Translations under genes and position numbers: made by a program
The notes under the pieces: model-generated
Database searches by the model: none
Told to the model about the DNA's origin: nothing
Seen by the model: only the letters and a program-made list of their open reading frames with translations
Shown here: one piece after another, positions 1 through 64,000 of the stretch
Numbering within the stretch: the stretch's first letter is position 1
Layout of the letters: every line of letters starts with the position of its first letter
From: [Archangium] primigenium
Lineage (GTDB): Bacteria > Myxococcota > Myxococcia > Myxococcales > Myxococcaceae
Direction of reading: 5' to 3'
Length of the DNA stretch: 64,000 nt
NCBI RefSeq assembly: GCF_016904885.1
Contig: NZ_JADWYI010000001.1
Location: 7,241,224-7,305,223, forward strand

Positions 1-128
1 GCGACGCCCATTGCTCGAGCGCTGGCACGCTCCGTTGAAACAGCTCCTCCCAAGCGCCTGGTTGCCCATCGCGCACCTGGCGCAACAGCTCCTCGATGGA
101 CGGCTTCTTGGCGGCGGCTTCACCCATG
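1..128 (-). CDS. Partial CDS (5' end only; continues past the window start). The N-terminus resembles an ECF-type sigma-70 family sigma factor: MGEAAAKKPSIEELLRQVRDGQPGAWEELFQRSVPALEQWAS...
   Basis: The reverse complement of 1-128 gives an ATG at 126-128 with a GGGGGA RBS about 11 nt upstream. The LL..V..GD..AWEELF pattern is typical of the ECF sigma N-terminal region 2 lead-in. The gene lies 22 nt downstream of the kinase gene on the same strand. Confidence 0.45.
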
Positions 129-150
129 TTCAATCGTCCCCCTGTGGAGT

Positions 151-3100
151 TCACCCGCACTCCGGCGCCCGGAACCTTACATCATCGCGATCCCGGTTCC
201 GGAATTCGCGCGCCACCTCACACCGCTCATCGTGCAGTCGCGCCTTGGACGAGGGCATGTGCTCCATTCGCTCCAGACCCGCCATGGCGTCGAGCCACAC
301 GAGCGCGAAGCGCTTGCTGGGGGGCTCGCCCTCTCGCAAGGAACGTCCCAAGGTCTGGGCCTCCGTGTAGTGATTCCGGGCCTCTTCTGGAGCGCCATTG
401 ACTTCCTGAAAGGCAGCGGAGTCGACGAGCACCCGGGCCAGGACCCAGTCTCCGTACTGATCGTGCCGCTCCTCTTGACTGCTCCGCGCGAAACCAAGCG
501 CCTTGGTGAAATGCGCTGTCGCGTCGTCGGCCTTCGCCAAGTGATGGGCGATGCCCCCCCGTGCACTGTGCGCGAGCGCGAGGAGGGCATGGTCATAGGC
601 GCTCTCGTTGCGTGCGTGGAGCATGATGGCCTCGTCCAGGTCCCGCGCGGCGGCCGGAAGGTCGCGCTTGAGCAGGCCCGCGTCCGCCCGTTCCTGAAGG
701 CTCACGGCGCGGGTCCTCCGGGCGTCCTCATCCGACTCCGAGTCGCCGGGAATCGGCATCAAGCGCACGGCCTCGTTGAAATCCACCCAGGCCTTCTCCG
801 GGTCTCCTCGTGCCAGCTCGACCTTGCCGCGCTTCGAATAATTGAGCGCCAGGAGTTCGGTGAACTTCGCATCTCCATTCCGCGAAGCACCCCAGGCCGC
901 CAGCCGTGCGTGGGCGTCCTCCAAGTACCGACCGGAACGCTCGAGCGTCTCATCATGCAGGGCGACGTCCGCCTGACGCTGAAGGAGCTTGATTCCAACG
1001 AGGCGGGCCTCGGGCGCATCGCGCTCCTCGGGAGGCAGGGAGAACAGCGCCCGTTCACTCTCCTTCAGCATCTCCTGGCGCACGGGCAGCGTGTGGGCAA
1101 TCCAACTGAGTCTCCAATCCACGCTGCCAACGAGGTCGTCCAACGTCCCGATGTACGTCCTCAGAATCGCCGTCGTGTGTTGCCGCGCCTGCTCGGCGCG
1201 GACCGCGTAGAAGAGGATGGCCAGCACCGCCAGCACCGCGCCCAGATTGAGCCACCGCTTCTGGCGCATGCGCCGCCGGTCCTCGCGCGCGCCTTCCTGG
1301 AGGTAGCGCGCCGCCAGGGCACTCAGCCGATGCCGCGTGGGCCCCTGCGAAGGACCTGACTGGTGCGCGTCCTGGTAGTGCTTGAGCAAGGTCCCCGTGC
1401 GCAGCGCATCCACCGGGAAGCCCGTGTCCCGCCAGAGCTGGGCCTCGACCTCGAGATCCTCCAGGCGCTGGAGCTGGGCGCGCTCCTCGCCAATCCATCG
1501 GGCGATGACGGGCACCTCGTGCAGCAACATCTCGTGGACCAGGTCCACGCGGGGCTGCGCGGGCTCGGTGCCCTCCGACAGGAGCACCAGTCGCATGCCC
1601 GTCGGGCCCGCGGGGTTTTCTCCCGACGCCATCCCCGACAGCCGCAGCAGCACCTGCTCCGCCGAGGAATCGCCGCCCGCGGCCGCGAGCACCTCCCCCC
1701 GCGTGCGCGGTCGGCGGGTGTCGGGCATGCCCCGGCCGATCCGCACCAGCGACAGGAGGAGCCACTTGGCCCGCTCCTGGTCCTGGCCCAGGCCCTTCAA
1801 CAGCTCCTCGGCCTGTCGGGTCAGCGCGCCGCCCACTCCCCCGAGCCGGTCATAGAGGTCGAGCGTCAAGGGCTCCCCCTGGCTCGCCTCCCAGAGTCCG
1901 CGCAGGGCGTGGCTCAGCAGGGGCAAGCGTCCGGTCTCGTCGCGCGCATCGTGCACCATGCGCTCCGCCAGCCCCTCCCCCAGGCGCAACCCCGCGCCCC
2001 GGGCCATGCCCCGGACGACCTGGGTCAGGGCGGCCTCCTCCATGGGCAACAGCAGGTAGCGCGCCGCGTGCTGGAGGTGGCGCGCGAGCGCGGGCACCTG
2101 GCTGATCCGGTCCACGAAGTCGCCCCGCACACTGGTGAGCAGCCGCAAGGGGCAGTCGGGGTCGGCCAGGGCCTCGGCGAGCAGCGCACCCAGTGCCGCG
2201 CCCTCGTCCGCGCCGGGCGTGAGGAGTTCCTCCAGGGGATCGATCACCAACAGCAGACGGTGCTCCGGCGCGAGGTGCTCGGTGACGAACGCGCGCAGGG
2301 CCTGGGGATCCGCGCGCAGCGCCTTCTCGAGGGCGCCCGGGGGCGCGCCCCCACCCGGCACTGGCAGGAGGACATCGAGCGCCTGGGCCAGGGCGCGCAG
2401 GGGCTCCTGTCCGGGCCGCACCCGGACCACCCACCAGCGCGCGTCCTGCTGGAGCCGGGGCAGCACGCCCGCCTGAAGCAGGGACGACTTGCCCACGCCG
2501 CTGGGCCCTTCGAGCTGGACCCACCGCCGCCCTCCCGCCCAGGCCTCGTCGAGCAGCCCGAGCAGGGTCTGGAGGTCCGCCTCCCGACCGAAGAACAGCT
2601 CCGCCTGGGTCTCGGTGAAGGGCGCGAGGCCCGGGACGGGACAGGTGCCCGGACCGTCCCGCCACGCGCGGCCCAGCATGTCGGCGCAGCGCCGCATCGT
2701 CGGACGCGCCGAGGGCTCCTTGGCCAGCATGGCCGTGACGAAGGCGCCCAGCTCGCCTGGAAGGGTGGGCACGAACCTCAGCGCGGAGGGCGGCTCCTTC
2801 TCCAGGTGCGCGGTGATGACCTCGATGGGCTTGGGCGACACGAAGGGCGGGCGGCCCGTGAGCAGCTCGAAGAGCACGACCCCCAGGGCGTAGACATCCG
2901 CCGGGCCCTCCACCGAGGCCGCGCTGCGCAGTTGCTCGGGCGCCATGTAGAGGTAGGTGCCCAGGAAGGCCGACTCGTGGGTGTGGATCTGCGTGGCCCC
3001 CAGGGCGTCGTCCGGCAGGGGCGGAAGCTTGGCGAGGCCGAAGTCCAGGATCTTGACGCGCGGGCCCGGGGCGGGCGCGTCCCGCTGCGCGCACAGGAAG

Positions 3101-3528
3101 ACGTTCTCCGGCTTCAGGTCACGGTGGACGATGTTCCGGGCATGCACGTCCACCATGGTGGCGGCGATCTGCCGGGCCAGGGCGAGCGCCTCCGCCAGGG
3201 GCGCGGGGCCCGCCCGTTGCCGCATCCACTCGCGCAGCGTGAGGCCCTCCAGCAGCTCCATGGCCAGGAAGACCGTTCCCTCCAGCTGCTCGCAGTCGTG
3301 GACATGGACCACGCCGGGATGGTCGAGCCGGGCCAGCGTGCGGCCCTCCTGCAGGAAGCGGGCGACGACCTGCTCCTCGCGCGCCGCCTCGGGGCGCAGC
3401 AGCTTGAGGGCCACGGGCCGCTTCAGCAGCTCGTGCTCCGCCGCGAAGACCTCGGCCATGCCGCCGCGGCCCAGCAGGTGCGAGACGCGATAGGGCCCGA
3501 TGCGGCGGGTGGGGGTCGGCTGATCCAT
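151..3528 (-). CDS. Multidomain Ser/Thr protein kinase: an N-terminal Hanks-type kinase domain, a central P-loop STAND/AAA NTPase domain (GPSGVGKSSLLQAGVLP), and C-terminal TPR-like repeats
   Basis: Kinase motifs GRGGMAEVF, VALK, HRDLKPEN, DFGLAK and APE are present, followed by a Walker A motif. Amino-acid composition is natural. The protein is 1125 aa. Confidence 0.9.
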   Translation of the reverse strand: MDQPTPTRRIGPYRVSHLLGRGGMAEVFAAEHELLKRPVALKLLRPEAAREEQVVARFLQEGRTLARLDHPGVVHVHDCEQLEGTVFLAMELLEGLTLREWMRQRAGPAPLAEALALARQIAATMVDVHARNIVHRDLKPENVFLCAQRDAPAPGPRVKILDFGLAKLPPLPDDALGATQIHTHESAFLGTYLYMAPEQLRSAASVEGPADVYALGVVLFELLTGRPPFVSPKPIEVITAHLEKEPPSALRFVPTLPGELGAFVTAMLAKEPSARPTMRRCADMLGRAWRDGPGTCPVPGLAPFTETQAELFFGREADLQTLLGLLDEAWAGGRRWVQLEGPSGVGKSSLLQAGVLPRLQQDARWWVVRVRPGQEPLRALAQALDVLLPVPGGGAPPGALEKALRADPQALRAFVTEHLAPEHRLLLVIDPLEELLTPGADEGAALGALLAEALADPDCPLRLLTSVRGDFVDRISQVPALARHLQHAARYLLLPMEEAALTQVVRGMARGAGLRLGEGLAERMVHDARDETGRLPLLSHALRGLWEASQGEPLTLDLYDRLGGVGGALTRQAEELLKGLGQDQERAKWLLLSLVRIGRGMPDTRRPRTRGEVLAAAGGDSSAEQVLLRLSGMASGENPAGPTGMRLVLLSEGTEPAQPRVDLVHEMLLHEVPVIARWIGEERAQLQRLEDLEVEAQLWRDTGFPVDALRTGTLLKHYQDAHQSGPSQGPTRHRLSALAARYLQEGAREDRRRMRQKRWLNLGAVLAVLAILFYAVRAEQARQHTTAILRTYIGTLDDLVGSVDWRLSWIAHTLPVRQEMLKESERALFSLPPEERDAPEARLVGIKLLQRQADVALHDETLERSGRYLEDAHARLAAWGASRNGDAKFTELLALNYSKRGKVELARGDPEKAWVDFNEAVRLMPIPGDSESDEDARRTRAVSLQERADAGLLKRDLPAAARDLDEAIMLHARNESAYDHALLALAHSARGGIAHHLAKADDATAHFTKALGFARSSQEERHDQYGDWVLARVLVDSAAFQEVNGAPEEARNHYTEAQTLGRSLREGEPPSKRFALVWLDAMAGLERMEHMPSSKARLHDERCEVAREFRNRDRDDVRFRAPECG

Positions 3529-3626
3529 GGATGGCGACCATGCTCCCCCCTTCTCCGGGCGGGCGCCAAGCCCACCCCACCCGGAGGCCCCTTGACTGAA
3601 CGTCCTTTCAGACCCAGTCTGGGAGG

Positions 3627-4664
3627 GTGAAGCCCCGGCCCGTCTCCAATCCGCCCAACCCCTGGGACACCACCGCCGTGGAGTACCTGGAGGAGATTCC
3701 GCCCACGAAGCTGGAGGTCCACGAGGACCACAGCCGCGAGGTGCTCGGGCGCAACGACAGCCCGGACGTGGGCTTCTCCTGGAGCGTCAACCCGTACCGC
3801 GGCTGCCTGCACGCCTGCGCCTACTGCTACGCGCGCCCCTACCACGAGTACCTCGGCTTCGGCGCGGGCACGGACTTCGAGACGAAGCTCGTCGTCAAGC
3901 CGCGCGCCGCGGAACTCCTGCGCGAGGCCTTCGAGCGCAAGAGCTGGAAGGGCGAGACGGTCGCCTTCAGCGGCATCACCGACTGCTACCAGCCCCTGGA
4001 GGCCAGCCTGCGCCTCACCCGCGCGTGCCTGGAGGTCTGCGCCGAGTACCGCAACCCCGTGGGCATCATCACCAAGGGCCCCCTCATCGAGCGCGACCTG
4101 GACGTGCTCCAGACGCTCGCCGCGCACACCCGGCTCACCGTCTGCATCACCCTGCCCTTCCACGACGCGCACGTGGCGCACGCCATGGAGCCCTCCGTGG
4201 CCTCGCCCCGCCGGCGTCTGCTCACCCTCGAGCGCCTGGCCCGGGCCGGCATCGACGTGGGCGTGGCCGTCTCGCCCATCATCCCCGGCCTCAACGACGA
4301 GGACATGGTGCGTGTGCTCACCGCCGCGCGCGAGGCGGGCGCCACCCGCGCCTTCTCCACCCTGCTGCGCCTGCCCGGCCCCGTGCAGGCCGTCTTCGAG
4401 CAGCGCCTGCGCGAGAAGCTCCCCCTGCGCGCCGAGCGGGTCCTGCACCGCATCCGGGAGACGCGGGGCGGCGAGCTCAACGACTCGCGCTTCCAGGTGC
4501 GCATGCGCGGCGAGGGGCTCTACGCCGAGACGATCCACCGGCTCTTCTCCACCACCGCGCGCCGGCTCGGGCTCAAGACGTCCATGCCCCTGGAGGAGAC
4601 GGACGCGGGCCCGAGCCCCTTTCGCCGCCCCATGAAGGCCGGCACCCAGCTCAGCTTCTTCTGA
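3627..4664 (+). CDS. Radical SAM protein, DNA-repair-photolyase-like (SplB / COG1533 / Rv2578c-like family)
   Basis: There is a CxxxCxxC motif (CLHACAYC) near the N-terminus. A GTG start lies at 3627. The protein is 345 aa with natural composition. Confidence 0.8.
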   Translation: MKPRPVSNPPNPWDTTAVEYLEEIPPTKLEVHEDHSREVLGRNDSPDVGFSWSVNPYRGCLHACAYCYARPYHEYLGFGAGTDFETKLVVKPRAAELLREAFERKSWKGETVAFSGITDCYQPLEASLRLTRACLEVCAEYRNPVGIITKGPLIERDLDVLQTLAAHTRLTVCITLPFHDAHVAHAMEPSVASPRRRLLTLERLARAGIDVGVAVSPIIPGLNDEDMVRVLTAAREAGATRAFSTLLRLPGPVQAVFEQRLREKLPLRAERVLHRIRETRGGELNDSRFQVRMRGEGLYAETIHRLFSTTARRLGLKTSMPLEETDAGPSPFRRPMKAGTQLSFF

Positions 4665-4667
4665 GGC

Positions 4668-5024
4668 TCAGGGCACGTCCGCCGGGAAGACGTGCGCGCC
4701 GTCCTCGCCGAGCGGCAGGGCCACCGCCGACAGCACGGCCGACATGGGCAGCATGCCGTACAGGTGCGGGAAGAGGCCCGGGCGGCGGCCCCCCGCGGAG
4801 GGCTCCCAGCGCAGCGCCTCGCCCAGGGCCGCCGGGTCCACGGCGACGAGCCACAGGTCGCGCTCGCCCGCGCGGTGCTTGCGGGCGCTGCCACGCACCT
4901 GCTCGGCCGTGGACAGGTGCAGGAAGCCGTCGCGCGTGTCGTCGTGGGAGCCGCAGTAGATGCCGACGGTCTGGGCGGCCCGCCAGTCGGCGCCACGCAC
5001 GAGGGTGTAGATGGGGGCGTTCAT
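4668..5024 (-). CDS. DUF952 family protein
   Basis: The sequence IYTLVRGADW...DGFLHLSTAEQV...LWLVAVD...LRWE...LFPHLYGMLP matches the conserved DUF952 pattern. Confidence 0.75.
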   Translation of the reverse strand: MNAPIYTLVRGADWRAAQTVGIYCGSHDDTRDGFLHLSTAEQVRGSARKHRAGERDLWLVAVDPAALGEALRWEPSAGGRRPGLFPHLYGMLPMSAVLSAVALPLGEDGAHVFPADVP

Positions 5025-5084
5025 GCCCCCCTGCCTAGCGCACTTCCCGCCCCAGGAGGAGCCGGAGCGGGAAGCGGAAGACGA

Positions 5085-7179
5085 CTACCAGACCTCGCAG
5101 CGCTCGGCCTTGGGACGCACCATCTTCGCGTCCGCCTTGCACTGGAAGGCCTTCTGGAACTCGGACAGGTTGCCGAGCGGGCCGTTCACCCGCCAGCGCG
5201 GCGGCGCGTGCGGGTCCACCATCACGAGCTGCCGGGCGAACTCGTCGCGGGTCTTCGAGCACCAGGACTGCGCGTAGCCCAGGAAGAGCTGCTGGCTGGG
5301 CGTGAAGCGCGCACCGCCCGCGCGCCGGGCCTCCTCGGGGTTCTTGCGCAGCCACTCCTCCATGGCCGAGTGCGCGAGCTTCAAGCCGCCCAGGTCCGCC
5401 ACGTTCTCACCAAGCGTCAGCGCGCCGTTGAGCTTGAGGTCATCCACCGCCGTGTAGTTGTCGTACTGGGTCTTCACGCACGCCACGCGCTCGCGGAAGG
5501 CCTGGTCCGAGGCCGGGGTCCACCAGTCGCGCAGGTTGCCGTCCGCGTCGTACTGGCGGCCCTCGTCGTCGAAGCCGTGGGTGATTTCATGCCCCACCAC
5601 CATGCCCATGGCGCCGAAGTTCACCGGCGCCGTGGCCGAGCGGTCGAAGAAGGGCGCCTGGAGGATGCCCGCCGGGAAGACGATCTCGTTGAAGGGCGGG
5701 TTGTAGTAGGCGTTCACCGTGGGGGGCGACATCAGCCACTCGGCCTTGTCCACGGGCTTGCCAATCTTGGCGAGCTGACGCGCCTGCTCGAAGGTGTTGA
5801 GGCCCGCCCACGAGGTGAGGAACGAGCCGCGGTCCACCTGGACGCCGTCGTAGTTGCGCCACTGGTCCGGGTAGCCAATCTTGTTGACGATCTTGTGCAG
5901 CTTCACCAGGGCCTGCTCCTTGGTGGCCGCGTCCATCCAGGCGAGCGTGTCCAGGTCGCGCTCGAAGGACTTCTCCAGCTCCACCACCATCTGCTGGGTG
6001 GTGGCCTTGCCGTCCGCGCCGAAGGTGCGCGTGATGAAGGGCTGCGCGAGCGCCTCGCCCAGGCCCGCGTTGGTGTAGCGCACGCACTTCTTCCAGCGCA
6101 CCGTGTCCTGCTTCACGCCGGTGAGCGTCTGCGAGAAGCGGAAGCGCTCGTCCTGGAAGGCCTTGGGCAGGGCGGGGATGTTGCCCAGGACGTAGTGCCA
6201 CGTCAGGTACGTCTTCCACGTGGCCGGGGGCGTGGTCTTCACCAGGCGCTCCACCTCCTTGAAGAAGGCGGGGTGGGTGACGTTGAGGGCCTGCACGTCC
6301 TTGGCGCCCGCGGCGGTGAAGTACACGTCCCAGGGGAAGGCGGGCGTCTCGGCCTTGAGGCCCTTGCGCTCCAGGCGGTGGTAGAGGTTCTTGGGCTCGC
6401 GGCGCTCCACGCGCGACTGCGAGGCCTTGGCCAGCGCCGTCTCCACCTCCATCACCGTGGCGGCGCTCTTGGCGGCGGCCTCGGGCGACTCGCCGAGCAG
6501 CACGAACATGTTCTTCGTGTGCTCGAGCGCCGCGGCGCGCAGGGCCTTCGATTTGTCGTCCCCGTTGAGGTAGTAGTCGCGGTCCGGCAGCGTCAGGCCG
6601 CCCTGGTCCACCTCGCCCACCACCTGGCTGGCGTCCTTGAGATCGTTGTTGGAGCCGAAGCGGAAGAAGGGAAAGACGGAGCGGGCGTGCATCTGGCCCA
6701 CCTGCTGGGCCAGCGCCTTGGCGTCCTTGGCGCCCGTGAGCTTCGCCAGCTCCGCCTTGAGCACGGGCAGCGAGGCCTCCAGCTTCGCCTCGTCCATGCA
6801 GGCGCCGTAGAAGTCGCCGAGCTTCTGGGCGTAGGGCGTGCCCTCGGGGGCCTTGCCCGCGGCGGTCTTCTCCAGGATGTCGCGCAGGATGTCCTCGTTG
6901 CGCGCCATGATGTCGTCGAAGCCGCGCGACCAGCGGGGCCGGTCCGCGGGGATCTCCGTCGTCTTGAGCCAGGTGCCGCACGCGTACTCGTAGAAGTCGT
7001 CGCAGGGGTTGACCTGCTCGTTCATCGCCGAGGCGTCCAGGCCCGCCGGCATGGGCAGGGCCTGGGCGGGCGCGGGAGGCGCGGGGGGCGTCTGGGGCTC
7101 GGTCTGCGAGGGCCCGGGCGTGGCCGTCTTGCACGCGGACACCACGAGGCAGCAAGCGGCGAGCAATGCCTTTCTCATC
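5085..7179 (-). CDS. M13 family metallopeptidase (PepO / endothelin-converting-enzyme-like), lipoprotein
   Basis: It has the HEITHGFDD zinc motif, NAYY, and GENVADLGG. I place the start at MRKALLAACCLVVSAC (ATG at 7179; GGAG RBS). The ORF extends to 7283 if an upstream start is used. Confidence 0.9.
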
Positions 7180-7296
7180 CAGTCATCTCCAAGGGGTGAA
7201 TTCGAGGGGTGAAGCCGAGGGGTCAAAGACACGCGCGCGGGCGCCCGGCTGACGGGACGACCCACGCGCGGGGACTGCGTCACGACACGACAGCGA

Positions 7297-7857
7297 CTAC
7301 TCGCGGCCCAGCATTCCGTTCTTGAGGCCGGAGTCCACGGGATCCTTGCCCAGCCACACGGAGAAGAGCGCGTCCGCGAAGTCCTTGCCCTCCACGGCCA
7401 GCTCCTGTCCGGAGCTGCTCGTGACGGTGGTGCCCTTGCCCGGCGTATAGGTGATCACCAGCTCCTGGCCCTCCTTGAGGTCGGGGATGGCGGCGGCGAA
7501 CGTGTCCAGCCGCTGCTGGAGCTTGGCCAGACTGGCGCCCGCGTTCTTCTTGAAGCCGTCCACGATGGCCTCGGAGATCTGCTCCTTCTTGAGGTCGCGC
7601 TTCATGGACATGCGCACGCGCTTGATCTGATCCGAGGAGATGACCGTGGCGGCGTCCTGCGAGGGCGTCTGCAGGTAGAGGCCCACGGTGTACACCTTGA
7701 AGATGGCCTTCTTGCGCAGGCCCACGCCATTGAGCTTGAGCTCCTGACCGCTCACGGAGGCCGTCTCGGGGTAGTTCACCCCGGCGATCTCCTTGGCGGT
7801 GGCGGGCAGCGCGAGCAGGGACAGCAGCAGGACGGCGCACGACACGGTGTTCTTCAT
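7297..7857 (-). CDS. Secreted chalcone-isomerase-like family protein
   Basis: There is a signal peptide (MKNTVSCAVLLLSLLALPATA), and the IFKVYTVGLYLQ motif is typical of Chalcone_3-like bacterial proteins. Confidence 0.7.
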   Translation of the reverse strand: MKNTVSCAVLLLSLLALPATAKEIAGVNYPETASVSGQELKLNGVGLRKKAIFKVYTVGLYLQTPSQDAATVISSDQIKRVRMSMKRDLKKEQISEAIVDGFKKNAGASLAKLQQRLDTFAAAIPDLKEGQELVITYTPGKGTTVTSSSGQELAVEGKDFADALFSVWLGKDPVDSGLKNGMLGRE

Positions 7858-7893
7858 GGACCCCTCCGAGGTGGCGAGAACGACGGGGCCACC

Positions 7894-8982
7894 CTAGCCG
7901 TTCTTCCGAGCGAACTCCTCCATGAAGGACACGAGCGCGCGCACGTCGTCTGGGGACACCGCGTTATAGAGCGACGCGCGGATGCCGCCCGCGCTGCGGT
8001 GCCCCTTGAGCCCCACCATGCCGGAGCGCGTCGTGGCCGCCACGAAGGCGTCGTCCAGCTCGGGCGTGGGCAGGTGGAAGACCACGTTCATGTAGGAACG
8101 GGACGCGCGTTCCACGGGAGCCCGGTAGAAGCCGGACATCCGGTCCAGCGCGCCGTAGAGCAGCTCGCCCTTCTCCCGGTTGCGCCGCTCCAGCGCGGGC
8201 AGGCCGCCCAGCTCCTCGGCCCACGCGAGCACGTTGCGGCACAGGTAGATGGCGAGCGTGGGGGGCGTGTTGTAGAGCGAATTGTTCTCCGCGTGCAGGC
8301 TGTAGCGGAAGATCTTCGAGATGTCCTGGCGGCCGCGGGCGATGAAGTCCTTGCGCACCACGGCGATGAGCACGCCCGAGGGGCCCAGGTTCTTCTGGGC
8401 GCCCGCGTAGATGAAGGCGAAGCGGCTCACGTCCAGGGGCTTCCACAGGAAGTCCGAGCTCATGTCCGCCACGAGCGGCACGTCGCCCACGTCGGGCCAG
8501 GCGTGCCACTGGGTGCCGTAGATGGTGTTGTTGCTCGTGATGTGGACGTAGGCGGCGCACGGGTCGAGCTGGAGCTCGTCCTGGCGGGGCACGCGCGTGT
8601 ACTTCTTGTCCGGCTGCACCGTGGTGGCGGCGATGCGCGCCTGGCCCAGGAGCTTCGCCTCGTCGAGCGCCTTCTCGCTCCACACGCCCGTCATGAGGTA
8701 GTCCGCGCTCTCGCCGGGGCGCAGGAAGTTCAGGGGCACCTGGGCGAATTGTTGCGAGGCGCCACCGGTGAGGAAGAGCACCTGGTGGGTGTCGGGGATG
8801 CCCAGCAGCCGGGTGAGCAGCGCGATCGTCTCCTCGTGGACCGCGTCGTACTGCTTGCCCCGGTGGCTGTGCTCCATGATGGACATGCCGGAGCCCTGGA
8901 AATCGAGCAGCTCGTCGCGGGCCCGCTCGAGCGCGGGCAGGGGCAATCCCGCGGGACCCGCGTTGAAGTTGATGACGCGCAT
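7894..8982 (-). CDS. serC: Phosphoserine aminotransferase
   Basis: [14 protein letters not shown]...TGGAS...[13 protein letters not shown] is a strong SerC signature. I place the start at the internal Met (ATG 8982; GGAGA RBS). The ORF extends to 9174. Confidence 0.9.
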
Positions 8983-9197
8983 GGGGACGTCTCCTCTGGA
9001 AGAACGGACGGGCCGGAGATTGCGCCGAACGTGTGCGCGGGGGAAGCACGAAGCGTGTGGGAGCCTGCGGCCCACCCGGCCCCTGGGCGTCCGTCCCGGG
9101 GCCAATCCGGGAAAATCCTCGCGCCCCAACGAAGGGCATTGAACGGAGCCCTCCGACCCCCGGGCCATGGACACTGAATGGCGCTACGCTGCGCGCC

Positions 9198-11651
9198 ATG
9201 AGGACGAAGACCTGGTTATTTGGATTCCTGTTGGCCGTGGCCACGCTGTCGGGCTGTACCTGCGGCGGTGAGACCCCGACCCCGGGACAGATCGACAGCG
9301 GCACGGGCGGCAACGCGGGCAACGACGCGGGCACGGGCGGCGACGGCGGCGGCTCCAATGGCGGTGGCGGCTCCGATGGCGGCGCCGACGCGGGCGTGGC
9401 GCTCAAATCGCTCACCCTCTCCCCGCCCAGCCCGATCCTCACCATCTCGGGCAGCACGGCGGCCGTGCAGAAGTTCTCCGTGGTCGGCCTCTACACCGAC
9501 GGGCACACCGAGGACCTGACGTCCCAGGCCTTCTTCCGGGTCGAGGACCCCCGGCTGGGCACCTTCTCCGGCGCCACCTTCACCTCCAGCACCACCGTGG
9601 GCGGCACGAGCAACGTGCACGCCCGGGTGGACACCGCGTCCGTGTCCACCGACGTGCGCGTGCAGCTCAACCAGAAGGCCACGGACTCCAACCCGGGCTC
9701 CGCGAGCGTGCCCGTCAACCCGGACACGCGCTTTGGCGGCACGGTGGATGCCGCGCGCAAGCCCGCGATCGTCTACCCGAGCGACAAGGTCATGGTGCCG
9801 CCGAACCTCGGGCAGCTGGAGGTCCACTTCACCCCCGGCCCCACCACCAACACCCTGTTCGAGCTGCGCTTCATCAACGACATCACCGACGTGCGCGTGT
9901 ACCTGCGCTGCTACCTGCCCTCGGGTGTCACGCTGCCCGCCGGCATCAGCCGGGGCTGCATCTACACGCCGGACGCCACGGTGTGGAAGTTCCTCGCGGA
10001 GAGCAACCGCGGCGGCCAGCTGGTGACGCTCGCGCTGCGCGCCACGGATGACGCGGGCACGTCGGTGGGCGTGGCGGATCCCATCTCGCTGCAGTTCGCC
10101 CGGGCGGAGATCAAGGGCGCGCTCTACTACTGGACCACCCGGCCGGACCAGGTGGGCGTGATGCGCTACGACTTCGCGGGCACCGGGCCTCAGAGCGCCA
10201 CGTCCATGCTCACCAAGAACAACATCAACTCGAGCGGCGTGGGCTGCGTGGGCTGCCACTCGCTGAGCCGCAACGGCAAGAAGATGGTGGCCGCCGTGGA
10301 GCAGGGCAACCTGGAGGATGGCTACAACGAGGGCCAGGTGGCGCTCATCAAGGACCTGGCCAGCTACGCGCCCGACGCGGGCACGGGCAGCGCGGCGGGC
10401 ATCGCCCTGTCCTCGAAGTACCAGAGCGCCTTCGAGTCGTGGAACCCGGACGGCAGCAAGTTCGTGGGCGTCTACAGCGGTGACAACGCCACGCGCTTCG
10501 GCCTGCAGCTGTTCAACGGCGACACCGGCGCGTACGAGAGCCAGATCGACAACACGGGCACCTACGAGCACCCCGCCACCCACCCGGACTGGAGCGCCGA
10601 CGGCAAGTCGATCGCCTACACGGCGGTGGGCTACACGGGCTTCCCCTCGCAGAACCGGCGCACGTTCACGGGCGCCATCCACCTGGTGAAGGCCGAGGGC
10701 GCGGGCTGGAGCGCGCCCCTCACGGTGGCGCCGTCCGTGCCGCTCACCGCCTCCAACGCCTACGCCAAGCACCGCTACTACCCGGCCATCGCCCCGGACA
10801 ACTCGTTCCTCGTGTTCAACGAGTCCACCTGCCCCCAGAACAGCGACACGAGCCAGTACTGCAACGGCGACACGGATCCGTCCGCCACGCTCTGGGCCGC
10901 GAAGCTGGAGGCCAACGCCGCGCTGGTGGAGCTCAAGAACGCCAACAAGCCCGGGCCCACGGATGACAAGGACGGCGCGGGCGCCTTCCTCAAGAACCTC
11001 ACCAACAGCTACCCCAAGTGGAGCCCCTTCGTGACCCAGGGCAACACCGGGGCCCGCAGCCGGCTCATGTGGATGACGTTCTCGTCCTCGCGCAACTACG
11101 GCCTGCGCAAGACGCCCGAGGCCAGCGGCGCGTCCGAGGCCGACAAGAGCACGCTCCTGTGGATGGCCGCGGTGGACCCGGACAAGGTGCTCGCCGGCGA
11201 GGACGGCTCGTACGTGGCCTTCGCCCTGCCCTTCCAGGACATCACCACGTCCAACCACATCGCCCAGTGGGCCCAGTACCTCGTGAGCAACGGCTGCTCC
11301 ACGGAGAACGAGGGCTGCAACTCGAGCGGCTCCACGTGCTGCAACGGTCTGCAGTGCGTGCAGCTCAACCGGGATCCGCCCCTGCCGTGCGACATCGCGG
11401 GCGCGTGCGCGTGCCAGCCCGTGCCCCAGTGCGCCCCCGCGTTCGACAAGTGCTCCACCGTGGCGCCCTGCTGCGATGGCCTGCTCTGCCTGGATGACAC
11501 CACGGGCGGTGACTGCTCGGGCGACAACTGCTCGTGCCGTCCTCAGTGCTCCAACCGGGATCAGCCGTGCGGCAACGGCACCCCCTGCTGCGCGGGCTTC
11601 GTCTGCAACAACCTGCCCACGGGCAAGGTGTGCCGCGTGCAGCTGAACTGA
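9198..11651 (+). CDS. Large lipoprotein with an Ig-like (Big_2-like) domain, TolB/PD40-like beta-propeller repeats, and a C-terminal region carrying three knottin-like cysteine modules
   Basis: The lipobox signal is MRTKTWLFGFLLAVATLSGC. There is a Gly-rich linker, then PD40-like HPDWSADGKSIAY repeats. The last ~125 aa contain about 28 Cys arranged in a repeated C-x6-C-x5-CC-x3-4-C pattern. Confidence 0.8.
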   Translation: MRTKTWLFGFLLAVATLSGCTCGGETPTPGQIDSGTGGNAGNDAGTGGDGGGSNGGGGSDGGADAGVALKSLTLSPPSPILTISGSTAAVQKFSVVGLYTDGHTEDLTSQAFFRVEDPRLGTFSGATFTSSTTVGGTSNVHARVDTASVSTDVRVQLNQKATDSNPGSASVPVNPDTRFGGTVDAARKPAIVYPSDKVMVPPNLGQLEVHFTPGPTTNTLFELRFINDITDVRVYLRCYLPSGVTLPAGISRGCIYTPDATVWKFLAESNRGGQLVTLALRATDDAGTSVGVADPISLQFARAEIKGALYYWTTRPDQVGVMRYDFAGTGPQSATSMLTKNNINSSGVGCVGCHSLSRNGKKMVAAVEQGNLEDGYNEGQVALIKDLASYAPDAGTGSAAGIALSSKYQSAFESWNPDGSKFVGVYSGDNATRFGLQLFNGDTGAYESQIDNTGTYEHPATHPDWSADGKSIAYTAVGYTGFPSQNRRTFTGAIHLVKAEGAGWSAPLTVAPSVPLTASNAYAKHRYYPAIAPDNSFLVFNESTCPQNSDTSQYCNGDTDPSATLWAAKLEANAALVELKNANKPGPTDDKDGAGAFLKNLTNSYPKWSPFVTQGNTGARSRLMWMTFSSSRNYGLRKTPEASGASEADKSTLLWMAAVDPDKVLAGEDGSYVAFALPFQDITTSNHIAQWAQYLVSNGCSTENEGCNSSGSTCCNGLQCVQLNRDPPLPCDIAGACACQPVPQCAPAFDKCSTVAPCCDGLLCLDDTTGGDCSGDNCSCRPQCSNRDQPCGNGTPCCAGFVCNNLPTGKVCRVQLN

Positions 11652-11664
11652 AGCGCCGGGCGGC

Positions 11665-12381
11665 TCAGGGCCGGAGCACGAGGCCCTCGGCCGCCCGTTC
11701 CTCCACGGCGGCGTGGATGTGTGACACGTCCACGCCCGTGGCCGCCGCCACCTGCTCCGGCGTGAGCCCCTCCAGGGCCATCTTGAGCACCAGCAGCGCC
11801 CGGTCGTCCGCCGCCAGGTACATCGTCACCAGCCGCACCGGGTGCCGCCAGAGCAGCGCCACCTCGGCGCCCGGCGCGGGCCGCGCGTCGCCGCCCCGCC
11901 GCAGCCAGGCGCACAGCTGGAAGGGATGCTCCAGCACCGCCAGCGTGGGGTTCACCGTCAGCCGCTCCACGCGCGCCGGGACGGCCTCCCGGGACAGGTA
12001 CACCGCGAAGTCCGTCCACTCGAAGCGCGCCAGCGCGGGCAGGAAGTCCGGGAGCGTGCGCGTCCGGGCCGCGTCCGCGACGAAGTCCGGGAAGCCCGCG
12101 CCCACCTGGTTCATCTCGAAGGGCCGGGCGGGCCGCGACGCCGCGTAGTCGCGCACCAGCTCCGCCCAGGTCTGTGCGTCCACGCTCCCGCGCACCCGTG
12201 GGAAGAGCTTGTCGAGCGTGGCGTCCCCATGGTGGCGCACCATCTGGCCATAGAGCGCCACCCGCGCGCGCGGCGCGTCCCAACCCGGGTGGGCCGCGTA
12301 CAGGCGCTCCAGGGCCTCGGGCGCGGGGTCCGTGAAGTAGGCCTCCATGGTGTCGAAGAAGCCGCGCAGGCCGGGCTTCAT
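11665..12381 (-). CDS. DUF2063 family protein (the MbnC/TglI/BufC-type partner of DUF692 enzymes)
   Basis: The start MKPGLRGFFDTMEAY overlaps the stop of the upstream DUF692 gene by 4 nt (ATGA). The ORF track shows a spurious N-terminal extension to 12522. Confidence 0.8.
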   Translation of the reverse strand: MKPGLRGFFDTMEAYFTDPAPEALERLYAAHPGWDAPRARVALYGQMVRHHGDATLDKLFPRVRGSVDAQTWAELVRDYAASRPARPFEMNQVGAGFPDFVADAARTRTLPDFLPALARFEWTDFAVYLSREAVPARVERLTVNPTLAVLEHPFQLCAWLRRGGDARPAPGAEVALLWRHPVRLVTMYLAADDRALLVLKMALEGLTPEQVAAATGVDVSHIHAAVEERAAEGLVLRP

Positions 12382-13226
12382 CGCGCCCCCACCCGCGCCA
12401 TCAGCGCGCGCGCCCGATCCGCCTCGTCCAGCACCGCGTCCAGCGAGGGGATGTGCGCATCCCACTCGATGAGCGTGGACACGGGGCCCGTGCGCTCGAG
12501 CACGTACTGGTACAGCGACCACACCTCGTCGCAGACGGGCGCGCCGTGCGTGTCGAGCAGCACCTCCGGCAGGCGCTCGTGGCCGGCCAGGTGGAGCTGC
12601 CCCACGCGCTCGAGCGGCAGCGCGTCCACGAAGGCGCGCGGGTCATACCCGTGGTTGCACGCGTTCACGTACACGTTGTTCACGTCCAGCAGCAGGCCAC
12701 AGTCCGCCTGCTCCACCACGTGCCGCAGGAAGTCCGCCTCCGCCAGGGTGCCGCCGGGCATGTGCGCGTAGTAGCTCGGGTTCTCCAGCAGGAAGGGGCG
12801 GCCCACGCGCGCCTGGACTTCCCGCACCCGGGGCACCACGTGCTCCACCGCCTCCTCGCTGAAGGGCAAGGGCAGCAGATCGTAGAGGTACGCGCCGCCC
12901 AACCGCGCGTAGCAGAGGTGATCCGAGAAGAACGGCGCGTCCACGCGCTCCACCAGGGACTGGAGGCCGACGAGGTAGTCCTCGTCCAGGGGATCCGGCC
13001 CGCCGACGTTGAGCGCCACGCCGTGGGGCAGCACGGGCCAGCGCTCGCGGCAGGCGTCCAGGGTGGCCTGGGGTCGGCCGCCCAGGGTGAGGAAGTTCTC
13101 GGGGATGATCTCCACCCAGTCGAGCGCCCGGCGCGTCTCCGGCAGGAGCGTGTAGAACTCGCGGCGCAGGCCGATGCCCACCCCCAGCGGCTTCATCCTC
13201 CAGCGCTGTCCACCACTCACCGGCAT
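12378..13226 (-). CDS. DUF692 / UPF0276 family protein (MbnB/TglH-like multinuclear non-heme iron oxidative enzyme, MNIO)
   Basis: GVGIGLRREF...WVEIIPENF...FFSDHLCY...LLENPSYY...LLDVNNVYVNACNHGYDP...IEWD matches conserved DUF692 blocks. Start candidates are ATG 13226 (GGAGAAAGGG RBS) and ATG 13196. Confidence 0.85.
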   Translation of the reverse strand: MPVSGGQRWRMKPLGVGIGLRREFYTLLPETRRALDWVEIIPENFLTLGGRPQATLDACRERWPVLPHGVALNVGGPDPLDEDYLVGLQSLVERVDAPFFSDHLCYARLGGAYLYDLLPLPFSEEAVEHVVPRVREVQARVGRPFLLENPSYYAHMPGGTLAEADFLRHVVEQADCGLLLDVNNVYVNACNHGYDPRAFVDALPLERVGQLHLAGHERLPEVLLDTHGAPVCDEVWSLYQYVLERTGPVSTLIEWDAHIPSLDAVLDEADRARALMARVGAR

Positions 13227-13294
13227 GCCCTTTCTCCTGGGGAAGGACTCCGGGCGGCGGACCGGGGGGAAGCTGCCCGCCGCCCGAGAGTGGA

Positions 13295-13561
13295 CTACTT
13301 CTTGCCGCCGCAGCCGCTGGAGCCGCAACCGCCGCCGCCACAGCCGTGCTCGGCCGCCTTCTCGGCGGCGGGGGCCGCGGCCCCCTGGGCGGGAGCCGCG
13401 CTGGCGCCGTGCTCCATGGGGGCCATGGGGGCGGCCTGCTCCATCGCGGCGGGGGTGCCCTGCTCCATGGGCGCCGCGGCGGGCTTGGTGGTCGCGCAGC
13501 CGGTGGCCAGCGAGCCGAGGGAGAGGGAGCCAACGAGCGCGGTCAGGGTCTTCACGTTCAT
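13295..13561 (-). CDS. Putative RiPP precursor / small secreted lipoprotein-signal peptide (88 aa) with Met/His-rich repeats and a C-terminal Cys-Gly-rich tail
   Basis: The translation is MNVKTLTALVGSLSLGSLATGC (lipobox)...PMEQGTPAAMEQAAPMAPMEHGASAAP...AEHGCGGGGCGSSGCGGKK. It lies immediately upstream of, and co-directional with, the DUF692-DUF2063 pair (68 nt gap). Confidence 0.6.
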   Translation of the reverse strand: MNVKTLTALVGSLSLGSLATGCATTKPAAAPMEQGTPAAMEQAAPMAPMEHGASAAPAQGAAAPAAEKAAEHGCGGGGCGSSGCGGKK

Positions 13562-13987
13562 GAGACGGGGCCTTTCGGGCAGGGGCGGCAGGGCCTTCGC
13601 GACAGGCGAAGGGTCCGCTCCGGCACTCATACGCCACCTGAACCCCCGGGGTTACAGCCCCCGCTCGACCGGCCCCCGTGGGAGGCGCCCGGCCCGGGTC
13701 ATGCCGCGCGGTGTCAAACCCGGCCCCCGGTAAACCCCTCAGGTAAAATTTGACAGCCCCCTGGCCTCCCGTCCAAGGCGCGTGGGAGGCCCTCTCCCTC
13801 TTGGAGAATCGAGCACTTAGGCATCCATCCCGGGAGGAAGCCGGGAAGACCGGTCGGTAACGTCGGATCCCGGACAGGGGTGATCGCGGCTGAAAACGTT
13901 TATTGCAAATCGGTAAATGCGACCGCACAGTGGACGGAGGCGGAGGGTAACCGGCGGTTGACGCGGGGTCCCGCCCAGGACGCAGCG

Positions 13988-15529
13988 ATGAACGAGAACG
14001 CACTGAACGCCAATGTGGGTCTGAAACTCCGGGGCCTGCGGCTCGCGCGCAACATCAAGCAGACGGACGCGGCCAAGGATCTGGGAGTGTCCCCGGCGTA
14101 CCTGAACCTCATCGAGAAGGGCAAACGGGTCATGCCCTTCCCGCTGTTGTGGAAGGCGCTGCGCTACTTCGACCAGGATCCCGAGCAGTTCATGTCCACC
14201 CTGGGCGAGGGCCGGGTGGACGAGGCGCTCGCGAAGCTGCTGGACGAGCCGCTGCTCAAGAGCCTGGACATCGACTCGGAGTCGCTGCAGAGCCTGTCGG
14301 CGGAGCCGAAGCTCGCGGGCACCGTGGCGGCGCTCTTCAACCTCTACAAGAACACGCGCACGCAGTTGGAGAACGTGCTCGCGCAGCTCAACGTGGAGGA
14401 GAGCGCGCGGATGAACTCGGCGCCGCCGGGCAACTCGGCCGGGCCCCGCTTCGACTACTCGCCCTTCGACGAGGTGAGTGACTTCCTGGAGGCCCACCAC
14501 AACTACTTCCCGGAGCTGGAGGAGCAGGCCGAGTCGATGCGGCGCGACTTCAAGCTCGGGCGGCTGGTGTCCAGCCCCCAGCTGTTGCCGCTGTTGGAGG
14601 AACGCTTCGGCTACCGGATGCGCCTGGAGTCCGCGCCCAGTGGCTCCTCGGTGGTGCGCCGCCTGGACGCGGGGAGTCAGGAGCTCACGCTCTCGCCGGA
14701 CCTGACGGAGCAGCCGCTCAAGTTCCAGCTCGCCGCCTCCATTGGCCTGCTCATGCTGGACAAGGAGAAGCTGGTGGAGCGCATCGTCGGCGCGGCGCGC
14801 ACGCGGCACGCCGAGACGCTGCGGCTCATCAAGGTGCACCTGGCCAACTACTTCGCCGGCGCGCTGATGCTGCCCTACGGGGACTTCTTCAAGGAAGTGG
14901 AGCGCACGCGCTACGACGTGGAGCTCCTGTCCAACCTCTTCGGCACCACGTACGAGACGGTGGCCCACCGGCTGTGCAACCTGTCGGACCCCAAGCGCCG
15001 GGGCCTGCCCTTCCACTTCCTGCGCTCGGACATCGCGGGCAACATCTCCAAGCGCTACAGCGGCACGGGCATCAAGTTCGCCTCGGGCGGCGGCTCGTGC
15101 GGCAAGTGGGCCGTGCACCTGGCCTTCCTCAACCCCTCGCAGCTCACCCGGCAGTACTCGATGATGCCGGACGGCACCTCGTACTTCTGCTTCGCCAAGG
15201 TGCAGCTGCAGCCCATCGAGGGCTCCATCGTGCGCGGCTCGGCCTACTCCATCGGCCTGGGCACCCACGCGGAGAACGCCAAGTACCTGGCGTATGGCCT
15301 GCCCACCACGGACCTGCGCAAGGACGCGGTCCCCAGCGGCATCTCCTGCCGCTTCTGCGAGCGCACCGACTGCAACCAGCGCGCGGCCGCCAGCTACCGC
15401 TTCGCCTTCTCCATCGACGAGTACACCAAGAAGGACTGCTTCTTCTCGCCCCTGCTCGTGCACGAGGCCGGGCGGGCGGAATCGCTGGACAAGACGCTGC
15501 GGCGCCGTAACAAGGGCGAGGAGAACTGA
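13988..15529 (+). CDS. XRE-family HTH transcriptional regulator with a C-terminal DUF2083-like domain (ScfR/PrpR/RamB-like short-chain fatty acyl-CoA regulator family)
   Basis: There is an N-terminal HTH (LRGLRLARNIKQTDAAKDLGVSPAYLNLIEKGKR), then a long conserved domain ending in Cys motifs (CGKW..., CRFCERTDC). It is divergent from the precursor/DUF692 operon. Confidence 0.8.
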   Translation: MNENALNANVGLKLRGLRLARNIKQTDAAKDLGVSPAYLNLIEKGKRVMPFPLLWKALRYFDQDPEQFMSTLGEGRVDEALAKLLDEPLLKSLDIDSESLQSLSAEPKLAGTVAALFNLYKNTRTQLENVLAQLNVEESARMNSAPPGNSAGPRFDYSPFDEVSDFLEAHHNYFPELEEQAESMRRDFKLGRLVSSPQLLPLLEERFGYRMRLESAPSGSSVVRRLDAGSQELTLSPDLTEQPLKFQLAASIGLLMLDKEKLVERIVGAARTRHAETLRLIKVHLANYFAGALMLPYGDFFKEVERTRYDVELLSNLFGTTYETVAHRLCNLSDPKRRGLPFHFLRSDIAGNISKRYSGTGIKFASGGGSCGKWAVHLAFLNPSQLTRQYSMMPDGTSYFCFAKVQLQPIEGSIVRGSAYSIGLGTHAENAKYLAYGLPTTDLRKDAVPSGISCRFCERTDCNQRAAASYRFAFSIDEYTKKDCFFSPLLVHEAGRAESLDKTLRRRNKGEEN

Positions 15530-15540
15530 GCCGCCCCGCC

Positions 15541-16416
15541 ATGAGTCCCAACGACACCGAACGCGCCCACATCCTCGAAGCCATCCAGCAACAGCGCAAC
15601 GCGCTCGCCGTCACGCGCATCACCAGTGATCCGGGGGAGATCGGCAAGGGGCTGCTGCAGCTCGCCGAGCTGCACGGCATGCTGGAGGAGCACGCCGAGA
15701 GCCGTCGCCACTACGAGGAGGCCCTGGGCTGCTTCCAGTCGGCCGCGGACAAGGACGGCCAGGCCCAGGTGCTCTTCGGCCTCGGGGTCGCGCGCGCCCA
15801 CTTCGAGGATCACCGCGGCGCCATCGAGCACATCGCCCGGGCGGCCTTCCTCTTCAACGAGCTGAAGGATCAGGAGAACGAGGCCCTGTGCCGCGCGGCC
15901 ATCGGCGAGTCCCTGCGCTCGCTCGGCCAGCCCAAGGGCGCCGAGGAGAAGTACCAGGAGGCGCTGCTGCTCTACCGGCAGGCCAAGAACGGGCCGCGCA
16001 TCGCCCGGCTGCTCCTGGACATCGGCGACATCCGCATGGAGACGGGCGACTACGAGGCGGCGCGCAAGCGCTTCGCCGAGGCGCTCGTCGTGATGGAGAA
16101 GGAAGCGGAGGTGGAGATGGAGCCGCTCGCGCTCTGCCGGCTGCTGCTCGGCGAGGCCGAGGGCCTGCTCGGCAACCACGAGGCGGCGCGGCCCCACCTG
16201 CGCGCGGCGGCGGACCTGTACGCGCAGCTGCACGACCATGCCTACGAGTCCCGGGCGCGCTGGGACTTGAGCATCGCGTGCACCTTCGTGCAGGACTGGA
16301 AGATGGCGCGCGAGGAGCTCGAGACGGTCATCCCCCTGTTCGAGCACCAGGGCCGGGCGGACGACGTGGCGCGGGCGCGCAAGGTGCTCGCCCACTTCGA
16401 CTCGCGCGGGGTGTAG
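15541..16416 (+). CDS. TPR repeat protein
   Basis: Repeated A..YEEAL..F / AL.LY motifs are present. The gene starts 11 nt after the regulator stop, so the two are probably co-transcribed. Confidence 0.75.
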   Translation: MSPNDTERAHILEAIQQQRNALAVTRITSDPGEIGKGLLQLAELHGMLEEHAESRRHYEEALGCFQSAADKDGQAQVLFGLGVARAHFEDHRGAIEHIARAAFLFNELKDQENEALCRAAIGESLRSLGQPKGAEEKYQEALLLYRQAKNGPRIARLLLDIGDIRMETGDYEAARKRFAEALVVMEKEAEVEMEPLALCRLLLGEAEGLLGNHEAARPHLRAAADLYAQLHDHAYESRARWDLSIACTFVQDWKMAREELETVIPLFEHQGRADDVARARKVLAHFDSRGV

Positions 16417-16438
16417 CCCTCCCGCGCCGTCGCCGGGC

Positions 16439-16831
16439 TCAGGCGTGCAGGCCCGAGCCCACCGCCATCGCCAGGAGGCCCAGCACCCCCGCGGCGTAGA
16501 GCGCGTAGCGCCACTCGCCGCGCATCCCCAGGGTCGTGCCCGCCACCACCAGCCGCACCACCGGCGTCACCAGCAGCGCGCACGCCGCGCCCTTGCGCAG
16601 CACGTCGATGAGGACGTGCACGGACTCGGTCTCCGGCAGGAACTCCAGCCCGATGGACACGAGGAACAGCAGGCCGCTGCACAGCGCGCCCCCGCGCAAG
16701 AGCCGGGCGATCCACACCTCACCGGCCTCGGCGCGCTCGGTGGCGGGAGACAGGGCCCGGGCCGGGACCGCCTCCCGCGGGACTTCCATGGAGACGGGAA
16801 TGGCCACCGGCCTCGGCTCCCGCGTGCTCAT
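16439..16831 (-). CDS. Small membrane protein, DUF1634-like (usual partner of TauE/SafE)
   Basis: An ATG at 16831 overlaps the TauE stop (ATGA). A hydrophobic segment LLRGGALCSGLLFLVSIGLEFL is followed by two more TM-like segments. An alternative start lies at 16846. Confidence 0.5.
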   Translation of the reverse strand: MSTREPRPVAIPVSMEVPREAVPARALSPATERAEAGEVWIARLLRGGALCSGLLFLVSIGLEFLPETESVHVLIDVLRKGAACALLVTPVVRLVVAGTTLGMRGEWRYALYAAGVLGLLAMAVGSGLHA

Positions 16832-17601
16832 CTGGACATCGGCCATAGCCCCTCCGCGCCCTTCCACAACATCTGCGCCGCCACGATGAGCAGCACCCCG
16901 GCGAACAGTCGCCGCAACACCGCGGTGGGAATCCGGGGCATCAACCGGCTGCCCACCGAGGCCCCCGCGAGCACCCCCACCACCAGGGGCGCCACCAGCG
17001 CGAGCTTCACGTGGCCCCGCCACGCGTAGGCGGCCACGCTCGCCGCTCCCGTCACGCCGATCATCAGATTGCTCGTGGCGCTGGCCACCTTGAAGGGCAC
17101 CCCCATGCCGTAGCTCATCAGCGGCACCTTGAGGGGGCCTCCACCCACGCCCAGGAGCGCCGAGAGGCTGCCGGCCACGAAGGAGCCGGAGATGCCCAGG
17201 GGATAGTTGGTGGGCACGTAGTCCTCGAGCCGCTGCTCCCGCGTCCCGCGCGCGAGCAACATCTGCGCCGACACATAGAGGGCGAAGAGGCCGAACACGA
17301 AGGCCACCCAGGCCGGCGCCACCAGCGTGGCCACCAGGCCGCCCACGATGGCCCCCGTCACCGTGGCGAGCTCCAGGGTCAGCCCCAGCCGCACGTCACT
17401 CAGGCGCCGCTCCAGGTAGCTCGCCGACGCTCCGCAGGAGCTGGCCACCACGCACATGAGGCTCGCGGGCACCGCGTCCTCCAGCGGCACGCCGAAGCCG
17501 AGCACCAGGGTGGGCACCAGGATGACACCACCCCCCACCCCGAGGAGGGCACCCATCGTCCCCGCGAGGACACCGGCGGCTATCAAGAGGAGAAGCGTCA
17601 T
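16828..17601 (-). CDS. TauE/SafE family sulfite exporter-like membrane protein (DUF81)
   Basis: Multiple TM helices with GxGGG motifs (LGVGGGVILVP, LLGVGGGPLKVP) are typical of TauE/SafE. Confidence 0.8.
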   Translation of the reverse strand: MTLLLLIAAGVLAGTMGALLGVGGGVILVPTLVLGFGVPLEDAVPASLMCVVASSCGASASYLERRLSDVRLGLTLELATVTGAIVGGLVATLVAPAWVAFVFGLFALYVSAQMLLARGTREQRLEDYVPTNYPLGISGSFVAGSLSALLGVGGGPLKVPLMSYGMGVPFKVASATSNLMIGVTGAASVAAYAWRGHVKLALVAPLVVGVLAGASVGSRLMPRIPTAVLRRLFAGVLLIVAAQMLWKGAEGLWPMSR

Positions 17602-17746
17602 ACCCACGAGGAGGATAGGGGCCCCCTTGACGATCGCATAGACGCATTCCCCCACCCCCCCGTGGCTCGATCGGCCGTCTGCCCTTCCCTCCGGGAGGCA
17701 TCGTCCCTAGGGACGAATGCACGGCGGGTCCGTGCTCACGCCGCGC

Positions 17747-18640
17747 TCACGCCGCGCTCACACCGATGTTCCCCTCGGGGAACTCCTCGAGGAAGCGCGC
17801 GCGGGCACGCGGGGTGAAGATGCCGCGCGCCATGTACGCGAGCAGCCGCCGCAGCACGCCGCGCGTCTGGTCCACGGCGCGCTCCACGTCGTGTGCGAAA
17901 TCGAACGTGTCGTTGCGGTACAGCTCCTGGAAGCTCAGCTGCGACCAGGCGGGCAAGGCGCGCATGCGGCCCATGGGGCTGGAGAGGTAGAGCCCCGCGC
18001 GGTACAGGCCCCGCACCCACCCGTCCACCTCGGCCTTGGAGGGCGCCTGCTGGAAGGTGTCCTGCGAGGCCAGCCGCACCAGCTCGTAGATGCCGCGGCC
18101 GATGCCCTTGAGCGGCAGCCCCGCGCTCTTGGTCACCTGGAAGCGCGAGCGCAGCCGGGGGCTGCCCATCAGGTCCACGCCGTGCAGCTCCCGCAGGTAG
18201 AAGAGCGTCTGGGTCCACTCGATCTGCCGGTGGGCCACGAGCGCGTGCTCGCCCTGGCGCCGGTGGCGCAGCACCAGCCGGTCCACCTGCGGATGGAGCG
18301 CCCGGTCCAGGGACAGGTGGGTGAAGTAGCCCGCGAGCAGCGCGAGCCCGGCCTCGGTGCCCACCAGGGCGCCGGAGGCGACGAGCTCCGCCATCTTGAG
18401 GCCCAGGGCCACCGGGGCGCGCTCGTGGAAGAGCCGCGCGTAGAGGGGCCAGTCCCGTCCGGACACGCTCGCGGCGAGCCCACCGAAGAGCCCCTCGCAC
18501 AGGGGCAGGTCCGGCAGGGCGGCGCCGAAGCGCGCGTAGGCCAGGTCCTCGGACAGCGCGCGCACGAAGTCCTCGGGCAGGGGGCCCGGGTTGGCGGCGA
18601 GCCGTTCGATGGCCGTGAGGTGCAACAGCAGCGAAGGCAT
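17747..18640 (-). CDS. Hypothetical protein, possibly zinc-dependent phospholipase-C-like (N-terminal M-P-x4-H-L-x-A-I motif)
   Basis: Only the C-terminal 297 aa of the 804-aa ORF have natural composition (F, Y, W, Q, K, I). The remainder is antisense to pepA. An ATG lies at 18640. Confidence 0.5.
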   Translation of the reverse strand: MPSLLLHLTAIERLAANPGPLPEDFVRALSEDLAYARFGAALPDLPLCEGLFGGLAASVSGRDWPLYARLFHERAPVALGLKMAELVASGALVGTEAGLALLAGYFTHLSLDRALHPQVDRLVLRHRRQGEHALVAHRQIEWTQTLFYLRELHGVDLMGSPRLRSRFQVTKSAGLPLKGIGRGIYELVRLASQDTFQQAPSKAEVDGWVRGLYRAGLYLSSPMGRMRALPAWSQLSFQELYRNDTFDFAHDVERAVDQTRGVLRRLLAYMARGIFTPRARARFLEEFPEGNIGVSAA

Positions 18641-18766
18641 GGGGTGGGACCTAGTCAGCGGAAGGAGACGATGCAACGAGGGGAGTGCTCGACCGTTCTT
18701 GCCTGAAACATTCGCGGCGCTACAGTCCCACGCCCTTCTCCCCTCTACCAGGAGTCCCCCTTCCCC

Positions 18767-20386
18767 ATGAACTTCAGCTTCGTCTCCGGCGAGCTGGCCC
18801 GCGCCAGCGGTGAGCTGCTCGTGATTCCCCTCTTCGAAGGCGAGAGCGGGGACACCCCGTCCGCCGCGATCGCCGGCGTGCACACGGCCCTGGACGCGCG
18901 GCTGCTCGCCGCCGCCACGCAGGAGGGCTTCAAGGGCAAGGCCGAGCAGACCTTCGTCATGCACACGCTCGGCAAGCTCGAGGCGGAGCGGGTGCTCCTG
19001 CTCGGCCTGGGCACGCGCGCGCGCTACACGCCCGAGGTGCTCCGGCTCACCGCGGGCCGCGCCGCCAAGACGGCCCAGCGCCTCAAGGCGCGCTCGCTCG
19101 TGTTCGCCGTGCCCGGAGGCGTGGAGGGCACGGGGGCCGTGCGCGCCGTGGTGGAGGGCCTGGAGCTGGGCGTCTACCGCTTCGATCGCTACAAGTCCTC
19201 GGCGCGCGAGGAGAAGAACGCGCCGAAGCTCACCGCGGTGAAGCTGCACCTGGCGGGCGAGAAGACCGCGGCGCTCGAGCAGGCGCTCGCGCTCGCTCAG
19301 CGCGTGGCCGAGGCCACCAACTGGGCGCGTGACCTGGTCAACGAGCCGCCCAACGTGGTCAACCCCGTGCGCCTGGCCCAGGCCGCCCAGGAGATGGGCC
19401 GCGCGAGCGGGCTCAAGGTGAGCGTGAGCGGGCGCAAGGAGATCGAGAAGCTGCGCATGGGCATGTTCCTCGCGGTGGCCCAGGGCAGCGCCAACGAGCC
19501 GCAGCTCATCCACGTGGTCTACACGCCCAAGAACGCCAAGCAGGCGAAGCTGCCCCCCGTGGCGCTCGTGGGCAAGGCCATCACCTTCGACTCGGGCGGC
19601 CTGTCGCTCAAGCCGACCGACTCCATGGTGGACATGAAGACGGACATGGCGGGCTCGGCCGCGGTGCTCGGCGCCATGAAGGTCATCGCCGCCCTCAAGC
19701 CGCCCTTCCCGGTGCACGCCTTCATCGGCGCGTGCGAGAACATGCCCTCGGGCACGTCCTACCGCCCGAGCGACGTCATCGTGTCGCGCCTGGGCAAGAC
19801 GGTGGAGGTGACGAACACGGACGCCGAGGGCCGCCTGGTGCTCGGCGACGTCATCACCTGGGCCAACGAGCAGAAGCCCGCGGTGCTCATCGACCTGGCC
19901 ACGCTCACCGGTGCGTGTGTCGTCGCCCTGGGCAACTACATCGTGGGCGCCTTCGGCGACCATGACGCCACGGTGAACGAGGTGCTGGAGTCCGCGCGCG
20001 CCGCCGGCGAGGAGATGTGGCGCCTGCCGGTGACCGAACTGCAGAAGGACGCGCTGCGCTCGGAGATCGCCGACATGAAGAACTCGGGCGAGCGCTGGGC
20101 GGGCGCCACCAACGCCGCGCTCTTCCTCAAGGAGTTCGTGGGCGAGACGCCCTGGGTGCACCTGGACATCGCCGGCCCGTCCATCAGCCCCAAGGAGCGC
20201 GGCTACAACGGCAAGGGCCCCACGGGCGTGGGCGTGCGCACGCTGGTGGAGTTCGTGCAGCGCCGCGGCGCCCAGGCCGGCACGGACACGGCTCCCGAGG
20301 CCCCCGTGCCCGCTCCTGCGCCCGCCGAGACGCCCAAGGCCGCCAAGGCGCCCAAGGCCTCGCGCGGCACGCGGGCCAAGGGCTAG
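18767..20386 (+). CDS. pepA: Leucyl aminopeptidase (M17 family)
   Basis: NTDAEGRLVL, the GKAITFDSGGLSLKP motif, and the conserved C-terminal catalytic domain are present. Confidence 0.9.
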   Translation: MNFSFVSGELARASGELLVIPLFEGESGDTPSAAIAGVHTALDARLLAAATQEGFKGKAEQTFVMHTLGKLEAERVLLLGLGTRARYTPEVLRLTAGRAAKTAQRLKARSLVFAVPGGVEGTGAVRAVVEGLELGVYRFDRYKSSAREEKNAPKLTAVKLHLAGEKTAALEQALALAQRVAEATNWARDLVNEPPNVVNPVRLAQAAQEMGRASGLKVSVSGRKEIEKLRMGMFLAVAQGSANEPQLIHVVYTPKNAKQAKLPPVALVGKAITFDSGGLSLKPTDSMVDMKTDMAGSAAVLGAMKVIAALKPPFPVHAFIGACENMPSGTSYRPSDVIVSRLGKTVEVTNTDAEGRLVLGDVITWANEQKPAVLIDLATLTGACVVALGNYIVGAFGDHDATVNEVLESARAAGEEMWRLPVTELQKDALRSEIADMKNSGERWAGATNAALFLKEFVGETPWVHLDIAGPSISPKERGYNGKGPTGVGVRTLVEFVQRRGAQAGTDTAPEAPVPAPAPAETPKAAKAPKASRGTRAKG

Positions 20387-20411
20387 GCGCCCAGGGGTCC
20401 TCCTCCGGGCG

Positions 20412-21017
20412 TCAGATCTGCCCGGGGGTGGCCACCGGCAGCGGGTGGACGCTCTGGAAGAGGGCCTCCACCGTCTCGGGCACGTCGGCCGGCGCGGCCG
20501 AGGGCCAGGTGGCGAGCATCATGAAGACGTGGCCCGCGCTGCCATCGCGCACCACCACGCGCCCGCGCACGTTCTCGCCCACGGTGAAGTGGAACCCCAC
20601 GGCGCTGTCGGACAGGGGCTCGGGCTCGGGATCGCTGGTGGTGAAGCCCGGCTGGCTGCGCAGGCCCATCGTCAGCCGCTCGGCGAACTGCACGGGCGAG
20701 GCCACCGCGGGCGCCACCTGCAGCACCATCTGCGCGCCGCTGGTGCGGTGGCGCAGCACCACGGGAATGGCGAGCCCCTCGGGCGTCTGCTCATCCGTCT
20801 CGTCGAGCAGCCAGTCACCGCCCGGCTGCGTCAGCTCGAAGCCCAGCGTCTCATCCACGTAGCGTTGGGAAGCGGACGCGCCCGGCCCCTGGGTCGCGAG
20901 GCCAGAGCCGCCCGTGCCCGGGTTGGACGGCTCCCGCACCGCCTGCTTCGCTCCGCTACACGCCGTGCAGAGCGCCACCAGGCCCCACCCCAACAACCGC
21001 CTTGCGTCCATGAGCAT
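20412..21017 (-). CDS. Lipoprotein, function unknown
   Basis: The lipobox signal MLMDARRLLGWGLVALCTAC is present, and a GGGGAG RBS sits upstream of ATG 21017. Confidence 0.6.
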   Translation of the reverse strand: MLMDARRLLGWGLVALCTACSGAKQAVREPSNPGTGGSGLATQGPGASASQRYVDETLGFELTQPGGDWLLDETDEQTPEGLAIPVVLRHRTSGAQMVLQVAPAVASPVQFAERLTMGLRSQPGFTTSDPEPEPLSDSAVGFHFTVGENVRGRVVVRDGSAGHVFMMLATWPSAAPADVPETVEALFQSVHPLPVATPGQI

Positions 21018-21105
21018 CTCCCCGGGCCGGATGGCCCCGTGGAGACAAACTGGGAATGAACGCAAGCCCCGGCCAGGGCGGCGGCGGGCGGGCGGGCCCC
21101 AAGTA

Positions 21106-21831
21106 TCAGGCGGAGGACACTTCCGCGGCGATGGCGCGCGCGGCGTCCTCGGGCTGGGCGGCGGTGTGGATGGGGCGGCCCACCACGAGCAGATCCGCGC
21201 CGGCGCGCACCGCGTAGGCCGGTGTCTCGGCGCGCGTCTGGTCGCCCTGGGAGGCACCCGCCGGACGGATGCCCGGGGTGCACAGGAAGGGCGAGGGGCC
21301 GAACTCGCGGCGGAAGGCTGCGGCCTCCCGGGGCGAGCACACCAGCCCGTCCACGCCCGCGCGCAGGGCCAGCCGCGCCAGGCGCAGGGCGGCCTCCTCG
21401 GGCGCGCCCGTCAGCCCCACGTCGGCCACGTCCTCGGCGGACATCGAGGTGAGGACCGTCACCGCGAGGATGCGCGGCGGTGCGTGCCCCTGGGCGTGGG
21501 CCCCCGCGCGCGCGCCCTTCACCGCGGCGCGCAGCATGGGCTCGCCACCCGCGGCGTGCACGGTGAGCAGGGACACCCCCAGCGCCCCGGCCCGCGCGGC
21601 GGCGAGCTCCACGGTGTTGGGGATGTCGTGCAGCTTGAGGTCCAGGAAGATGCGCGCGCCGAGCCGCTGGAAGGCGGCCACGGCGGGAGGGCCATGCTCC
21701 ACGAAGAGCGACAGGCCCACCTTCGCGTAGCCGACGTCGGGCGCCACGCGCGCGTACAGCCGCAGCCCGTCCTCCAGGGGCAGGTCCGCGGCGAGCGCCA
21801 GGCGCTCCCGGGCGGGGGAAGCCTCCGTCAT
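21106..21831 (-). CDS. pyrF: Orotidine 5'-phosphate decarboxylase
   Basis: [13 protein letters not shown] plus conserved PyrF blocks are present. The ATG at 21831 overlaps the stop of the upstream DUF4388 gene (ATGA). Confidence 0.9.
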
Positions 21832-23108
21832 GACAGGCCCTCCTGAAGGTCGCGGTAGGCGCGGGACAGCCGCTCGGCCATCTCGCCCGGCAGCACGTTG
21901 CGCGCGGAGAACAGCGCGTAGGACACGAACGCGTCCAGCGCCTCGAGCGTCATGGCGCGCGCGAGCGCCTCGCCGCCGCTGGAGACGTTCTGGCGGATGC
22001 GCGCCACGTCCAGCCGGCCGTCGTCGCCGAGCTTCACGCCCTCGTAGGCCGTCTCCAGTCCCGGCTGGGGGGACTCGAGGAAGCCCTGGAGCAGGACCGG
22101 GTTGGCGCCCGCCAGGCGGATGGCCGTGTGGATCTGCGCCAGGAGCGCGTTGAAGCGATCCTCCGGTCCCAGCGGCGCGACCACCGGCGGGGGCACCACG
22201 GCGAAGGAGCCCGAGGGCCGGCGCGGCACGAGGGGCACGGGCGCCACGGCGGGCACCGCGGACTTGGGCTGGACGACGAGCGAGCCATCGCGCAGGCGCT
22301 CGTCCACCCAGGTGAGGAAGGAGAAGAGGCTTCCCTCCCAGAAGGAGCGCAGCACGCCCAGCGCGCTGCCCGCCGCGGCCTGGGCGAACAGGGCCTCCTC
22401 GCCGGGCGGGGGCGGCTCGGCGCCGGCCACCACCGTCAAGTCGTCCGGAAAGCGCCGGCGCAGACGCGCCACGGCCTCGCCGCGCTTGAGCCCCTGGAGG
22501 ATGAGGTCGCGTGTGCGCTCCTGGATCTTCACCGCGTCGCCCGCCGGGGGGGCGCACTCGACGAAGAGGAAGCTGCCCTCGGACATCTCGAAGAGGTTGA
22601 GCATCACCTCGCGCACCAGGTACGTCATGGCGCTGTAGAGGTTGGCCTCGGACAGGAAGCCCTCGCGCGTGAGCACCGCGCCGATGCGCAACGAGGGCGT
22701 CACCTTGCCGAGCGCGTGGTGCAGCTGCTCGGGCGTCACCAGGCCGAGCTGCACCACCACCGAGCCCAGCCGCTCGTGGTGCACGCTGGACACGGCGAAG
22801 GTGGGCTGGCCGTCGCGGAAGGTCACGGTGCGCTGCACCGGGCCGTGCTGCATCACGAGCTGGCCACTGCGGATGCCCGAGTGCACGTGGCCGAGGACTT
22901 CCTCGACCGAAATGGAGCGCAGACTTCCCGCGAAGAAGCCGCCCACGCTGGTGGGCTCGCGCAACAGCACCACTCCCTCGGGCGAATGGAAATGCGCCAC
23001 GAGGGGTTGGCCGGGGGTGAGACTGGCGGTGAGCGGGCGCTCCAACTCGAGCACGCCCGGCTCCCCATCCCGTCCCAGACGAAGCGTCGCCTTGGGGCGC
23101 ACCGCCAC
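21828..23108 (-). CDS. DUF4388 domain-containing protein
   Basis: [20 protein letters not shown] is the DUF4388 signature, which is common in myxobacteria. The protein is 426 aa. Confidence 0.75.
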
Positions 23109-23125
23109 GTGAGCGACCGCCTTCC

Positions 23126-24208
23126 CTACTTCTTGGCCAGCTCGGCGTCGATGACGCTCTTGAACTCGTCGAAGGGCTGCGCGCCCGACAGGAGGATGCC
23201 GTTGATGAAGAAGGCCGGCGTGCCGTTGACGCCCACCTTCTGGCCATCCGCCATGTCGGCCTTCACCTGCTCGGCCTTGGCGCCGTCATCCAGGCACTTG
23301 TCGAACTTCGCCTGATCCAGGCCCAGCGTCTTGGCGTGGCCCTTGAGCTGGGGCACCTGCAGCGCGGACTGATTGGCGAAGAGCGTGTCGTGGTACTCCC
23401 AGAACTTGCCCTGGTCCCCCGCGCACAGCGCGGCCTCGGACGCCTTGGGGGCCTCCTTGTGGAACTCCAGGGGGAACTGGCGGAAGACCAGCTTGATCTT
23501 GTCCGGGTAGGCCTTCATGACCTCGTCCACCGTCTTGATGGCGCGGCTGCAGAAGGGGCACTGGAAGTCGCTGAACTCCACGATGGTGACGGGCGCGCTG
23601 TCCGGGCCCTTGGCGGGACCGGTGGCGGCCACCTGCTTGCGCTCCACCGGCGGGCGGGGCGGCTCGGGCAGGGTGATCTGCACGTTCGCGTTCTTCTTCA
23701 GCTCACCGAAGTACTCCCGCGCCCGCTCCTGCTTCTTGGAGCCGGACAGGAAGTCGACGATCTGCGGCTTGACCTGCTCGTAGGTGGTGCCCGGGGGCAG
23801 CCGCTCCTTGGCCTCCTCGTACAGCTTCTTGATCTCCTCCTCGGGCGGCTGGGGGATCTTGTCGTCCACCTCGGCCTTGACCAGGGCCTCCTCGGTGAGC
23901 TGGCGCTTGTCGGCCTCGGCCTTCACGAGCTTCTCCACCACGAAGCCGTCCAGACCCTGCTTGCGCGTCTGGTACTTCTGCTTCTCCAGGTTGGCGAGCG
24001 GATCCTTCAGGCGATCGTTGAGCTCGCCGAAGGTGATCTTCTGGCCGTCACCGAAGGTGGCCACCACCGTGTCGGCGGAGGGCTCCGTCGAGGAGGTGGG
24101 CGAAGACGCGGTGGCGGCGGCCGCCGGGGTCTTCTCCTTGTTGCAGCCGGAGACGAGGGAAGCCGCGAGAACCGCGGCCAGGAACGTGGAAGAGGTGCGC
24201 ATGGGCAT
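23126..24208 (-). CDS. DsbA-family thiol:disulfide oxidoreductase lipoprotein
   Basis: The lipobox is LVSGC. There is a Lys/Glu-rich linker, then a thioredoxin-fold CPFC active site ([12 protein letters not shown]). Confidence 0.85.
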
Positions 24209-24268
24209 GGGTTGGGGTCCTTAGTCGAGAAAACCCCGGACTCGCAAAGAAATTTCTTGGACGCGAAC

Positions 24269-25198
24269 TCAGGCCACCAGCGGCTCGAGACCGAGCTCCG
24301 GCAGGCGCAGCTCCAACACGTCCACGTGCTTGCGCAGGGGGACGATCTCGTAGGCGCTCGGGTCGGCCAGTACCGCCTTGACGAGCTTCTGGTTGAGCGC
24401 GTGGCCCGTCTTGAAGGCCTTGAGGTGGCCCACCACGGGGCGGCCGAACAGGGAGATGTCCCCGATGGCGTCCAGGATCTTGTGGCGCACGAACTCGTCG
24501 GCGAAGCGCAGGCCGTCCGGGTTGAGGATGGAGAAGTCGTCCACCACGATGGCGTTGTCCAGCGAGCCGCCCCGCGCCAGGCCCATCTTCTGCATCATCT
24601 CCACGTCCCGGCGGAAGCAGAACGTGCGCGCGCGGGAGATCTCCCGGGCGAAGCACCGGTCGGAGAACTCCAGTTCGAAGGACTGCTCGGTGATGAGCGG
24701 GTGCTTGAAGTCCACCGTGCACGAGATGCGAAAGCCCTTGGCGGGCGACAGGCTCGCCTCCTTGTCCCCGTCCGCCACCGTCACCGTCTTCTTCATCACC
24801 AGGACACGGCGCGGCTCCTCCTGCTCGCGCAGGCCCGCCTCGGCGATGAGCGTGGCGAAGGGCGCGGCGCTGCCGTCCATGATGGGCACCTCGGGCCCGT
24901 CCAGCTCCACGCGCACGTTGTCCAGCCCCATGCCGGCCAGCGCCGACATCAGGTGCTCCACCGTGCTCACCTTCACCCCGTCACGGCCCAGCGTGGTGGC
25001 CAGCGACGTGTCCACCACGTACTCCGACAGCGCCGGCAGCACCACGGGCCGGGGCGTGTCCGTGCGCACGAAGGCGATGCCGTGGTTGGCCGGCGCCGGC
25101 AGGAGGGACAGGTTCACCGGGGCACCCGAGTGGAGACCCACCCCCTGGCAGTGGACGGGCTGAAGGAGCGTGCGCTGGTTGAAGGAACTGGAAGGCAT
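24269..25198 (-). CDS. lpxC: UDP-3-O-acyl-N-acetylglucosamine deacetylase
   Basis: QRTLLQPV...GVGLHSG...HLMSALAGMGLDN...GHALN are conserved LpxC blocks. The start is at MPSSSF (ATG 25198). The ORF track shows a spurious extension to 25333. Confidence 0.9.
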   Translation of the reverse strand: MPSSSFNQRTLLQPVHCQGVGLHSGAPVNLSLLPAPANHGIAFVRTDTPRPVVLPALSEYVVDTSLATTLGRDGVKVSTVEHLMSALAGMGLDNVRVELDGPEVPIMDGSAAPFATLIAEAGLREQEEPRRVLVMKKTVTVADGDKEASLSPAKGFRISCTVDFKHPLITEQSFELEFSDRCFAREISRARTFCFRRDVEMMQKMGLARGGSLDNAIVVDDFSILNPDGLRFADEFVRHKILDAIGDISLFGRPVVGHLKAFKTGHALNQKLVKAVLADPSAYEIVPLRKHVDVLELRLPELGLEPLVA

Positions 25199-25606
25199 GG
25201 TTGGATGTCGCCTCTTCGATGCGGGTGCTGCTCTGTTCACTGCCCATCTGACGCGCCGCGCATCGTTGCAAGTCGTACGCCATGGATCCCGTCTCCTCCC
25301 CCGGAGACCCCCGGCGGCGCCTCGCGGCGACAAGGGGTTGGAATCATTGGACGTGTCCGCTTGCCCTCCAGGCGCACCGCGACTTCCGGTGCCCTGCTCC
25401 CCCTCGATCCGCTGTGCAGAAGTTCCAACACCGTGACATGCGTGTCAGGACTTTTTCCCCATGCCCGCCCGGCCCGGCGCGTCATGGGGGCCCCCGCATA
25501 GCCCAAGCGGCTGCCCGGAATCAAACGATGGGCGCACGCACCCGAGGCATCCGGGGCGCTTGCGGTGCCCACCATCGGACACCCCGAGGACTTCACGGGG
25601 TGTGAC

Positions 25607-27097
25607 TCACTGCGCCGTGGAGAGGAACCGGTCGCGCAGGGCCTCGGCCTCGATCCGGTCGAAATGAAAGCCCTGGAGCTGGGCGCGCCGGCTCACCGCG
25701 GCGAAGGTGTGCTCCAGCGTCTGGGAGAAGCCCTTGAGGTCCGCGATGAGGCGGGTGCGCACCGCGGGGCCCTCGGGCGGCCAGGGCAGCTCGGTGAGCA
25801 GCGCCGAGAAGCGATCGAAGGCCTCGTAGTCCACGTAGCGCAAGAGCTGGTAGCTGCCGTCCTGGAAGTAGCCCAGGAAGGCCACGATGCTGGAGATGGC
25901 CGACTCGGAGGCCGGCACGTCGTCGTTGCGCAGGTGCCCTTCCGCCGCGCGGCACAGCTGGGAGAAGACCCACAGGTCCTTGCGCAGGCGGCTCGCGCAC
26001 TCGGTGGTGGACACGAGTTGCTCGAACGGGGCCTCGCCCACCATGGAGCCCGGGGAGAGCGCCTCGGTGAGCGCCACCACCTGGTTGCGCAGGAGCTGGG
26101 TGAAGGCATAGGAGGCCCGGGCGGCGGCGGCCCGGTCCCGGTCCAGCTCCACGAGGATCTCCCGGGCGACGCGCTCCGTCTCGCGGGCGATGTCCCGGGC
26201 GGCGCGCAGACACGCCGCCTGCAGGGGCTTGGGGCCGGCGCGCGGCGCCAGCTCGTTCTTCAAGTAGCCCGCGAGGCTGAGCGACTCGCTGCGCACGAGC
26301 GCCAGCAGCACGCGCACCCGCCGGGGAATGGGGCCCTGGGTATCCTGGCTCACGTAGGCCAGGCAGTGCAGCAGCCGGAACAGGCCCAGGTACACCGTGG
26401 TGAACAGCGGCCGGGTCTCCGCGGGCACCGTGGCCAGCAGCGCCAGGAGCCGCGCCGAGCGCACCCGGTCGTACTCCAGCCGGAACTCCGTGAGGCGGCA
26501 GGGCCGGAAGTAGCGGTTGAGGACGATCTCGCGCAGGACCAGGTTGCCCACGTCGGTGAAGAGGCTCAGGCCACAGACGGGCAGCTGCAACAGGTGGTCG
26601 ATGAGGTTGCGCAGCGACTCGAAGGACTGGCGCAGGACGAAGAGGCTCTCCTGGGGCGTCTCCTGCTGCCGCTCGCCCTCGATGCGCGAGCGCAGGCCCC
26701 GGTCGTCCGCGAGCTGCGTCTCCACGTAGCGGCGAAACTGCAGCTTCTGGTCCGAGTCCGGGTCCAACAGGTGGCGCGCCAGGCGGATGCTCTGGCTGAG
26801 CGTGGCGCGGATGTCCTTGAGCTCCTCGCGGAAGTCGCGCGTGACGAGCGGCTGCTCGTGCGACTCGGCCGTGACGCCGTTGTCCTGCTGGTGGACGTAG
26901 CGCTCCATGCCCCGCAGGAGCATCTCGAACTCGAAGAGCAGCTCCTCGCGGGCGTCCACCGACAGGGCCCGCAGCCAGCGCTCGCGCTCGGAGAGGAAGC
27001 CGGCCTGGCTGCCTTGCGAGGCACGCACCAGGGCCTCGTAGAAGTCACGCGGGACGCGCGAGGCACGGGGGGAGGATGCAGCGGGCGCGGAACTCAC
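25607..27097 (-). CDS. Conserved hypothetical protein (496 aa), translationally coupled downstream of ruvB
   Basis: A GTG start overlaps the ruvB stop (GTGA). Composition is natural and diverse. The antisense ORF is G/A/R-rich and was rejected. Confidence 0.7.
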
Positions 27098-28149
27098 CAG
27101 AGGGACCCCTGCGCCGATTCGGGCGCCTTCTTGTTGAAGTAGGTGTACGCGCGATGCGTGGCCGTGCGGCCGCGCGGCGTGCGCTGGAGGAAGCCTTCTT
27201 GCAGCAGATAGGGCTCGTACACGTCCTCGATGGTATCGCGCTGCTCGCCCACGCTCGCGGCGATCGTCTCCACGCCCACCGGGCCCCCCCCGAACTTCTC
27301 CAGGATGGCCAGGAGGATCTTCCGGTCCATGGCGTCCAGGCCCGAGGCATCCACGCCCAGCCGGGTGAGCGCCTGGGCGGACAGCTCCCGGGTGATGGTG
27401 CCATCCCCCTCCACCTGGGCGAAGTCACGCAGGCGGCGCAGGAGCCGGTTGGCGATACGGGGCGTGCCGCGCGAGCGGGTGGAGATCTCCCGCGCGCCTT
27501 CCTTGTCCAGCTTCACGCCGAGGATGCGCGCCGAGCGGTTGAGGATCATCTCCAGGTGCTTGGGCTCGTAGTACTCGAGCCGCTCCTGGATCTGGAAGCG
27601 GTCGCGCAGGGGCGAGGTGAGCAGGCCCGTGCGCGTGGTGGCGCCGATGAGGGTGAAGGGCGGCAGATCGATCTTCATCGCCCGGGCGGCGGGGCCCGTG
27701 TCGATGGTGATGTCCAGCCGGAAGTCCTCCATCGCCGGATAAAGGTACTCCTCGATGGCGGCGTTGAGCCGGTGCACCTCGTCGATGAAGAGGATGTCGC
27801 GCTCGTTGAGGTTGGTGAGCAGCCCGGCCAGGTCCCCCTTGCGCTCGAGCGCGGGACCGCTCGTCACGTGGATGCCCACGCCGAGCTCCGTCGCCATGAG
27901 GTAGGCGAGCGACGTCTTGCCCAGACCCGGGGGCCCGGAGAAGAGGCAGTGGTCGAGCGCCTCCCCGCGGCTGCGCGCCGCCTGGACGTACACCCGCAGC
28001 TTGTCCACCACGGCGCTCTGCCCCACGTACTCGTCGAAGGAGCGTGGGCGGAGCGAGGCCTCGACCCGGCCCTCGTCGTTGAGCGCCTCTCCCGAGAGCG
28101 CGTCGTCCGTCTTCCGCTTCGCCATGTGCCGTGAATCCTCTTTCCCCAC
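27094..28149 (-). CDS. ruvB: Holliday junction branch migration DNA helicase RuvB
   Basis: It has Walker A ([11 protein letters not shown]), DEVHRL, and conserved RuvB N-terminal and C-terminal domains. Confidence 0.95.
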
Positions 28150-28290
28150 CCTACCAGAACAACCCCGCCGTCGCGGTCTCTCTCACATAGCCGGGAGGCG
28201 CCCTCGCCGCCGCCCCGACGCGGCCCCGGGAAAACCCCGTCTACCAGTGAACCCGGCGGCGCGAGGGCCCTCGCGGGGCCTCCCGAGGCC

Positions 28291-37485: not shown

Positions 37486-38175
37486 ATGACGCGAACGATG
37501 CGGACGTGGTGGGTGGGGCCGTGGCTGGCGATGGCCCCGGTCGTGGCGATGACTCCGGGGGTCGTGGCGGCCCAGGAGACGCGGATGGAGGCCGGGCCCC
37601 GGGAAGTGGGCGCGATGCTGGCCCCCGCGACCCTGCCGGAGGGGGGCTCGGCGGTGTCCGCGTGGGTGGGCGTGCCGGAACTGGGCGTGGCGTACCGTCA
37701 GGGACTCCTGCCGGGCTGGGAGATGGGCGCCCGGGCGCGCTTCGACTACCTGCGCCTGTCGACGACGGCCGAGGTGACGAGCCGCGTGCGGGTCTGGACG
37801 AGCGGGGACTGGACGCTGGCGCCGGAGCTGGGCCTGGGCGTGACGGGCAACCCGGGCAGCCGCTACTTCGACACGCGCAACGTGCGCGGGTGGTTCCTGC
37901 GGGTCAACCCCGCGCTCGTGGCCACCTACTCCGTGACGGAGACGGTGACGGCGCTGGGTCAGGTGGAGGTCGCCTATGATCAGGGCCTGAGCACGAGCAG
38001 CTACTGGCGCGTGAAGCCCCTGGGCGGCGTGGGCGCCGAGGTCTACATCGGAGAGGACCTGACGCTCTCCCTGCTGGGCCAGCTCGGCGTGGACGTGTTC
38101 CACGGCGCGAGCCGCATCACGGAGACCCAGCTGGGCTACGGCGTGCGGCTGGGCCTGGGCCTGCGCCTCTTCTGA
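37486..38175 (+). CDS. Putative outer-membrane beta-barrel protein
   Basis: There is a signal peptide (MTRTMRTWWVGPWLAMAPVVAMTPGVVAA). Alternating beta-strand patterns are present and the sequence ends in an aromatic residue (LRLF). Confidence 0.6.
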   Translation: MTRTMRTWWVGPWLAMAPVVAMTPGVVAAQETRMEAGPREVGAMLAPATLPEGGSAVSAWVGVPELGVAYRQGLLPGWEMGARARFDYLRLSTTAEVTSRVRVWTSGDWTLAPELGLGVTGNPGSRYFDTRNVRGWFLRVNPALVATYSVTETVTALGQVEVAYDQGLSTSSYWRVKPLGGVGAEVYIGEDLTLSLLGQLGVDVFHGASRITETQLGYGVRLGLGLRLF

Positions 38176-38181
38176 GGCCCG

Positions 38182-38418
38182 TCACGCCTCCGGCAGCGGG
38201 CTCACCCGGGGCGTGCCGAGCAGCTCCAGGGTGCGCGCCGCCACGCGGTTGAGCAGCTGGGCACAGGGCTCGCACCCGCCGCCGCAGCAGCGGGGCCAGT
38301 GCCCCTCGGGATTGCGCACGAGGGGCCGGACACACGCCTCGTAATACGAGGCCAGCCTCAGCTCCTCGCTCGCGCGGTGCACCGCGTCGTTCAACTCCGC
38401 CTCGCTGACGTCGCTCAT
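38182..38418 (-). CDS. Small oxidoreductase-like-domain protein (CCxxGCxxC), translationally coupled to rtcA
   Basis: In MSDVSEAELNDAVHRASEELRLASYYEACVRP...PRCCGGGCEPCAQ, the ATG overlaps the rtcA stop (ATGA). The Oxidored-like P..CC.SGC..C motif is present. Confidence 0.55.
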   Translation of the reverse strand: MSDVSEAELNDAVHRASEELRLASYYEACVRPLVRNPEGHWPRCCGGGCEPCAQLLNRVAARTLELLGTPRVSPLPEA

Positions 38419-39434
38419 CCCCGGCCCACCACCACTTCCCGCACCCGGGGCGAGACCTCCCGGACCGTCACCGGGACGTCGATGAAGTGCCGGAACGTCT
38501 CGATCTGCGTGAGCGCGTGCCCCTCCAGCGGCAGCGTCCGGAACGCGCCGCCTCCCGCCAGCGCGAGCAAGAGCAGGAGCTGATCCGCCAGGTGCTGTCC
38601 CACGGGAACCTCGGCCTCCAGGTAGGCCCGCGCCTCCTCCACCACTGCCTCGGCGACCGCCTCCGCCCGCACGCCCCGCTCGCCAAACGCCGTGAACACC
38701 TCGGTGACGTGCTCGCTCTCCACCGCCAGGGCCAGCGCGTTGCCGGGGCCAATGGGCCGCTTCACCTCCTCCACCCGCCGCTCCTCCGCCGCCCACCCGA
38801 GCACCCGCCCCACCGTGGTCAGCTCGCGCTGCGCCACCTCGAAGGGCACCTGGGCGATGAGCGCCGTGGCCATGCGCCGCACCACCTTGCCCCGCTCCAG
38901 CAAGTGCAGCGGCTGGAGGGGCGCGGGCCGCACGTCCACCCGGAACTTCCCGCCTCCCGCGGGGAAGAAGCCCGGCCGCTCCAGCGTGGCCTCCACCGAG
39001 GGCCCCATCCGGCGCACGAGCGGCAGGTACGCCTGGGCGAGGAAGTCGAACGGCGGCGCCGCCGGGTTGTGCGTCCCGCCCTCCAGCACCAGCGAGGACG
39101 GCGCGCCCGCGCTCAGGAGCGCCGGCAGCACCGTCTGCAGCACCAGCGTGGCGCTGCCCGCCGTGCCCACCGCGAAGTGGTAGTCCCCCGGTTTCACGGC
39201 TCGGGGCCGGAACGTCAGCGCCCGCGAACCCAGCTCGGCGCCCTCCACCTCCGCGCCGCCCACCTCGGCCGCCGCCTTCACCGACGTGAGGTGCTGGCGC
39301 AGCAGCCCCGGCTTGGCGCGCCCCGCGCGGATGTTCTCCATCTGGAACGGCGCGCCCGTCACCAGCGACAGCGCCAACGACGTGCGCAGCACCTGCCCGC
39401 CGCCCTCGCCCTTCGATCCATCGATGCGAATCAT
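38415..39434 (-). CDS. rtcA: RNA 3'-terminal phosphate cyclase
   Basis: MIRIDGSKGEGGGQVLRTSLALS...GGTHNPAAPPFDF is characteristic of RtcA. Confidence 0.9.
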   Translation of the reverse strand: MIRIDGSKGEGGGQVLRTSLALSLVTGAPFQMENIRAGRAKPGLLRQHLTSVKAAAEVGGAEVEGAELGSRALTFRPRAVKPGDYHFAVGTAGSATLVLQTVLPALLSAGAPSSLVLEGGTHNPAAPPFDFLAQAYLPLVRRMGPSVEATLERPGFFPAGGGKFRVDVRPAPLQPLHLLERGKVVRRMATALIAQVPFEVAQRELTTVGRVLGWAAEERRVEEVKRPIGPGNALALAVESEHVTEVFTAFGERGVRAEAVAEAVVEEARAYLEAEVPVGQHLADQLLLLLALAGGGAFRTLPLEGHALTQIETFRHFIDVPVTVREVSPRVREVVVGRG

Positions 39435-39600
39435 GACCTCTCCCTCCCTGCTCTACCCTTGCCCGCACGTAGCGACGCCCACTCCCTCATCCTACTGACC
39501 GGAGTCAGCGGAGGGAGCGGGCGTCTCGGTGGATCTATCCCCTCATGGCGGCCTCCCGGGCTCGAGGTGGGTTCATGACGCAAGCCTCATGACGCGGCGC

Positions 39601-40851
39601 TCAGCCCTTCACGCACACCACCTGGCGCAGGGTGTGGACGATGTCGACCAGCCCCGCCTGCGCCGCCATCACCGCGTCGATGGACTTGTAGGCCCCGGGC
39701 GTCTCGTCGATGACGTCCGCGTCCTTGCGGCACTCGATCCCCTCCGTCGCCCGGGCGTGGTCCTCCAGGGAGAAGTGCCGCTTGGCGGCCTCGCGCGACA
39801 TCACCCGGCCGGCGCCGTGGCTGCACGAGTGGAAGGACTCGGGGTTTCCCTTTCCCCGGACGATGTAGGAGCGCGCCCCCATGCTGCCGGGGATGATGCC
39901 CAGGTCGTCCCGGCGCGCCCGCACCGCGCCCTTGCGCGTCACCAGCACGTCCTTGCCGTAGTGGTGCTCGCGCGCCACGTAGTTGTGGTGGCAGTTCACC
40001 GCCGCGTCGGTGAGCGAGAACGCCGGCAGCTCACCGCTCGCCTGGAGCGCCTCCACCGCCGAGCGCATCATCAGCTCGCGGTTGGTGGCCGCGTAGTCCT
40101 GCGCCCAGCTCACCGCGCGCAGGTAGTCGTGGAAGTGCGTGGAGCCCTCGGGCAGGTACGCGAGGTCCTTCTCCGGCAGGTGGATGAAGAAGCGGCTCAT
40201 CTCCTCCTTGGCCAGCTCGATGAAGTGGCTGCCGATGCGGTTGCCCACCCCGCGCGAGCCGCTGTGCAGCATCAGCCACACCTGGCCGGCCTCATCCAGG
40301 CACAGCTCGATGAAGTGGTTGCCGGTGCCGAGCGTTCCCAGGTGACCCAGGTCCGGGCCGCGGCCCAGGCGGGGGTGCTTCTCCAGGATGGCGTCGTAGC
40401 GGGGCTTGAGCTGGGCCCAGGCCTCCTGGTGGGCCCGAGGCGCCTCGCGCCAGGCACCCCGGTCATTGCGGCCCCCGTTGTCCGTGCGGCCGTGCGGCAC
40501 CGCGCGCTCGATGGCCGAGCGCACCCCGGCGAGCGAGTCCGGCAGCTGCTCGGCGCGCAGCGTGGTGCGCACCGCGATCATCCCGCAGCCGATGTCCACG
40601 CCCACCGCGGCGGGAATCACCGCGCCCGAGGTCGCCACCACGCTGCCCACCGTGGCCCCGAAGCCCCGGTGCACGTCCGGCATCGCCGCCACCCACTTGT
40701 GCACGAAGGGCAGGCCCGCCATCGCCCGGAGCTGCTTCTTGGCCTCGTCCTCGAACGGCACCCCCACCGTCCACGACTTGATGGGCACGCCGCCGGTCTC
40801 GTTCGTCAGGACTTCGTAATCGCGCGGGGTCGTCGTCGTCGTCGTCTGCAT
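39601..40851 (-). CDS. rtcB: RNA-splicing ligase RtcB
   Basis: DVHRGFGATVGSV, GTLGTGNHF, and CHHNY are RtcB catalytic motifs. I place the start at MQTTTT (ATG 40851; AAGGAG RBS). A GTG at 40893 is less likely given the predicted transcription start. Confidence 0.9.
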   Translation of the reverse strand: MQTTTTTTPRDYEVLTNETGGVPIKSWTVGVPFEDEAKKQLRAMAGLPFVHKWVAAMPDVHRGFGATVGSVVATSGAVIPAAVGVDIGCGMIAVRTTLRAEQLPDSLAGVRSAIERAVPHGRTDNGGRNDRGAWREAPRAHQEAWAQLKPRYDAILEKHPRLGRGPDLGHLGTLGTGNHFIELCLDEAGQVWLMLHSGSRGVGNRIGSHFIELAKEEMSRFFIHLPEKDLAYLPEGSTHFHDYLRAVSWAQDYAATNRELMMRSAVEALQASGELPAFSLTDAAVNCHHNYVAREHHYGKDVLVTRKGAVRARRDDLGIIPGSMGARSYIVRGKGNPESFHSCSHGAGRVMSREAAKRHFSLEDHARATEGIECRKDADVIDETPGAYKSIDAVMAAQAGLVDIVHTLRQVVCVKG

Positions 40852-40905
40852 GGCCTGCTCCTTCGAGGATGTCCGCCCGGTCTCGCCGGGCACGTGAGGA
40901 GGTAG

Positions 40906-40921
40906 AGCAGGAGCCGTGCCA
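40906..40921 (-). promoter_or_regulatory. Predicted sigma-54 (-24/-12) promoter driving rtcBA
   Basis: The minus-strand sequence TGGCACGGCTCCTGCT matches TGGCACG-N4-TTGCW. GG and GC are correctly spaced, and the only mismatch is T to C at -15. It sits about 45 nt upstream of the rtcB ATG. The RtcR enhancer-binding protein gene is adjacent. Confidence 0.5.
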
Positions 40922-41117
40922 GACCCCCTTCCCTCGGGACACGCCAGGCCCGGGTTCCCTTTCCTATCCCTGGGAATAAATCCCTATCCGGAGGGCGAAG
41001 ACGGAGAAGATGGATGCATAACCCATCGATTTTCCTGGAATCCACGCCTTGACTTATTGGGGGCCCAACAACAGGGTAGACCCGTAAAACCATCAATTCA
41101 CGTTTCGGGAGAGACCC

Positions 41118-42191
41118 ATGACGAGGCACGAGAACGGATTCGAGCGGTTCACCCAGGTGCGTTCGGTGCCGGCGCTGCTCCTGGCGGCCGTCCTCGGCGG
41201 CTGTGGCGCCGGGAGCGAGGGCGCGGAGCCCTCGGACGTTGCGTTGGAGCCGGGCACGAGCACGCAGGCGCTGGCGAGCTGCACCCCGCTGTGCAACGGC
41301 GCCTGCACCCCGGTCCAGCTCGCGCAGGGCGCGGGCCTCGACCGGCCCGTCCTCCCGTTTGGCCAGTCCGTGTACTACGCCGGAGCCATCAACTACGAGG
41401 CCAACTACAGCTACTTCGGCCAGGCCACCCCACAGGCCAACTCGGGCGTCCTGCTCGCCCAGCGGCTCTGGTACCCGCCCACGTTCCTGACGAACGGGAC
41501 CTCCGCCTACGCCCTCTTCCGGAACCCGAGCAACTCGCAGTTCAGCCACTTCAACGAGATCATGCCCGACGGACGCATCGTCTCGGTGCCGGGCTTCAAC
41601 ACGTCCCGCTCCACCTCCATCCCCGCCGTGGACGCGACGAAGCTCTACGCGCTGGATCTCAGCGACGAGAGCGTCTGGTCGCAGCCGCTCACGGGAGGCG
41701 CCTGGACCCAAGCCACCCGCTCCATCGCGAACGTGGCGGGCCGGAGCGTGCACGTGGACGACACGCACCTCTACATCGTGGCCGACAACGTGGCGAAGGG
41801 CCTGTCCATCATCTGGAAGGCCCCGAAGCAGAACGTGGCGACGCCCACGAGCTTCGTCAGCCTGCCAGGCAGCATCGTGTCGCTCACCTCGGACGCCACG
41901 GACCTCTACTTCGCCGATCGCACGGGCGGCCTCTACAAGGCGGCCAAGAGCAGCGGCGCCGTCACCAGGCTCGCGAGCACCGCGACCAACCTGTCCATCA
42001 CCGTCGATGCGGAGCGCTACTACTGGTTCAACGGCTCGGCCCTGACGGCGACGTGCAAGAACGGGGGCGGCTCGCAGGTGCTGACCACCGTGTCCTCGTC
42101 CGCCCTGACGCGCACGCCCGAGATCCTCTCCGTGGACGCGAACGGCGTGTACTGGCGCGGCTCCGGCTCCGTCTGGCGGATCGCGAAGTAG
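41118..42191 (+). CDS. Lipoprotein, probably beta-propeller-like, function unknown
   Basis: The lipobox is LLAAVLGGCGAG. The protein is Ser/Thr/Asn/Tyr-rich with natural composition. It lies between rtcB and rtcR. Confidence 0.7.
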   Translation: MTRHENGFERFTQVRSVPALLLAAVLGGCGAGSEGAEPSDVALEPGTSTQALASCTPLCNGACTPVQLAQGAGLDRPVLPFGQSVYYAGAINYEANYSYFGQATPQANSGVLLAQRLWYPPTFLTNGTSAYALFRNPSNSQFSHFNEIMPDGRIVSVPGFNTSRSTSIPAVDATKLYALDLSDESVWSQPLTGGAWTQATRSIANVAGRSVHVDDTHLYIVADNVAKGLSIIWKAPKQNVATPTSFVSLPGSIVSLTSDATDLYFADRTGGLYKAAKSSGAVTRLASTATNLSITVDAERYYWFNGSALTATCKNGGGSQVLTTVSSSALTRTPEILSVDANGVYWRGSGSVWRIAK

Positions 42192-42235
42192 CGCCCCGCG
42201 TCCCCCGCGCGCCTGGCGTATAAACTCCGCTCCGC

Positions 42236-43855
42236 ATGGCGAAGAAACGGGCACGCGAGACGGTGGTACTGGGGATGCTGGGGACCACGCTCGACACGGG
42301 CAAGGGTCCCCGGCGCTGGGACCGGTGGCGGCCCACGGTGGGGCTGTGCCAGCAGGAGGACCTGGTGGTCCACCGCCTGGAGCTGCTCCACCCTCCGGCC
42401 CAGGCGGAGCTGGCCCGGCAGGTGAAAGAGGACATCGCCCTGGTGTCCCCGGAGACGCTGGTGCGGCCCACCGCGGTGGCCATCCGCGACCCGTGGAACC
42501 TGGAGGAGGTGTACGGCGCGCTGCTCGACTACGCCAAGGCCTACCCCTTCCAGCCCGAGCAGGAGGACTACCTCGTCCACATCACCACGGGCACGCACAT
42601 CACCCAGATTTCCCTCTTCCTCCTGGTGGAGAGCCGCCACATCCCCGCCCGGCTCGTGCAGACGTCGCCCTCGGCGGGAGGCCGGGACATGGGGGGCGGT
42701 GGCACCCACGCCCTCATCGATCTGGATCTGTCGCGCTACGACACCCTGGCGGGCCGCTTCCAGCAGGAGCAGCGCGAGGGCCTGTCCTTCCTCAAGGCGG
42801 GCATCGACACCCGCAACGCCGCCTTCAACCGGCTCATCGAGCGGATTGAAGAGGTGGCCACCCGCTCGCGCGCGCCCCTGCTGCTCATGGGCCCCACGGG
42901 CGCGGGCAAGTCCCAGCTCGCCAAGCGCATCTACCAGCTCAAGAAGACCCGGCGGCACGTGAGCGGGCCCCTGGTGGACGTCAACTGCGCCACCCTGCGG
43001 GGCGACGGGGCCATGTCCGCGCTGTTCGGCCACGTGAAGGGCGCCTTCACCGGAGCGGCGGCGGACCGGCCGGGCCTGCTGCGGCAGGCCCACGGGGGCC
43101 TGCTGTTCCTCGATGAGATTGGCGAGCTGGGCGCGGACGAGCAGGCCATGTTGCTGCGGGCGCTCGAGGACAAGCGCTTCCTGCCGGTGGGCGCGGACAA
43201 GGAGGTGGAGAGCGACTTCCAGCTGCTCGCGGGCACCAACCGCGACCTGCTCGCCGAGGTGGAGCGCGGCCGGTTCCGGGAGGATCTGCTCGCGCGCATC
43301 AACCTGTGGACCTTCCGGCTGCCGCCCCTGCGCGAGCGGCCCGAGGACATCCTCCCCAACCTGCTCTACGAGCTGGACCAGGCCTCGCAGGCCCTGGACA
43401 CGCGGGTGACGATGAACAAGGAGGCTCAGGAGCACTTCCTGCGCTTCGCCACCTCCGCCGCGGCGAAGTGGAGCGGCAACTTCCGGGATCTCAACGCGGC
43501 GGTGCTGCGCATGGCCACGCTCGCCCCCGGCGGCCGCATCACCCGCGAGGGCGTGGACGAGGAGTGCGAGCGGCTGCGCGCCAACTGGAGCTCGGACGCG
43601 GGGCCCGCGCGGGCGGGCGCGGATGTCGTGGCCGAGGTGCTGGGCGCCGAGCGGGCCGAGGCCCTGGATCGCTTCGATCGGGCCCAGCTCGCGGAGGTGC
43701 TCGCCGTGTGCCGTGAGGCGCGCTCGCTCTCGGACGCGGGGCGGCTGCTCTTCGCCCAGTCGCGCGCCCAGAAGAAGAGCGTCAATGACGCGGACCGGCT
43801 GCGCAAGTACCTCGCCCGGTTCGACCTGAGCTGGGCGGACCTCCTGGCGTCCTGA
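42236..43855 (+). CDS. rtcR: Sigma-54-dependent transcriptional regulator RtcR (CARF-domain enhancer-binding protein)
   Basis: There is an N-terminal CARF-like region. The AAA+ domain carries GPTGAGKS and GAFTGA, plus ESELFGH-like ALFGHVKGAFTGA. There is a C-terminal HTH. Confidence 0.85.
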   Translation: MAKKRARETVVLGMLGTTLDTGKGPRRWDRWRPTVGLCQQEDLVVHRLELLHPPAQAELARQVKEDIALVSPETLVRPTAVAIRDPWNLEEVYGALLDYAKAYPFQPEQEDYLVHITTGTHITQISLFLLVESRHIPARLVQTSPSAGGRDMGGGGTHALIDLDLSRYDTLAGRFQQEQREGLSFLKAGIDTRNAAFNRLIERIEEVATRSRAPLLLMGPTGAGKSQLAKRIYQLKKTRRHVSGPLVDVNCATLRGDGAMSALFGHVKGAFTGAAADRPGLLRQAHGGLLFLDEIGELGADEQAMLLRALEDKRFLPVGADKEVESDFQLLAGTNRDLLAEVERGRFREDLLARINLWTFRLPPLRERPEDILPNLLYELDQASQALDTRVTMNKEAQEHFLRFATSAAAKWSGNFRDLNAAVLRMATLAPGGRITREGVDEECERLRANWSSDAGPARAGADVVAEVLGAERAEALDRFDRAQLAEVLAVCREARSLSDAGRLLFAQSRAQKKSVNDADRLRKYLARFDLSWADLLAS

Positions 43856-43879
43856 GCGCCGCGCGCCGATACTCCCCGC

Positions 43880-44542
43880 ATGTCGCTGCCCTGTGAGAAG
43901 TGCGCCGCGCCCCTGCCGGACCCCACCCCGGGCTTCTCCCTGGTCACCTGCCGCGCGTGTGGCACCGCGCAGATGTTCAAGGCCCGGGCCCAGGCCGGGG
44001 GCGCGGCCCCGTCCAAGACGCCCCACACCTCCTCGGCCTTCGTCGTGCGCGAGGAGAAGGGAGCCCTGTGCATCGGCTGGAGCCACTTCTCGCTCACCCC
44101 GCTCCTGGTGCCGCTCGGGTTCCTGGCGTTCCTGCCGCTGATCGCCATCCGCTCGCCCGAGACCGCGAAGCTCCTGGTCCAGCCCCCGCTCGTGTTCATC
44201 GTGGGCGGAGTGCTAGCGCTCATCACCTACGTGGCGCTCGCCCACGCCCTCAACACCACGTGGGTGGAGATCCGGGGCCAGGAGCTGTCGCTCGTCACCA
44301 AGCCCCTGCCCCTGCCGCGCTCGGTGGCCGTGGACACGCGCACCGTGCGCAGCCTGTCCAGCCGGACCTACGAGCAGCAGGTCGCGCGGCACTTCCGCGA
44401 GACCCGCCACGCCGTCTGCCTCAAGACCCAGGAGGGTCGGCTGCTGAGCCTCGCGGACAACCTGGCCACCGAGTTCGACGCCGAGTGGCTTGGCCTGCGC
44501 ATCAGCGAGCACCTGGGCGTGCCCTTCGACGGCCGCCGCTGA
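43880..44542 (+). CDS. Hypothetical membrane protein with an N-terminal zinc-ribbon (CEKC...CRAC)
   Basis: It starts 25 nt after the rtcR stop. Two TM segments are present and composition is natural. Confidence 0.55.
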   Translation: MSLPCEKCAAPLPDPTPGFSLVTCRACGTAQMFKARAQAGGAAPSKTPHTSSAFVVREEKGALCIGWSHFSLTPLLVPLGFLAFLPLIAIRSPETAKLLVQPPLVFIVGGVLALITYVALAHALNTTWVEIRGQELSLVTKPLPLPRSVAVDTRTVRSLSSRTYEQQVARHFRETRHAVCLKTQEGRLLSLADNLATEFDAEWLGLRISEHLGVPFDGRR

Positions 44543-44552
44543 GCGCCGGGGC

Positions 44553-45719
44553 TCAACCCACCCCGCGCCGGGCGTCCAGCTCCTGGTTGAAGCGCACCAG
44601 CGCCTGGATGATCTCCTCCTGGGAGTCGGTGAGCAGCAGGTGCCGCGCGTACTCGTGGCCCTGGGCCAGGTGCGCGAGCAGCGGGTAGACGGGGCGCGTC
44701 GTCGTCCAGAAGTCGCGGCCCAGGAAGATCATCGGGCTGATGACACCCACGGTGTTGTAGTGGTTCTGGCACGCGTCCTGGAAGACCTCCTGCACGGTGC
44801 CCGCGCTGCCCGGGGAGTAGACGACGCCCCCCTTGGCGATGGTGAGCAGGCCCTCCTCGCGCACGCTGTTGGCGAAGTACTTGGCGATGCGCGTGGCGAA
44901 GGGGTTGGGCGGCTCGTGGCCATAGAGCCAGGTGGGAATGCCCAGGCTGTCGCTCAGCTCGCGGTGTTCGTCGAGCAGCGGCCAGGTGGCGCGCACCTCG
45001 AAGGCCCGCGCCAGCCACTCGGGGTGCTTGTAGCCCGGCGCGAGGGCCAGCACCTCGAGCGCCGCGTCCAGCTCCGCGTCGCTCCGCCCGGCGAACCACA
45101 CGCCCACGTGCGTGGCCTCCATGGCCCCGGGGCCGCCGCCGCTCACCAGGAAGAAGCCCAGGCGCGCCAGGGCCCGCGCCAGCTCCGCCACCGCGCGGTA
45201 GTCCGGCTGGCCGCGCAGCATGGAGTGGCCGCCCATGATGGCCACCACCCGGCGCGGCTGGCCCTGGTGGACGAGCACCTCCTCCAGCGCGTCCGTGATG
45301 GCGTGGTCATGGAGCCGCTGCGCCAGGGTCTCCAGGATGGAGGGCGGGTTGGCCCCCCCACGCGAGTTCCAGTGCGCGTAGACGCGCGCGTCCGGCGTGT
45401 CCGCGTAGCTCTCCGGGTGGGCGGGATCGAACCCCGCGTACAGCTCCTCCGGCGTGTAGAGCGCCCCCCGGTAGGGCGAGTACGGCAGGCCCGAGAACGG
45501 CGGGAACACCATGGCGCCCCGCTCGATGACGGTCTGCAACGTGCGCGGGTCCAGGTGGCAGCCGAGGAAGACGCTACCCGTGAGGTCCGAGCGCAGCAGC
45601 GCCTCGCCCTGCTCCTGGAGCTCCAGGCCCTGGAGGATGACGTTGGCGAGGCTCTTGCCTGCCGACAGGTGCTGCGCCAGGGCCGTCAGGCTCTCGATCT
45701 CCGTCACGTGAACTCCCAC
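44553..45719 (-). CDS. LOG family protein (TIGR00730 Rossmann-fold nucleotide-binding) with an N-terminal extension
   Basis: GGGPGAMEA and PGGSGT-like motifs are present (SGGGPGAMEATHVG...SPGSAGTVQE). Confidence 0.8.
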   Translation of the reverse strand: MGVHVTEIESLTALAQHLSAGKSLANVILQGLELQEQGEALLRSDLTGSVFLGCHLDPRTLQTVIERGAMVFPPFSGLPYSPYRGALYTPEELYAGFDPAHPESYADTPDARVYAHWNSRGGANPPSILETLAQRLHDHAITDALEEVLVHQGQPRRVVAIMGGHSMLRGQPDYRAVAELARALARLGFFLVSGGGPGAMEATHVGVWFAGRSDAELDAALEVLALAPGYKHPEWLARAFEVRATWPLLDEHRELSDSLGIPTWLYGHEPPNPFATRIAKYFANSVREEGLLTIAKGGVVYSPGSAGTVQEVFQDACQNHYNTVGVISPMIFLGRDFWTTTRPVYPLLAHLAQGHEYARHLLLTDSQEEIIQALVRFNQELDARRGVG

Positions 45720-45814
45720 CCAGAAGAGGCCCCGAGGCTAACAGGGCCCGAGGAGGAGCGGATTGCCCTCCCGACGAGCGCCGTGGTACCTCCGCGTCAC
45801 AGCCCGGGCGGAAA

Positions 45815-45833
45815 GATTCACGCGTCGTGAATC
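45815..45833 (+). promoter_or_regulatory. Perfect 8-bp inverted repeat GATTCACG-cgt-CGTGAATC, 32 nt upstream of the first giant gene's start codon. It is a candidate operator or regulator-binding site
   Basis: The palindrome is visible in the sequence. The surrounding ~45 nt (GCGGAAAGWT...CCGCG.GA.GG) are conserved upstream of the second paralog at 51921-51965, where the palindrome is degenerate (TCCAC-acatc-GTGGA at 51929-51943). Confidence 0.35.
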
Positions 45834-45864
45834 CGCGCGACGGGTGGCCCAAAGGGGGGAAGCG

Positions 45865-48800
45865 ATGCGGTGGCTGCGTTACGGGGTGGTGCTGCTGGCG
45901 GTGGTGGCGTGCACGGGGCGTGAGTCAACGCCCGCCGCGTCCCCCCCTCCGTCCGAGCCTCCGACGACCGGGTCCTCCCGCGCCGGGTTGGCGGGAGTGA
46001 GCGCCCGGCTCTTGAAGGACATCAACGAGACCACCTACGCGGCGAACCCGCAGGGGCTGGCGAACGTCAACGGCACGGTCTTCTTCAGGGCCACGGACGG
46101 CTTGAGCGGGGTCGAACTGTGGAAGAGCGACGGCACCGCCGCCGGCACCGTCCTCGTCAAGGACATCCATCCAGGTCCGGGCGACTCGACTCCGGAAGAA
46201 CTGACGAACGTCAACGGCACCCTCTTCTTCCGCGCCACGGACAACAGCACGGCGCGCCCGGTGCTGTGGAAGAGCGACGGCACCGCCGCCGGCACCGTCC
46301 CCGTCATGAACATGGTGGCGGGCCCGCAGACCTCGAGCCCCTACCTCCTGACGGCTGTCGGCGACACGCTCTATTTCACTTTCTATAACAGCGCGACGGG
46401 CACGGAGCTGTGGAAGAGTGACGGCACCGCCAAAGGCACCGTCCTCGTCAAGGACATCTCCCCGGGCTCGGCCAGCGCGAGGCCCGAGTACCTGACGAAC
46501 GTCAATGGCACGCTCTTCTTCGTGGCCGAGGGCAGCTTCTTCAATGACCGGGAGCTGTGGAAGAGCGACGGCACCGCCGCCGGCACCGTCCTCGTCAAGG
46601 ACATCCGCGAGGGCTCGGCCAGCTCGGCTCCCAGTCGACTGACGAACGTCAATGGCACGCTCTTCTTCGTGGCCAATCTCGGCGGTCGTAACAATCAGTT
46701 GTGGAAGAGCGATGGCACCACCGCCGGCACGGTCCTCGTCAAGGAACCGAATTCCTTGTTTCCCAGCAACCTGACGAACGTCAACGGCACGCTCTATTTC
46801 TCGGCCTCCGCAGGATACGCTCGCCAGGACTTGTGGAAGAGCGACGGCACCACCGTCGGCACCGTTCTCGTCAAGACCATCGATACGGTCTGGCCTGGCG
46901 TGGACCTCGCGAATCTGACGAACGTCAACGGCACACTCTACTTCACCACGGACGGCGAGAACGGCGATGAGCTGTGGAAGAGCGACGGCACCGCCGCCGG
47001 CACCGTCCTCTTCAAGGACATCCATCCAGGCTGGCCCTCCTCCCGCCCACGGGAGTTGAGGAGCATCAACAACACGCTCTATTTCACAGCCCAGAGCCCC
47101 TCCGAGTGGGGGTTGTGGAAGAGCGACGGAACCCCCACCGGCACCGTCCTCGTCAAGGCGCTCCAGCGCCAGTCGAGCCCGAGCGACACCGAACTCGTGG
47201 CCCTGACGGACGTCAACGGCACGCCTTACTTCAGCGCCAATGACGGTCTGTATGGCCATGAGTTGTGGAAGAGCGACGGCACGGCCACTGGCACGGTGCT
47301 GACCCGGGACATCAACACGAAGACGCAGGGTTCGAATCCCTACCTCCTGACGAACGTCAACGGCACGCTCTACTTCTCGGCCACGGATGGTGTGAATGGC
47401 TCCGAGTTGTGGAAGAGCGACGGCACCGCCGCTGGCACCCGCCTCGTCAAGGACATCAACCCCAGCTCGGGCGGCAATTCGAATCTCCACGCCTTGACGA
47501 ACGTCAACGGCACACTCTACTTCGCGGCCACGGATGGTGTGAATGGCTCCGAGTTGTGGAAGAGCGACGGCACCGCCGCTGGCACCCGCCTCGTCAAGGA
47601 TATCAACCCTGGCTCGAGCAACGCGTTTCCCGGCAAACTAACGAACGTCAACGGTACGCTGTATTTCACGGCCTCCAACAGCGAGAGCAGCTACCAAGAC
47701 AGATTGTGGAAGAGCGATGGCACCACCGCCGGCACTGTGCTTGTCCAGGGCACGGCCACCGGCTCGGGGGTCTTGTCGATCACGGGCTCCCTGACGAACG
47801 TCAACGGCACGCTCTACCTCTCGGCCACCAACGGCACGAGTGGCGAGGAATTGTGGAAGAGCGATGGCACCGCCGCTGGCACCGTCCTCGTCAAGGACCT
47901 CTTCCCTGGCTCGAGCGGCTCGGGTCCTGGAAATCTGACGAACGTCAACGGCACGCTCTACTTCTCGGCCACCAACGGCACGAGTGGCATGGAGTTGTGG
48001 AAGAGCGATGGCACCGCCGCCGGCACCGTCCTCGTCCAGGACCTCTTCCCCGGCTCGAGCGGCTCGGGTCCTGGAAATCTGACGAACGTCAACGGCACGC
48101 TCTACTTCTCGGCCACCAACGGCACGAGTGGCGTGGAGTTGTGGAAGAGCGATGGCACGGCCGAAGGCACCGTCCTCGTCCAGGACCTCTTCCCCGGCTC
48201 GAGCGGCTCGAATCCCCAAAACCTGACGAACGTCAACGGCACGCTCTACTTCTCGGCCACCAACGGCACGAGTGGTGTGGAGTTGTGGAAGAGCGATGGC
48301 ACGGCCGAAGGCACCGTCCTCGTCAAGGACCTCTTCCCCGGCTCGAGCGGCTCGAATCCTCGAGACATGGCGAACGTCAACGGCACGCTCTACTTCTCGG
48401 CCGACGACGGCACGACCGGCCGGGAGTTGTGGCGGAGCGATGGTACGACCGGGGGCACCGTCCTCGTCCAGGACATCTCCCCGGGCTCGATCGGCTCGGG
48501 GCCCCAGTACCTCACCCAGGCCGGGGCCTCGGTGTTCTTCACCGCCCGTACGCCGGCCCATGACACAGAGCTGTGGGTGCTGAGCGGCGACCTGCTGCCG
48601 CCCACCGTGACGTGCCCCGCCGCGCAGGACGCGCTGGCCACGAGCCCGGCCGGCGCGAATGTCACCTACCCGCCCGCCACCGCCACGGATGATCAGACGG
48701 ACTCGCCCCGGCTCGCCTACTCGCTGGCCTCCGGCGCCCTCTTCCCGTTGGGCGACACACGCGTCACCGTGACGGCCACGGACGACGCGGGCAACACGGC

Positions 48801-51800
48801 CCAGTGCGCCTTCACCGTCAGCGTCCTGCCGCCCCCGCCCACGGTCACCGCGCCTGTCGACGGGACGTCTTCGCTTCCACCTGTCCTCGTGTCCGGCACG
48901 GCCCTGGCGGGCGCCGAGGTGCACGTCCTGGAGGGCACCACCGTCCTGAAAATCCTCGCCACGAGCACGGACGGTACTTTCAGTGGCGGGATGGCGCCGG
49001 AGTCACGTGTCTACTCCCTGCGCTTCGTCCAGATCCTCAACGGCTTCACCTCCACGCCCACGGGCCCGCGCACCGTGTTCGTCCGCCCGCCGCCGCCGAG
49101 CCTCTCCCATCCCTCGGACGGACTCGTCACGACCCACCCCGACGTCCCCCTGCTCGTCCGCGGTCTGCCCGATGCCAGCCTCACCGTGCGCGAGGGCCCA
49201 ACGGTCCTCGCGACGCTTGCGCTCGACGAGGCGGGAAACTTCGCCGGTTCGCTCGCCCTGGACCCTGGCGTGCACGTGCTGCGCTTCACCCAGACCACGT
49301 CCGGTGGCACCAGTGACGAGGTCGTGCGCACCGTCACCCGCCAGCCGCCGGCCCCTGTCCTGACCCGCCCCACCTCGGGCGCTTCGCTCGTGGGCTCCAC
49401 CGTGCGCGTGGAGGGCACGGGCGCTCCGGGTGCCACGGCCCGGGTGCTCGAGGACGGCGCTGTCGTGGGCAGCTTCTCCGTGACGAGTGGCGGCACCTTC
49501 GCGGGTGACATCCCCCTGGCCTATGGCCCGCACCAGTTGACGGCGGTGCAGGTGGCTGGGGGCCAGACGAGCCCCGCCTCCGCGCCCGTCTCCTTCGAGG
49601 TGCGACCCGCTGCCCCCAGTGTGTCCTCGCCCGCCGATGGCACCACCTTCGACGGTCCCACGGTGGCCGTCTCGGGCTCGGGCGTGTTGGGCGCCCAGGT
49701 GGAGGTGCGGGAGGCGGGCACGGTGCTCGCCTCCTTCGCGGTGGACGCCTCCGGCGGCTTCACGGGCGAGGTGGAGTTGGCGCCCGGCACGCACAGCCTC
49801 TCCTTCGTGCAGAAGGCGGGTGGCACCACCAGTGACGTCACGGGCCCCCGGAATATCTCCGTGCGGCCCGCCGCCCCCGTGCTCTCCGCTCCCGCGGCCA
49901 ACGCCCGCGTGCCAGGGCCCCAGGTGGTGCTGCAGGGCACCGCCCTGGCCGGAGCGCGTGTCCTCGCCGAGGAGGCCGGCGTGTCCCTGGGCGGCACCTC
50001 GGCGGAGGCCTCCGGGGCCTTCCAGCTGAGCGTCACGCTGGCCTACGGGCCGCACAGCCTCTCGCTCCAGCAGGAAGCCGGCGGTGTCACCGGTCCGGCG
50101 CGCACCGCCGCCTTCACCGTCATTCCCGCCCCACCCGTCCTCTCCCAGCCCCAGGAGGGCGCCACCGTGGGCAGCAGCGTCGAGGTGCGCGGCACCGCCC
50201 TGCCCTTGGCGCACGTCACCCTGCGCGATGGCACCCAGGTGCTCGCCCAGCTCGACGCGGACGCCGACGGCGCCTTCCTGCTCGACGTCACCCTCGCCTA
50301 TGGCCCCCACACCCTCACCGCCGTGCAGCGTGTGCAGGGCGAGGACAGTGAGGCCTCCGCGCCCGCGCACCTCACCTCCGTCTTCAACCGCGCTCCCGTG
50401 GCCGACGCCCAGGAGTTGTCAGTCGAGGAAGACGGGCGCCTGGCCGTGACGCTCACCGCCAGCGACGCCGACGACGACGCCCTCACCTTCAGCGTCCAGA
50501 CGCCTCCGGCCCACGGCACCCTGGAGGGCACCCCGCCTGCCCTCACCTACGTGCCCGCGCCCGACTTCCACGGCGCCGACCGCTTCACCTTCGCCGTCTC
50601 CGACGGCCAGGCGGAGGCCACCGCCACCGTTCGCCTCACCGTCACCCCCGTCAATGACGCCCCCGTGGCCTACGCCCTTTCGGCCACCACGGGCGAGGGC
50701 CAGCCCGTCTCCCTCACCCTGTCCGGCAGCGACATCGATGGCGACGCGCTCTCCTATGCGGTGGTGACGGGCCCGGCGCACGGAAGCCTTCAGGGCACCC
50801 CGCCCGCGCTGACGTACACCCCCGCCCCGGGCTTCGCGGGCATGGACGCCTTCACCTTCCGCGTGAACGACGGTCAGCTCGACTCCCCTCCGGCCTCTGT
50901 ATCCATTCGCATCCTGGCCACCACCCTGTCCGTGTCCGTGAGCGACCTGTCTCCGCTGGAGGGCAGCCCCGTCGCCTTCTCGGCGGCTCTGGCCGATGCC
51001 CGCGCCACACCCTCCTTCGCCTGGGACTTCGGGGACGGCACCACGTCCCGCGAGCCCGCTCCGCGCCATGCCTTCCCCGACGACGGCCCGTACACCGTGC
51101 GCGTGAGCGCCACGGACGCCGACGGCACGCGCCAGGCGTCCGTCCTCCTCACCGTGCGCAACGCTCCGCCCGTGGTGACAGCCCTCACGCTGCCCGAGGG
51201 CGTCGTCGAAGCGCAGGAGGTGGAGTTGTCGGCCATGGCCGAGGACCCCGCTGGCAGCGCCGACACCCTGACGTACGCCTGGGACTTCGGCGATGGCTCG
51301 CCCGTGGTCCAGGGCACCACCGTGCGCCATGCCTTCCGGGACGACGGGACCTTCACCGTGGTGCTCACCGTGCGTGACGAGGACGGCGGTGAAACCCAGC
51401 AACAGGCCACGCTCTTCGTCGCCAACGTGCCTCCGACCGCCACCCCTCCCGAGCGCCAGTTCGTCCGCGTGGGAGAGAGCCTGAGCCTCCAGCTGGCCGC
51501 GAGCGATGTCGCGGGCGAGGCAGACCCGCTCACCTGGACGAAGCTCAGCGGGCCCGGCGCGGTGACGCCCGAAGGGCTCTTCACCTGGGTGCCCTCAACG
51601 CAGGAAGTGGGCGAGGCCTCCATTGAGCTCCAGGTGTCCGATGACGACGGGGGCAGCGCCGAGGTGACGCTGGTGGTGGAGGTGTCAGGCCCGAACGCCG
51701 AGCCGCCCGCGGGTTGTGGCTGTGGGGCCAGTGGTGAAGCCTCGGGGCTGTTCGCCGTCCTGCTCGGACTCGGTGCCCTCACCAGGCGCCGTGCGCCCCG

Positions 51801-51828
51801 TCCGGGCGCGACGCCTCGACACGGCTGA
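45865..51828 (+). CDS. Giant secreted/surface protein (1987 aa). From N- to C-terminus: signal peptide, about 26 ELWxxDGT repeats, a HYR domain, a tandem Ig-like domain array, two cadherin-like/VCBS domains, PKD domains, and a MYXO-CTERM sorting tail
   Basis: MRWLRYGVVLLAVVACTG is the signal peptide. ELWKSDGTAAGTVLVKDI..PG....P..LTNVNGTLYFSA.DG..G repeats are present. The tail is C-terminal GCGCGASGEASGLFAVLLGLGALTRRRAPR. Confidence 0.85.
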   Translation: MRWLRYGVVLLAVVACTGRESTPAASPPPSEPPTTGSSRAGLAGVSARLLKDINETTYAANPQGLANVNGTVFFRATDGLSGVELWKSDGTAAGTVLVKDIHPGPGDSTPEELTNVNGTLFFRATDNSTARPVLWKSDGTAAGTVPVMNMVAGPQTSSPYLLTAVGDTLYFTFYNSATGTELWKSDGTAKGTVLVKDISPGSASARPEYLTNVNGTLFFVAEGSFFNDRELWKSDGTAAGTVLVKDIREGSASSAPSRLTNVNGTLFFVANLGGRNNQLWKSDGTTAGTVLVKEPNSLFPSNLTNVNGTLYFSASAGYARQDLWKSDGTTVGTVLVKTIDTVWPGVDLANLTNVNGTLYFTTDGENGDELWKSDGTAAGTVLFKDIHPGWPSSRPRELRSINNTLYFTAQSPSEWGLWKSDGTPTGTVLVKALQRQSSPSDTELVALTDVNGTPYFSANDGLYGHELWKSDGTATGTVLTRDINTKTQGSNPYLLTNVNGTLYFSATDGVNGSELWKSDGTAAGTRLVKDINPSSGGNSNLHALTNVNGTLYFAATDGVNGSELWKSDGTAAGTRLVKDINPGSSNAFPGKLTNVNGTLYFTASNSESSYQDRLWKSDGTTAGTVLVQGTATGSGVLSITGSLTNVNGTLYLSATNGTSGEELWKSDGTAAGTVLVKDLFPGSSGSGPGNLTNVNGTLYFSATNGTSGMELWKSDGTAAGTVLVQDLFPGSSGSGPGNLTNVNGTLYFSATNGTSGVELWKSDGTAEGTVLVQDLFPGSSGSNPQNLTNVNGTLYFSATNGTSGVELWKSDGTAEGTVLVKDLFPGSSGSNPRDMANVNGTLYFSADDGTTGRELWRSDGTTGGTVLVQDISPGSIGSGPQYLTQAGASVFFTARTPAHDTELWVLSGDLLPPTVTCPAAQDALATSPAGANVTYPPATATDDQTDSPRLAYSLASGALFPLGDTRVTVTATDDAGNTAQCAFTVSVLPPPPTVTAPVDGTSSLPPVLVSGTALAGAEVHVLEGTTVLKILATSTDGTFSGGMAPESRVYSLRFVQILNGFTSTPTGPRTVFVRPPPPSLSHPSDGLVTTHPDVPLLVRGLPDASLTVREGPTVLATLALDEAGNFAGSLALDPGVHVLRFTQTTSGGTSDEVVRTVTRQPPAPVLTRPTSGASLVGSTVRVEGTGAPGATARVLEDGAVVGSFSVTSGGTFAGDIPLAYGPHQLTAVQVAGGQTSPASAPVSFEVRPAAPSVSSPADGTTFDGPTVAVSGSGVLGAQVEVREAGTVLASFAVDASGGFTGEVELAPGTHSLSFVQKAGGTTSDVTGPRNISVRPAAPVLSAPAANARVPGPQVVLQGTALAGARVLAEEAGVSLGGTSAEASGAFQLSVTLAYGPHSLSLQQEAGGVTGPARTAAFTVIPAPPVLSQPQEGATVGSSVEVRGTALPLAHVTLRDGTQVLAQLDADADGAFLLDVTLAYGPHTLTAVQRVQGEDSEASAPAHLTSVFNRAPVADAQELSVEEDGRLAVTLTASDADDDALTFSVQTPPAHGTLEGTPPALTYVPAPDFHGADRFTFAVSDGQAEATATVRLTVTPVNDAPVAYALSATTGEGQPVSLTLSGSDIDGDALSYAVVTGPAHGSLQGTPPALTYTPAPGFAGMDAFTFRVNDGQLDSPPASVSIRILATTLSVSVSDLSPLEGSPVAFSAALADARATPSFAWDFGDGTTSREPAPRHAFPDDGPYTVRVSATDADGTRQASVLLTVRNAPPVVTALTLPEGVVEAQEVELSAMAEDPAGSADTLTYAWDFGDGSPVVQGTTVRHAFRDDGTFTVVLTVRDEDGGETQQQATLFVANVPPTATPPERQFVRVGESLSLQLAASDVAGEADPLTWTKLSGPGAVTPEGLFTWVPSTQEVGEASIELQVSDDDGGSAEVTLVVEVSGPNAEPPAGCGCGASGEASGLFAVLLGLGALTRRRAPRPGATPRHG
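46045..48590 (+). repeat. Intragenic tandem array of about 120-nt (38-44 aa) ELWxxDGT repeat units, about 26 copies
   Basis: The peptide motif ..ELWKSDGT.AGTVLVKDI.PG is reiterated. Units are diverged at the nucleotide level but periodic. Confidence 0.7.
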
Positions 51829-51973
51829 CAGGCCCCGCGCCCTCGTCGCGTCCCGGGCGGGAGCAGGCGGTTTGCGCTCCCGACGGGCCGCATGGTACCC
51901 CCCCCTCGACACAACCGAAGCGGAAAGTTCCACACATCGTGGACTTCCGCGAGCGGTATCCCGAGGGGGGACC

Positions 51974-54900
51974 ATGCGGTGGCTGCGTTATGCGGTGGTG
52001 GTGTTGGCGGTGGTGGCGTGCTCGCGGCCCGAGCCCGTGCCCCCCGTCGAGACCATGCCTTCCGTGTCTCGGGAAGTGGCCGGGTCGTCCCGCGCGGGAC
52101 TGGTGAGCGCGAGCGCCCGGCTGGTGAAGGACATCAACCCGCGCACCGCCTCGGCGAATCCGCGGGAGCTGACCAACATCCAGGGCACCGTCTATTTCAG
52201 CGCCTCGGACGGCATGACGGGCAGCGAACTGTGGAAGAGCGATGGCACCGCCGCCGGCACCGTCCTCCTCAAGGACATCCATCCGGGCCCGGGCGACTCG
52301 GCCCCCAGGAACCTGATCAACGTCAACGGCACGCTCTACTTCTCGGCCACCAACGGCATCCATGGCCATGAGCTGTGGAAGAGCGATGGCACCGCCGCCG
52401 GCACCGTCCTCGTCCAGGACATCTTCCCCGGCGCGGATGGCTCGGATCCCAACCAACTGACGGACGTCAACGGCACCCTCTTCTTCTCGGCCACCAACGG
52501 CACCCATGGCTATGAGGTGTGGAAGAGTGACGGCACCGCCGCTGGCACCGTCCTCCTCAAGGACATCTTCCCAGGCCAGGTGCACTCGAGTCCGAGCTCC
52601 CTGACGAATGTCAACGGCACCCTCTTCTTCTCGGCCCTTGACGACGTGAATGGCCAGGGGTTGTGGAAGAGCGATGGCACGGCCGCGGGCACCGTCCTCG
52701 TCAAGGACATCAACCCAAGCGCGAACTATTCGAACTCGCATTCCCTGACGAACGTCAACGGCATGCTCTACTTCTCGGCCGAGGACGGCGTGCATGGCAT
52801 GGAGTTGTGGAAGAGCGACGGCACCGCCGCCGGCACCGTCCTCGTCCAGGACATCTTTCCAGGCTCATTCAACGGGAACCCGAGGGGCCTGACGAACGTC
52901 CAGGGCACGCTCTACTTCAGCGCCTCGGACGACTCGACGAACAGGGAGCTGTGGAAGAGCGACGGCACCGCCGCGGGCACCGTCCGCGTCAAGGACATCC
53001 GCCCAGGAGGGGCCGGCGCGAGCCCGGAGTTCCTGACGCACGTCAACGGCATGCTCTACTTCTCGGCCGAGGACGGCGTGAATGGCCGGGAGTTGTGGAA
53101 GAGCGATGGCACCACCGCCGGCACCGTGCTCGTCCAGGACATCGTCATGGGCTCGGGCTCGTCCACACCCGAGGAGTTGAAGAACGTCAACGGCACGCTC
53201 TATTTCACGATCCGGACCGCCTCCAGGTGGGAGTTGTGGAAGAGCGACGGCACCGCCGCCGGCACGATCCTCTTCAAGGCGCTCTCGCCCATCGGCTCCG
53301 GACCGCTGTACCTGACGGACGTCAACGGCACGGCCTGGTTCAGCATCAATGTCGACGGGAAGGGCACCGAGCTGTGGAAGAGCGACGGAACGCCCTCGGG
53401 TCTGGTGATGATCCGGGACATCAACACGAATACGGAAGACGCGCTCCCGAGCCGACTGACGAACGTCAATGGCATGCTTTACTTCGCGGCCCGCGATGAC
53501 AGTGGTCGCGCGGAACTGTGGAAGAGCGACGGTACGACCGCGGGGACCGTCGTGCATTACCTCGACCCGGGCGCGCCCAGCCCGAACCCGCTCGAGCTGA
53601 CGAACGTCAACGGCACCCTCTTCTTCTCCGCCTCGGAAGGCACGAATGGCCGGGAGTTGTGGAAGAGCGATGGCACGGCCGCGGGCACCCGGCTCGTCAA
53701 GGACATCTTCCCGGGCGTGAACAGCTCGAACCCGAGCAACCTGACGAACGTCAACGGCACCCTCTTCTTCGTCGCATCGAACGGCACGAATGGCCAGGAG
53801 CTCTGGAAGAGCGATGGCACGGCCGCGGGCACCGTGCTCGTCAAGGACATCCTCCCAGGCTCGGGCCCCTCGAGCCCGAGCAACCTGACGAACGCCAACG
53901 GCACCCTCTTCTTCTCGGCCAACGATGGCCAGCGTGGCACCGAGCTGTGGAAGAGCGATGGCACCACCGCCGGCACGGTCCTCGTCAAGGACCTCCTCCC
54001 GGGCGCGAACGACGGGTCTCCGCAGCTGCTGACAAACATCAACGGCACGCTCTTCTTCGTCGCCACGGACGACACGAATGGCCAGGAGTTGTGGAAGAGC
54101 GATGGCACGGCCGCGGGCACCGTGCTCGTCAAGGACATCTTCCCGGGCACGCGCGGCTCATTCCCGAACGGCCTGACGAACCTCGATGGCACGCTCTATC
54201 TCAGCGCCACGGACGGCACGAATGGCCAGGAGCTGTGGAAGAGCGATGGCACCGCCGCGGGTACCGTGCTCGTCCAGGACATCGTCCCGGGCGCTTTGGG
54301 CTCGAACCCGAGCCGCCTGACGAACGCCCAGGGCACGCTCTACTTCTCGGCCTGGAGCGAGGCGAATGGACAGGAGCTGTGGAAGAGCGATGGCACGGCC
54401 GCGGGCGCCCTGCTCGTCAAGGACATCTTCCCGGGCACGCGCGGCTCGGCACCGACCTCCCTGATGAATAGCGGAAGCACGCTCTACTTCTCGGCCGACG
54501 ACGGCACGACGGGCCGGGAGTTGTGGATGAGCGATGGCACGGCCGCGGGCACCGTGCTCGTCCAGGACATCTTCCCGGGTCCGACTGGCTCGGAGCCCCT
54601 GTACCTCACCCAGGCGAGAGGCGCGGTGTTCTTCTCCGCGGCCTCGTTGGCGCACGGCCGGGAGTTGTGGGCGGTGGGCGGTGACAGCGTCCCGCCCACG
54701 GTGACGTGTCCCGCTCAGCAAGACGCGCTGGCCACGAGCGCCGCCGGGGCGACTGTCACCTACCCGCCCGCCACCGCCACGGATGACCAGACCGCCTCGC
54801 CCCGGCTCACCTACTCGGTGGCCTCCGGCGCCCTCTTCCCGCTGGGCGACACGCGCGTCACCGTGACGGCCACGGATGACGCGGGCAATACGGCCCAGTG

Positions 54901-57900
54901 TGGCTTCACCGTGAGCGTCCTACCGCCCCCGCCCACGGTCACCGCGCCTGTCGACGGGACGTCCTCGCTCGCGCCCGTGCTCATCTCCGGCACGGCCCTG
55001 GCGGGCGCCGAGGTGCACGTCCTGGAGGGAACCACCGTCCTGCGAAGCCTCGCCACGAACACGGACGGTGCCTTCAGTGGTGGGCTGGCGCTGGAGTCGC
55101 GTGTCTACTCGCTGCGCTTCGTCCAGACCCTCAACGGCTTCACCTCCACGCCCACGGGTCCGCGCACCGTGTTCGTCCGCCCGCCACCGCCGAGCCTCTC
55201 CCATCCCGAGGACGGACTCGTCACGACGAACCCCAGCGTCCCCCTGCTCGTCCGCGGTCTGCCCGACGCCACCCTCACCGTGCGCGAGGGCACGGCGGTC
55301 CTCGCGACGCTTGCTATCGACGAGGTGGGAAACTTCGCTGGGTCGCTCGCCCTGGGCCATGGCGTGCACGTGTTGCGCTTCACCCAGACCACGTCCGGTG
55401 GCACCAGTGACGACGTCGTGCGCACCGTCACCCGTCGGCCGTCGGCCCCTGTCTTGACCCGCCCCACCTCGGGCACTTCGCTCGTGGGCCCCACCGTGCG
55501 AGTGGAGGGCACGGGCGCTCCGGGTGCCACCGCCCAGGTGCTCGAGGCCGGCGCCGTCGTGGGCACCTTCCCCGTGGCGAGTGGCGGCACCTTCGTGGGT
55601 GACCTCGCCCTGGCCTATGGCCCGCACCAGTTGACGGCGGTGCAGGTGGAGGGCGGCCAGACGAGTCCCGCCTCCGCACCCGTCTCCTTCGAGGTGCGGC
55701 CCGCCGCCCCCCAGGTGTCCTCACCCACCGAAGGCGCCACCTTCGACGGCCCCACGGTGGCCGTCACCGGCACGGGCGCGCCGGGGGCTCAGGTGCAGGT
55801 GCGGGAGGCCAGGATGGTGCTCGCCTCCTTCGCGGTGGGCGCTTCCGGGGATTTCTCGGGCGAGGTGGAGCTGGAGCCTGGTACGCACAGCCTCTCCTTC
55901 GTGCAGAAGGCGGGTGGCGCCACCAGTGACGCCACGGGCCCGCGCAACGTGTCCGTGCGACCCGCCGCCCCCGTGCTCTCCTCGCCCGCCGCCAACGCCC
56001 GCGTGCTGGGACCCCAGGTGTTGCTGCAAGGCACGGCCCTCGCCGGAGCGCGAGTCTTCGCGGAGCAGGCGGGCGTGGCCCTGGGCAGCACCTCGGCGGA
56101 TGCGGCCCGGACGTTCCGACTGAGCGTCACCCTCGCCTACGGGCCGCACAGCATCGCCCTGCGGCAGGAGAGGGGGGGCGCTACCAGCCTGGCGCGCACC
56201 GCCGCCTTCACCGTCATCCCCGCCCCGCCCGTCCTCTCCCAGCCCCTGGATGGCGCCACCGTGGGCAACACCGTCGAGGTGCGCGGCACCGCCCTGCCCC
56301 GGGCGCGCGTCACCTTGCGCGATGGCGCCGAGGTTCTCGCCCAGCTCGACGCTGACACCAGCGGCACCTTCCTCCTGGACGTCTCGCTCTCCTACGGGCC
56401 TCACACCCTCACCGCCGTGCAGCGCGTACAGGGCGAGGACAGCGACCCCTCCGCGCCCGTGCACCTCACCACTGTTTTCAACCGCGCTCCCGTGGCGGAT
56501 GCCCAGGAATTGTCCGTCGAAGAAGACGGGCGCCTGGCCGTGACGCTCACCGCCCAGGATGCCGATGACGACGCCCTCACCTTCTCCGTCGGGACGCCGC
56601 CCGCCCACGGCTCGCTGGAGGGCACGCCGCCCGCCCTCACCTACGTCCCCGCCCCCGACTTCCACGGCGCCGACCGCTTCACCTTCGCCGTCTCGGACGG
56701 CCAGGCCGAGGCCACCGCCACCGTGCGCCTCACCGTCACTCCCGTCAACGATGCCCCCGTGGCGCACGCCCTCAGCGCCACCACGGGCGAAGGCCAGTCC
56801 ATCTCCCTCACCCTGTCCGGCTCCGATATCGATGGCGACACGCTCACCTACGTGGTCGTGACGGCTCCGGAGCATGGCGGCCTCCAAGGCACGCCGCCCG
56901 CGCTGACGTACACCCCCGCCCCGGGCTTCGCGGGCACGGACTTCTTCACCTTCCGGGTGAAGGACGGGCAGCTCGACTCGCCTCCGGCCACCGTGTCCCT
57001 GCGCGTCCTGGCCACCGCACTCACCGTCTCCGTGAGTGACCTGTCTCCCCTGGAGGGCAGTCCCGTCGCCTTCTCGGCCACGCTCGCCGATGCCAGCGCC
57101 ACGCCTGTCTTCTCCTGGGACTTCGGCGATGGCACTACGTCCACCGAGCCCGCCCCGCGACATGCCTTCCCCGACAACGGCGTGTACACCGTGCGCGTGA
57201 GTGCCACGGACGCCGACGGCACGCGCCAGGCGTCCGTGGTCCTCACCGTGCGCAACGCCCCTCCCGTGGTGACGTCTCTTTTCCTGTATGAGCGCGTCCT
57301 CGAGGCCCAGGAGGTCAAGCTGTCCGCCCTCGCGGAGGATCCCGCGGGCGACGCCGACACCCTGACCTACACCTGGGACTTCGGCGATGGCTCCCCCCCG
57401 GCGCTTGGCTCCACCGTGCGCCATGCCTTCCGGGACGACGGCGCCTTCACCGTGGTGCTCACCGTGCGTGACGAAGACGGCGGCGAGACCTGGAAGCAAG
57501 CCACCCTGACGGTCACCAACGTGCCTCCGACCACCACGGCTCCCGAGCGCCAGTTCATCCAGGTGGGCGAAAGCCTGAGCCTGCAACTGGCCGCCAGCGA
57601 CGTCGCGGGCGAGGCGGATCCGCTCACCTGGACCAAGCTCAGCGGTCCGGGCGCGGTGACCCCCGAGGGCCTCTTCACCTGGGTGCCCACCGCGCAGGAA
57701 GTGGGCGAGGCCTCCATCGAACTCCAGGTGTCCGACGACGAGGGCGGCAGCGCCGAGGTGACGCTCGTGGTGGAAGTGTCACGCCTGGAGACAGAGCCGC
57801 CCGCGGGCTGTGGCTGTGGCACTAGCGGGGACGCCTCGGGGCTGCTCGCGTTGCTCGGACTGGGTCTCCTGTCCGGGCGCCGTGCGCCCCGTTCACGAGG

Positions 57901-57928
57901 CCGTGGCTTGACGTCGCGGGAGGATTGA
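51974..57928 (+). CDS. Giant secreted/surface protein (1984 aa). It is a tandem paralog of the upstream gene with the same ELWxxDGT-HYR-Ig-cadherin-like-PKD-MYXO-CTERM architecture
   Basis: MRWLRYAVVVLAVVACS is the signal peptide. The C-terminal two thirds are about 90% identical to the upstream paralog at the protein level. The tail is CGCGTSGDASGLLALLGLGLLSGRRAPR. Confidence 0.85.
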   Translation: MRWLRYAVVVLAVVACSRPEPVPPVETMPSVSREVAGSSRAGLVSASARLVKDINPRTASANPRELTNIQGTVYFSASDGMTGSELWKSDGTAAGTVLLKDIHPGPGDSAPRNLINVNGTLYFSATNGIHGHELWKSDGTAAGTVLVQDIFPGADGSDPNQLTDVNGTLFFSATNGTHGYEVWKSDGTAAGTVLLKDIFPGQVHSSPSSLTNVNGTLFFSALDDVNGQGLWKSDGTAAGTVLVKDINPSANYSNSHSLTNVNGMLYFSAEDGVHGMELWKSDGTAAGTVLVQDIFPGSFNGNPRGLTNVQGTLYFSASDDSTNRELWKSDGTAAGTVRVKDIRPGGAGASPEFLTHVNGMLYFSAEDGVNGRELWKSDGTTAGTVLVQDIVMGSGSSTPEELKNVNGTLYFTIRTASRWELWKSDGTAAGTILFKALSPIGSGPLYLTDVNGTAWFSINVDGKGTELWKSDGTPSGLVMIRDINTNTEDALPSRLTNVNGMLYFAARDDSGRAELWKSDGTTAGTVVHYLDPGAPSPNPLELTNVNGTLFFSASEGTNGRELWKSDGTAAGTRLVKDIFPGVNSSNPSNLTNVNGTLFFVASNGTNGQELWKSDGTAAGTVLVKDILPGSGPSSPSNLTNANGTLFFSANDGQRGTELWKSDGTTAGTVLVKDLLPGANDGSPQLLTNINGTLFFVATDDTNGQELWKSDGTAAGTVLVKDIFPGTRGSFPNGLTNLDGTLYLSATDGTNGQELWKSDGTAAGTVLVQDIVPGALGSNPSRLTNAQGTLYFSAWSEANGQELWKSDGTAAGALLVKDIFPGTRGSAPTSLMNSGSTLYFSADDGTTGRELWMSDGTAAGTVLVQDIFPGPTGSEPLYLTQARGAVFFSAASLAHGRELWAVGGDSVPPTVTCPAQQDALATSAAGATVTYPPATATDDQTASPRLTYSVASGALFPLGDTRVTVTATDDAGNTAQCGFTVSVLPPPPTVTAPVDGTSSLAPVLISGTALAGAEVHVLEGTTVLRSLATNTDGAFSGGLALESRVYSLRFVQTLNGFTSTPTGPRTVFVRPPPPSLSHPEDGLVTTNPSVPLLVRGLPDATLTVREGTAVLATLAIDEVGNFAGSLALGHGVHVLRFTQTTSGGTSDDVVRTVTRRPSAPVLTRPTSGTSLVGPTVRVEGTGAPGATAQVLEAGAVVGTFPVASGGTFVGDLALAYGPHQLTAVQVEGGQTSPASAPVSFEVRPAAPQVSSPTEGATFDGPTVAVTGTGAPGAQVQVREARMVLASFAVGASGDFSGEVELEPGTHSLSFVQKAGGATSDATGPRNVSVRPAAPVLSSPAANARVLGPQVLLQGTALAGARVFAEQAGVALGSTSADAARTFRLSVTLAYGPHSIALRQERGGATSLARTAAFTVIPAPPVLSQPLDGATVGNTVEVRGTALPRARVTLRDGAEVLAQLDADTSGTFLLDVSLSYGPHTLTAVQRVQGEDSDPSAPVHLTTVFNRAPVADAQELSVEEDGRLAVTLTAQDADDDALTFSVGTPPAHGSLEGTPPALTYVPAPDFHGADRFTFAVSDGQAEATATVRLTVTPVNDAPVAHALSATTGEGQSISLTLSGSDIDGDTLTYVVVTAPEHGGLQGTPPALTYTPAPGFAGTDFFTFRVKDGQLDSPPATVSLRVLATALTVSVSDLSPLEGSPVAFSATLADASATPVFSWDFGDGTTSTEPAPRHAFPDNGVYTVRVSATDADGTRQASVVLTVRNAPPVVTSLFLYERVLEAQEVKLSALAEDPAGDADTLTYTWDFGDGSPPALGSTVRHAFRDDGAFTVVLTVRDEDGGETWKQATLTVTNVPPTTTAPERQFIQVGESLSLQLAASDVAGEADPLTWTKLSGPGAVTPEGLFTWVPTAQEVGEASIELQVSDDEGGSAEVTLVVEVSRLETEPPAGCGCGTSGDASGLLALLGLGLLSGRRAPRSRGRGLTSRED
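52150..54690 (+). repeat. Intragenic tandem array of about 120-nt ELWxxDGT repeat units, about 28 copies, in the second paralog
   Basis: The same periodic motif is present as in the first paralog. Confidence 0.7.
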
Positions 57929-57943
57929 ACTGAAAGGCCCGCC

Positions 57944-58681
57944 ATGACGACCTCCCCTTCGCTTCCCCGGCTCGTGCTGTGCGAGCTTGCAGACTCCGGC
58001 ATCCCGGGCCTGGAGAGCGTCTCGCCGTTCTGCCTGAAGGCGCACCGCGCGCTGAAGTACCTGGGCCTGCCTTACGAGCGGCGCCACGGCATGCCCGGCA
58101 GCTTCAAGAAGCACTTCTCGACCGGCCAGGTGCCCGTGCTCCTCGTGGGCGAGCACGAGGCGGTGGGCGACTCCACGGACATCCTCGCGCGGCTCGAATC
58201 GCTCGCGGGGCGTCCCTTCCTCGACCCCCCGGACGCGCGGCTCAAGGGAGAGGCGCTGGTGTGGGAGGAGTACGCCGACACGTCGCTCGCCGGCTTCCTC
58301 ATCGCCGCGCGCTGGGCCGACACGCACAACTGGCCGCTGCTGCGCGACAACATCCTCGCCAGCATCCCCCCGCCGCTGCGCGGCCTCATCGGGGGAAGGA
58401 TCCGCAAGAACGTGCTCGCCGCGCTCGTGGCGCGGGATGTCTGGCGCGCGGGCCCGGACGCCTGCTGGCGGCGCTTCCAACAGCAGCTCGACGCCCTGGA
58501 GGCCCGCGCCCCCGAGGAGGGCTTCTGGCTTGGCGCCTTCTCGGTCGCGGACCTGGGCCTGTTCGCCCAGCTCCACAGCCTCCGCCAACCGCTCACCCCC
58601 TGGCAGCGCGATCAGGTCTCCGCGCGCTCCCGGCTTTCCCGGTACGTGGACCGGGTAGACGCGGCCACGCGAGGGGCGTGA
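57944..58681 (+). CDS. Glutathione S-transferase family protein
   Basis: A thioredoxin-like N-terminal domain (SPFCLKAHRALKYLGLPYE...QVPVLLVGEHEAVGDSTDILARL) is followed by a helical C-terminal domain. Confidence 0.75.
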   Translation: MTTSPSLPRLVLCELADSGIPGLESVSPFCLKAHRALKYLGLPYERRHGMPGSFKKHFSTGQVPVLLVGEHEAVGDSTDILARLESLAGRPFLDPPDARLKGEALVWEEYADTSLAGFLIAARWADTHNWPLLRDNILASIPPPLRGLIGGRIRKNVLAALVARDVWRAGPDACWRRFQQQLDALEARAPEEGFWLGAFSVADLGLFAQLHSLRQPLTPWQRDQVSARSRLSRYVDRVDAATRGA

Positions 58682-58775
58682 ACAACGCACCGCACCACGC
58701 CCCCAGCGGCCGGAGGAGCGACCCCGGCGCACCGGGAACTGGACGGGCATGCCCGGGATATAGGATGTCCCCGGG

Positions 58776-60125
58776 ATGAGGACGCGCAGGCCCCTGGTCA
58801 TCGTCGACGCACTCGCCTCGCTGGCCAACGCCTTCAAGGCCATTTTTCCGGGCAGCACCACGACCTCGCTGTCGGCGGCGGAGCTCGCCATGCAGGTCGA
58901 GGCGATGGGCCCGCGCGCGGCCCTCAAGCCCAAGGTGGTGCCGCTGGACGAGACCCGGCTCGCGGCGCTGCTCTACTTCGATCAACCCACGCCCCAGGCC
59001 GGCCTGCTCATCGATCTGTGGCGCCCGGTGCGCACGAGCGACAGCCACTTCGCGCGCGCCTTCTGCCGCGTCTTCAACGACGACCTGAACCACGTCTCCG
59101 ACGCCCTGCACCTCAACGAGCACTGGGCCTCGCTCGAGCAGACGCGCCTGCGCCGCGCCGTGGCGCGCTTCCTCAACTACCGGCCGCGCCAGATGTCCAA
59201 CTGGATCCGCGCCGTGGAGGACTCCATGGCCCTCACCTACGAGGGCCGCGCCGTGCGCCACTGCCTCATCGTCGCGCGCAAGGCGCCCAAGCTCGTGCAG
59301 AAGCTGCAGAACAAGTTCATCCCCCTGCCCAGCGGCATCTCCATCGAGAACGCGCTCTTGCGCGAGAAGTGGATCCGCACCGTGGTGGACGGGCGCCGCG
59401 TGGCGCTGCTCGGCAGCATGCACTCCGGCAGCATCATCGGCTTCATCTCGCTCGCCGAGGTGGACCGCAACGACGCCGCGCTGCGCTATGCCCCCCACGA
59501 GACGCTGGTGCCCGTGCAGGCGGTGCTGGGCCACTCCGCGCATGACGTGGCGCTGGTGGCCTCGCCGCAGAACGATCTCTTCATCCTCAGTGGCAAGGGC
59601 TCGGTGTTCCAGAAGAGCCACGGCCACTGGCGGGTGCTGGACTACGAGGCGCTGCACGAGCGGCTGTCGGTGCGCTTTCGCGAGGACGTGGTCATCGGCG
59701 TGCTCCGGGCCGCCATCGATCTGTCCTTCGAGCGCACGGGCGCGCTCTTCTGCCTGCTCGACTCGCGCGAGGACTTGACGGACTTCATCCCGGACCATGG
59801 CCACGCGCTGGCGGCCAACTCGCACCTGCGGCGCAGCCTGCGGGGACAGAACATCTCCGTCTGGGCGCAGCGCCAGGTCATCACCGCCGCGGCGGCCACG
59901 GATGGCGCCGTGGTGCTCGACAAGGACGGCAGCGTGCTGGACATCGCGTGCATGATCTCCAGCCCCAAGGAGATCGCCCGGCTCGGGCTGCGCGAGCCCA
60001 GCATGCCCGGGGCCCGGGCGCTCGCGGCGTGGCGGGCGAGCTTCCGGGGCGTGGCCCTCAACGTCTCCGAGGACGGTCCCATCACCGTCTACGAGCGCGG
60101 GGCCACCATCGGCCGCATCGGGTAG
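58776..60125 (+). CDS. Hypothetical protein with a C-terminal DisA_N/DAC (diadenylate cyclase)-like domain in which the RHR motif is replaced (GARALAA)
   Basis: GALFCLLD...TDGAVVLDKDGSVLDIAC...GARALAAW..ALNVSEDGPITVY aligns to DAC blocks GALIVI / HDGAVII / GTRHRAA / VSEETG. The N-terminal ~250 aa are of unknown function. Confidence 0.6.
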   Translation: MRTRRPLVIVDALASLANAFKAIFPGSTTTSLSAAELAMQVEAMGPRAALKPKVVPLDETRLAALLYFDQPTPQAGLLIDLWRPVRTSDSHFARAFCRVFNDDLNHVSDALHLNEHWASLEQTRLRRAVARFLNYRPRQMSNWIRAVEDSMALTYEGRAVRHCLIVARKAPKLVQKLQNKFIPLPSGISIENALLREKWIRTVVDGRRVALLGSMHSGSIIGFISLAEVDRNDAALRYAPHETLVPVQAVLGHSAHDVALVASPQNDLFILSGKGSVFQKSHGHWRVLDYEALHERLSVRFREDVVIGVLRAAIDLSFERTGALFCLLDSREDLTDFIPDHGHALAANSHLRRSLRGQNISVWAQRQVITAAAATDGAVVLDKDGSVLDIACMISSPKEIARLGLREPSMPGARALAAWRASFRGVALNVSEDGPITVYERGATIGRIG

Positions 60126-60167
60126 CGCTCCGGGCGGGTCTATGCTGTCGCCCCCGCCTCCGGAGCC

Positions 60168-61049
60168 TTGTCCATGAAACGTCTGCTGTCGCTGGCCGTG
60201 TTGTGCCTCGCCCCGCTGTCCGCCTCCGCCAACAGCTCCACCGCGAGCTTCTCCAACGAGGGGCTCAAGCTGCTCAAGTCCGAGAAGATCCGCATGGCGC
60301 GCGAGGAGCTTTTCGTCTCGGCCGAGCGCATCCGGGTGCGCTACACCTTCGAGAACCTGACGCCCCAGCCCATCAAGACCCTGGTCGCCTTTCCCTTCCC
60401 CGACACGGACTTGATGGTGGACACGGACGTGTCCGAGGTCGGGGCGTTCACGCTCACCATCGGCGGCAAGCGCCAGGAGACGCGGCGCGAGACGACCTAC
60501 ACGGTCCAGGGAAAGAAGCGCGACAAGGCCCAGGCCGAGGCCCTCGTCCACGCGGAGCAGGCCCGGCGCGAGAGCGACGAGGACTCGCCCACGCCGGGCT
60601 TCACCGCCCGCGAGCAGCACGTGGAGCTCTGGGAGCAGGAGTTTCCTCCCGGCAAGGGGCTCGAGGTGGAGATCTCCTACACGCCGTCCGTGGGAGGCGA
60701 TCTCGGGTGGGACCGCGACACCTACAAGAACAAGCGGCTGCGCGAGAAGTTCTGCATCGATGCCACCACCGTGAAGGCGCTCGACAAGACGCTGGCGCGC
60801 AACGCGGCGGCCGATCCGGAAGGGCAGGCCTCCGGCGGGCGGCTCCAGTGGCTGTCCTACGTGCTGGTCACGGCCAACAACTGGGCGGGGCCCATCGGGG
60901 AGTTCCACCTGACGCTGGAGAAGTCCTCGCCCACCGACGTGCTCTCCACCTGCATCGACGGCCTGAAGAAGACGAGCCCCGTGCGCTTCGAGCTCACCCG
61001 GAAGGACTTCCGCCCCGATCGGGATCTCCAGATGATCCTCTTTCGGTAA
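60168..61049 (+). CDS. Secreted hypothetical protein (signal peptide MSMKRLLSLAVLCLAPLSASA)
   Basis: Composition is natural, with charged Lys/Glu/Arg-rich segments. Confidence 0.65.
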   Translation: MSMKRLLSLAVLCLAPLSASANSSTASFSNEGLKLLKSEKIRMAREELFVSAERIRVRYTFENLTPQPIKTLVAFPFPDTDLMVDTDVSEVGAFTLTIGGKRQETRRETTYTVQGKKRDKAQAEALVHAEQARRESDEDSPTPGFTAREQHVELWEQEFPPGKGLEVEISYTPSVGGDLGWDRDTYKNKRLREKFCIDATTVKALDKTLARNAAADPEGQASGGRLQWLSYVLVTANNWAGPIGEFHLTLEKSSPTDVLSTCIDGLKKTSPVRFELTRKDFRPDRDLQMILFR

Positions 61050-61185
61050 TGCGGGGAAAACGAGGCGCTGAAACCCACGCGTGCCTCGCGCCACGGCGCT
61101 CGCGCTGACGCAATCGATCGGAAGGCGGTCCGTAGAGGAGAGACCGCGCGGTCATGCGGATGCTCTCGCTCCAGGGGTCGCCTCC

Positions 61186-61704
61186 ATGTCGTCGTCTCTC
61201 GTGCATTCCTTCCTCGCGGTCCTCCTGCTCGCCACGCCCGCCCTGGCGGAGGAGCAGGGAGAGGCCGCGCTGCAAGACTCCACCTGTTCCATCAGCGTCA
61301 AGAAGGGGGACCTGGTGTCCCGGGGCGTGAAGTTGATCGTCGAGGGAGACCAGCACACCCATGACGCGGTGGCGCTGGACGGCAACGTGGTGGTGCGCGC
61401 CGGGGCCACGGTGAAGGACGTGGTGGCCATGCGCGGCAACGTCACCGTGGAGAAGGGCGCGCGGATCACCGGCAAGGTGGTGGCGCTCGGCGGCGATGTC
61501 CGGGTCGCCGAGGGCGCCATCCTCGAGGGAGAAGTGTCCGCCCTGGGTGGACAGGTCCACGCCGCGCCGGGGGCGCAGCTCCTCGGGGACAAGAACGAGC
61601 TGTCCCTGCAGATCAACGGCAAGGATCCCGTCCAGCTGTTCATGGGCCAGCTCTTCTCGGGCAAGGGCTTCGCCCACTGCAAGCTGCGCATCACCGCGGA
61701 CTGA
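61186..61704 (+). CDS. Secreted beta-helix repeat protein (bactofilin-like G.V.V..G..V repeats, but with a signal peptide)
   Basis: The signal peptide is MSSSLVHSFLAVLLLATPALA. About 18-aa repeats GNVVVRAGATVKDVVAMRGNVTVEKGARITGKVVALGGDVRVAEGAILEGEVSALGGQVHA follow it. Confidence 0.55.
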   Translation: MSSSLVHSFLAVLLLATPALAEEQGEAALQDSTCSISVKKGDLVSRGVKLIVEGDQHTHDAVALDGNVVVRAGATVKDVVAMRGNVTVEKGARITGKVVALGGDVRVAEGAILEGEVSALGGQVHAAPGAQLLGDKNELSLQINGKDPVQLFMGQLFSGKGFAHCKLRITAD

Positions 61705-62299
61705 GCGCGGACGCCTCCGCCGGGGCGGCCTCCTGCGGCGGGTAGAGCACCTGTCGGCCCTGCAGTTGGGCGAAGGGCGTGAGCGTGTGCGGCTCGGCCC
61801 GGGTGCGGCGGGTGATGTGCAGCACCTGCACGCCTCGGGCGTACAGCGCATCCGCCACGAGCGAACGGTGGCACCGCCAACGCACCGCCTCGGCGCACAT
61901 GAGCGCCAGGGGCCCGTCCGGGGTGAGCGCCCGCAGTTCCTCGAGGCCCTGAGCGAACGCGTCCGTGAGCATGTGGTCCGCGTAGCCCCGGAAGCTGGCG
62001 TTGCGCCACGCGCCATTGGGAGAGTCCGCACGCGCGCGTCGCAGCCCTCCGAGCGCCGCGAGGTGCACGTACCGGATGTCCGCCGCCGCGAGGGTCCGGG
62101 GCAGCGTGTCCCGGTTGAACTGGGGATGGGTGCGCGAGCGGGGCACCGTGCGGATGTCCACCAGGGTCTGGATGCCGTGCGCCTGGAGCAGGCCCACCAG
62201 TTCCTCCGCCGAGCGCGTGGAGTGGCCCACCGTGTAGATGCGCGCCTGGCCCCACCCCGGCGCGCGCCGTTTCGGCTGTTCCGTGCGTCCCTTGTGCAT
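61691..62299 (-). CDS. DUF488 family protein
   Basis: IYTVGHSTRSAEELVGLLQAHGIQTLVDIRTVPRSR..P.F...L...L....I.YVHL..LGG.R is the strong DUF488 signature. ATG 62299 has a GGGGAG RBS. Confidence 0.8.
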   Translation of the reverse strand: MHKGRTEQPKRRAPGWGQARIYTVGHSTRSAEELVGLLQAHGIQTLVDIRTVPRSRTHPQFNRDTLPRTLAAADIRYVHLAALGGLRRARADSPNGAWRNASFRGYADHMLTDAFAQGLEELRALTPDGPLALMCAEAVRWRCHRSLVADALYARGVQVLHITRRTRAEPHTLTPFAQLQGRQVLYPPQEAAPAEASALSPR

Positions 62300-62429
62300 G
62301 GTCGGGCTCCCCGGGGGAAGCTGGGCATGGCGCTGGGACGAGGACAGGGCGCGGTGCCCGCCTGGCCGCTGGGCGGCGGGCGCGCGGCGGCGTATATCCC
62401 CTTTTCCGGACCTGCCAGGAGGCGTGCAC

Positions 62430-62777
62430 ATGGGGTTGAGCGCGGAGGCGCTGCGGCTCTTGAGGAAGGGCCTGGTGGTGTGCGCCGAGGTTCCCGCCTC
62501 GTCCGCGGAGTACGTGGCCTGGGTGGGCGTGCACCCCTTCGTGGACATGCGGCGCGTGGGCAAGTGCGGGGCCTCCGGGGTCGGCAAGACGCGCTTCGCC
62601 ATCCGGGGCTGCGAGGCCCCGCGCGCGTCGGTGGAGGCGGGGCACGAGCTCACGGGCACGCTGACGAACGAGCGCGAGGAGATCGTGCACTCGGAGGCGC
62701 AGGTCGAGGCCGTGCTCGCCACGTGGGGCATCGACGCGGCGATCCTGGAGCGCGACCGCGCCCCCTACCCCTACTAG
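62430..62777 (+). CDS. Small hypothetical protein (115 aa)
   Basis: An AGGAGG RBS lies 12 nt upstream of ATG 62430. Composition is natural. Confidence 0.5.
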   Translation: MGLSAEALRLLRKGLVVCAEVPASSAEYVAWVGVHPFVDMRRVGKCGASGVGKTRFAIRGCEAPRASVEAGHELTGTLTNEREEIVHSEAQVEAVLATWGIDAAILERDRAPYPY

Positions 62778-63604
62778 CGGACCCCGTTGGGGCAGACCGC
62801 CTGGGGGGTCTTGCCATCGTTGGCGGGGCTGTTGTCCTTGAACCAGACCCGTTGCACGTTGTGGGGTTCCAGCTCCTTGCCGAGCTTGAGCATGACGGCC
62901 GGATCCGAGCTGTTCCACTGCCCGACCGTGCGGTCCTTGAAGTGATCCCAGCGGATCCATCCCCGGCCCCGCGCGTACCAGAAGCGCTCCGCCTCCACCG
63001 GGTTGAAGAACTCCGGCCGGTTGCGGTCATCGGAGAGCCAGTGGTAGCGGTCGATGATCACGACGTCGATGACGGACAGGCTCCCGCCCACGTTGATGGG
63101 GCCCTGGTAGCGCAGGAAGTGCCGTCCGTGCGCCCAGGGGATGGCGTCCTTGTAGCGACAGGTGCTCTTGTCGAAGTACCTCGCCGTGGCGTTGAAGGGG
63201 AGCTCCTGACCGACCTTCCACACGCGCGGGTAGTACAGGGCGCCGTAGGGCGAGGCATCGTAGGAGTCGCCCGGAGAGCCCGGCGGGGCGGACGTGTCCC
63301 GTTCGAGCGCGATCTTGTCCGCGGAGATGCGGTAGCGCTCCCACACCGTCCGGTCCCGCTGCTTGAGGTAGTAGAAGGCGTTGACGGGCGCGGGCACCAG
63401 GAAGTCTTCCTGGAGGACCTGGTCGGAGCCTCCGGACTGGAAGGCATGGCCCGTGTTGAACATGAACTCCGTCACCAGGTCCCACACCTGTCCGGTGTCC
63501 GTGGTGGTGGGCGGGGCACGGGTGCCCGCGTGAGCGGACCCCGCGAACAGCAGTCCGAGCCAGGTGAAGGCCACCGCGGCGGCCAGGTGGGGGTGTACGG
63601 GCAT
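62774..63604 (-). CDS. Secreted hypothetical protein (276 aa), Trp/Tyr/Asp/Arg-rich
   Basis: The signal peptide is MPVHPHLAAAVAFTWLGLLFAGSAHA. Composition is natural. Confidence 0.6.
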   Translation of the reverse strand: MPVHPHLAAAVAFTWLGLLFAGSAHAGTRAPPTTTDTGQVWDLVTEFMFNTGHAFQSGGSDQVLQEDFLVPAPVNAFYYLKQRDRTVWERYRISADKIALERDTSAPPGSPGDSYDASPYGALYYPRVWKVGQELPFNATARYFDKSTCRYKDAIPWAHGRHFLRYQGPINVGGSLSVIDVVIIDRYHWLSDDRNRPEFFNPVEAERFWYARGRGWIRWDHFKDRTVGQWNSSDPAVMLKLGKELEPHNVQRVWFKDNSPANDGKTPQAVCPNGVR

Positions 63605-63667
63605 CGTCTCGCTCCAGGTGAAGGCGTTCAGCGAGCAGGACGCACCGCGCCTGGAATGTGACGTGTG

Positions 63668-63997
63668 TCAGGACCGCGGGCCCGAGGCCCGCCGCCGCGC
63701 GCGCCACGTGGCCAGCGCGGGCCAGGCCCCCGTGAGCAGCACCGGCAACCAGCCCGGCACGCCCACCCACGAGGCCGCCGCCTTCTCCGGGCTGCTCACC
63801 GGCAGGCGCATGGGCGGGTACTCCTCCTGGATGAGCCAGAAGCCCCAGTCGTTCCAGCGCGAGCGCGGCACCGGGCGCCGGGGGGCCTGGAAGAGCGCGG
63901 CTCCCGGGTCGAGGAGCTCCAACGGCCGCTCGGGCGGCAGCCGGTACTGGTCCGCGCCGAGCAGGAAGGAGCCATTGCCGGGCCAGCGCAGCCGCAC
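63668..63997 (-). CDS. Possible partial CDS running off the window end, product unknown
   Basis: The ORF is open to the window edge. Composition is ambiguous (P/R/W-rich). Confidence 0.25.
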   Translation of the reverse strand: MRLRWPGNGSFLLGADQYRLPPERPLELLDPGAALFQAPRRPVPRSRWNDWGFWLIQEEYPPMRLPVSSPEKAAASWVGVPGWLPVLLTGAWPALATWRARRRASGPRS

Positions 63998-64000
63998 ATG

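What the first reader, a model, noticed from the sequence alone, without database searches (positions are those of the whole stretch)
11665..13561. Compact precursor-DUF692(MNIO)-DUF2063 operon: a candidate uncharacterized RiPP metallophore system
Three co-directional minus-strand genes sit within 1.9 kb. The first is an 88-aa signal-peptide-bearing peptide (13561-13295). The second is a DUF692 enzyme (13226-12378), the MbnB/TglH/BufB-type multinuclear non-heme iron oxidase family that modifies Cys residues in methanobactins, 3-thiaglutamate, bufferins and oxazolins. The third is its obligate DUF2063 partner (12381-11665). Its start is fused to the DUF692 stop by an ATGA overlap, which fits a 1:1 heterodimer. 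The established families use the same gene order with a cysteine-containing precursor. This precursor does not look like the DUF2282 or BUF_6/12Cys classes, so it may be a new substrate class.
Basis: partly seen in the sequence, partly recalled or inferred. Interest (0 to 1): 0.85.

Follow-up and report, generated by a model that had tools for sequence, protein, structure and literature searches.

The report
Lipid-anchored copper-binding peptide gene cluster
This three-gene operon of the myxobacterium Archangium primigenium encodes a small lipoprotein-type peptide and the iron-enzyme pair that most likely converts its three C-terminal cysteines into copper-binding thiooxazole rings. It is an untested but already catalogued member of the oxazolin/bufferin ("captophorin") family, not a new class.

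Summary
Three minus-strand genes sit at exactly the stated coordinates: an 88-aa peptide, a DUF692/MNIO enzyme (PF05114, E 2e-104) and a DUF2063 partner (PF09836, E 1e-12). The last two genes overlap by ATGA.

The reading as a RiPP metallophore operon holds, but the "new substrate class" idea does not.
- The peptide has a lipoprotein signal (lipobox LATGC) and ends in three tandem 5-mers, EHGCG-GGGCG-SSGCG. This is the 5-residue, Cys-Gly architecture of the EGKCG repeats of oxazolin, gonophorin and fontiphorin.
- I recovered 56 distinct homologous peptides from Myxococcus, Corallococcus, Pyxidicoccus, Hyalangium, Cystobacter and Archangium. Wherever the downstream sequence was readable, bar one orphan locus, an orthologous MNIO and DUF2063 gene follow. 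Some peptides carry true EGKCG.
- Close relatives are listed as "oxazolin-like" predicted RiPP-lipoproteins in the supplement of a 2025/2026 paper. That paper also made the lipidated Neisseria analogue experimentally.

The most likely mechanism is cytoplasmic conversion of Cys74, Cys79 and Cys84 to 5-thiooxazoles, then Sec export and lipidation of Cys22, giving a membrane-anchored copper chelator.

Local peculiarities are a Met/His-rich linker that replaces internal Cys motifs, no DoxX gene, and a conserved hairpin between the precursor and enzyme genes.

Verdict: new member of a known kind, low-to-moderate interest.

The parts
13295..13561 (-). Precursor peptide gene (88 aa): MNVKTLTALVGSLSLGSLATGC...EHGCGGGGCGSSGCGGKK
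   Evidence: ORF and sequence; GC3 0.96. It is 100% identical to a hypothetical protein of Archangium primigenium. 56 distinct homologues lie directly upstream of orthologous MNIO genes.
13496..13561 (-). Lipoprotein signal peptide, residues 1-22, ending in lipobox L-A-T-G-C22 (Cys22 codon 13496-13498)
   Evidence: L18, A19, T20, G21 and C22 are invariant in alignment A1. All 56 family peptides satisfy a PROSITE-PS51257-type lipobox rule, written from memory. The same family is called an SPII-type lipoprotein by SignalP 6 in PMC13056109/PMC12636315.
13409..13471 (-). Met/His-rich linker (residues 31-51: PMEQGTPAAMEQAAPMAPMEH), replacing the internal Cys motifs of most relatives
   Evidence: Four Met and one His lie in this segment. 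Only the Melittangium peptide and metagenome locus L008 share this Met-rich character. The other family members have 0-1 Met and carry 1-7 extra Cys motifs in this region.
13307..13351 (-). Core: three tandem 5-mers E71-H-G-C74-G / G-G-G-C79-G / S-S-G-C84-G, the predicted modification sites, followed by the tail G-K-K
   Evidence: C74, G75, G78 and C79 are invariant in A1. Every one of the 56 family peptides ends in a run of 2-3 Cys spaced by exactly 5 residues, 3-8 residues from the C-terminus. Residue +1 after Cys is Gly in 140 of 214 cases, and residue -3 is Glu in 122 of 214.
13247..13291 (-). GC-rich stem-loop (12 + 4 bp) between the precursor and MNIO genes. A candidate transcription attenuator or mRNA-stabilising hairpin.
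   Evidence: Minimum free energy -39 kcal/mol for 13222-13300, z = -2.5 against shuffles. The arms GGGCGGYGGG...CCYGCCGCCC recur in 51 of 61 orthologous intergenic regions, usually followed by 5-8 T in 14 nt (only 3 T in the window).
12378..13226 (-). MNIO (DUF692) enzyme gene, 282 aa, BufB/HvfB-type
   Evidence: PF05114 E 2e-104. NF050167 BufB 325.4 bits, above its cut-off of 310; NF003818 HvfB 290.6 bits, below its cut-off of 360. Best solved relative is 3BWW, E 5e-61. R21, R22, H68, H103, E148, D181, N184, H212, H216, D225, H227, E254 and D256 are invariant with the characterised FonB and NgoB.
11665..12381 (-). DUF2063 partner gene (PME1 type, 238 aa); its start overlaps the MNIO stop by ATGA
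   Evidence: PF09836 E 1e-12. HvfC 53.5 bits (below cut-off 142) and the SbtM N-terminal region 67 bits. AlphaFold2 model with pLDDT 91.7, whose best PDB match is 3DEE (the N. gonorrhoeae PME1; TM 0.64/0.75, rmsd 3.2 A), followed by the TglHI holoenzyme entries (8HI7_A, 8HCI_A) and the MbnABC complex (7FC0_C).
13562..13879 (.). Divergent intergenic region between the precursor gene and an ScfR/RamB-type regulator gene (13880-15529, +). Presumed promoter region, not resolved.
   Evidence: No sigma-70-like promoter was found and no Rfam family. The regulator and the TPR gene are syntenic with the operon across Myxococcia, but in most genera an extra gene separates them from it. A regulatory link is therefore not shown.

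Best explanation
The locus is a three-gene biosynthetic operon for a lipid-anchored, oxazolin-like 'captophorin', that is, a RiPP-lipoprotein hybrid or DAG-RiPP.

Inferred mechanism, from characterised homologues:
1. The 88-aa precursor is bound in the cytoplasm by the DUF2063/PME1 partner.
2. The multinuclear non-heme iron oxidase uses O2 to convert Cys74, Cys79 and Cys84 of the C-terminal EHGCG-GGGCG-SSGCG repeats into 5-thiooxazoles. Each conversion costs -4 Da, -12 Da in total.
3. The lipobox Cys22 is left untouched.
4. The modified peptide is exported by Sec, diacylglycerylated on Cys22 by Lgt, cleaved by signal peptidase II and N-acylated by Lnt.
5. The product is a 67-residue membrane-anchored peptide. 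Its thiooxazoles, probably helped by His72 and the Met/His-rich linker, chelate copper in the cell envelope and buffer copper stress.

A conserved hairpin after the precursor gene probably makes precursor mRNA more abundant than enzyme mRNA.

Shown here: gene structure, family assignments, conservation of catalytic residues, the PME1 fold, the lipobox, the 5-mer core architecture, and strict co-occurrence across Myxococcia.

Inferred only: the chemistry, the lipidation, copper binding and the role of the hairpin.
For: Enzyme and partner:
- The HMM matches are significant.
- The MNIO shares every residue that is invariant with FonB and NgoB, two enzymes shown to install 5-thiooxazoles. These include the Arg-Arg pair (FonB R15/R16), which reads a Glu at repeat position 1, and the catalytic Asp (FonB D249 = D256).
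- The partner model's best structural match is 3DEE, the PME1 of N. gonorrhoeae.

Precursor-enzyme link:
- 56 distinct lipobox peptides lie immediately upstream of orthologous MNIO genes (72-98% identical). The DUF2063 gene follows wherever the contig continues. This holds in at least 9 genera and in two different chromosomal contexts.
- The peptide evolves fast (45-94% identity) while the lipobox and the terminal Cys-x4-Cys run stay invariant.

Link to validated systems:
- Family members contain EGKCG or AEGSCG, the same motifs as in HvfA and NgoA. They nearly reach the HvfA-domain cut-off.
- The family profile ranks NgoA and HvfA well above all shuffles, and NedA and FonA only marginally above the best shuffle.

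Precedent for the whole pathway:
- Lipo-NedABC (lipobox plus three EGKCG) was produced triacylated and carrying -4 Da per motif (PMC13056109).
- Members of this family are listed there as 'oxazolin-like' RiPP-lipoproteins.

Copper role of homologues: PMC11626156, PMC11252979, PMC13097082.
Against: - There is no experiment on any myxobacterial member.
- The window peptide itself gives no hit to the HvfA-family models. It has Gly, not Lys, before each Cys.
- The selectivity residue next to the catalytic Asp is Ala257 rather than Phe (FonB F250). Which and how many Cys are processed is therefore uncertain.
- FonBC handled non-Lys 5-mers only partially in vitro.
- No copper-related gene, DoxX, sigma/anti-sigma pair or CopRS lies nearby.
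- One homologous peptide (L005) has no MNIO next to it.
- The hairpin in this window lacks a good T-tract.
Confidence: 0.7

Rival explanations
1. The operon and precursor are as described, but the physiological role is not copper buffering. Alternatives are another metal, protection against oxidants or hypochlorite, or a role in outer-membrane vesicles or predation.
For: No copper-homeostasis or metal-regulatory gene is adjacent. The neighbours are housekeeping-type genes: an ScfR-like regulator, TPR, TauE, peptidases and an aminotransferase. The title of a paper retrieved (PMC7907618, not read) links an H. influenzae ECF sigma factor, RpoE2, to hypochlorite stress; from memory only, the hvf operon belongs to its regulon. 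The role of DoxX, and the function of these peptides outside a few species, is unknown.
Against: Every characterised product of this MNIO-PME1 clade (bufferins, oxazolin, fontiphorin, MmrA) binds copper or protects against it. The sub-branch that contains the window peptide replaced internal Cys motifs with Met/His-rich stretches, a composition typical of Cu(I) ligands in periplasmic copper proteins (the Cu(I) link is my inference from general knowledge).
Confidence: 0.2
2. The MNIO performs different or incomplete chemistry on this Gly-Cys-Gly core. Examples are modification of only one or two Cys, or oxazolone-thioamide instead of 5-thiooxazole.
For: The core lacks the Lys preceding Cys. The residue after the catalytic Asp is Ala rather than Phe (Lys-Cys enzymes) or Asp (Cys-Lys enzymes). 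FonBC modified non-canonical 5-mers such as NVCGG only once. The enzyme is only 42-46% identical to NgoB and FonB. Oxazolone-thioamide and 5-thiooxazole have the same mass, and their assignment was disputed.
Against: All residues invariant with FonB and NgoB, which include the predicted metal ligands and the catalytic Asp, are conserved. The enzyme passes the BufB equivalog cut-off. The Cys-Gly dyad preferred by FonB is present at all three sites. The published re-assignment unifies MNIO-PME1 products as 5-thiooxazoles.
Confidence: 0.15
3. The small ORF is an ordinary Cys-containing lipoprotein that merely neighbours the enzyme genes, and the MNIO acts on some other substrate.
For: One homologous peptide (locus L005) is followed by a kinase-like gene rather than an MNIO. 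The window peptide has no curated family match.
Against: The peptide-MNIO-DUF2063 order is conserved in all other loci, including a second paralogous copy in a different genomic context next to T6SS genes. The invariant features are exactly a secretion signal and a Cys 5-mer core like that of validated substrates. In this enzyme clade the substrate gene precedes the MNIO gene.
Confidence: 0.03

Closest known systems
Lipo-NedABC of Neisseria dentiae (a DAG-RiPP, lipidated oxazolin-type peptide; PMC13056109)
   Same: It has a lipoprotein signal with a lipobox Cys, a short unstructured linker and three C-terminal xxxCG 5-mers. It has an MNIO plus DUF2063 partner in the order A-B-C. The pathway is cytoplasmic modification followed by Lgt/LspA/Lnt processing. 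Myxobacterial relatives of the window peptide are listed in the same paper's table as 'oxazolin-like'.
   Different: NedA uses canonical EGKCG; the window peptide uses EHGCG/GGGCG/SSGCG with no Lys. The window peptide also has a Met/His-rich linker. NedABC was demonstrated experimentally, while nothing here has been.
Oxazolin (HvfABC), gonophorin (NgoABC) and fontiphorin (FonABC): Lys-Cys group captophorins
   Same: The MNIO carries the conserved Arg-Arg pair, the predicted metal ligands and the catalytic Asp. The partner has the PME1 fold (3DEE). The core is a 5-residue repeat with Cys at position 4 and Gly at position 5, and Glu at position 1 of the first repeat. Like fon, the cluster has no DoxX gene.
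   Different: The signal is SPII (lipoprotein) rather than SPI. The HvfA, HvfB and HvfC equivalog models are not reached. Ala replaces Phe at the FonB-250 selectivity site. There are only 3 Cys, against 6-13 in those peptides.
Bufferins Buf1 (DUF2282) and Buf2 (BUF_6/12Cys), BufABC(D)
   Same: The enzyme passes NCBIfam's BufB equivalog model, and its orthologues are named 'MNIO family bufferin maturase'. The gene order is the same. The predicted product is periplasmic and copper-chelating. About 16% of Buf2 peptides also have lipoprotein signals.
   Different: The precursor has no DUF2282 or Buf2-type Cys pattern. There is no DoxX, sigma factor or NrsF gene.
'CxxxxC' precursor family (Antoine et al. 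2025) and 'Cluster X' lipoprotein-signal CxxxxC peptides (PMC13056109)
   Same: Both have a signal peptide plus a conserved Cys-x4-Cys motif next to an MNIO and DUF2063.
   Different: The published CxxxxC family often includes DoxX and a Lactamase_B_2 gene, which are absent here. I could not obtain its HMM or its sequences. Myxobacterial relatives are filed under Cluster III 'oxazolin-like', not Cluster X.
Methanobactin MbnABC
   Same: It is an MNIO acting on Cys of a ribosomal peptide to make a copper ligand.
   Different: The relationship is distant (MbnB model 50 bits against a cut-off of 325). The partner is MbnC, and the precursor uses a leader peptide rather than a Sec signal. The product is a secreted chalkophore with oxazolone-thioamide groups.

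Membership tests
MNIO superfamily (PF05114, MbnB/TglH/ChrH) | Full-length match to the family HMM above the gathering score | tested here: met
   348.8 bits against a cut-off of 25; residues 15-276 cover profile positions 1-262 of 263. 3BWW at E 5e-61.
MNIO superfamily (PF05114, MbnB/TglH/ChrH) | Conserved His/Asp/Glu iron ligands and the catalytic Asp | tested here: met
   H68, H103, E148, D181, N184, H212, H216, D225, H227, E254 and D256 are invariant with FonB and NgoB in alignment A2. D256 aligns with the FonB D249 catalytic base. Assigning individual residues to iron sites rests on prior knowledge and was not tested.
Captophorin / MNIO-PME1 biosynthetic cluster (Gadgil et al. 2026) | PME1 partner: a DUF2063 domain plus an RRE-like domain, encoded next to the MNIO | tested here: met
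   PF09836 E 1e-12. ATGA overlap with the MNIO gene. AF2 model with pLDDT 91.7 whose top PDB match is 3DEE (TM 0.64/0.75).
Captophorin / MNIO-PME1 biosynthetic cluster (Gadgil et al. 2026) | Cys-rich precursor encoded immediately upstream of the MNIO | tested here: met
   The 88-aa peptide has 3 core Cys. The arrangement is conserved for 56 distinct peptides.
Captophorin / MNIO-PME1 biosynthetic cluster (Gadgil et al. 2026) | Product contains 5-thiooxazoles and binds copper | not testable with these tools
   This needs co-expression, MS, UV (~305 nm), NMR and metal-binding assays.
Oxazolin / HvfA family (Buf_EGKCG; NCBIfam NF050137, NF050188) | Match to the HvfA-family HMMs | tested here: not met
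   The window peptide gives no hit even at E <= 10. Relatives reach 18.1-18.3 bits against a cut-off of 19.5; NgoA scores 47.9. A profile of the myxobacterial family does rank NgoA (32.9) and HvfA (18.8) above 800 shuffles (best 10.2).
Oxazolin / HvfA family (Buf_EGKCG; NCBIfam NF050137, NF050188) | Tandem 5-residue repeats with Cys at position 4 and Gly at position 5 | tested here: met
   EHGCG-GGGCG-SSGCG. A terminal run of Cys spaced by 5 occurs in 56 of 56 family members.
Oxazolin / HvfA family (Buf_EGKCG; NCBIfam NF050137, NF050188) | Lys immediately before the modified Cys (Lys-Cys group) | tested here: not met
   Gly precedes all three Cys in the window peptide. Lys occurs at this position in only 17 of 214 Cys contexts in the family.
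Oxazolin / HvfA family (Buf_EGKCG; NCBIfam NF050137, NF050188) | Enzyme and partner reach the HvfB / HvfC equivalog cut-offs | tested here: not met
   HvfB 290.6 against a cut-off of 360; HvfC 53.5 against a cut-off of 142.
DAG-RiPP / RiPP-lipoprotein hybrids, Cluster III 'oxazolin-like' (PMC13056109 / PMC12636315) | SPII lipoprotein signal with a lipobox Cys on a precursor adjacent to an MNIO | tested here: met
   LATGC is invariant. 56 of 56 peptides pass a PS51257-type rule. SignalP itself was not available.
DAG-RiPP / RiPP-lipoprotein hybrids, Cluster III 'oxazolin-like' (PMC13056109 / PMC12636315) | Sequence belongs to the published cluster | tested here: inconclusive
   The exact window peptide is not in the printed table. 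Its relatives are, labelled 'III, Oxazolin-like': matches to the peptides of Pyxidicoccus fallax (L034), Vitiosangium (P0006) and Cystobacter (L009), plus an ...AAEHGCGAGGCGASGCGGKK peptide. The table appears to list only representative sequences, and the text is OCR.
DAG-RiPP / RiPP-lipoprotein hybrids, Cluster III 'oxazolin-like' (PMC13056109 / PMC12636315) | Actual diacylglyceryl and N-acyl modification of the N-terminal Cys | not testable with these tools
   This needs membrane-fraction MS, as was done for lipo-NedABC.
Bufferins (Buf1 DUF2282; Buf2 BUF_6/12Cys) | Precursor matches DUF2282 or has the 6/12-Cys pattern | tested here: not met
   The peptide has no Pfam family. It has only 3 core Cys, in a different pattern.
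Bufferins (Buf1 DUF2282; Buf2 BUF_6/12Cys) | Enzyme reaches the BufB equivalog model | tested here: met
   NF050167 at 325.4 bits, above the cut-off of 310.
'CxxxxC' family of Antoine et al. 2025 | Match to the authors' CxxxxC HMM; cluster often includes DoxX and Lactamase_B_2 | not testable with these tools
   Neither the HMM nor the alignment is held. The motif C-x4-C is present, but there is no DoxX or Lactamase_B_2 gene here.

The most novel reading that the evidence does not exclude
The Archangium primigenium / Melittangium sub-branch may be a functionally distinct, hybrid copper device. It would combine a lipid-anchored peptide, a Met/His-rich Cu(I) 'Mets-motif' linker and a Lys-free Gly-Cys-Gly triple thiooxazole head, made by an MNIO with an altered selectivity pocket (Ala in place of Phe or Asp). 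It might be displayed on the outer membrane or on vesicles of a predatory bacterium, where it could handle or deliver copper during predation rather than merely buffer it.
Probability: 0.07. Interest if true: 0.6.

Novelty: new member of a known kind. Interest (0 to 1): 0.25.

Why it matters
The locus adds little new biology, and the main value of this check is the correction itself. The locus looked like a new RiPP substrate class. It is instead the myxobacterial, lipoprotein-type branch of the very large MNIO-PME1 (captophorin) family, and that branch is already catalogued as 'oxazolin-like' DAG-RiPPs.

Some modest points of interest remain.
- The three-gene system was recovered with the same gene order in every Myxococcia genus sampled (Myxococcus, Corallococcus, Pyxidicoccus, Hyalangium, Cystobacter, Archangium and others). 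It is therefore probably part of their core envelope physiology, yet it has never been studied in these model social predators.
- The natural variation of the core (EGKCG, EGSCG, EHGCG, GGGCG, with Ala or Gln at the enzyme's selectivity position) is a ready-made data set on MNIO substrate specificity.
- The replacement of Cys motifs by Met/His-rich stretches in this lineage is indirect support for a copper role.

Tried and rejected
- Curated models for the peptide. Pfam and NCBIfam gave nothing for the window peptide, apart from weak similarity of its signal peptide to entericidin B.
- Sequence search of the partner against PDB found no hit. The fold comparison was needed instead.
- Profile search of the peptide family in 1.84 billion representatives gave only 28 hits at E <= 0.001, the top hits sampled being the same Myxococcia family. 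The search did not bridge to HvfA-type peptides; one weak hit (P0156, E 1.4e-4) carries DGKCGEGKCG but lacks a lipobox Cys.
- I looked for copper or metal genes, DoxX, and sigma/anti-sigma or CopRS genes around the operon. None was found.
- I considered the convergent 820-aa Cys-rich lipoprotein and the divergent ScfR-like regulator as parts of the system. The 820-aa gene is linked only in Archangium-group genera. In most genera the regulator is separated from the operon by an extra M61-like peptidase gene. Both are absent from the paralogous copy, so I treat them as synteny rather than components.
- No sigma-70 promoter, Rfam family or tRNA was found near the locus.
- Literature search found no experiment on the myxobacterial DUF692/DUF2063 genes. 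I could not map the M. xanthus DK1622 orthologue (ABF86002.1) to a locus tag to check published copper transcriptomes.
- A model of the MNIO-partner-peptide complex could not be made with the single-chain predictor.
- The supplement of PMC13056109 is not held. The preprint's supplement was used instead.


Full report
**Observation**

- Peptide: 13561-13295, 88 aa.
- DUF692/MNIO: 13226-12378, 282 aa, with an AGGAG Shine-Dalgarno 7 nt before the ATG.
- DUF2063: 12381-11665, 238 aa. Its ATG overlaps the MNIO TGA as ATGA.

In this 70.5% GC sequence many spurious ORFs overlap the region. The three named frames have third-position GC of 0.95-0.96, against 0.52-0.85 for the alternatives, so they are the real genes. 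The peptide is 100% identical to a hypothetical protein of Archangium primigenium.

**Family assignments**

- The 282-aa protein matches PF05114 end to end (348.8 bits, E 2e-104).
- It passes NCBIfam's 'MNIO family bufferin maturase' equivalog (325.4 against 310) but not the HvfB one (290.6 against 360).
- Its best solved relative is 3BWW (E 5e-61).
- I aligned it with FonB and NgoB, two enzymes shown to make 5-thiooxazoles (sequences from the supplement of PMC13097082). All residues invariant across the alignment, which include the predicted metal ligands, are conserved. So are the catalytic Asp (D256 = FonB D249) and the Arg-Arg pair (R21/R22 = FonB R15/R16). The neighbouring selectivity residue is Ala257 instead of Phe.
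- The 238-aa protein matches PF09836 (E 1e-12). It matches HvfC (53.5 bits) and the N-terminal region of SbtM (67 bits), both far below their cut-offs.
- Sequence search against PDB found nothing for the partner. An AlphaFold2 model built on 34 orthologues (pLDDT 91.7) has 3DEE as its best structural match (TM 0.64/0.75). 3DEE is the N. gonorrhoeae PME1 partner. The TglHI holoenzyme entries (8HI7_A, 8HCI_A) and the MbnABC complex (7FC0_C) follow.
- The enzyme pair is therefore a bona fide MNIO-PME1 pair.

**The peptide**

It has no curated family, but its anatomy is clear.
- Residues 1-22 form a lipoprotein signal peptide ending in the lipobox L-A-T-G-C22.
- Residues 31-51 are Met/His-rich (PMEQGTPAAMEQAAPMAPMEH).
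- The C-terminus is three tandem 5-mers, E-H-G-C74-G, G-G-G-C79-G and S-S-G-C84-G, followed by G-K-K.

Homologues found by protein search are few and come from myxobacteria. A profile search of 1.84 billion representatives gave only 28 hits at E <= 0.001.

Many copies of this small gene are simply not annotated. I scanned GTDB genomes with the MNIO and read the upstream DNA. Pooled with the loci fetched earlier, this gave 56 distinct peptides from Myxococcus, Corallococcus, Pyxidicoccus, Hyalangium, Cystobacter, Archangium, Vitiosangium, Citreicoccus and related MAGs.
- All 56 meet a lipobox rule.
- All 56 end in a run of two or three Cys spaced by exactly five residues, 3-8 residues from the C-terminus.
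- The residue after Cys is Gly in 140 of 214 cases. The residue three before it is Glu in 122 of 214. The commonest contexts are EGSCG, AGSCG, EHGCG, EHKCG and EGKCG.
- An MNIO that is 72-98% identical follows every peptide except the L005 orphan. A DUF2063 protein that is 43-98% identical follows it wherever the contig continues.
- Some genomes carry a second copy in a different neighbourhood, next to T6SS genes. It has 6-10 Cys arranged in 18-residue repeats.
- Exceptions are one metagenomic peptide followed by a kinase-like gene instead of an MNIO (L005) and one frameshifted copy (L060).

**Relation to known systems**

The 5-residue, Cys-Gly repeat is the architecture of the EGKCG motif of oxazolin (HvfA), gonophorin (NgoA) and fontiphorin (FonA). 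NgoA also contains AEGSCG, the commonest myxobacterial motif.
- Myxobacterial family members score 18.1-18.3 bits on the HvfA-family domain model NF050137 (cut-off 19.5). The window peptide scores nothing.
- A profile of the 56 peptides scores NgoA 32.9, HvfA 18.8, NedA 11.3 and FonA 11.1 bits. The best of 800 composition-matched shuffles scores 10.2.

The literature already covers this ground.
- Antoine et al. 2025 describe Buf_EGKCG/oxazolin and 'CxxxxC' precursor families, plus hundreds of unclassified signal-peptide Cys peptides next to MNIOs of the same mega-cluster.
- Gadgil et al. 2026 unify more than 24,000 MNIO-PME1 loci as 'captophorins' that carry 5-thiooxazoles. They revise the oxazolin structure and count 33 Myxococcales clusters.
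- The PNAS 2026 paper on DAG-RiPPs shows that a lipobox-bearing EGKCG peptide (NedA) is both modified (-4 Da per motif) and triacylated.
- Its preprint supplement prints myxobacterial MNVK...LATGC... peptides as Cluster III 'Oxazolin-like' RiPP-lipoproteins. These include close relatives of the window peptide.

The 'new substrate class' suggestion is therefore not supported. The locus is an untested member of a catalogued branch.

**Mechanism**

*Shown.* Gene order, translational coupling, family membership of both proteins, conserved catalytic residues, the PME1 fold, the lipobox, the 5-mer core, and strict co-inheritance of the peptide with the enzymes.

*Inferred from characterised homologues.*
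- The DUF2063 partner binds the precursor.
- The MNIO oxidatively converts Cys74, Cys79 and Cys84 to 5-thiooxazoles in the cytoplasm. No signal peptide was noted on the enzyme, which aligns from its N-terminus with the cytoplasmic enzymes FonB and NgoB.
- Cys22 escapes modification. The peptide is exported by Sec and processed by Lgt, LspA and Lnt into a 67-residue lipopeptide.
- That lipopeptide chelates copper in the envelope.

Glu71 at repeat position 1, together with the conserved Arg21/Arg22, fits the published recognition model. The loss of the Lys before Cys goes with the loss of Phe at the FonB-250 position. This co-variation is suggestive but untested.

Within the family, the window peptide, the Melittangium peptide and the L008 peptide form a sub-branch. 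It has lost the internal Cys motifs and gained four Met. I read this as exchange of one kind of Cu(I) ligand for another. That is inference only, and with about 67 residues the Met enrichment is only modestly significant.

**Regulatory detail**

A 12 + 4 bp GC-rich hairpin lies between the precursor and MNIO genes (13247-13291; -39 kcal/mol, z -2.5). The same arms recur in 51 of 61 orthologous intergenic regions, usually followed by a T-rich tract. This is the classical arrangement for producing more precursor than enzyme transcript. In the window the T-tract is poor, so attenuation here is less certain.

**Surroundings**

Nothing nearby points to metal homeostasis. The neighbours are:
- a divergent ScfR/RamB-like regulator and a TPR protein;
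- TauE;
- M17 and M13 peptidases;
- an aminotransferase and a chalcone-isomerase-like protein;
- a convergent 820-aa Cys-rich lipoprotein.

The regulator and TPR gene are syntenic across Myxococcia. In most genera an M61-like metallopeptidase gene separates them from the operon, and this gene is missing from the window. The 820-aa gene is linked only in the Archangium group. None of these accompanies the paralogous copy, so I do not count them as parts of the system. There is no DoxX gene, as is also the case in the fon cluster.

**Verdict**

This is a new, uncharacterised member of a known and recently catalogued kind: lipoprotein-type, oxazolin-like captophorins. Its minor local peculiarities are the Gly-Cys-Gly core, the Met/His linker and Ala at the selectivity site. 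Interest is low to moderate.

Noticed in passing
L063, L071, L072, L075, L076 (upstream of the MNIO match, about 4300-5000 in each locus): In Polyangia, the MNIO genes closest to the myxococcal clade (55-59% identity) are preceded by peptides or proteins with an N-terminal signal and an early Cys (lipobox-like in L071, L072 and L075, not checked formally), carrying tandem Cys-Pro repeats (TAGCP..., DGGCPAK...). In four loci these are fused to a ~150-aa domain ending in CxxCH (for example CVGCHAGAG), with no Pfam match. The Cys context differs from EGKCG, so this may be a distinct substrate type.
   Followed up: partly
window 9189-11651 (+): An 820-aa predicted lipoprotein with a weak PD40/TolB-propeller signal and three C-terminal Cys-rich knot-like repeats. 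It is convergent with the DUF2063 gene and is conserved beside the operon only in Archangium, Vitiosangium and Melittangium.
   Followed up: partly
L002 4460-5989; L046 2901-4580: In most Archangium and Myxococcus loci, a ~510-560-aa protein with an HELLH motif sits directly upstream of the precursor gene on the same strand. It has a weak Peptidase_M61 match, and in L002 an N-terminal sequence that looks like a lipoprotein signal. In L002 it ends 12 nt before the precursor gene. It is absent from the window, Melittangium and Cystobacter fuscus loci.
   Followed up: partly
L003/L004 6001-7862; L040; L043: Archangium violaceum, A. minus and Cystobacter fuscus carry a second copy of the peptide-MNIO-DUF2063 triad. 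In A. violaceum it lies next to type VI secretion genes; the neighbourhood of the other two was not examined. Its precursors have 6-10 Cys in 18-residue repeats, and there is no intergenic hairpin.
   Followed up: partly
L005 4823-5107: A 94-aa member of the peptide family (6 core Cys) lies in a metagenome contig with no MNIO gene downstream; a Ser/Thr-kinase-like ORF follows instead. It could be modified in trans, or be a relic.
   Followed up: partly
L060 about 4640-4900: The precursor gene of Cystobacter fuscus strain NCWS is frameshifted after codon 12. This is either an assembly error or a pseudogene. Strain Cbf 10 (L009) has it intact.
   Followed up: no
window 13247-13291 (-): A conserved GC-rich hairpin lies between the precursor and enzyme genes, with arms GGGCGGYGGG / CCYGCCGCCC in 51 of 61 orthologous loci. 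It is usually followed by a T-rich tract, but not in this window.
   Followed up: yes
window 45763-51828 (+) and 51716-57928 (+): Two tandem, paralogous ~2000-aa surface-type proteins with the same domain order: HYR, cadherin-like, Big_9 and PKD.
   Followed up: no
window 11665-12381 (-): Residues 60-238 of the DUF2063 partner match the first 172 positions of NCBIfam's SbtM model ('thio(seleno)oxazole modification radical SAM maturase', 67 bits). This suggests that the radical-SAM enzyme carries a PME1-like peptide-binding domain at its N-terminus.
   Followed up: no

What the first reader, a model, noticed from the sequence alone, without database searches (positions are those of the whole stretch)
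13295..13561. The precursor peptide combines a lipobox signal, copper-like Met/His repeats and a C-terminal EHGCGGGGCGSSGCGGKK tail
The translation is MNVKTLTALVGSLSLGSLATGC | ATTKPAAA PMEQGTP AAMEQAAPMAPMEHGASAAPAQGAAAPAAEKAA | EHGCGGGGCGSSGCGGKK. It has three features:
- A lipoprotein-type signal (LATG-C). Bufferin/oxazolin precursors are Sec-exported, so export is a shared property.
- Reiterated P-M-E-Q/H units with M-x-x-M spacing, which resemble Cu(I)-binding Met motifs.
- Three Cys, each embedded in a Gly context (C-G-G). EHGCG resembles the EGKCG core that MNIO enzymes convert in oxazolin-type precursors.
The encoding DNA (13295-13350) is a near-pure GGC/TGC/GGT run. The combination suggests a periplasmic or lipid-anchored copper or other metal-binding peptide whose Cys are enzymatically modified.
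Basis: partly seen in the sequence, partly recalled or inferred. Interest (0 to 1): 0.7.

Follow-up and report, generated by a model that had tools for sequence, protein, structure and literature searches.

The report
Lipoprotein-type bufferin-like metallophore precursor
This small myxobacterial gene encodes an exported, probably lipid-anchored peptide whose C-terminal cysteines are most likely converted by the neighbouring iron enzyme into metal-binding rings; it is an unnamed myxobacterial branch of the recently described bufferin/oxazolin class, not a new kind of system.

Summary
It heads a compact operon: precursor, MNIO enzyme (passes NCBI's BufB equivalog cut-off), DUF2063 partner.

About 118 sequence clusters from Myxococcaceae, Archangiaceae and soil metagenomes form one unnamed family. 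Its conserved features are:
- an LATG|C lipobox;
- an E-K-x-x-E-x-x-C-G core;
- at least two C-terminal Cys spaced CxxxxC.

The window's tail reads EHGCG/GGGCG/SSGCG. It is in the same 5-residue register as the EGKCG repeats of oxazolins, and one ortholog carries EGKCGEGKCGEGKCG at that position.

The Met/His units are a 24-nt tandem repeat found only in a six-member subclade. They sit where most orthologs carry Cys-bearing EKGxExxC units.

Two more conserved elements:
- GTAACC-N16-CGTA upstream, one base from the Caulobacter sigma-F site that drives bufferin operons, in 43 of 55 loci;
- a GC-rich hairpin between precursor and enzyme genes.

Lipidated EGKCG peptides (NedA) and 5-thiooxazole chemistry are already published, so this is a new member of a known kind. 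The window peptide itself fails the HvfA models. Chemistry, lipidation and metal binding remain untested.

The parts
13630..13656 (-). ECF-type promoter-like motif TGTAACC-N16-CGTA, 69-95 nt upstream of the start codon
   Evidence: One match in the 64-kb window against 0 in 100 shuffles. The motif GTAAC[CGT]-N15-17-CG[TA]A is found upstream of the operon in 43 of 55 related loci. It differs by one base from the C. crescentus sigma-F site GTAACC-N16-CGAA, which drives both bufferin operons (PMC3511200). Function is inferred.
13571..13576 (-). Shine-Dalgarno-like GAAAGG, 9 nt before the ATG at 13561
   Evidence: Read from the sequence. GAAAGGAA is the most conserved 8-mer upstream of the ortholog precursors, in 29 of 32 loci examined.
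13295..13561 (-). Precursor peptide gene, 88 aa plus stop
   Evidence: Translation. GC3 0.955. 100% identical protein in Archangium primigenium. Conserved with synteny in more than 55 loci.
13496..13561 (-). Lipoprotein signal peptide (residues 1-21) and lipobox Cys22 (codon 13496-13498)
   Evidence: PS51257-type rule met. M1, K4, V10, G11, S14, L18, G21 and C22 are invariant in alignment A1. The only helix in the AF2 model is residues 3-14.
13403..13476 (-). 24-nt tandem repeat (2.9 copies) encoding the PMEQ / AMEQ / PMAPMEH units
   Evidence: TRF score 81, 74% matches. In A1 these units align with the EKGxExxC repeat units of orthologs. Restricted to a 6-member subclade.
13298..13351 (-). 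Predicted core: E71-H-G-C74-G / G-G-G-C79-G / S-S-G-C84-G, then G-K-K (three 5-residue xxxCG units)
   Evidence: C74 is invariant; C79 and K68 are at least 90% conserved. CxxxxC in 59 of 60 orthologs. Against L082 the tail differs mostly by synonymous changes, while the middle differs mostly by non-synonymous ones.
13247..13291 (-). GC-rich hairpin (12-bp core stem CGGGCGGCGGGC/GTCCGCCGCCCG) between the precursor and MNIO genes
   Evidence: MFE fold. The same GGGCGG core was found in 50 of 54 intergenic regions; two of these (L047, L048) lack the matching 3' arm. In most orthologs a T-rich tail follows; in the window it does not. Consensus structure has 12 pairs, with the outer stem invariant and 3 pairs showing compensatory changes. 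A role as attenuator or mRNA stabiliser is inferred.
12378..13226 (-). MNIO (DUF692) enzyme, 282 aa
   Evidence: NF050167 MNIO_BufB 325.4 bits (cut-off 310); PF05114 348.8 bits. Best solved relative is 3BWW, E 5e-61. GLRR and EWD motifs are present.
11665..12381 (-). DUF2063 partner protein (PME-type 1 / HvfC-like), 238 aa; its start overlaps the MNIO stop by 4 nt
   Evidence: PF09836 48.5 bits (cut-off 27.2). HvfC NF050145 53.5 bits, below its cut-off of 142. N-terminal domain of SbtM (TIGR04082) E 1e-18. Present after the MNIO in all Myxococcaceae/Archangiaceae loci that extend far enough.

Best explanation
The ORF is the precursor (A gene) of a three-gene bufferin/captophorin-type RiPP operon: precursor, MNIO, DUF2063 partner.

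Proposed course of events:
1. Transcription starts from an ECF-type promoter (GTAACC-N16-CGTA). This is probably served by a sigma-F-like, stress- or metal-responsive sigma factor encoded elsewhere. A conserved hairpin after the precursor gene probably keeps precursor mRNA in excess over enzyme mRNA.
2. In the cytoplasm the MNIO-partner heterodimer recognises the conserved E-K-x-x-E-x-x-C-G region. It oxidises the Gly-flanked Cys74, Cys79 and Cys84 (three tandem xxxCG pentamers) to 5-thiooxazoles, with an expected loss of 4 Da each.
3. The peptide is exported by Sec. Lgt, LspA and Lnt process the LATG|C lipobox, leaving a triacylated Cys22 with a disordered Ala/Pro/Gly-rich tether about 50 residues long and the modified tail at its end.
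4. The tail chelates Cu(I), or another soft metal, at the envelope and so buffers metal stress.

Shown here: the gene, its conservation, the operon, the motifs and the family placement of the enzymes.
Inferred from characterised relatives: the chemistry, the lipidation, the metal and the regulation.

The Met/His units are a subclade-specific replacement of the internal Cys-bearing repeat units. They are not a core part of the mechanism.
For: Gene reality:
- Correct frame by GC3.
- 118 family clusters.
- Invariant signal-peptide and Cys positions.
- Synonymous-biased change in the tail.

Operon:
- The MNIO passes the BufB equivalog cut-off and the DUF2063 partner overlaps its stop codon.
- The trio is syntenic in all Myxococcaceae/Archangiaceae loci.

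Substrate logic:
- Cys is followed by Gly in 149 of 225 cases and Glu sits at -3 in 124 of 225.
- FonBC strongly prefers a small residue after Cys, tolerates Lys to Ala/Thr at position 3 and needs at least 2 repeats.
- The Arg-Arg pair that binds the Glu is kept in 58 of 58 myxobacterial MNIOs.
- The residue that corresponds by alignment to 3BWW to the proposed catalytic Asp is kept.

Register: ortholog L015 has EGKCGEGKCGEGKCG at the same place.

Chemistry in relatives: all characterised MNIO-PME1 systems install 5-thiooxazole.

Lipidation in a relative: NedA, with an SPII signal and 3 EGKCG units, was isolated triacylated with a -12 Da shift.

Regulation: the motif is conserved in 43 of 55 loci and is one base from the sigma-F site of the Caulobacter bufferin operons.

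Disorder: outside the signal helix the AF2 model has no secondary structure, with pLDDT about 50.
Against: - There are no experimental data for this family.
- The window peptide matches no HvfA/BufA model even at E<=10.
- The MNIO misses the HvfB cut-off (290.6 < 360) and the partner misses the HvfC cut-off (53.5 < 142).
- No DoxX, ECF sigma, NrsF or copper-resistance gene lies in the 64-kb window.
- Pentamers 2 and 3 lack the Glu and all three lack the Lys of EGKCG.
- At the specificity position after the catalytic Asp the enzyme has Ala, where Lys-Cys enzymes have Phe. Its Cys selectivity is therefore not predictable from FonB.
- In the window the hairpin lacks a U-tract, and the terminator scan did not call it.
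- The Caulobacter sigma-F regulon was defined under chromate and cadmium stress, not copper specifically.
- The AF2 run used a single sequence, so its low confidence is weak evidence.
Confidence: 0.68

Rival explanations
1. Same precursor and enzymes, but the physiological role is not copper buffering. The modified lipopeptide would respond to another soft metal or to oxidative or chlorine stress, or serve as a redox-active envelope thiol.
For: The promoter resembles sigma-F/BcrS-type ECF sites. Those regulons were defined under chromate, cadmium and hypochlorous acid stress. No copper gene lies nearby. [quoted passage not shown]
Against: Every characterised MNIO-PME1 product tested so far binds copper.
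Confidence: 0.25
2. The Met/His units are functional Cu(I) sites (thioether/imidazole ligands). In this subclade they replaced the internal Cys-derived sites and act together with the C-terminal thiooxazoles.
For: The units occupy the alignment positions of the EKGxExxC units of orthologs. Met persists, at shifting positions, across subclade members that are only 61-67% identical: P0004, P0005 and P0090. Met makes up 5.4% of the mature part there against 0.25% elsewhere. The MNIO specificity residue also differs in this subclade: Ala or Asn instead of Gln.
Against: There is only one MxxM. The units arise from a recent 24-nt tandem duplication. The linker evolves fast, with 27 non-synonymous against 11 synonymous codon differences versus L082. 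The nearest MNIO relatives, L001 and L005, have Met-free linkers. The six sequences are phylogenetically related, so the enrichment may be a single event.
Confidence: 0.2
3. The MNIO performs a different reaction on these Gly-flanked Cys, such as oxazolone-thioamide formation, cross-linking or beta-carbon excision, rather than 5-thiooxazole formation.
For: MNIOs are chemically diverse (Table 1). The residue after the catalytic Asp is Ala or Gln, unlike both characterised groups. The peptide fails the HvfA models.
Against: The enzyme passes the BufB equivalog cut-off and scores far below MbnB, ApyH and ChrH. Closely related MNIOs paired with DUF2063 partners all give 5-thiooxazole, and the earlier oxazolone assignment for oxazolin was revised.
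Confidence: 0.1
4. The peptide is an ordinary small lipoprotein or a metallothionein-like thiolate peptide that merely lies next to the MNIO genes and is not their substrate.
For: No model hit for the peptide. Its low-complexity composition led sources to label family members 'uncharacterized low-complexity protein'.
Against: The position directly upstream of MNIO-DUF2063 is invariant in more than 55 loci, while the outer neighbours change. The Cys context is conserved and matches the known substrate preferences. No other candidate precursor lies in the operon.
Confidence: 0.05
5. The ORF is a chance open frame in GC-rich DNA and is not translated.
For: High-GC genomes carry many spurious ORFs (one search lists several overlapping ones).
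Against: Frame-specific GC3 of 0.955. A conserved ribosome-binding site. Protein-level conservation of the signal peptide and Cys tail across genera, with synonymous changes in the tail.
Confidence: 0.02

Closest known systems
NedA / lipo-NedABC of Neisseria dentiae (RiPP-lipoprotein; PNAS 2026, PMC13056109)
   Same: SPII lipobox signal and three tandem Cys-Gly pentamers near the C-terminus, next to an MNIO and a DUF2063-type partner. The NedA product was isolated triacylated, with -4 Da per Cys.
   Different: NedA has canonical EGKCG units, whereas the window has EHGCG/GGGCG/SSGCG with no Lys. The window peptive carries a linker about 50 residues long with Met/His units, comes from a different phylum (Myxococcota), and has nothing tested experimentally.
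Buf_EGKCG / oxazolin / fontiphorin / gonophorin family (HvfA, FonA, NgoA)
   Same: Sec-exported precursors with 5-residue Cys repeats, modified by a BufB/HvfB-type MNIO with a DUF2063 partner into Cu-binding 5-thiooxazoles. The MNIO Arg-Arg pair and catalytic Asp are kept. The best solved relative of the MNIO is 3BWW, from this group.
   Different: The window peptide gives no hit to NF050137 or NF050188, and orthologs reach only 14-18 bits against a cut-off of 19.5. The HvfB and HvfC cut-offs are not reached. Ala replaces the Phe that contacts Lys3/Gly5. There is no DoxX gene. The published Buf_EGKCG HMM found nothing in Stigmatella aurantiaca.
Bufferins BufA1 (DUF2282) and BufA2 (6/12-Cys) of Caulobacter and others
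   Same: The MNIO meets the BufB equivalog model. The operon order is A-B-C. The precursor is Sec-exported. The promoter is sigma-F-type. About 16% of Buf2 precursors are predicted lipoproteins.
   Different: BufA1 and BufA2 are folded Cys-containing domains. This peptide has no DUF2282 or BufA2 match and no predicted fold.
'CxxxxC' signal-peptide precursors (Leprevost et al. 2025) and lipoprotein 'Cluster X' (PNAS 2026)
   Same: A signal peptide or lipobox plus a conserved CxxxxC next to MNIO-DUF2063. The window has C74-x4-C79-x4-C84.
   Different: In that family 54% of clusters carry a Lactamase_B_2 gene, and DoxX is part of the core. Neither is present here. The HMM and the member lists are not available in the held texts, so identity with this family could not be tested.
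Methanobactin (MbnA/MbnB/MbnC)
   Same: An MNIO acts on Cys of a ribosomal peptide to make a copper ligand.
   Different: MbnB model scores 50.2 bits against a cut-off of 325. Methanobactin has a leader peptide rather than a Sec/lipoprotein signal, an MbnC rather than a DUF2063 partner, oxazolone-thioamide chemistry, and a secreted copper-acquisition role.

Membership tests
Bufferin/captophorin-type MNIO-PME1 RiPP cluster | MNIO enzyme of the BufB/HvfB clade | tested here: met
   NF050167 MNIO_BufB 325.4 bits against a cut-off of 310; PF05114 348.8 bits.
Bufferin/captophorin-type MNIO-PME1 RiPP cluster | Adjacent DUF2063 (PME-type 1) partner | tested here: met
   PF09836 48.5 bits against 27.2. 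Its start overlaps the MNIO stop. Conserved in orthologs.
Bufferin/captophorin-type MNIO-PME1 RiPP cluster | Cys-containing precursor with an N-terminal Sec-type signal, directly upstream of the MNIO | tested here: met
   Lipobox rule met with Cys22; three core Cys; 68-nt gap to the MNIO gene. SignalP and LipoP were not available.
Bufferin/captophorin-type MNIO-PME1 RiPP cluster | Conserved MNIO catalytic Asp and substrate-binding Arg pair | tested here: met
   GLRR and EWD motifs align with 3BWW RR and ERD. Roles are taken from FonB. The full iron-ligand set was checked only at motif level.
Bufferin/captophorin-type MNIO-PME1 RiPP cluster | DoxX gene in the cluster (frequent, not universal) | tested here: not met
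   No DoxX among the Pfam hits for ORFs across the window.
Bufferin/captophorin-type MNIO-PME1 RiPP cluster | Cys converted to 5-thiooxazole (-4 Da, about 305 nm) | not testable with these tools
   Needs MS, UV and NMR on the co-expressed product.
Bufferin/captophorin-type MNIO-PME1 RiPP cluster | Copper binding and protection under metal stress | not testable with these tools
   Needs native MS and mutant phenotypes.
Bufferin/captophorin-type MNIO-PME1 RiPP cluster | Control by a sigma-F/NrsF-type ECF system (common, not universal) | tested here: inconclusive
   GTAACC-N16-CGTA is present and conserved and is close to the sigma-F site. No sigma or anti-sigma gene lies in the window.
Buf_EGKCG / HvfA (oxazolin) precursor family | Match to NF050137 (KCGExKCG_twice, cut-off 19.5) or NF050188 (HvfA, cut-off 95) | tested here: not met
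   The window peptide gives no hit at E<=10. Orthologs score 18.3, 18.1 and 14.2 bits.
Buf_EGKCG / HvfA (oxazolin) precursor family | Tandem 5-residue repeats with Cys at position 4 and Gly at position 5 | tested here: met
   EHGCG/GGGCG/SSGCG. Ortholog L015 has EGKCG x3 at the aligned position.
Buf_EGKCG / HvfA (oxazolin) precursor family | Glu at position 1 and Lys at position 3 of each repeat | tested here: not met
   Only the first unit has Glu, and none has Lys.
Buf_EGKCG / HvfA (oxazolin) precursor family | Cognate MNIO and partner reach the HvfB and HvfC equivalog scores; Phe follows the catalytic Asp | tested here: not met
   HvfB 290.6 < 360 and HvfC 53.5 < 142. EWD-A here against ERD-F in 3BWW.
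RiPP-lipoproteins (SPII-exported MNIO products) | Lipobox with an invariant Cys at the signal-peptide cleavage site | tested here: met
   L-A-T-G-C22; 115 of 118 family clusters pass the rule.
RiPP-lipoproteins (SPII-exported MNIO products) | Triacylated N-terminal Cys in the mature product | not testable with these tools
   Needs lipoprotein extraction and MS/MS, as was done for NedA.
'CxxxxC' MNIO precursor family / lipoprotein Cluster X | Conserved CxxxxC motif after a signal peptide | tested here: met
   C74-x4-C79-x4-C84; 59 of 60 orthologs.
'CxxxxC' MNIO precursor family / lipoprotein Cluster X | Match to the authors' CxxxxC HMM or presence in their member list | not testable with these tools
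   The HMM and lists are not held.
MYXO-CTERM sorting signal (considered because of the Gly/Cys-rich C-terminus in a myxobacterium) | Cys-containing motif followed by a hydrophobic helix and a basic tail (definition recalled from my own knowledge of TIGR03901) | tested here: not met
   The peptide ends GCGGKK with no hydrophobic segment. No such NCBIfam hit at E<=10.
Methanobactin system | MbnB equivalog and a leader-peptide precursor | tested here: not met
   TIGR04159 50.2 bits against a cut-off of 325. The precursor has a lipoprotein signal instead of a leader.

The most novel reading that the evidence does not exclude
In this small subclade (Archangium primigenium, Melittangium boletus and a few soil relatives) the two internal Cys-bearing EKGxExxC units have been replaced by Met/His units spread by a 24-nt tandem duplication. 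At the same time the MNIO changed its substrate-contact residue from Gln to Ala or Asn. The product would be a lipid-anchored hybrid chalkophore, in which thioether and imidazole ligands on the tether cooperate with three Gly-flanked 5-thiooxazoles. That would be a natural experiment in swapping enzymatically made ligands for genetically encoded ones.
Probability: 0.18. Interest if true: 0.55.

Novelty: new member of a known kind. Interest (0 to 1): 0.36.

Why it matters
Bufferins, oxazolins and captophorins are a very large class of copper-binding RiPPs recognised only recently. Lipid-anchored versions were shown experimentally only in 2026.

This locus adds a family that is conserved across the Myxococcaceae and Archangiaceae genomes sampled here and that the published precursor signatures miss. 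Its minimal core is two or three xxxCG pentamers on a disordered lipid-anchored tether. It has no DoxX gene, and it has a clearly conserved promoter and an intergenic hairpin.

That makes it a compact, tractable system for three questions:
- How few repeats and which flanking residues an MNIO needs.
- How the enzyme spares the lipobox Cys.
- What sigma factor controls such operons outside Pseudomonadota.

It does not change the current picture of how these systems work.

Tried and rejected
- Pfam and NCBIfam on the peptide at default and at E<=10: only signal-peptide-level noise such as entericidin B and Lpp. No family name can be assigned.
- MYXO-CTERM sorting signal: rejected, because no hydrophobic segment follows the Cys.
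- Sigma-70 promoter and intrinsic-terminator scans of 11500-14000: nothing relevant. The conserved hairpin is not called because the window copy lacks a T-run.
- Rfam at E<=1 on 11500-14000: no RNA family.
- Search of the window for DoxX, an ECF sigma, NrsF or copper genes: none.
- CorE/CorE2 promoter consensus of M. xanthus: it exists only in figures, so no comparison was possible.
- Supplements of the two survey papers searched for myxobacterial members: the PNAS supplement is not held. The Microbial Genomics tables are truncated and gave only the indirect Stigmatella row.
- dN/dS against the closest relative (L081): too few differences to be informative, 4 synonymous against 4 non-synonymous.
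- Solved structures for the DUF2063 partner: no sequence hit.
- Literature search for Myxococcus plus DUF692: nothing on this operon.
Full report
**1. Observation**

The window has about 70% GC. The ORF's third-position GC is 0.955, against 0.69 and 0.68 in the other two frames, which is the signature of real genes here.

A GAAAGG ribosome-binding site lies 9 nt before the ATG. A longer in-frame ORF starts at 13630. That ATG lies inside the -10 element of the conserved promoter motif, so it is probably not on the mRNA; this is an inference.

The N-terminus meets the PROSITE-type lipoprotein rule, with Lys4, an uncharged h-region, L-A-T-G-C and Cys at position 22.

Met32, 40, 46, 49 and His51 form PMEQ, AMEQ and PMAPMEH. 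Their DNA is a 24-nt tandem repeat of 2.9 copies at 13403-13476.

The tail has Cys74, Cys79 and Cys84, each followed by Gly. They lie in a strict five-residue register: EHGCG, GGGCG, SSGCG.

**2. Context**

Directly downstream lie two genes:
- A 282-aa MNIO (13226..12378). It scores above NCBI's curated cut-off for the bufferin maturase BufB (325.4 against 310 bits) but below the cut-off for HvfB (290.6 against 360).
- A 238-aa DUF2063 protein (12381..11665), whose start overlaps the MNIO stop.

The MNIO's closest solved relative is 3BWW from Histophilus somni (E 5e-61). The captophorin preprint cites that entry as a solved MNIO whose genomic region points to RiPP biosynthesis.

The operon ends against a convergent 872-aa lipoprotein gene. 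It is preceded by a divergent XRE/M78/ScfR regulator gene. Pfam scans of the other ORFs in the 64-kb window found no DoxX, ECF sigma factor, NrsF or copper-resistance gene.

**3. Relatives**

The peptide is 100% identical to a hypothetical protein of Archangium primigenium.

A scan of species-representative genomes with the MNIO returned 80 loci. In essentially all Myxococcaceae and Archangiaceae loci a small ORF with the same signal peptide precedes the MNIO, and a DUF2063 gene follows it. The outer neighbours vary.

Among 60 unique orthologous peptides:
- all have a lipobox (56 of them LATGC);
- all have at least two Cys in the last 22 residues;
- 59 have CxxxxC;
- Cys is followed by Gly in 149 of 225 cases;
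- Cys has Glu at -3 in 124 of 225 cases.

In the alignment the invariant positions are M1, K4, V10, G11, S14, L18, G21, C22 and C74. C79 and K68 are at least 90% conserved.

A profile search found 118 clusters at 90% identity. All those carrying an organism name are from Myxococcaceae or Archangiaceae; the rest are unnamed metagenome sequences. None has a Pfam domain. Their sources call them 'hypothetical protein', 'Lipoprotein' or 'uncharacterized low-complexity protein'.

Against a soil relative (L082) the signal peptide and tail differ mostly by synonymous changes. The middle differs mostly by non-synonymous ones.

**4. What the middle is**

Most orthologs carry one to several internal units of the form x-E-K-G-x-E-x-x-C-[GKS]. 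In the alignment the window's PMEQG and PMEHG units fall on those units, but without the Cys.

Two or more Met residues in the mature part occur only in six related clusters (P0001-P0005 and P0090). There the Met fraction is 5.4%, against 0.25% in the other 112.

The nearest MNIO relatives, Cystobacter loci L001 and L005, also lack internal Cys and have no Met. The Met/His repeats are therefore lineage-specific and are not a family signature. Whether they bind metal cannot be decided from sequence.

**5. Relation to EGKCG peptides**

The five-residue spacing of the tail equals that of EGKCG repeats. One ortholog, L015, has EGKCGEGKCGEGKCG at the aligned place.

NCBI's HvfA-family domain model NF050137 has a cut-off of 19.5 bits. 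Three orthologs score 18.3, 18.1 and 14.2 bits. The window peptide does not score at all at E<=10.

The published genome survey lists Stigmatella aurantiaca with three MNIO genes and one DUF2063 gene but no Buf1, Buf2 or Buf_EGKCG precursor. A member of the present family is found in a Stigmatella genome (P0078). The family therefore seems to be missed by the current signatures.

[quoted passage not shown] It may also coincide with the uncharacterised lipoprotein 'Cluster X' with a CxxxxC motif. I could not check this, because the member lists are not held.

**6. Enzyme-substrate consistency**

For FonBC the following were shown:
- At least two repeats are needed.
- A small residue after Cys is strongly preferred.
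- Lys at position 3 can be Ala or Thr.
- Arg15 and Arg16 contact the Glu at position 1.
- Asp249 is the proposed catalytic base.
- Phe250 contacts Lys3 and Gly5 (Asp takes this place in Cys-Lys enzymes).

The window MNIO keeps the Arg-Arg pair, as do 58 of 58 myxobacterial orthologs. It also keeps the Asp. The next residue is Ala. It is Gln in 61 orthologs, Asn in L082 and Phe in 3BWW. Site equivalence rests on the 3BWW alignment and is an inference.

This fits a Cys context with small flanking residues and no Lys. It also marks these enzymes as a separate specificity group.

**7. Regulation and expression signals**

The motif TGTAACC-N16-CGTA lies 69-95 nt upstream of the start codon. It is unique in the window, with 0 matches expected from shuffles.

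The same motif lies directly upstream of the precursor in 23 of 55 related loci. In 20 more it lies upstream of a secreted YceI-like gene that there precedes the precursor.

It differs by one base from GTAACC-N16-CGAA. That is the experimentally defined sigma-F site in front of both Caulobacter DUF2282-DUF692-DUF2063 (bufferin) operons.

Between the precursor and MNIO genes lies a 12-bp GC stem (13247-13291). Its GGGCGG core was found in 50 of 54 orthologous intergenic regions. Two of these (L047, L048) lack the matching 3' arm. In most orthologs a T-rich tail follows; the window has none. I read it as an attenuator or a 3' stabiliser that raises the precursor:enzyme ratio. This is inferred and not shown. 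The window copy was not called by the terminator scan, and its folding z-score is only -1.75.

**8. Mechanism proposed**

What is known of relatives:
- All characterised MNIO-DUF2063 systems convert Cys to 5-thiooxazole and bind copper.
- The lipobox-bearing EGKCG peptide NedA is triacylated and loses 4 Da per Cys.

On that basis the most likely course has four steps:
1. Stress-induced transcription.
2. Cytoplasmic oxidation of Cys74, Cys79 and Cys84 by the MNIO-partner complex, which spares Cys22.
3. Sec export and Lgt/LspA/Lnt processing at Cys22.
4. Display of a metal-chelating tail on a disordered tether. Outside the signal helix the AF2 single-sequence model shows no structure.

The steps from chemistry onward are inferred.

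**9. Comparison and novelty**

The system works like lipidated EGKCG-type bufferins (captophorins). It meets the enzyme-level definitions of that class. It fails the precursor-level HvfA models, it lacks DoxX, and it has a different specificity residue.

Every element of the concept is already published: Sec- or SPII-exported MNIO substrates, 5-thiooxazoles, and diverse unnamed Cys-rich precursors. I therefore rate it a new member of a known kind, with moderate interest. Its value is as a minimal, well-conserved myxobacterial model, and for the unresolved question of the Met/His substitution.

Noticed in passing
window 30864-33326 (-): An 820-aa protein has strong matches to eukaryote-type Major Vault Protein domains: MVP_shoulder 2.4e-44 and Vault repeats 1e-30 to 1e-32. 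It is a bacterial vault-protein homolog and lies next to a DUF7660 gene (30579-30842).
   Followed up: no
L014-L016, L019, L020, L024, L025, L028, L031, L033, L034, L036, L040-L044, L050, L053, L054 (about 650-800 nt upstream of the precursor): In Myxococcus, Corallococcus, Hyalangium and Pyxidicoccus loci a secreted YceI-like protein (PF04264, 8e-23) is inserted between the GTAACC-N16-CGTA motif and the precursor. The operon there is apparently yceI-precursor-MNIO-DUF2063. The window lacks this gene.
   Followed up: partly
L055 (about 3570-3970), L058, L063, L064, L067, L068 (upstream of the MNIO): In Polyangia and Paraliomyxa loci the MNIO is preceded by lipobox-bearing proteins with tandem 'AGCP(T/A)' or 'GGCPA' pentamers, so Cys is followed by Pro. 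Some are fused to a domain of about 150 aa containing CxxCH. FonBC does not tolerate Pro in its repeats, so this may be a separate substrate class.
   Followed up: no
window 12378-13226 (-), residue after the EWD motif; L001-L082: At the MNIO position after the catalytic Asp the residue is Ala in the window and L081, Asn in L082, Gln in 61 myxobacterial orthologs, and Ala again in distant loci with Cys-Lys-type precursors. This may be co-variation with the Cys context of the precursor.
   Followed up: partly
L004/L032 (Archangium minus), L035/L052 (Cystobacter fuscus): Some genomes carry two paralogous operons. The second type (L032, L035, P0010) has 6-10 Cys in GGEASCGEG(S/T)CSGK units, only 4-21 nt between precursor and MNIO, and neither the hairpin nor the promoter motif.
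   Followed up: partly
window 9033-11651 (+): A convergent 872-aa predicted lipoprotein (LSGC) has a weak PD40/TolB-like repeat match and a Cys-rich C-terminal region of about 100 aa with repeated C-x-C/CC motifs. Pfam gives only that weak PD40 match and NCBIfam gives no hit. It is found downstream of the operon in 10 Archangium/Vitiosangium loci.
   Followed up: partly
window 13577-13629 (-); L081, L082: The presumed 5' UTR holds a conserved block GCGGACCCTTCGCC(T)nTCGCG. In the window and L081 it contains a 7-bp inverted repeat, CCTTCGC/GCGAAGG. The block is only partly kept in L082, and there is no Rfam match.
   Followed up: no
L002-L012 (about 2100-3560), e.g. L009 2131-3555 (+): In the Archangium gephyra/violaceum-type loci a 474-aa secreted protein with an HELLH (HExxH) metallopeptidase motif is inserted between the RamB-like regulator and the precursor, in the same orientation as the precursor. 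The window lacks it.
   Followed up: no
window 45763-57928 (+): Two consecutive giant ORFs of 2021 and 2070 aa. The first was scanned and has cadherin-like, PKD, HYR and Big_9 domains, so it looks like a surface adhesin.
   Followed up: no
window 38415-43855: A complete Rtc RNA-repair module: RtcA cyclase and RtcB ligase on the minus strand, and the sigma-54 activator RtcR on the plus strand. Also an nSTAND1 NTPase fused to a Ser/Thr kinase at 151-3528.
   Followed up: no

Follow-up and report, generated by a model that had tools for sequence, protein, structure and literature searches.

Two adjacent genes of [Archangium] primigenium ATCC 29037 probably form a tandem pair of old paralogues encoding surface proteins of ~2000 amino acids, in which the stalks have recombined, the faces of predicted propellers have diverged and the copy number has varied. 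The locus represents a tandem family of MYXO-CTERM surface proteins with varying copy number; its genes are already annotated and its evolutionary pattern is ordinary. All positions below are counted from the first letter of the window, the whole 64,000-nucleotide stretch that was analysed, which comes from a PacBio HGAP assembly at 441x coverage (PMC8307915) with a contig of 9.47 Mb.

Gene A (45865..51828, plus strand, 1987 amino acids) and gene B (51974..57928, plus strand, 1984 amino acids) start with ATG at 45865 and 51974 and stop at 51828 and 57928. Their translations are exact matches to the RefSeq proteins WP_204492665.1 and WP_204492667.1, and RefSeq names both "ELWxxDGT repeat protein". 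The two adjacent plus-strand genes of these lengths given in the original prediction are thereby confirmed. The genes are adjacent, share one orientation and are separated by 145 bp. With blastn, they gave a single colinear alignment (45758-51801 versus 51867-57892) with 80.8% nucleotide identity over 6076 columns. Homology is thus colinear over the whole 6.1-kb unit, bearing out the predicted tandem duplication of a giant MYXO-CTERM gene together with its own 5' region. The proposed likeness of architecture was also borne out, with the same domain order, MYXO-CTERM tail included, in both proteins. The neighbours of the pair are RtcR, a SLOG-like gene and GST; an Rfam search at gathering thresholds of positions 44000-59000 returned no match.

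A promoter had been placed inside the duplicated unit, a claim that held in part. The ~107 bp before each ATG are homologous between A (45758..45864, plus strand) and B (51867..51973, plus strand, inside the 145-bp spacer), with 69% identity and an alignment score of 36 against -21 +/- 5 for shuffles, but a scan for sigma-70 and terminator consensus sequences found none upstream of the pair or between the genes, leaving conserved motifs only. The motifs of A (TTGCCC-N18-TACCTC, GCGGAAA and AAAGGGGGG 5 nt before the ATG) may serve as promoter and SD sequences. Inspection of the 5' regions by eye found no sigma-54 -24/-12 motif in the correct order. RNAalifold predicted a 5'-UTR hairpin in which only 2 of 32 pairs carry compensatory changes and many pairs are broken.

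Each protein begins with a signal peptide; that of A (45865..45912, plus strand), read from the sequence, has a lipobox-like LAVVAC end. The V-V-A-C16 of both A and B fits the lipobox pattern [LVI][ASTVI][GAS]C, and an N-terminal cysteine in this context occurs in nearly all 26 listed family members. On this pattern match only, the signal peptides would be of the lipoprotein type and putative SPase II substrates. The ELWxxDGT array follows, at 46000..48588 in A and 52112..54682 in B (both plus strand). The repeat count of 26-28 units of ~40 amino acids given originally is replaced by 17 full ELWxSDGT units of ~48 amino acids with partial units at both ends. TRF found a 144-bp period in both arrays, with 16.4 copies in A and 16.6 in B (52202-54579). 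The TIGR04534 model (repeat of ~47 amino acids, cut-off of 65 bits) scored 1011.9 bits over 17 stretches in A and 1165.6 bits over 18 stretches in B. An array length of ~17 units is kept across myxobacterial relatives. Within A, units 13-16 (47851..48426, plus strand, 144 bp each) are 88-97% identical to one another at the nucleotide level in a unit-by-unit comparison, and TRF reported a sub-array at 47346-48498 with 83% matches. Positional orthology between the A and B arrays is limited to a few idiosyncratic units (1, 7, 8, 9 and 17); for the others, the positional partner is no more similar than any other unit. A literature search on the ELWxxDGT repeat found no paper.

The array is followed in A by a HYR domain (48589..48825, plus strand, residues 909-987), which scored 50.0 bits with PF02494 (gathering threshold 21.7), compared with 44.4 bits in B; a HYR peptide quoted in the original prediction is present in both proteins. 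Next are six Ig-like repeats of 86-87 amino acids each (48829..50382, plus strand, residues 989-1506), rather than the four first counted, as defined by internal alignment of the six units; the corresponding region of B has Big_6 and Glucodextran_B matches. Two cadherin-like domains (50386..50907, plus strand, residues 1508-1681) matched PF17892, PF17963 and NF012211, the last with 126.5 bits against a cut-off of 90. The pair labelled cadherin-like/VCBS in the original prediction is Cadherin_5/Big_9/'tandem-95', and no VCBS family appeared among the Pfam hits of A or B at E <= 0.01. Two PKD domains (50926..51411, plus strand, residues 1688-1849) exceeded the gathering thresholds of PF00801 and PF18911 (97.3 and 116.5 bits in A, 87.2 and 119.5 in B, two stretches per model), and in A a further Ig-like segment extends from there to ~51684. 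The stalk of B (54683..57514, plus strand) has its HYR domain at residues 904-982, six Ig-like repeats at 984-1501, two cadherin-like domains at 1503-1676 and two PKD domains at 1683-1847.

Both proteins end in a MYXO-CTERM tail, a tripartite signal made up of a motif with an invariant cysteine (generically GCGC), a hydrophobic transmembrane stretch and, at the extreme C-terminus, a cluster rich in arginine (PMC11980579). The tail of A (51709..51792, plus strand; HMM on the isolated tail) has a GCGC motif, a hydrophobic helix and RRR, and that of B (57803..57883, plus strand; read from the sequence and by HMM) has GCGC, a hydrophobic stretch and RR. The signature cysteine lies in AGCGCGAS in A and AGCGCGTS in B, and a hydrophobic stretch is followed by an arginine cluster in each (GLFAVLLGLGAL-TRRRAPR in A, GLLALLGLGLL-SGRRAPRSRGR in B). 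When the isolated tails were scored, A passed the cut-offs of both models, with 23.0 bits for TIGR03901 (cut-off 20) and 16.2 for TIGR03382 (cut-off 15.85); B passed only TIGR03382 (17.0 bits), reaching 19.9 bits with TIGR03901, 0.1 bit short. A scan of the full-length proteins at E<=0.01 reported MYXO-CTERM only in B (17.6 bits, below cut-off) and not in A.

The duplication that produced A and B is old, and the copies are not near-identical. The dS between them is ~0.3-0.45 and their longest exact match is 44 nt. The stronger divergence expected of the N-terminal arrays was confirmed, with 62% amino acid identity in the arrays and 85% in the stalks. The figure of ~90% protein identity from the HYR domain onward was too high; the C-terminal halves are 80-93% identical per 100-residue window and 83-92% identical in nucleotides. 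Divergence along the stalk is significantly heterogeneous. A maximum chi-square analysis delimited a low-divergence tract at approximately 48913..49545 (plus strand; partner in B at ~55007-55639), with third-position divergence of 8.6% inside and 24.6% outside, a value reached in 1 of 200 permutations.

Copy number differs between related genomes. The near-conspecific Melittangium genome CP185340 has three tandem copies (bol1, bol2 and bol3) between the same flanking genes, with flanks 95-97% identical to those of the A/B pair; the single gene of A. gephyra lies at another locus. The 5' element of A is also found ahead of bol1, bol3 and this A. gephyra gene, and the 5' region of B is 86% identical to that upstream of bol3. 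Trees of the array grouped A with bol1 and B with bol2 (100% bootstrap each), and both paralogue types are already present in the second genome. Columns 1001-1240, which cover the low-divergence tract, gave ((A,bol1),B) with 100% bootstrap, and columns 1241-1320 gave (bol1,bol3) with 100% and (bol2,A) with 84%; bol1 and bol3 share an exact tract of 300 nt. Because these segment trees conflict at 100% bootstrap, gene conversion or unequal crossover has acted in the stalk and not in the array. Together with two copies here and three there between matching flanks, this upholds the proposed recombination between copies. The A-type array differs by ~5% between the two genomes, whereas the B-type array differs from that of bol2 by 11-24% in nucleotides (dS 0.27) with flanks at ~3%, so a simple picture of orthologous pairs is incomplete. 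Nor is B a simple chimera of bol2 and bol3: compared with ~3% in the flanks, its nucleotide divergence is 11-24% from bol2 over the array and 11-17% from bol3 close to the 3' end.

In these patterns, the whole 6.1-kb unit, with its ~107-bp 5' region, was duplicated in tandem long ago. Gene conversion or unequal crossover has since moved segments of the stalk-coding halves from copy to copy, an exchange that keeps the stalks 80-93% identical and mosaic. The arrays of predicted propellers had no such exchange and have diverged until only the similarity imposed by the repeat consensus is left. The same recombination changes copy number, with one copy in A. gephyra, two here and three in Melittangium.

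Tandem surface-protein families shaped by gene conversion and unequal crossover are a general class, which includes bacterial adhesins and arrays of Ig-like repeat paralogues. The A/B locus shares with this class its head-to-tail paralogues, mosaic conserved regions, diverged putative binding regions and copy-number differences between close strains. It differs in that exchange is confined to the membrane-proximal stalk, and the 2.6-kb array, itself repetitive, lacks exchange between paralogues. Among closer relatives, the myxobacterial members of the TIGR04534 family, for example in Pyxidicoccus, Corallococcus, Hyalangium and Stigmatella, have the same 47-48-residue repeat in ~17 units from near residue 85, with a HYR domain immediately behind the array, an N-terminal cysteine-type signal and a MYXO-CTERM tail, as in A and B. 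Outside the Melittangium/Archangium clade, the stalk of these relatives is another one, built mainly from repeated HYR domains, and only 7-16% of the C-terminal half is common with A and B. The other ELWxxDGT and HYR genes examined (two loci) are singletons, unlike the tandem pair. A stalk like theirs, with six Ig-like, two cadherin-like and two PKD domains, turned up in no more than three genomes and two environmental fragments.

Structure prediction favoured the earlier guess of a beta-propeller for the array, which is predicted as two nine-bladed propellers with ~18 blades; the first would end near 47298 in A. The four-stranded antiparallel sheets of the predicted blades close into a ring. 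Repeat phases 17-27 and 40-46 are variable and sit in loops 4->1' and 2->3 of the predicted blades, opposite the face that carries the conserved 'NG' and 'DGTAAGT' loops. In the model, divergence between the A and B arrays is concentrated in two loops on the same predicted face of every blade. A sequence search of the PDB with the array gave nothing significant (best E 0.19). Structural matches to the nine-bladed propellers of eIF2A (8dys, 3wj9) and eIF3b (4nox) extend to fold and blade number only, at 5-8% sequence identity, and these are cytosolic eukaryotic translation factors, unlike A and B.

The closest functional comparison is with TraA of Myxococcus xanthus, a polymorphic MYXO-CTERM cell-surface receptor (PMC11980579, PMC3820747). 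TraA likewise combines a Sec signal with a MYXO-CTERM tail, which implies surface display through myxosortase and type II secretion (T2SS), and its N-terminal head varies more than the repetitive stalk that carries it; one paralogue here, the B type, also differs strongly between close strains. By analogy, the A and B proteins would be exported by Sec, lipidated at the GCGC cysteine, cleaved by a myxosortase and passed by the T2SS to the cell surface (PMC11980579). The string of Ig-type domains may act as a stalk that keeps the propellers, as a binding head, off the outer membrane, and the cell likely displays sister proteins that share a stalk type but differ in what they bind. This stalk-and-head picture is complicated by the lipobox pattern, since a lipid at the N-terminus in addition to the C-terminal anchor would leave the protein tethered at both ends. 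The head of TraA is PA14-like and its stalk is made of cysteine-rich repeats, whereas A and B have a pair of predicted nine-bladed propellers on Ig, cadherin and PKD domains; TraA is also ~3x smaller. No PA14 domain was found at E <= 0.01 in Pfam and no TraB-like gene among the neighbours; of the features of a TraA-type receptor, MYXO-CTERM is the only one in common.

A further reading, which we consider unlikely, is that this is a hypervariable recognition locus of varying copy number (for kin, prey or matrix), with the propeller faces under diversifying or balancing selection and divergent alleles swapped between strains, much as for TraA but on a head that is unrelated to that of TraA and structurally uncharacterised, the protein perhaps being tethered at both ends. 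The excess divergence of the B-type array over its flanks and over the A-type array points this way, as do the clustering of paralogue differences on one predicted face, the TraA-like display signal and the gene content of two versus three copies. However, the sample is one outgroup and two genomes from the clade, and the same data would arise without selection if an ancestral array of at least four copies had lost different members in different lineages. The dN/dS of ~1.1-1.4 at variable array positions is no proof of positive selection, as the positions were picked for varying and dS there is saturated (~1), making the estimate circular. The missing PA14-like domain and TraB-like partner gene also count against it.

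It is less probable still that the propellers are catalytic, forming for instance the head of a surface-stalked enzyme that degrades glycans or processes peptides. Matches to such enzymes are at the level of the generic propeller fold (5-15% identity), the propeller of the peptidases is a non-catalytic gate, and no catalytic family was found at E <= 0.01 in Pfam or NCBIfam. The conserved ELW, DGT and NG look structural and occur in every blade, and it is the variable face that could be the active one; face residues conserved across the paralogues, as an enzyme might show, were not seen. We give almost no credence to a recent duplication with near-identical kilobase repeats and an unstable locus prone to assembly collapse, as first suggested: the identity of the stalk halves and the copy-number differences between close genomes would fit it, but 19% overall nucleotide divergence, dS of 0.30-0.43, the short longest match and the paralogue types shared with the second genome speak against it, and collapse is not realistic in a long-read assembly of this depth.

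Read as a tandem pair of old paralogues with recombined stalks and diverged propeller faces, the locus offers a worked example of how a myxobacterium assembles a limited set of giant surface proteins in which the stalk is kept uniform by recombination and the predicted propeller heads diverge on one face. For the ELWxxDGT repeat, so far unstudied, the two nine-bladed propellers are the first hypothesis on structure. If the hypervariability of the B type holds in more genomes, these proteins would be candidate recognition or adhesion determinants in social or predatory behaviour.

Two long plus-strand open reading frames occupy positions 45763-57928, with likely ATG starts at 45865 (gene A, 45865-51828, 1,987 amino acids) and 51974 (gene B, 51974-57928, 1,984 amino acids); both proteins begin MRWLRY. 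Exactly the same two proteins appear in RefSeq for [Archangium] primigenium as WP_204492665.1 and WP_204492667.1, each already annotated as an 'ELWxxDGT repeat protein'. The contig carrying them (9,468,833 bp) belongs to strain ATCC 29037, for which PacBio Sequel reads were assembled with HGAP at 441x (PMC8307915). A single colinear alignment (blastn) pairs 45758-51801 with 51867-57892 at 80.8% identity over 6,076 columns, and all off-diagonal matches were confined to the two internal repeat arrays. This bears out the original prediction of a tandem duplication of a giant gene, the similarity forming one 6.1-kb colinear block rather than short motifs; from the extent of the alignment, the duplicated unit is ~6.1 kb and starts 107 bp 5' of each ATG. 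As also predicted, the N-terminal ELWxxDGT arrays were more diverged (62% amino-acid and 70-80% nucleotide identity, dS 0.43, dN/dS 0.68) than the region from the HYR domain onward, here called the stalk (85% amino-acid and 83-92% nucleotide identity, dS 0.30, dN/dS 0.31). The prediction overstated protein identity in the stalk, given as ~90% but measured at 85% (80-93% per 100-residue window), and was wrong to call the copies near-identical: the longest exact match is 44 nt and dS is 0.30-0.43. Judged from their sequences, A and B are clearly homologous along their whole length, yet old and far from near-identical.

G+C content falls to 0.635-0.657 in the arrays (46000-48000 and 52000-54000) compared with ~0.70-0.72 around them. 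A foreign origin of the arrays could be dismissed as the cause, as the dip sits in codon positions 1 and 2 (0.51-0.56) whereas GC3 stays at 0.88-0.91, which points instead to amino-acid composition.

The signal peptides of both proteins end in LAVVAC, a lipobox-like sequence. Each array comprises 17 complete ELWxSDGT units, repeating every 48 amino acids, plus one partial unit at each end, in agreement with tandem repeat detection by TRF (144-bp period; 16.4 and 16.6 copies in the two arrays), rather than the 26-28 repeats of about 40 residues first proposed. One HYR domain follows, then six Ig-like repeats of 86-87 amino acids each (previously counted as four), two Cadherin_5/Big_9 ('tandem-95') domains, two PKD domains and one more Ig-like segment. 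Both proteins terminate in a MYXO-CTERM tag, with GCGC followed by a hydrophobic helix and clustered Arg residues. The tripartite definition of this signal and its sorting route, through the myxosortase MrtX, Cys lipidation and the T2SS, have been described (PMC11980579). The isolated tails of both passed the TIGR03382 cut-off; against TIGR03901 (cut-off 20), the tail of A, scored alone, passed at 23.0 and that of B fell 0.1 bit short at 19.9. Nearly every myxobacterial ELWxxDGT/HYR protein examined (A, 45865-45912; B, 51974-52021; and 24 relatives) combines a lipobox-like N-terminal signal (…[AGV][AG]C) with a C-terminal MYXO-CTERM. This combination, of which we found no mention in the myxosortase literature searched, would imply a lipid anchor at both protein ends.

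A PDB search found no sequence-related solved structure for the array. Modelling of residues 41-925 of A with AlphaFold2 (16-sequence alignment) gave an all-beta fold (pLDDT 79.8, pTM 0.55), and every Foldseek match to it at E ≤ 0.001 contains a beta-propeller. In addition, the array start (KDINETTY in A, KDINPRTA in B) has a similar counterpart just past the ninth ELW motif (RDINTKTQ and RDINTNTE, respectively). On these grounds we infer that the 18 blades form two nine-bladed propellers, the second of them putative. An array length of ~17 units is kept in related myxobacterial proteins, consistent with a fixed fold and not with a repeat that expands freely.

Across 96 units from six proteins, 31 of the ~48 repeat phases (positions within a unit) showed at least 60% conservation, and ten (17, 21, 22, 24, 26, 27, 40, 43, 44 and 46) were highly variable. 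With four predicted strands per blade ('P..LTNV', 'TLYFSA', 'ELWKS' and 'VLVK'), the variable phases map to two loops, one joining strands 2 and 3 and the other connecting strand 4 with the blade that follows. Because consecutive antiparallel strands alternate direction, both variable loops would lie on one propeller face. The face formed by such loops is the usual binding face of propellers. By the same topology, the conserved 'NG' and 'DGTAAGT' loops are predicted to lie on the opposite face. Between paralogs, dN and dS are both ~1 at the variable phases, an estimate that is saturated and circular and thus does not prove positive selection.

A search of ~5.8 billion proteins gave five protein clusters, from three genomes, that match over the full length. 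Melittangium boletus CP185340 (GCA_051105915.1) has three tandem copies (1,984, 1,983 and 1,989 amino acids; here bol1, bol2 and bol3), flanked as in the window by rtcB, rtcR, a 220-residue gene and a SLOG-like gene on one side and by GST, a 449-residue gene and DUF4424 on the other, with flank identities of 97.2%, 96.6% and 94.8% up to the edges of the tandem gene array. A. gephyra DSM 2261 carries one copy, at a locus unrelated to this one; two environmental contigs each contain a lone gene with the same stalk; and the more distantly related ELWxxDGT+HYR genes of Pyxidicoccus and Hyalangium occur singly. DUF6310 and DUF5953 genes lie near the ELWxxDGT gene in both A. gephyra (locus L083, 16011-17696 and 24239-25730) and Hyalangium gracile (locus L087, 16334-17997), two loci that are otherwise unrelated; neither gene was found beside the A-B pair in the window.

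At this locus GCA_051105915.1, a genome labelled Melittangium boletus, shares 95-97% identity with [Archangium] primigenium (flanks compared with window positions 38192-45860 and 57929-64000). ATCC 29037 itself has been assigned to the genus Melittangium, and the ANI of A. primigenium to M. boletus DSM 14713T is reported to be <95% (PMC8307915). Taken with the flank identity, this suggests that the CP185340 strain may share its species with ATCC 29037 and not with the type strain of M. boletus.

The pair is immediately preceded by an RNA-repair cluster (38415-45719), its order kept in CP185340: rtcA (-), rtcB (-), a 357-residue gene without a Pfam match, the sigma-54 activator rtcR (+), a 220-residue gene without a Pfam match and the divergent SLOG-like gene. 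The window also encodes an 820-residue bacterial homologue of the eukaryotic Major Vault Protein (30864-33326, minus strand; MVP_shoulder 2.4e-44, plus Vault, Vault_2, Vault_3 and Vault_4 repeats) and a 1,125-residue Ser/Thr protein kinase fused to an nSTAND1 NTPase (151-3528, minus strand; PF20703, 6.6e-86).

In a six-way codon alignment of A, B, bol1, bol2, bol3 and the A. gephyra gene, the array segment grouped A with bol1 (0-14% nucleotide divergence, dS 0.08) and B with bol2, each with 100% bootstrap support. Columns 1001-1240 instead placed B with A and bol1 (100%), columns 1241-1320 joined bol1 to bol3 (100%) and bol2 to A (84%), and nearest neighbours change repeatedly further downstream. 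The stalks of bol1 and bol3 have a 300-nt exact tract in common, and a max-chi-square scan found a low-divergence A-B tract of ~630 nt (roughly 48913-49545) with third-position divergence of 8.6% compared with 24.6% elsewhere, a result reached in 1 of 200 permutations. These conflicting groupings and tracts indicate that gene conversion or unequal crossover has made mosaics of the stalk halves. No such exchange took place between the arrays of paralogs. Units 13-16 of A (47851-48426), four consecutive 144-bp units with 88-97% mutual identity, suggest a separate and recent intragenic homogenization or unit duplication; B has no equivalent block, its best unit pair being 84% identical. Judging from 92% array identity, the block would be common to the bol1 orthologue.

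The arrays of B and bol2 are mutual closest relatives, yet they are 11-24% apart in nucleotides (dS 0.27) compared with ~3% in the flanks, and the two genes are therefore not simple orthologues. An ancestral tandem array of at least four copies, with different deletions in each lineage, fits the data from the two genomes. Consistent with such deletions, the final ~60 nt of B match the bol3 tail, B and bol3 are 86% identical in their upstream regions, and the bol1-bol2 junction (locus L081 of CP185340, ~15900-16000) has lost the spacer together with the opening codons of bol2. At this junction the bol1 stop overlaps the bol2 start (ATGA), and bol2 has a different signal-peptide start (MTPRHGCAVMLFALMAC) and is without the conserved 5' element described below. 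Import of divergent alleles by inter-strain recombination would also fit the two genomes.

The 110 nt 5' of the ATG are kept in A, B, bol1, bol3 and the A. gephyra singleton (67-93% identity), with TTGC(C/G)C-N18-TACC(T/C)C, GCGGAAA and a G-rich Shine-Dalgarno-like run in common, indicating that the gene unit carries its own 5' region. The duplication had been predicted to include the promoter region: the 5' region does lie inside the unit and plausibly holds a promoter, but a consensus scan upstream of and between the genes found neither promoter nor terminator. An Rfam search of 44000-59000 gave no match, and a hairpin predicted in the 5' region has weak covariation support. As the element is conserved at the non-syntenic A. 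gephyra locus (L083, 9891-10003), that gene seems to have moved, or been retained, jointly with its 5' region.

The original observation was real but partly misdescribed, and the evolutionary pattern of A and B belongs to a well-known type. The locus contains a tandem gene family of variable copy number that encodes MYXO-CTERM proteins, already annotated and predicted to sit at the cell surface; evolution is concerted in their stalks and divergent on one face of their predicted propeller heads. A less likely reading, drawn from two genomes, is a polymorphic recognition locus whose product might carry lipid anchors at both ends.
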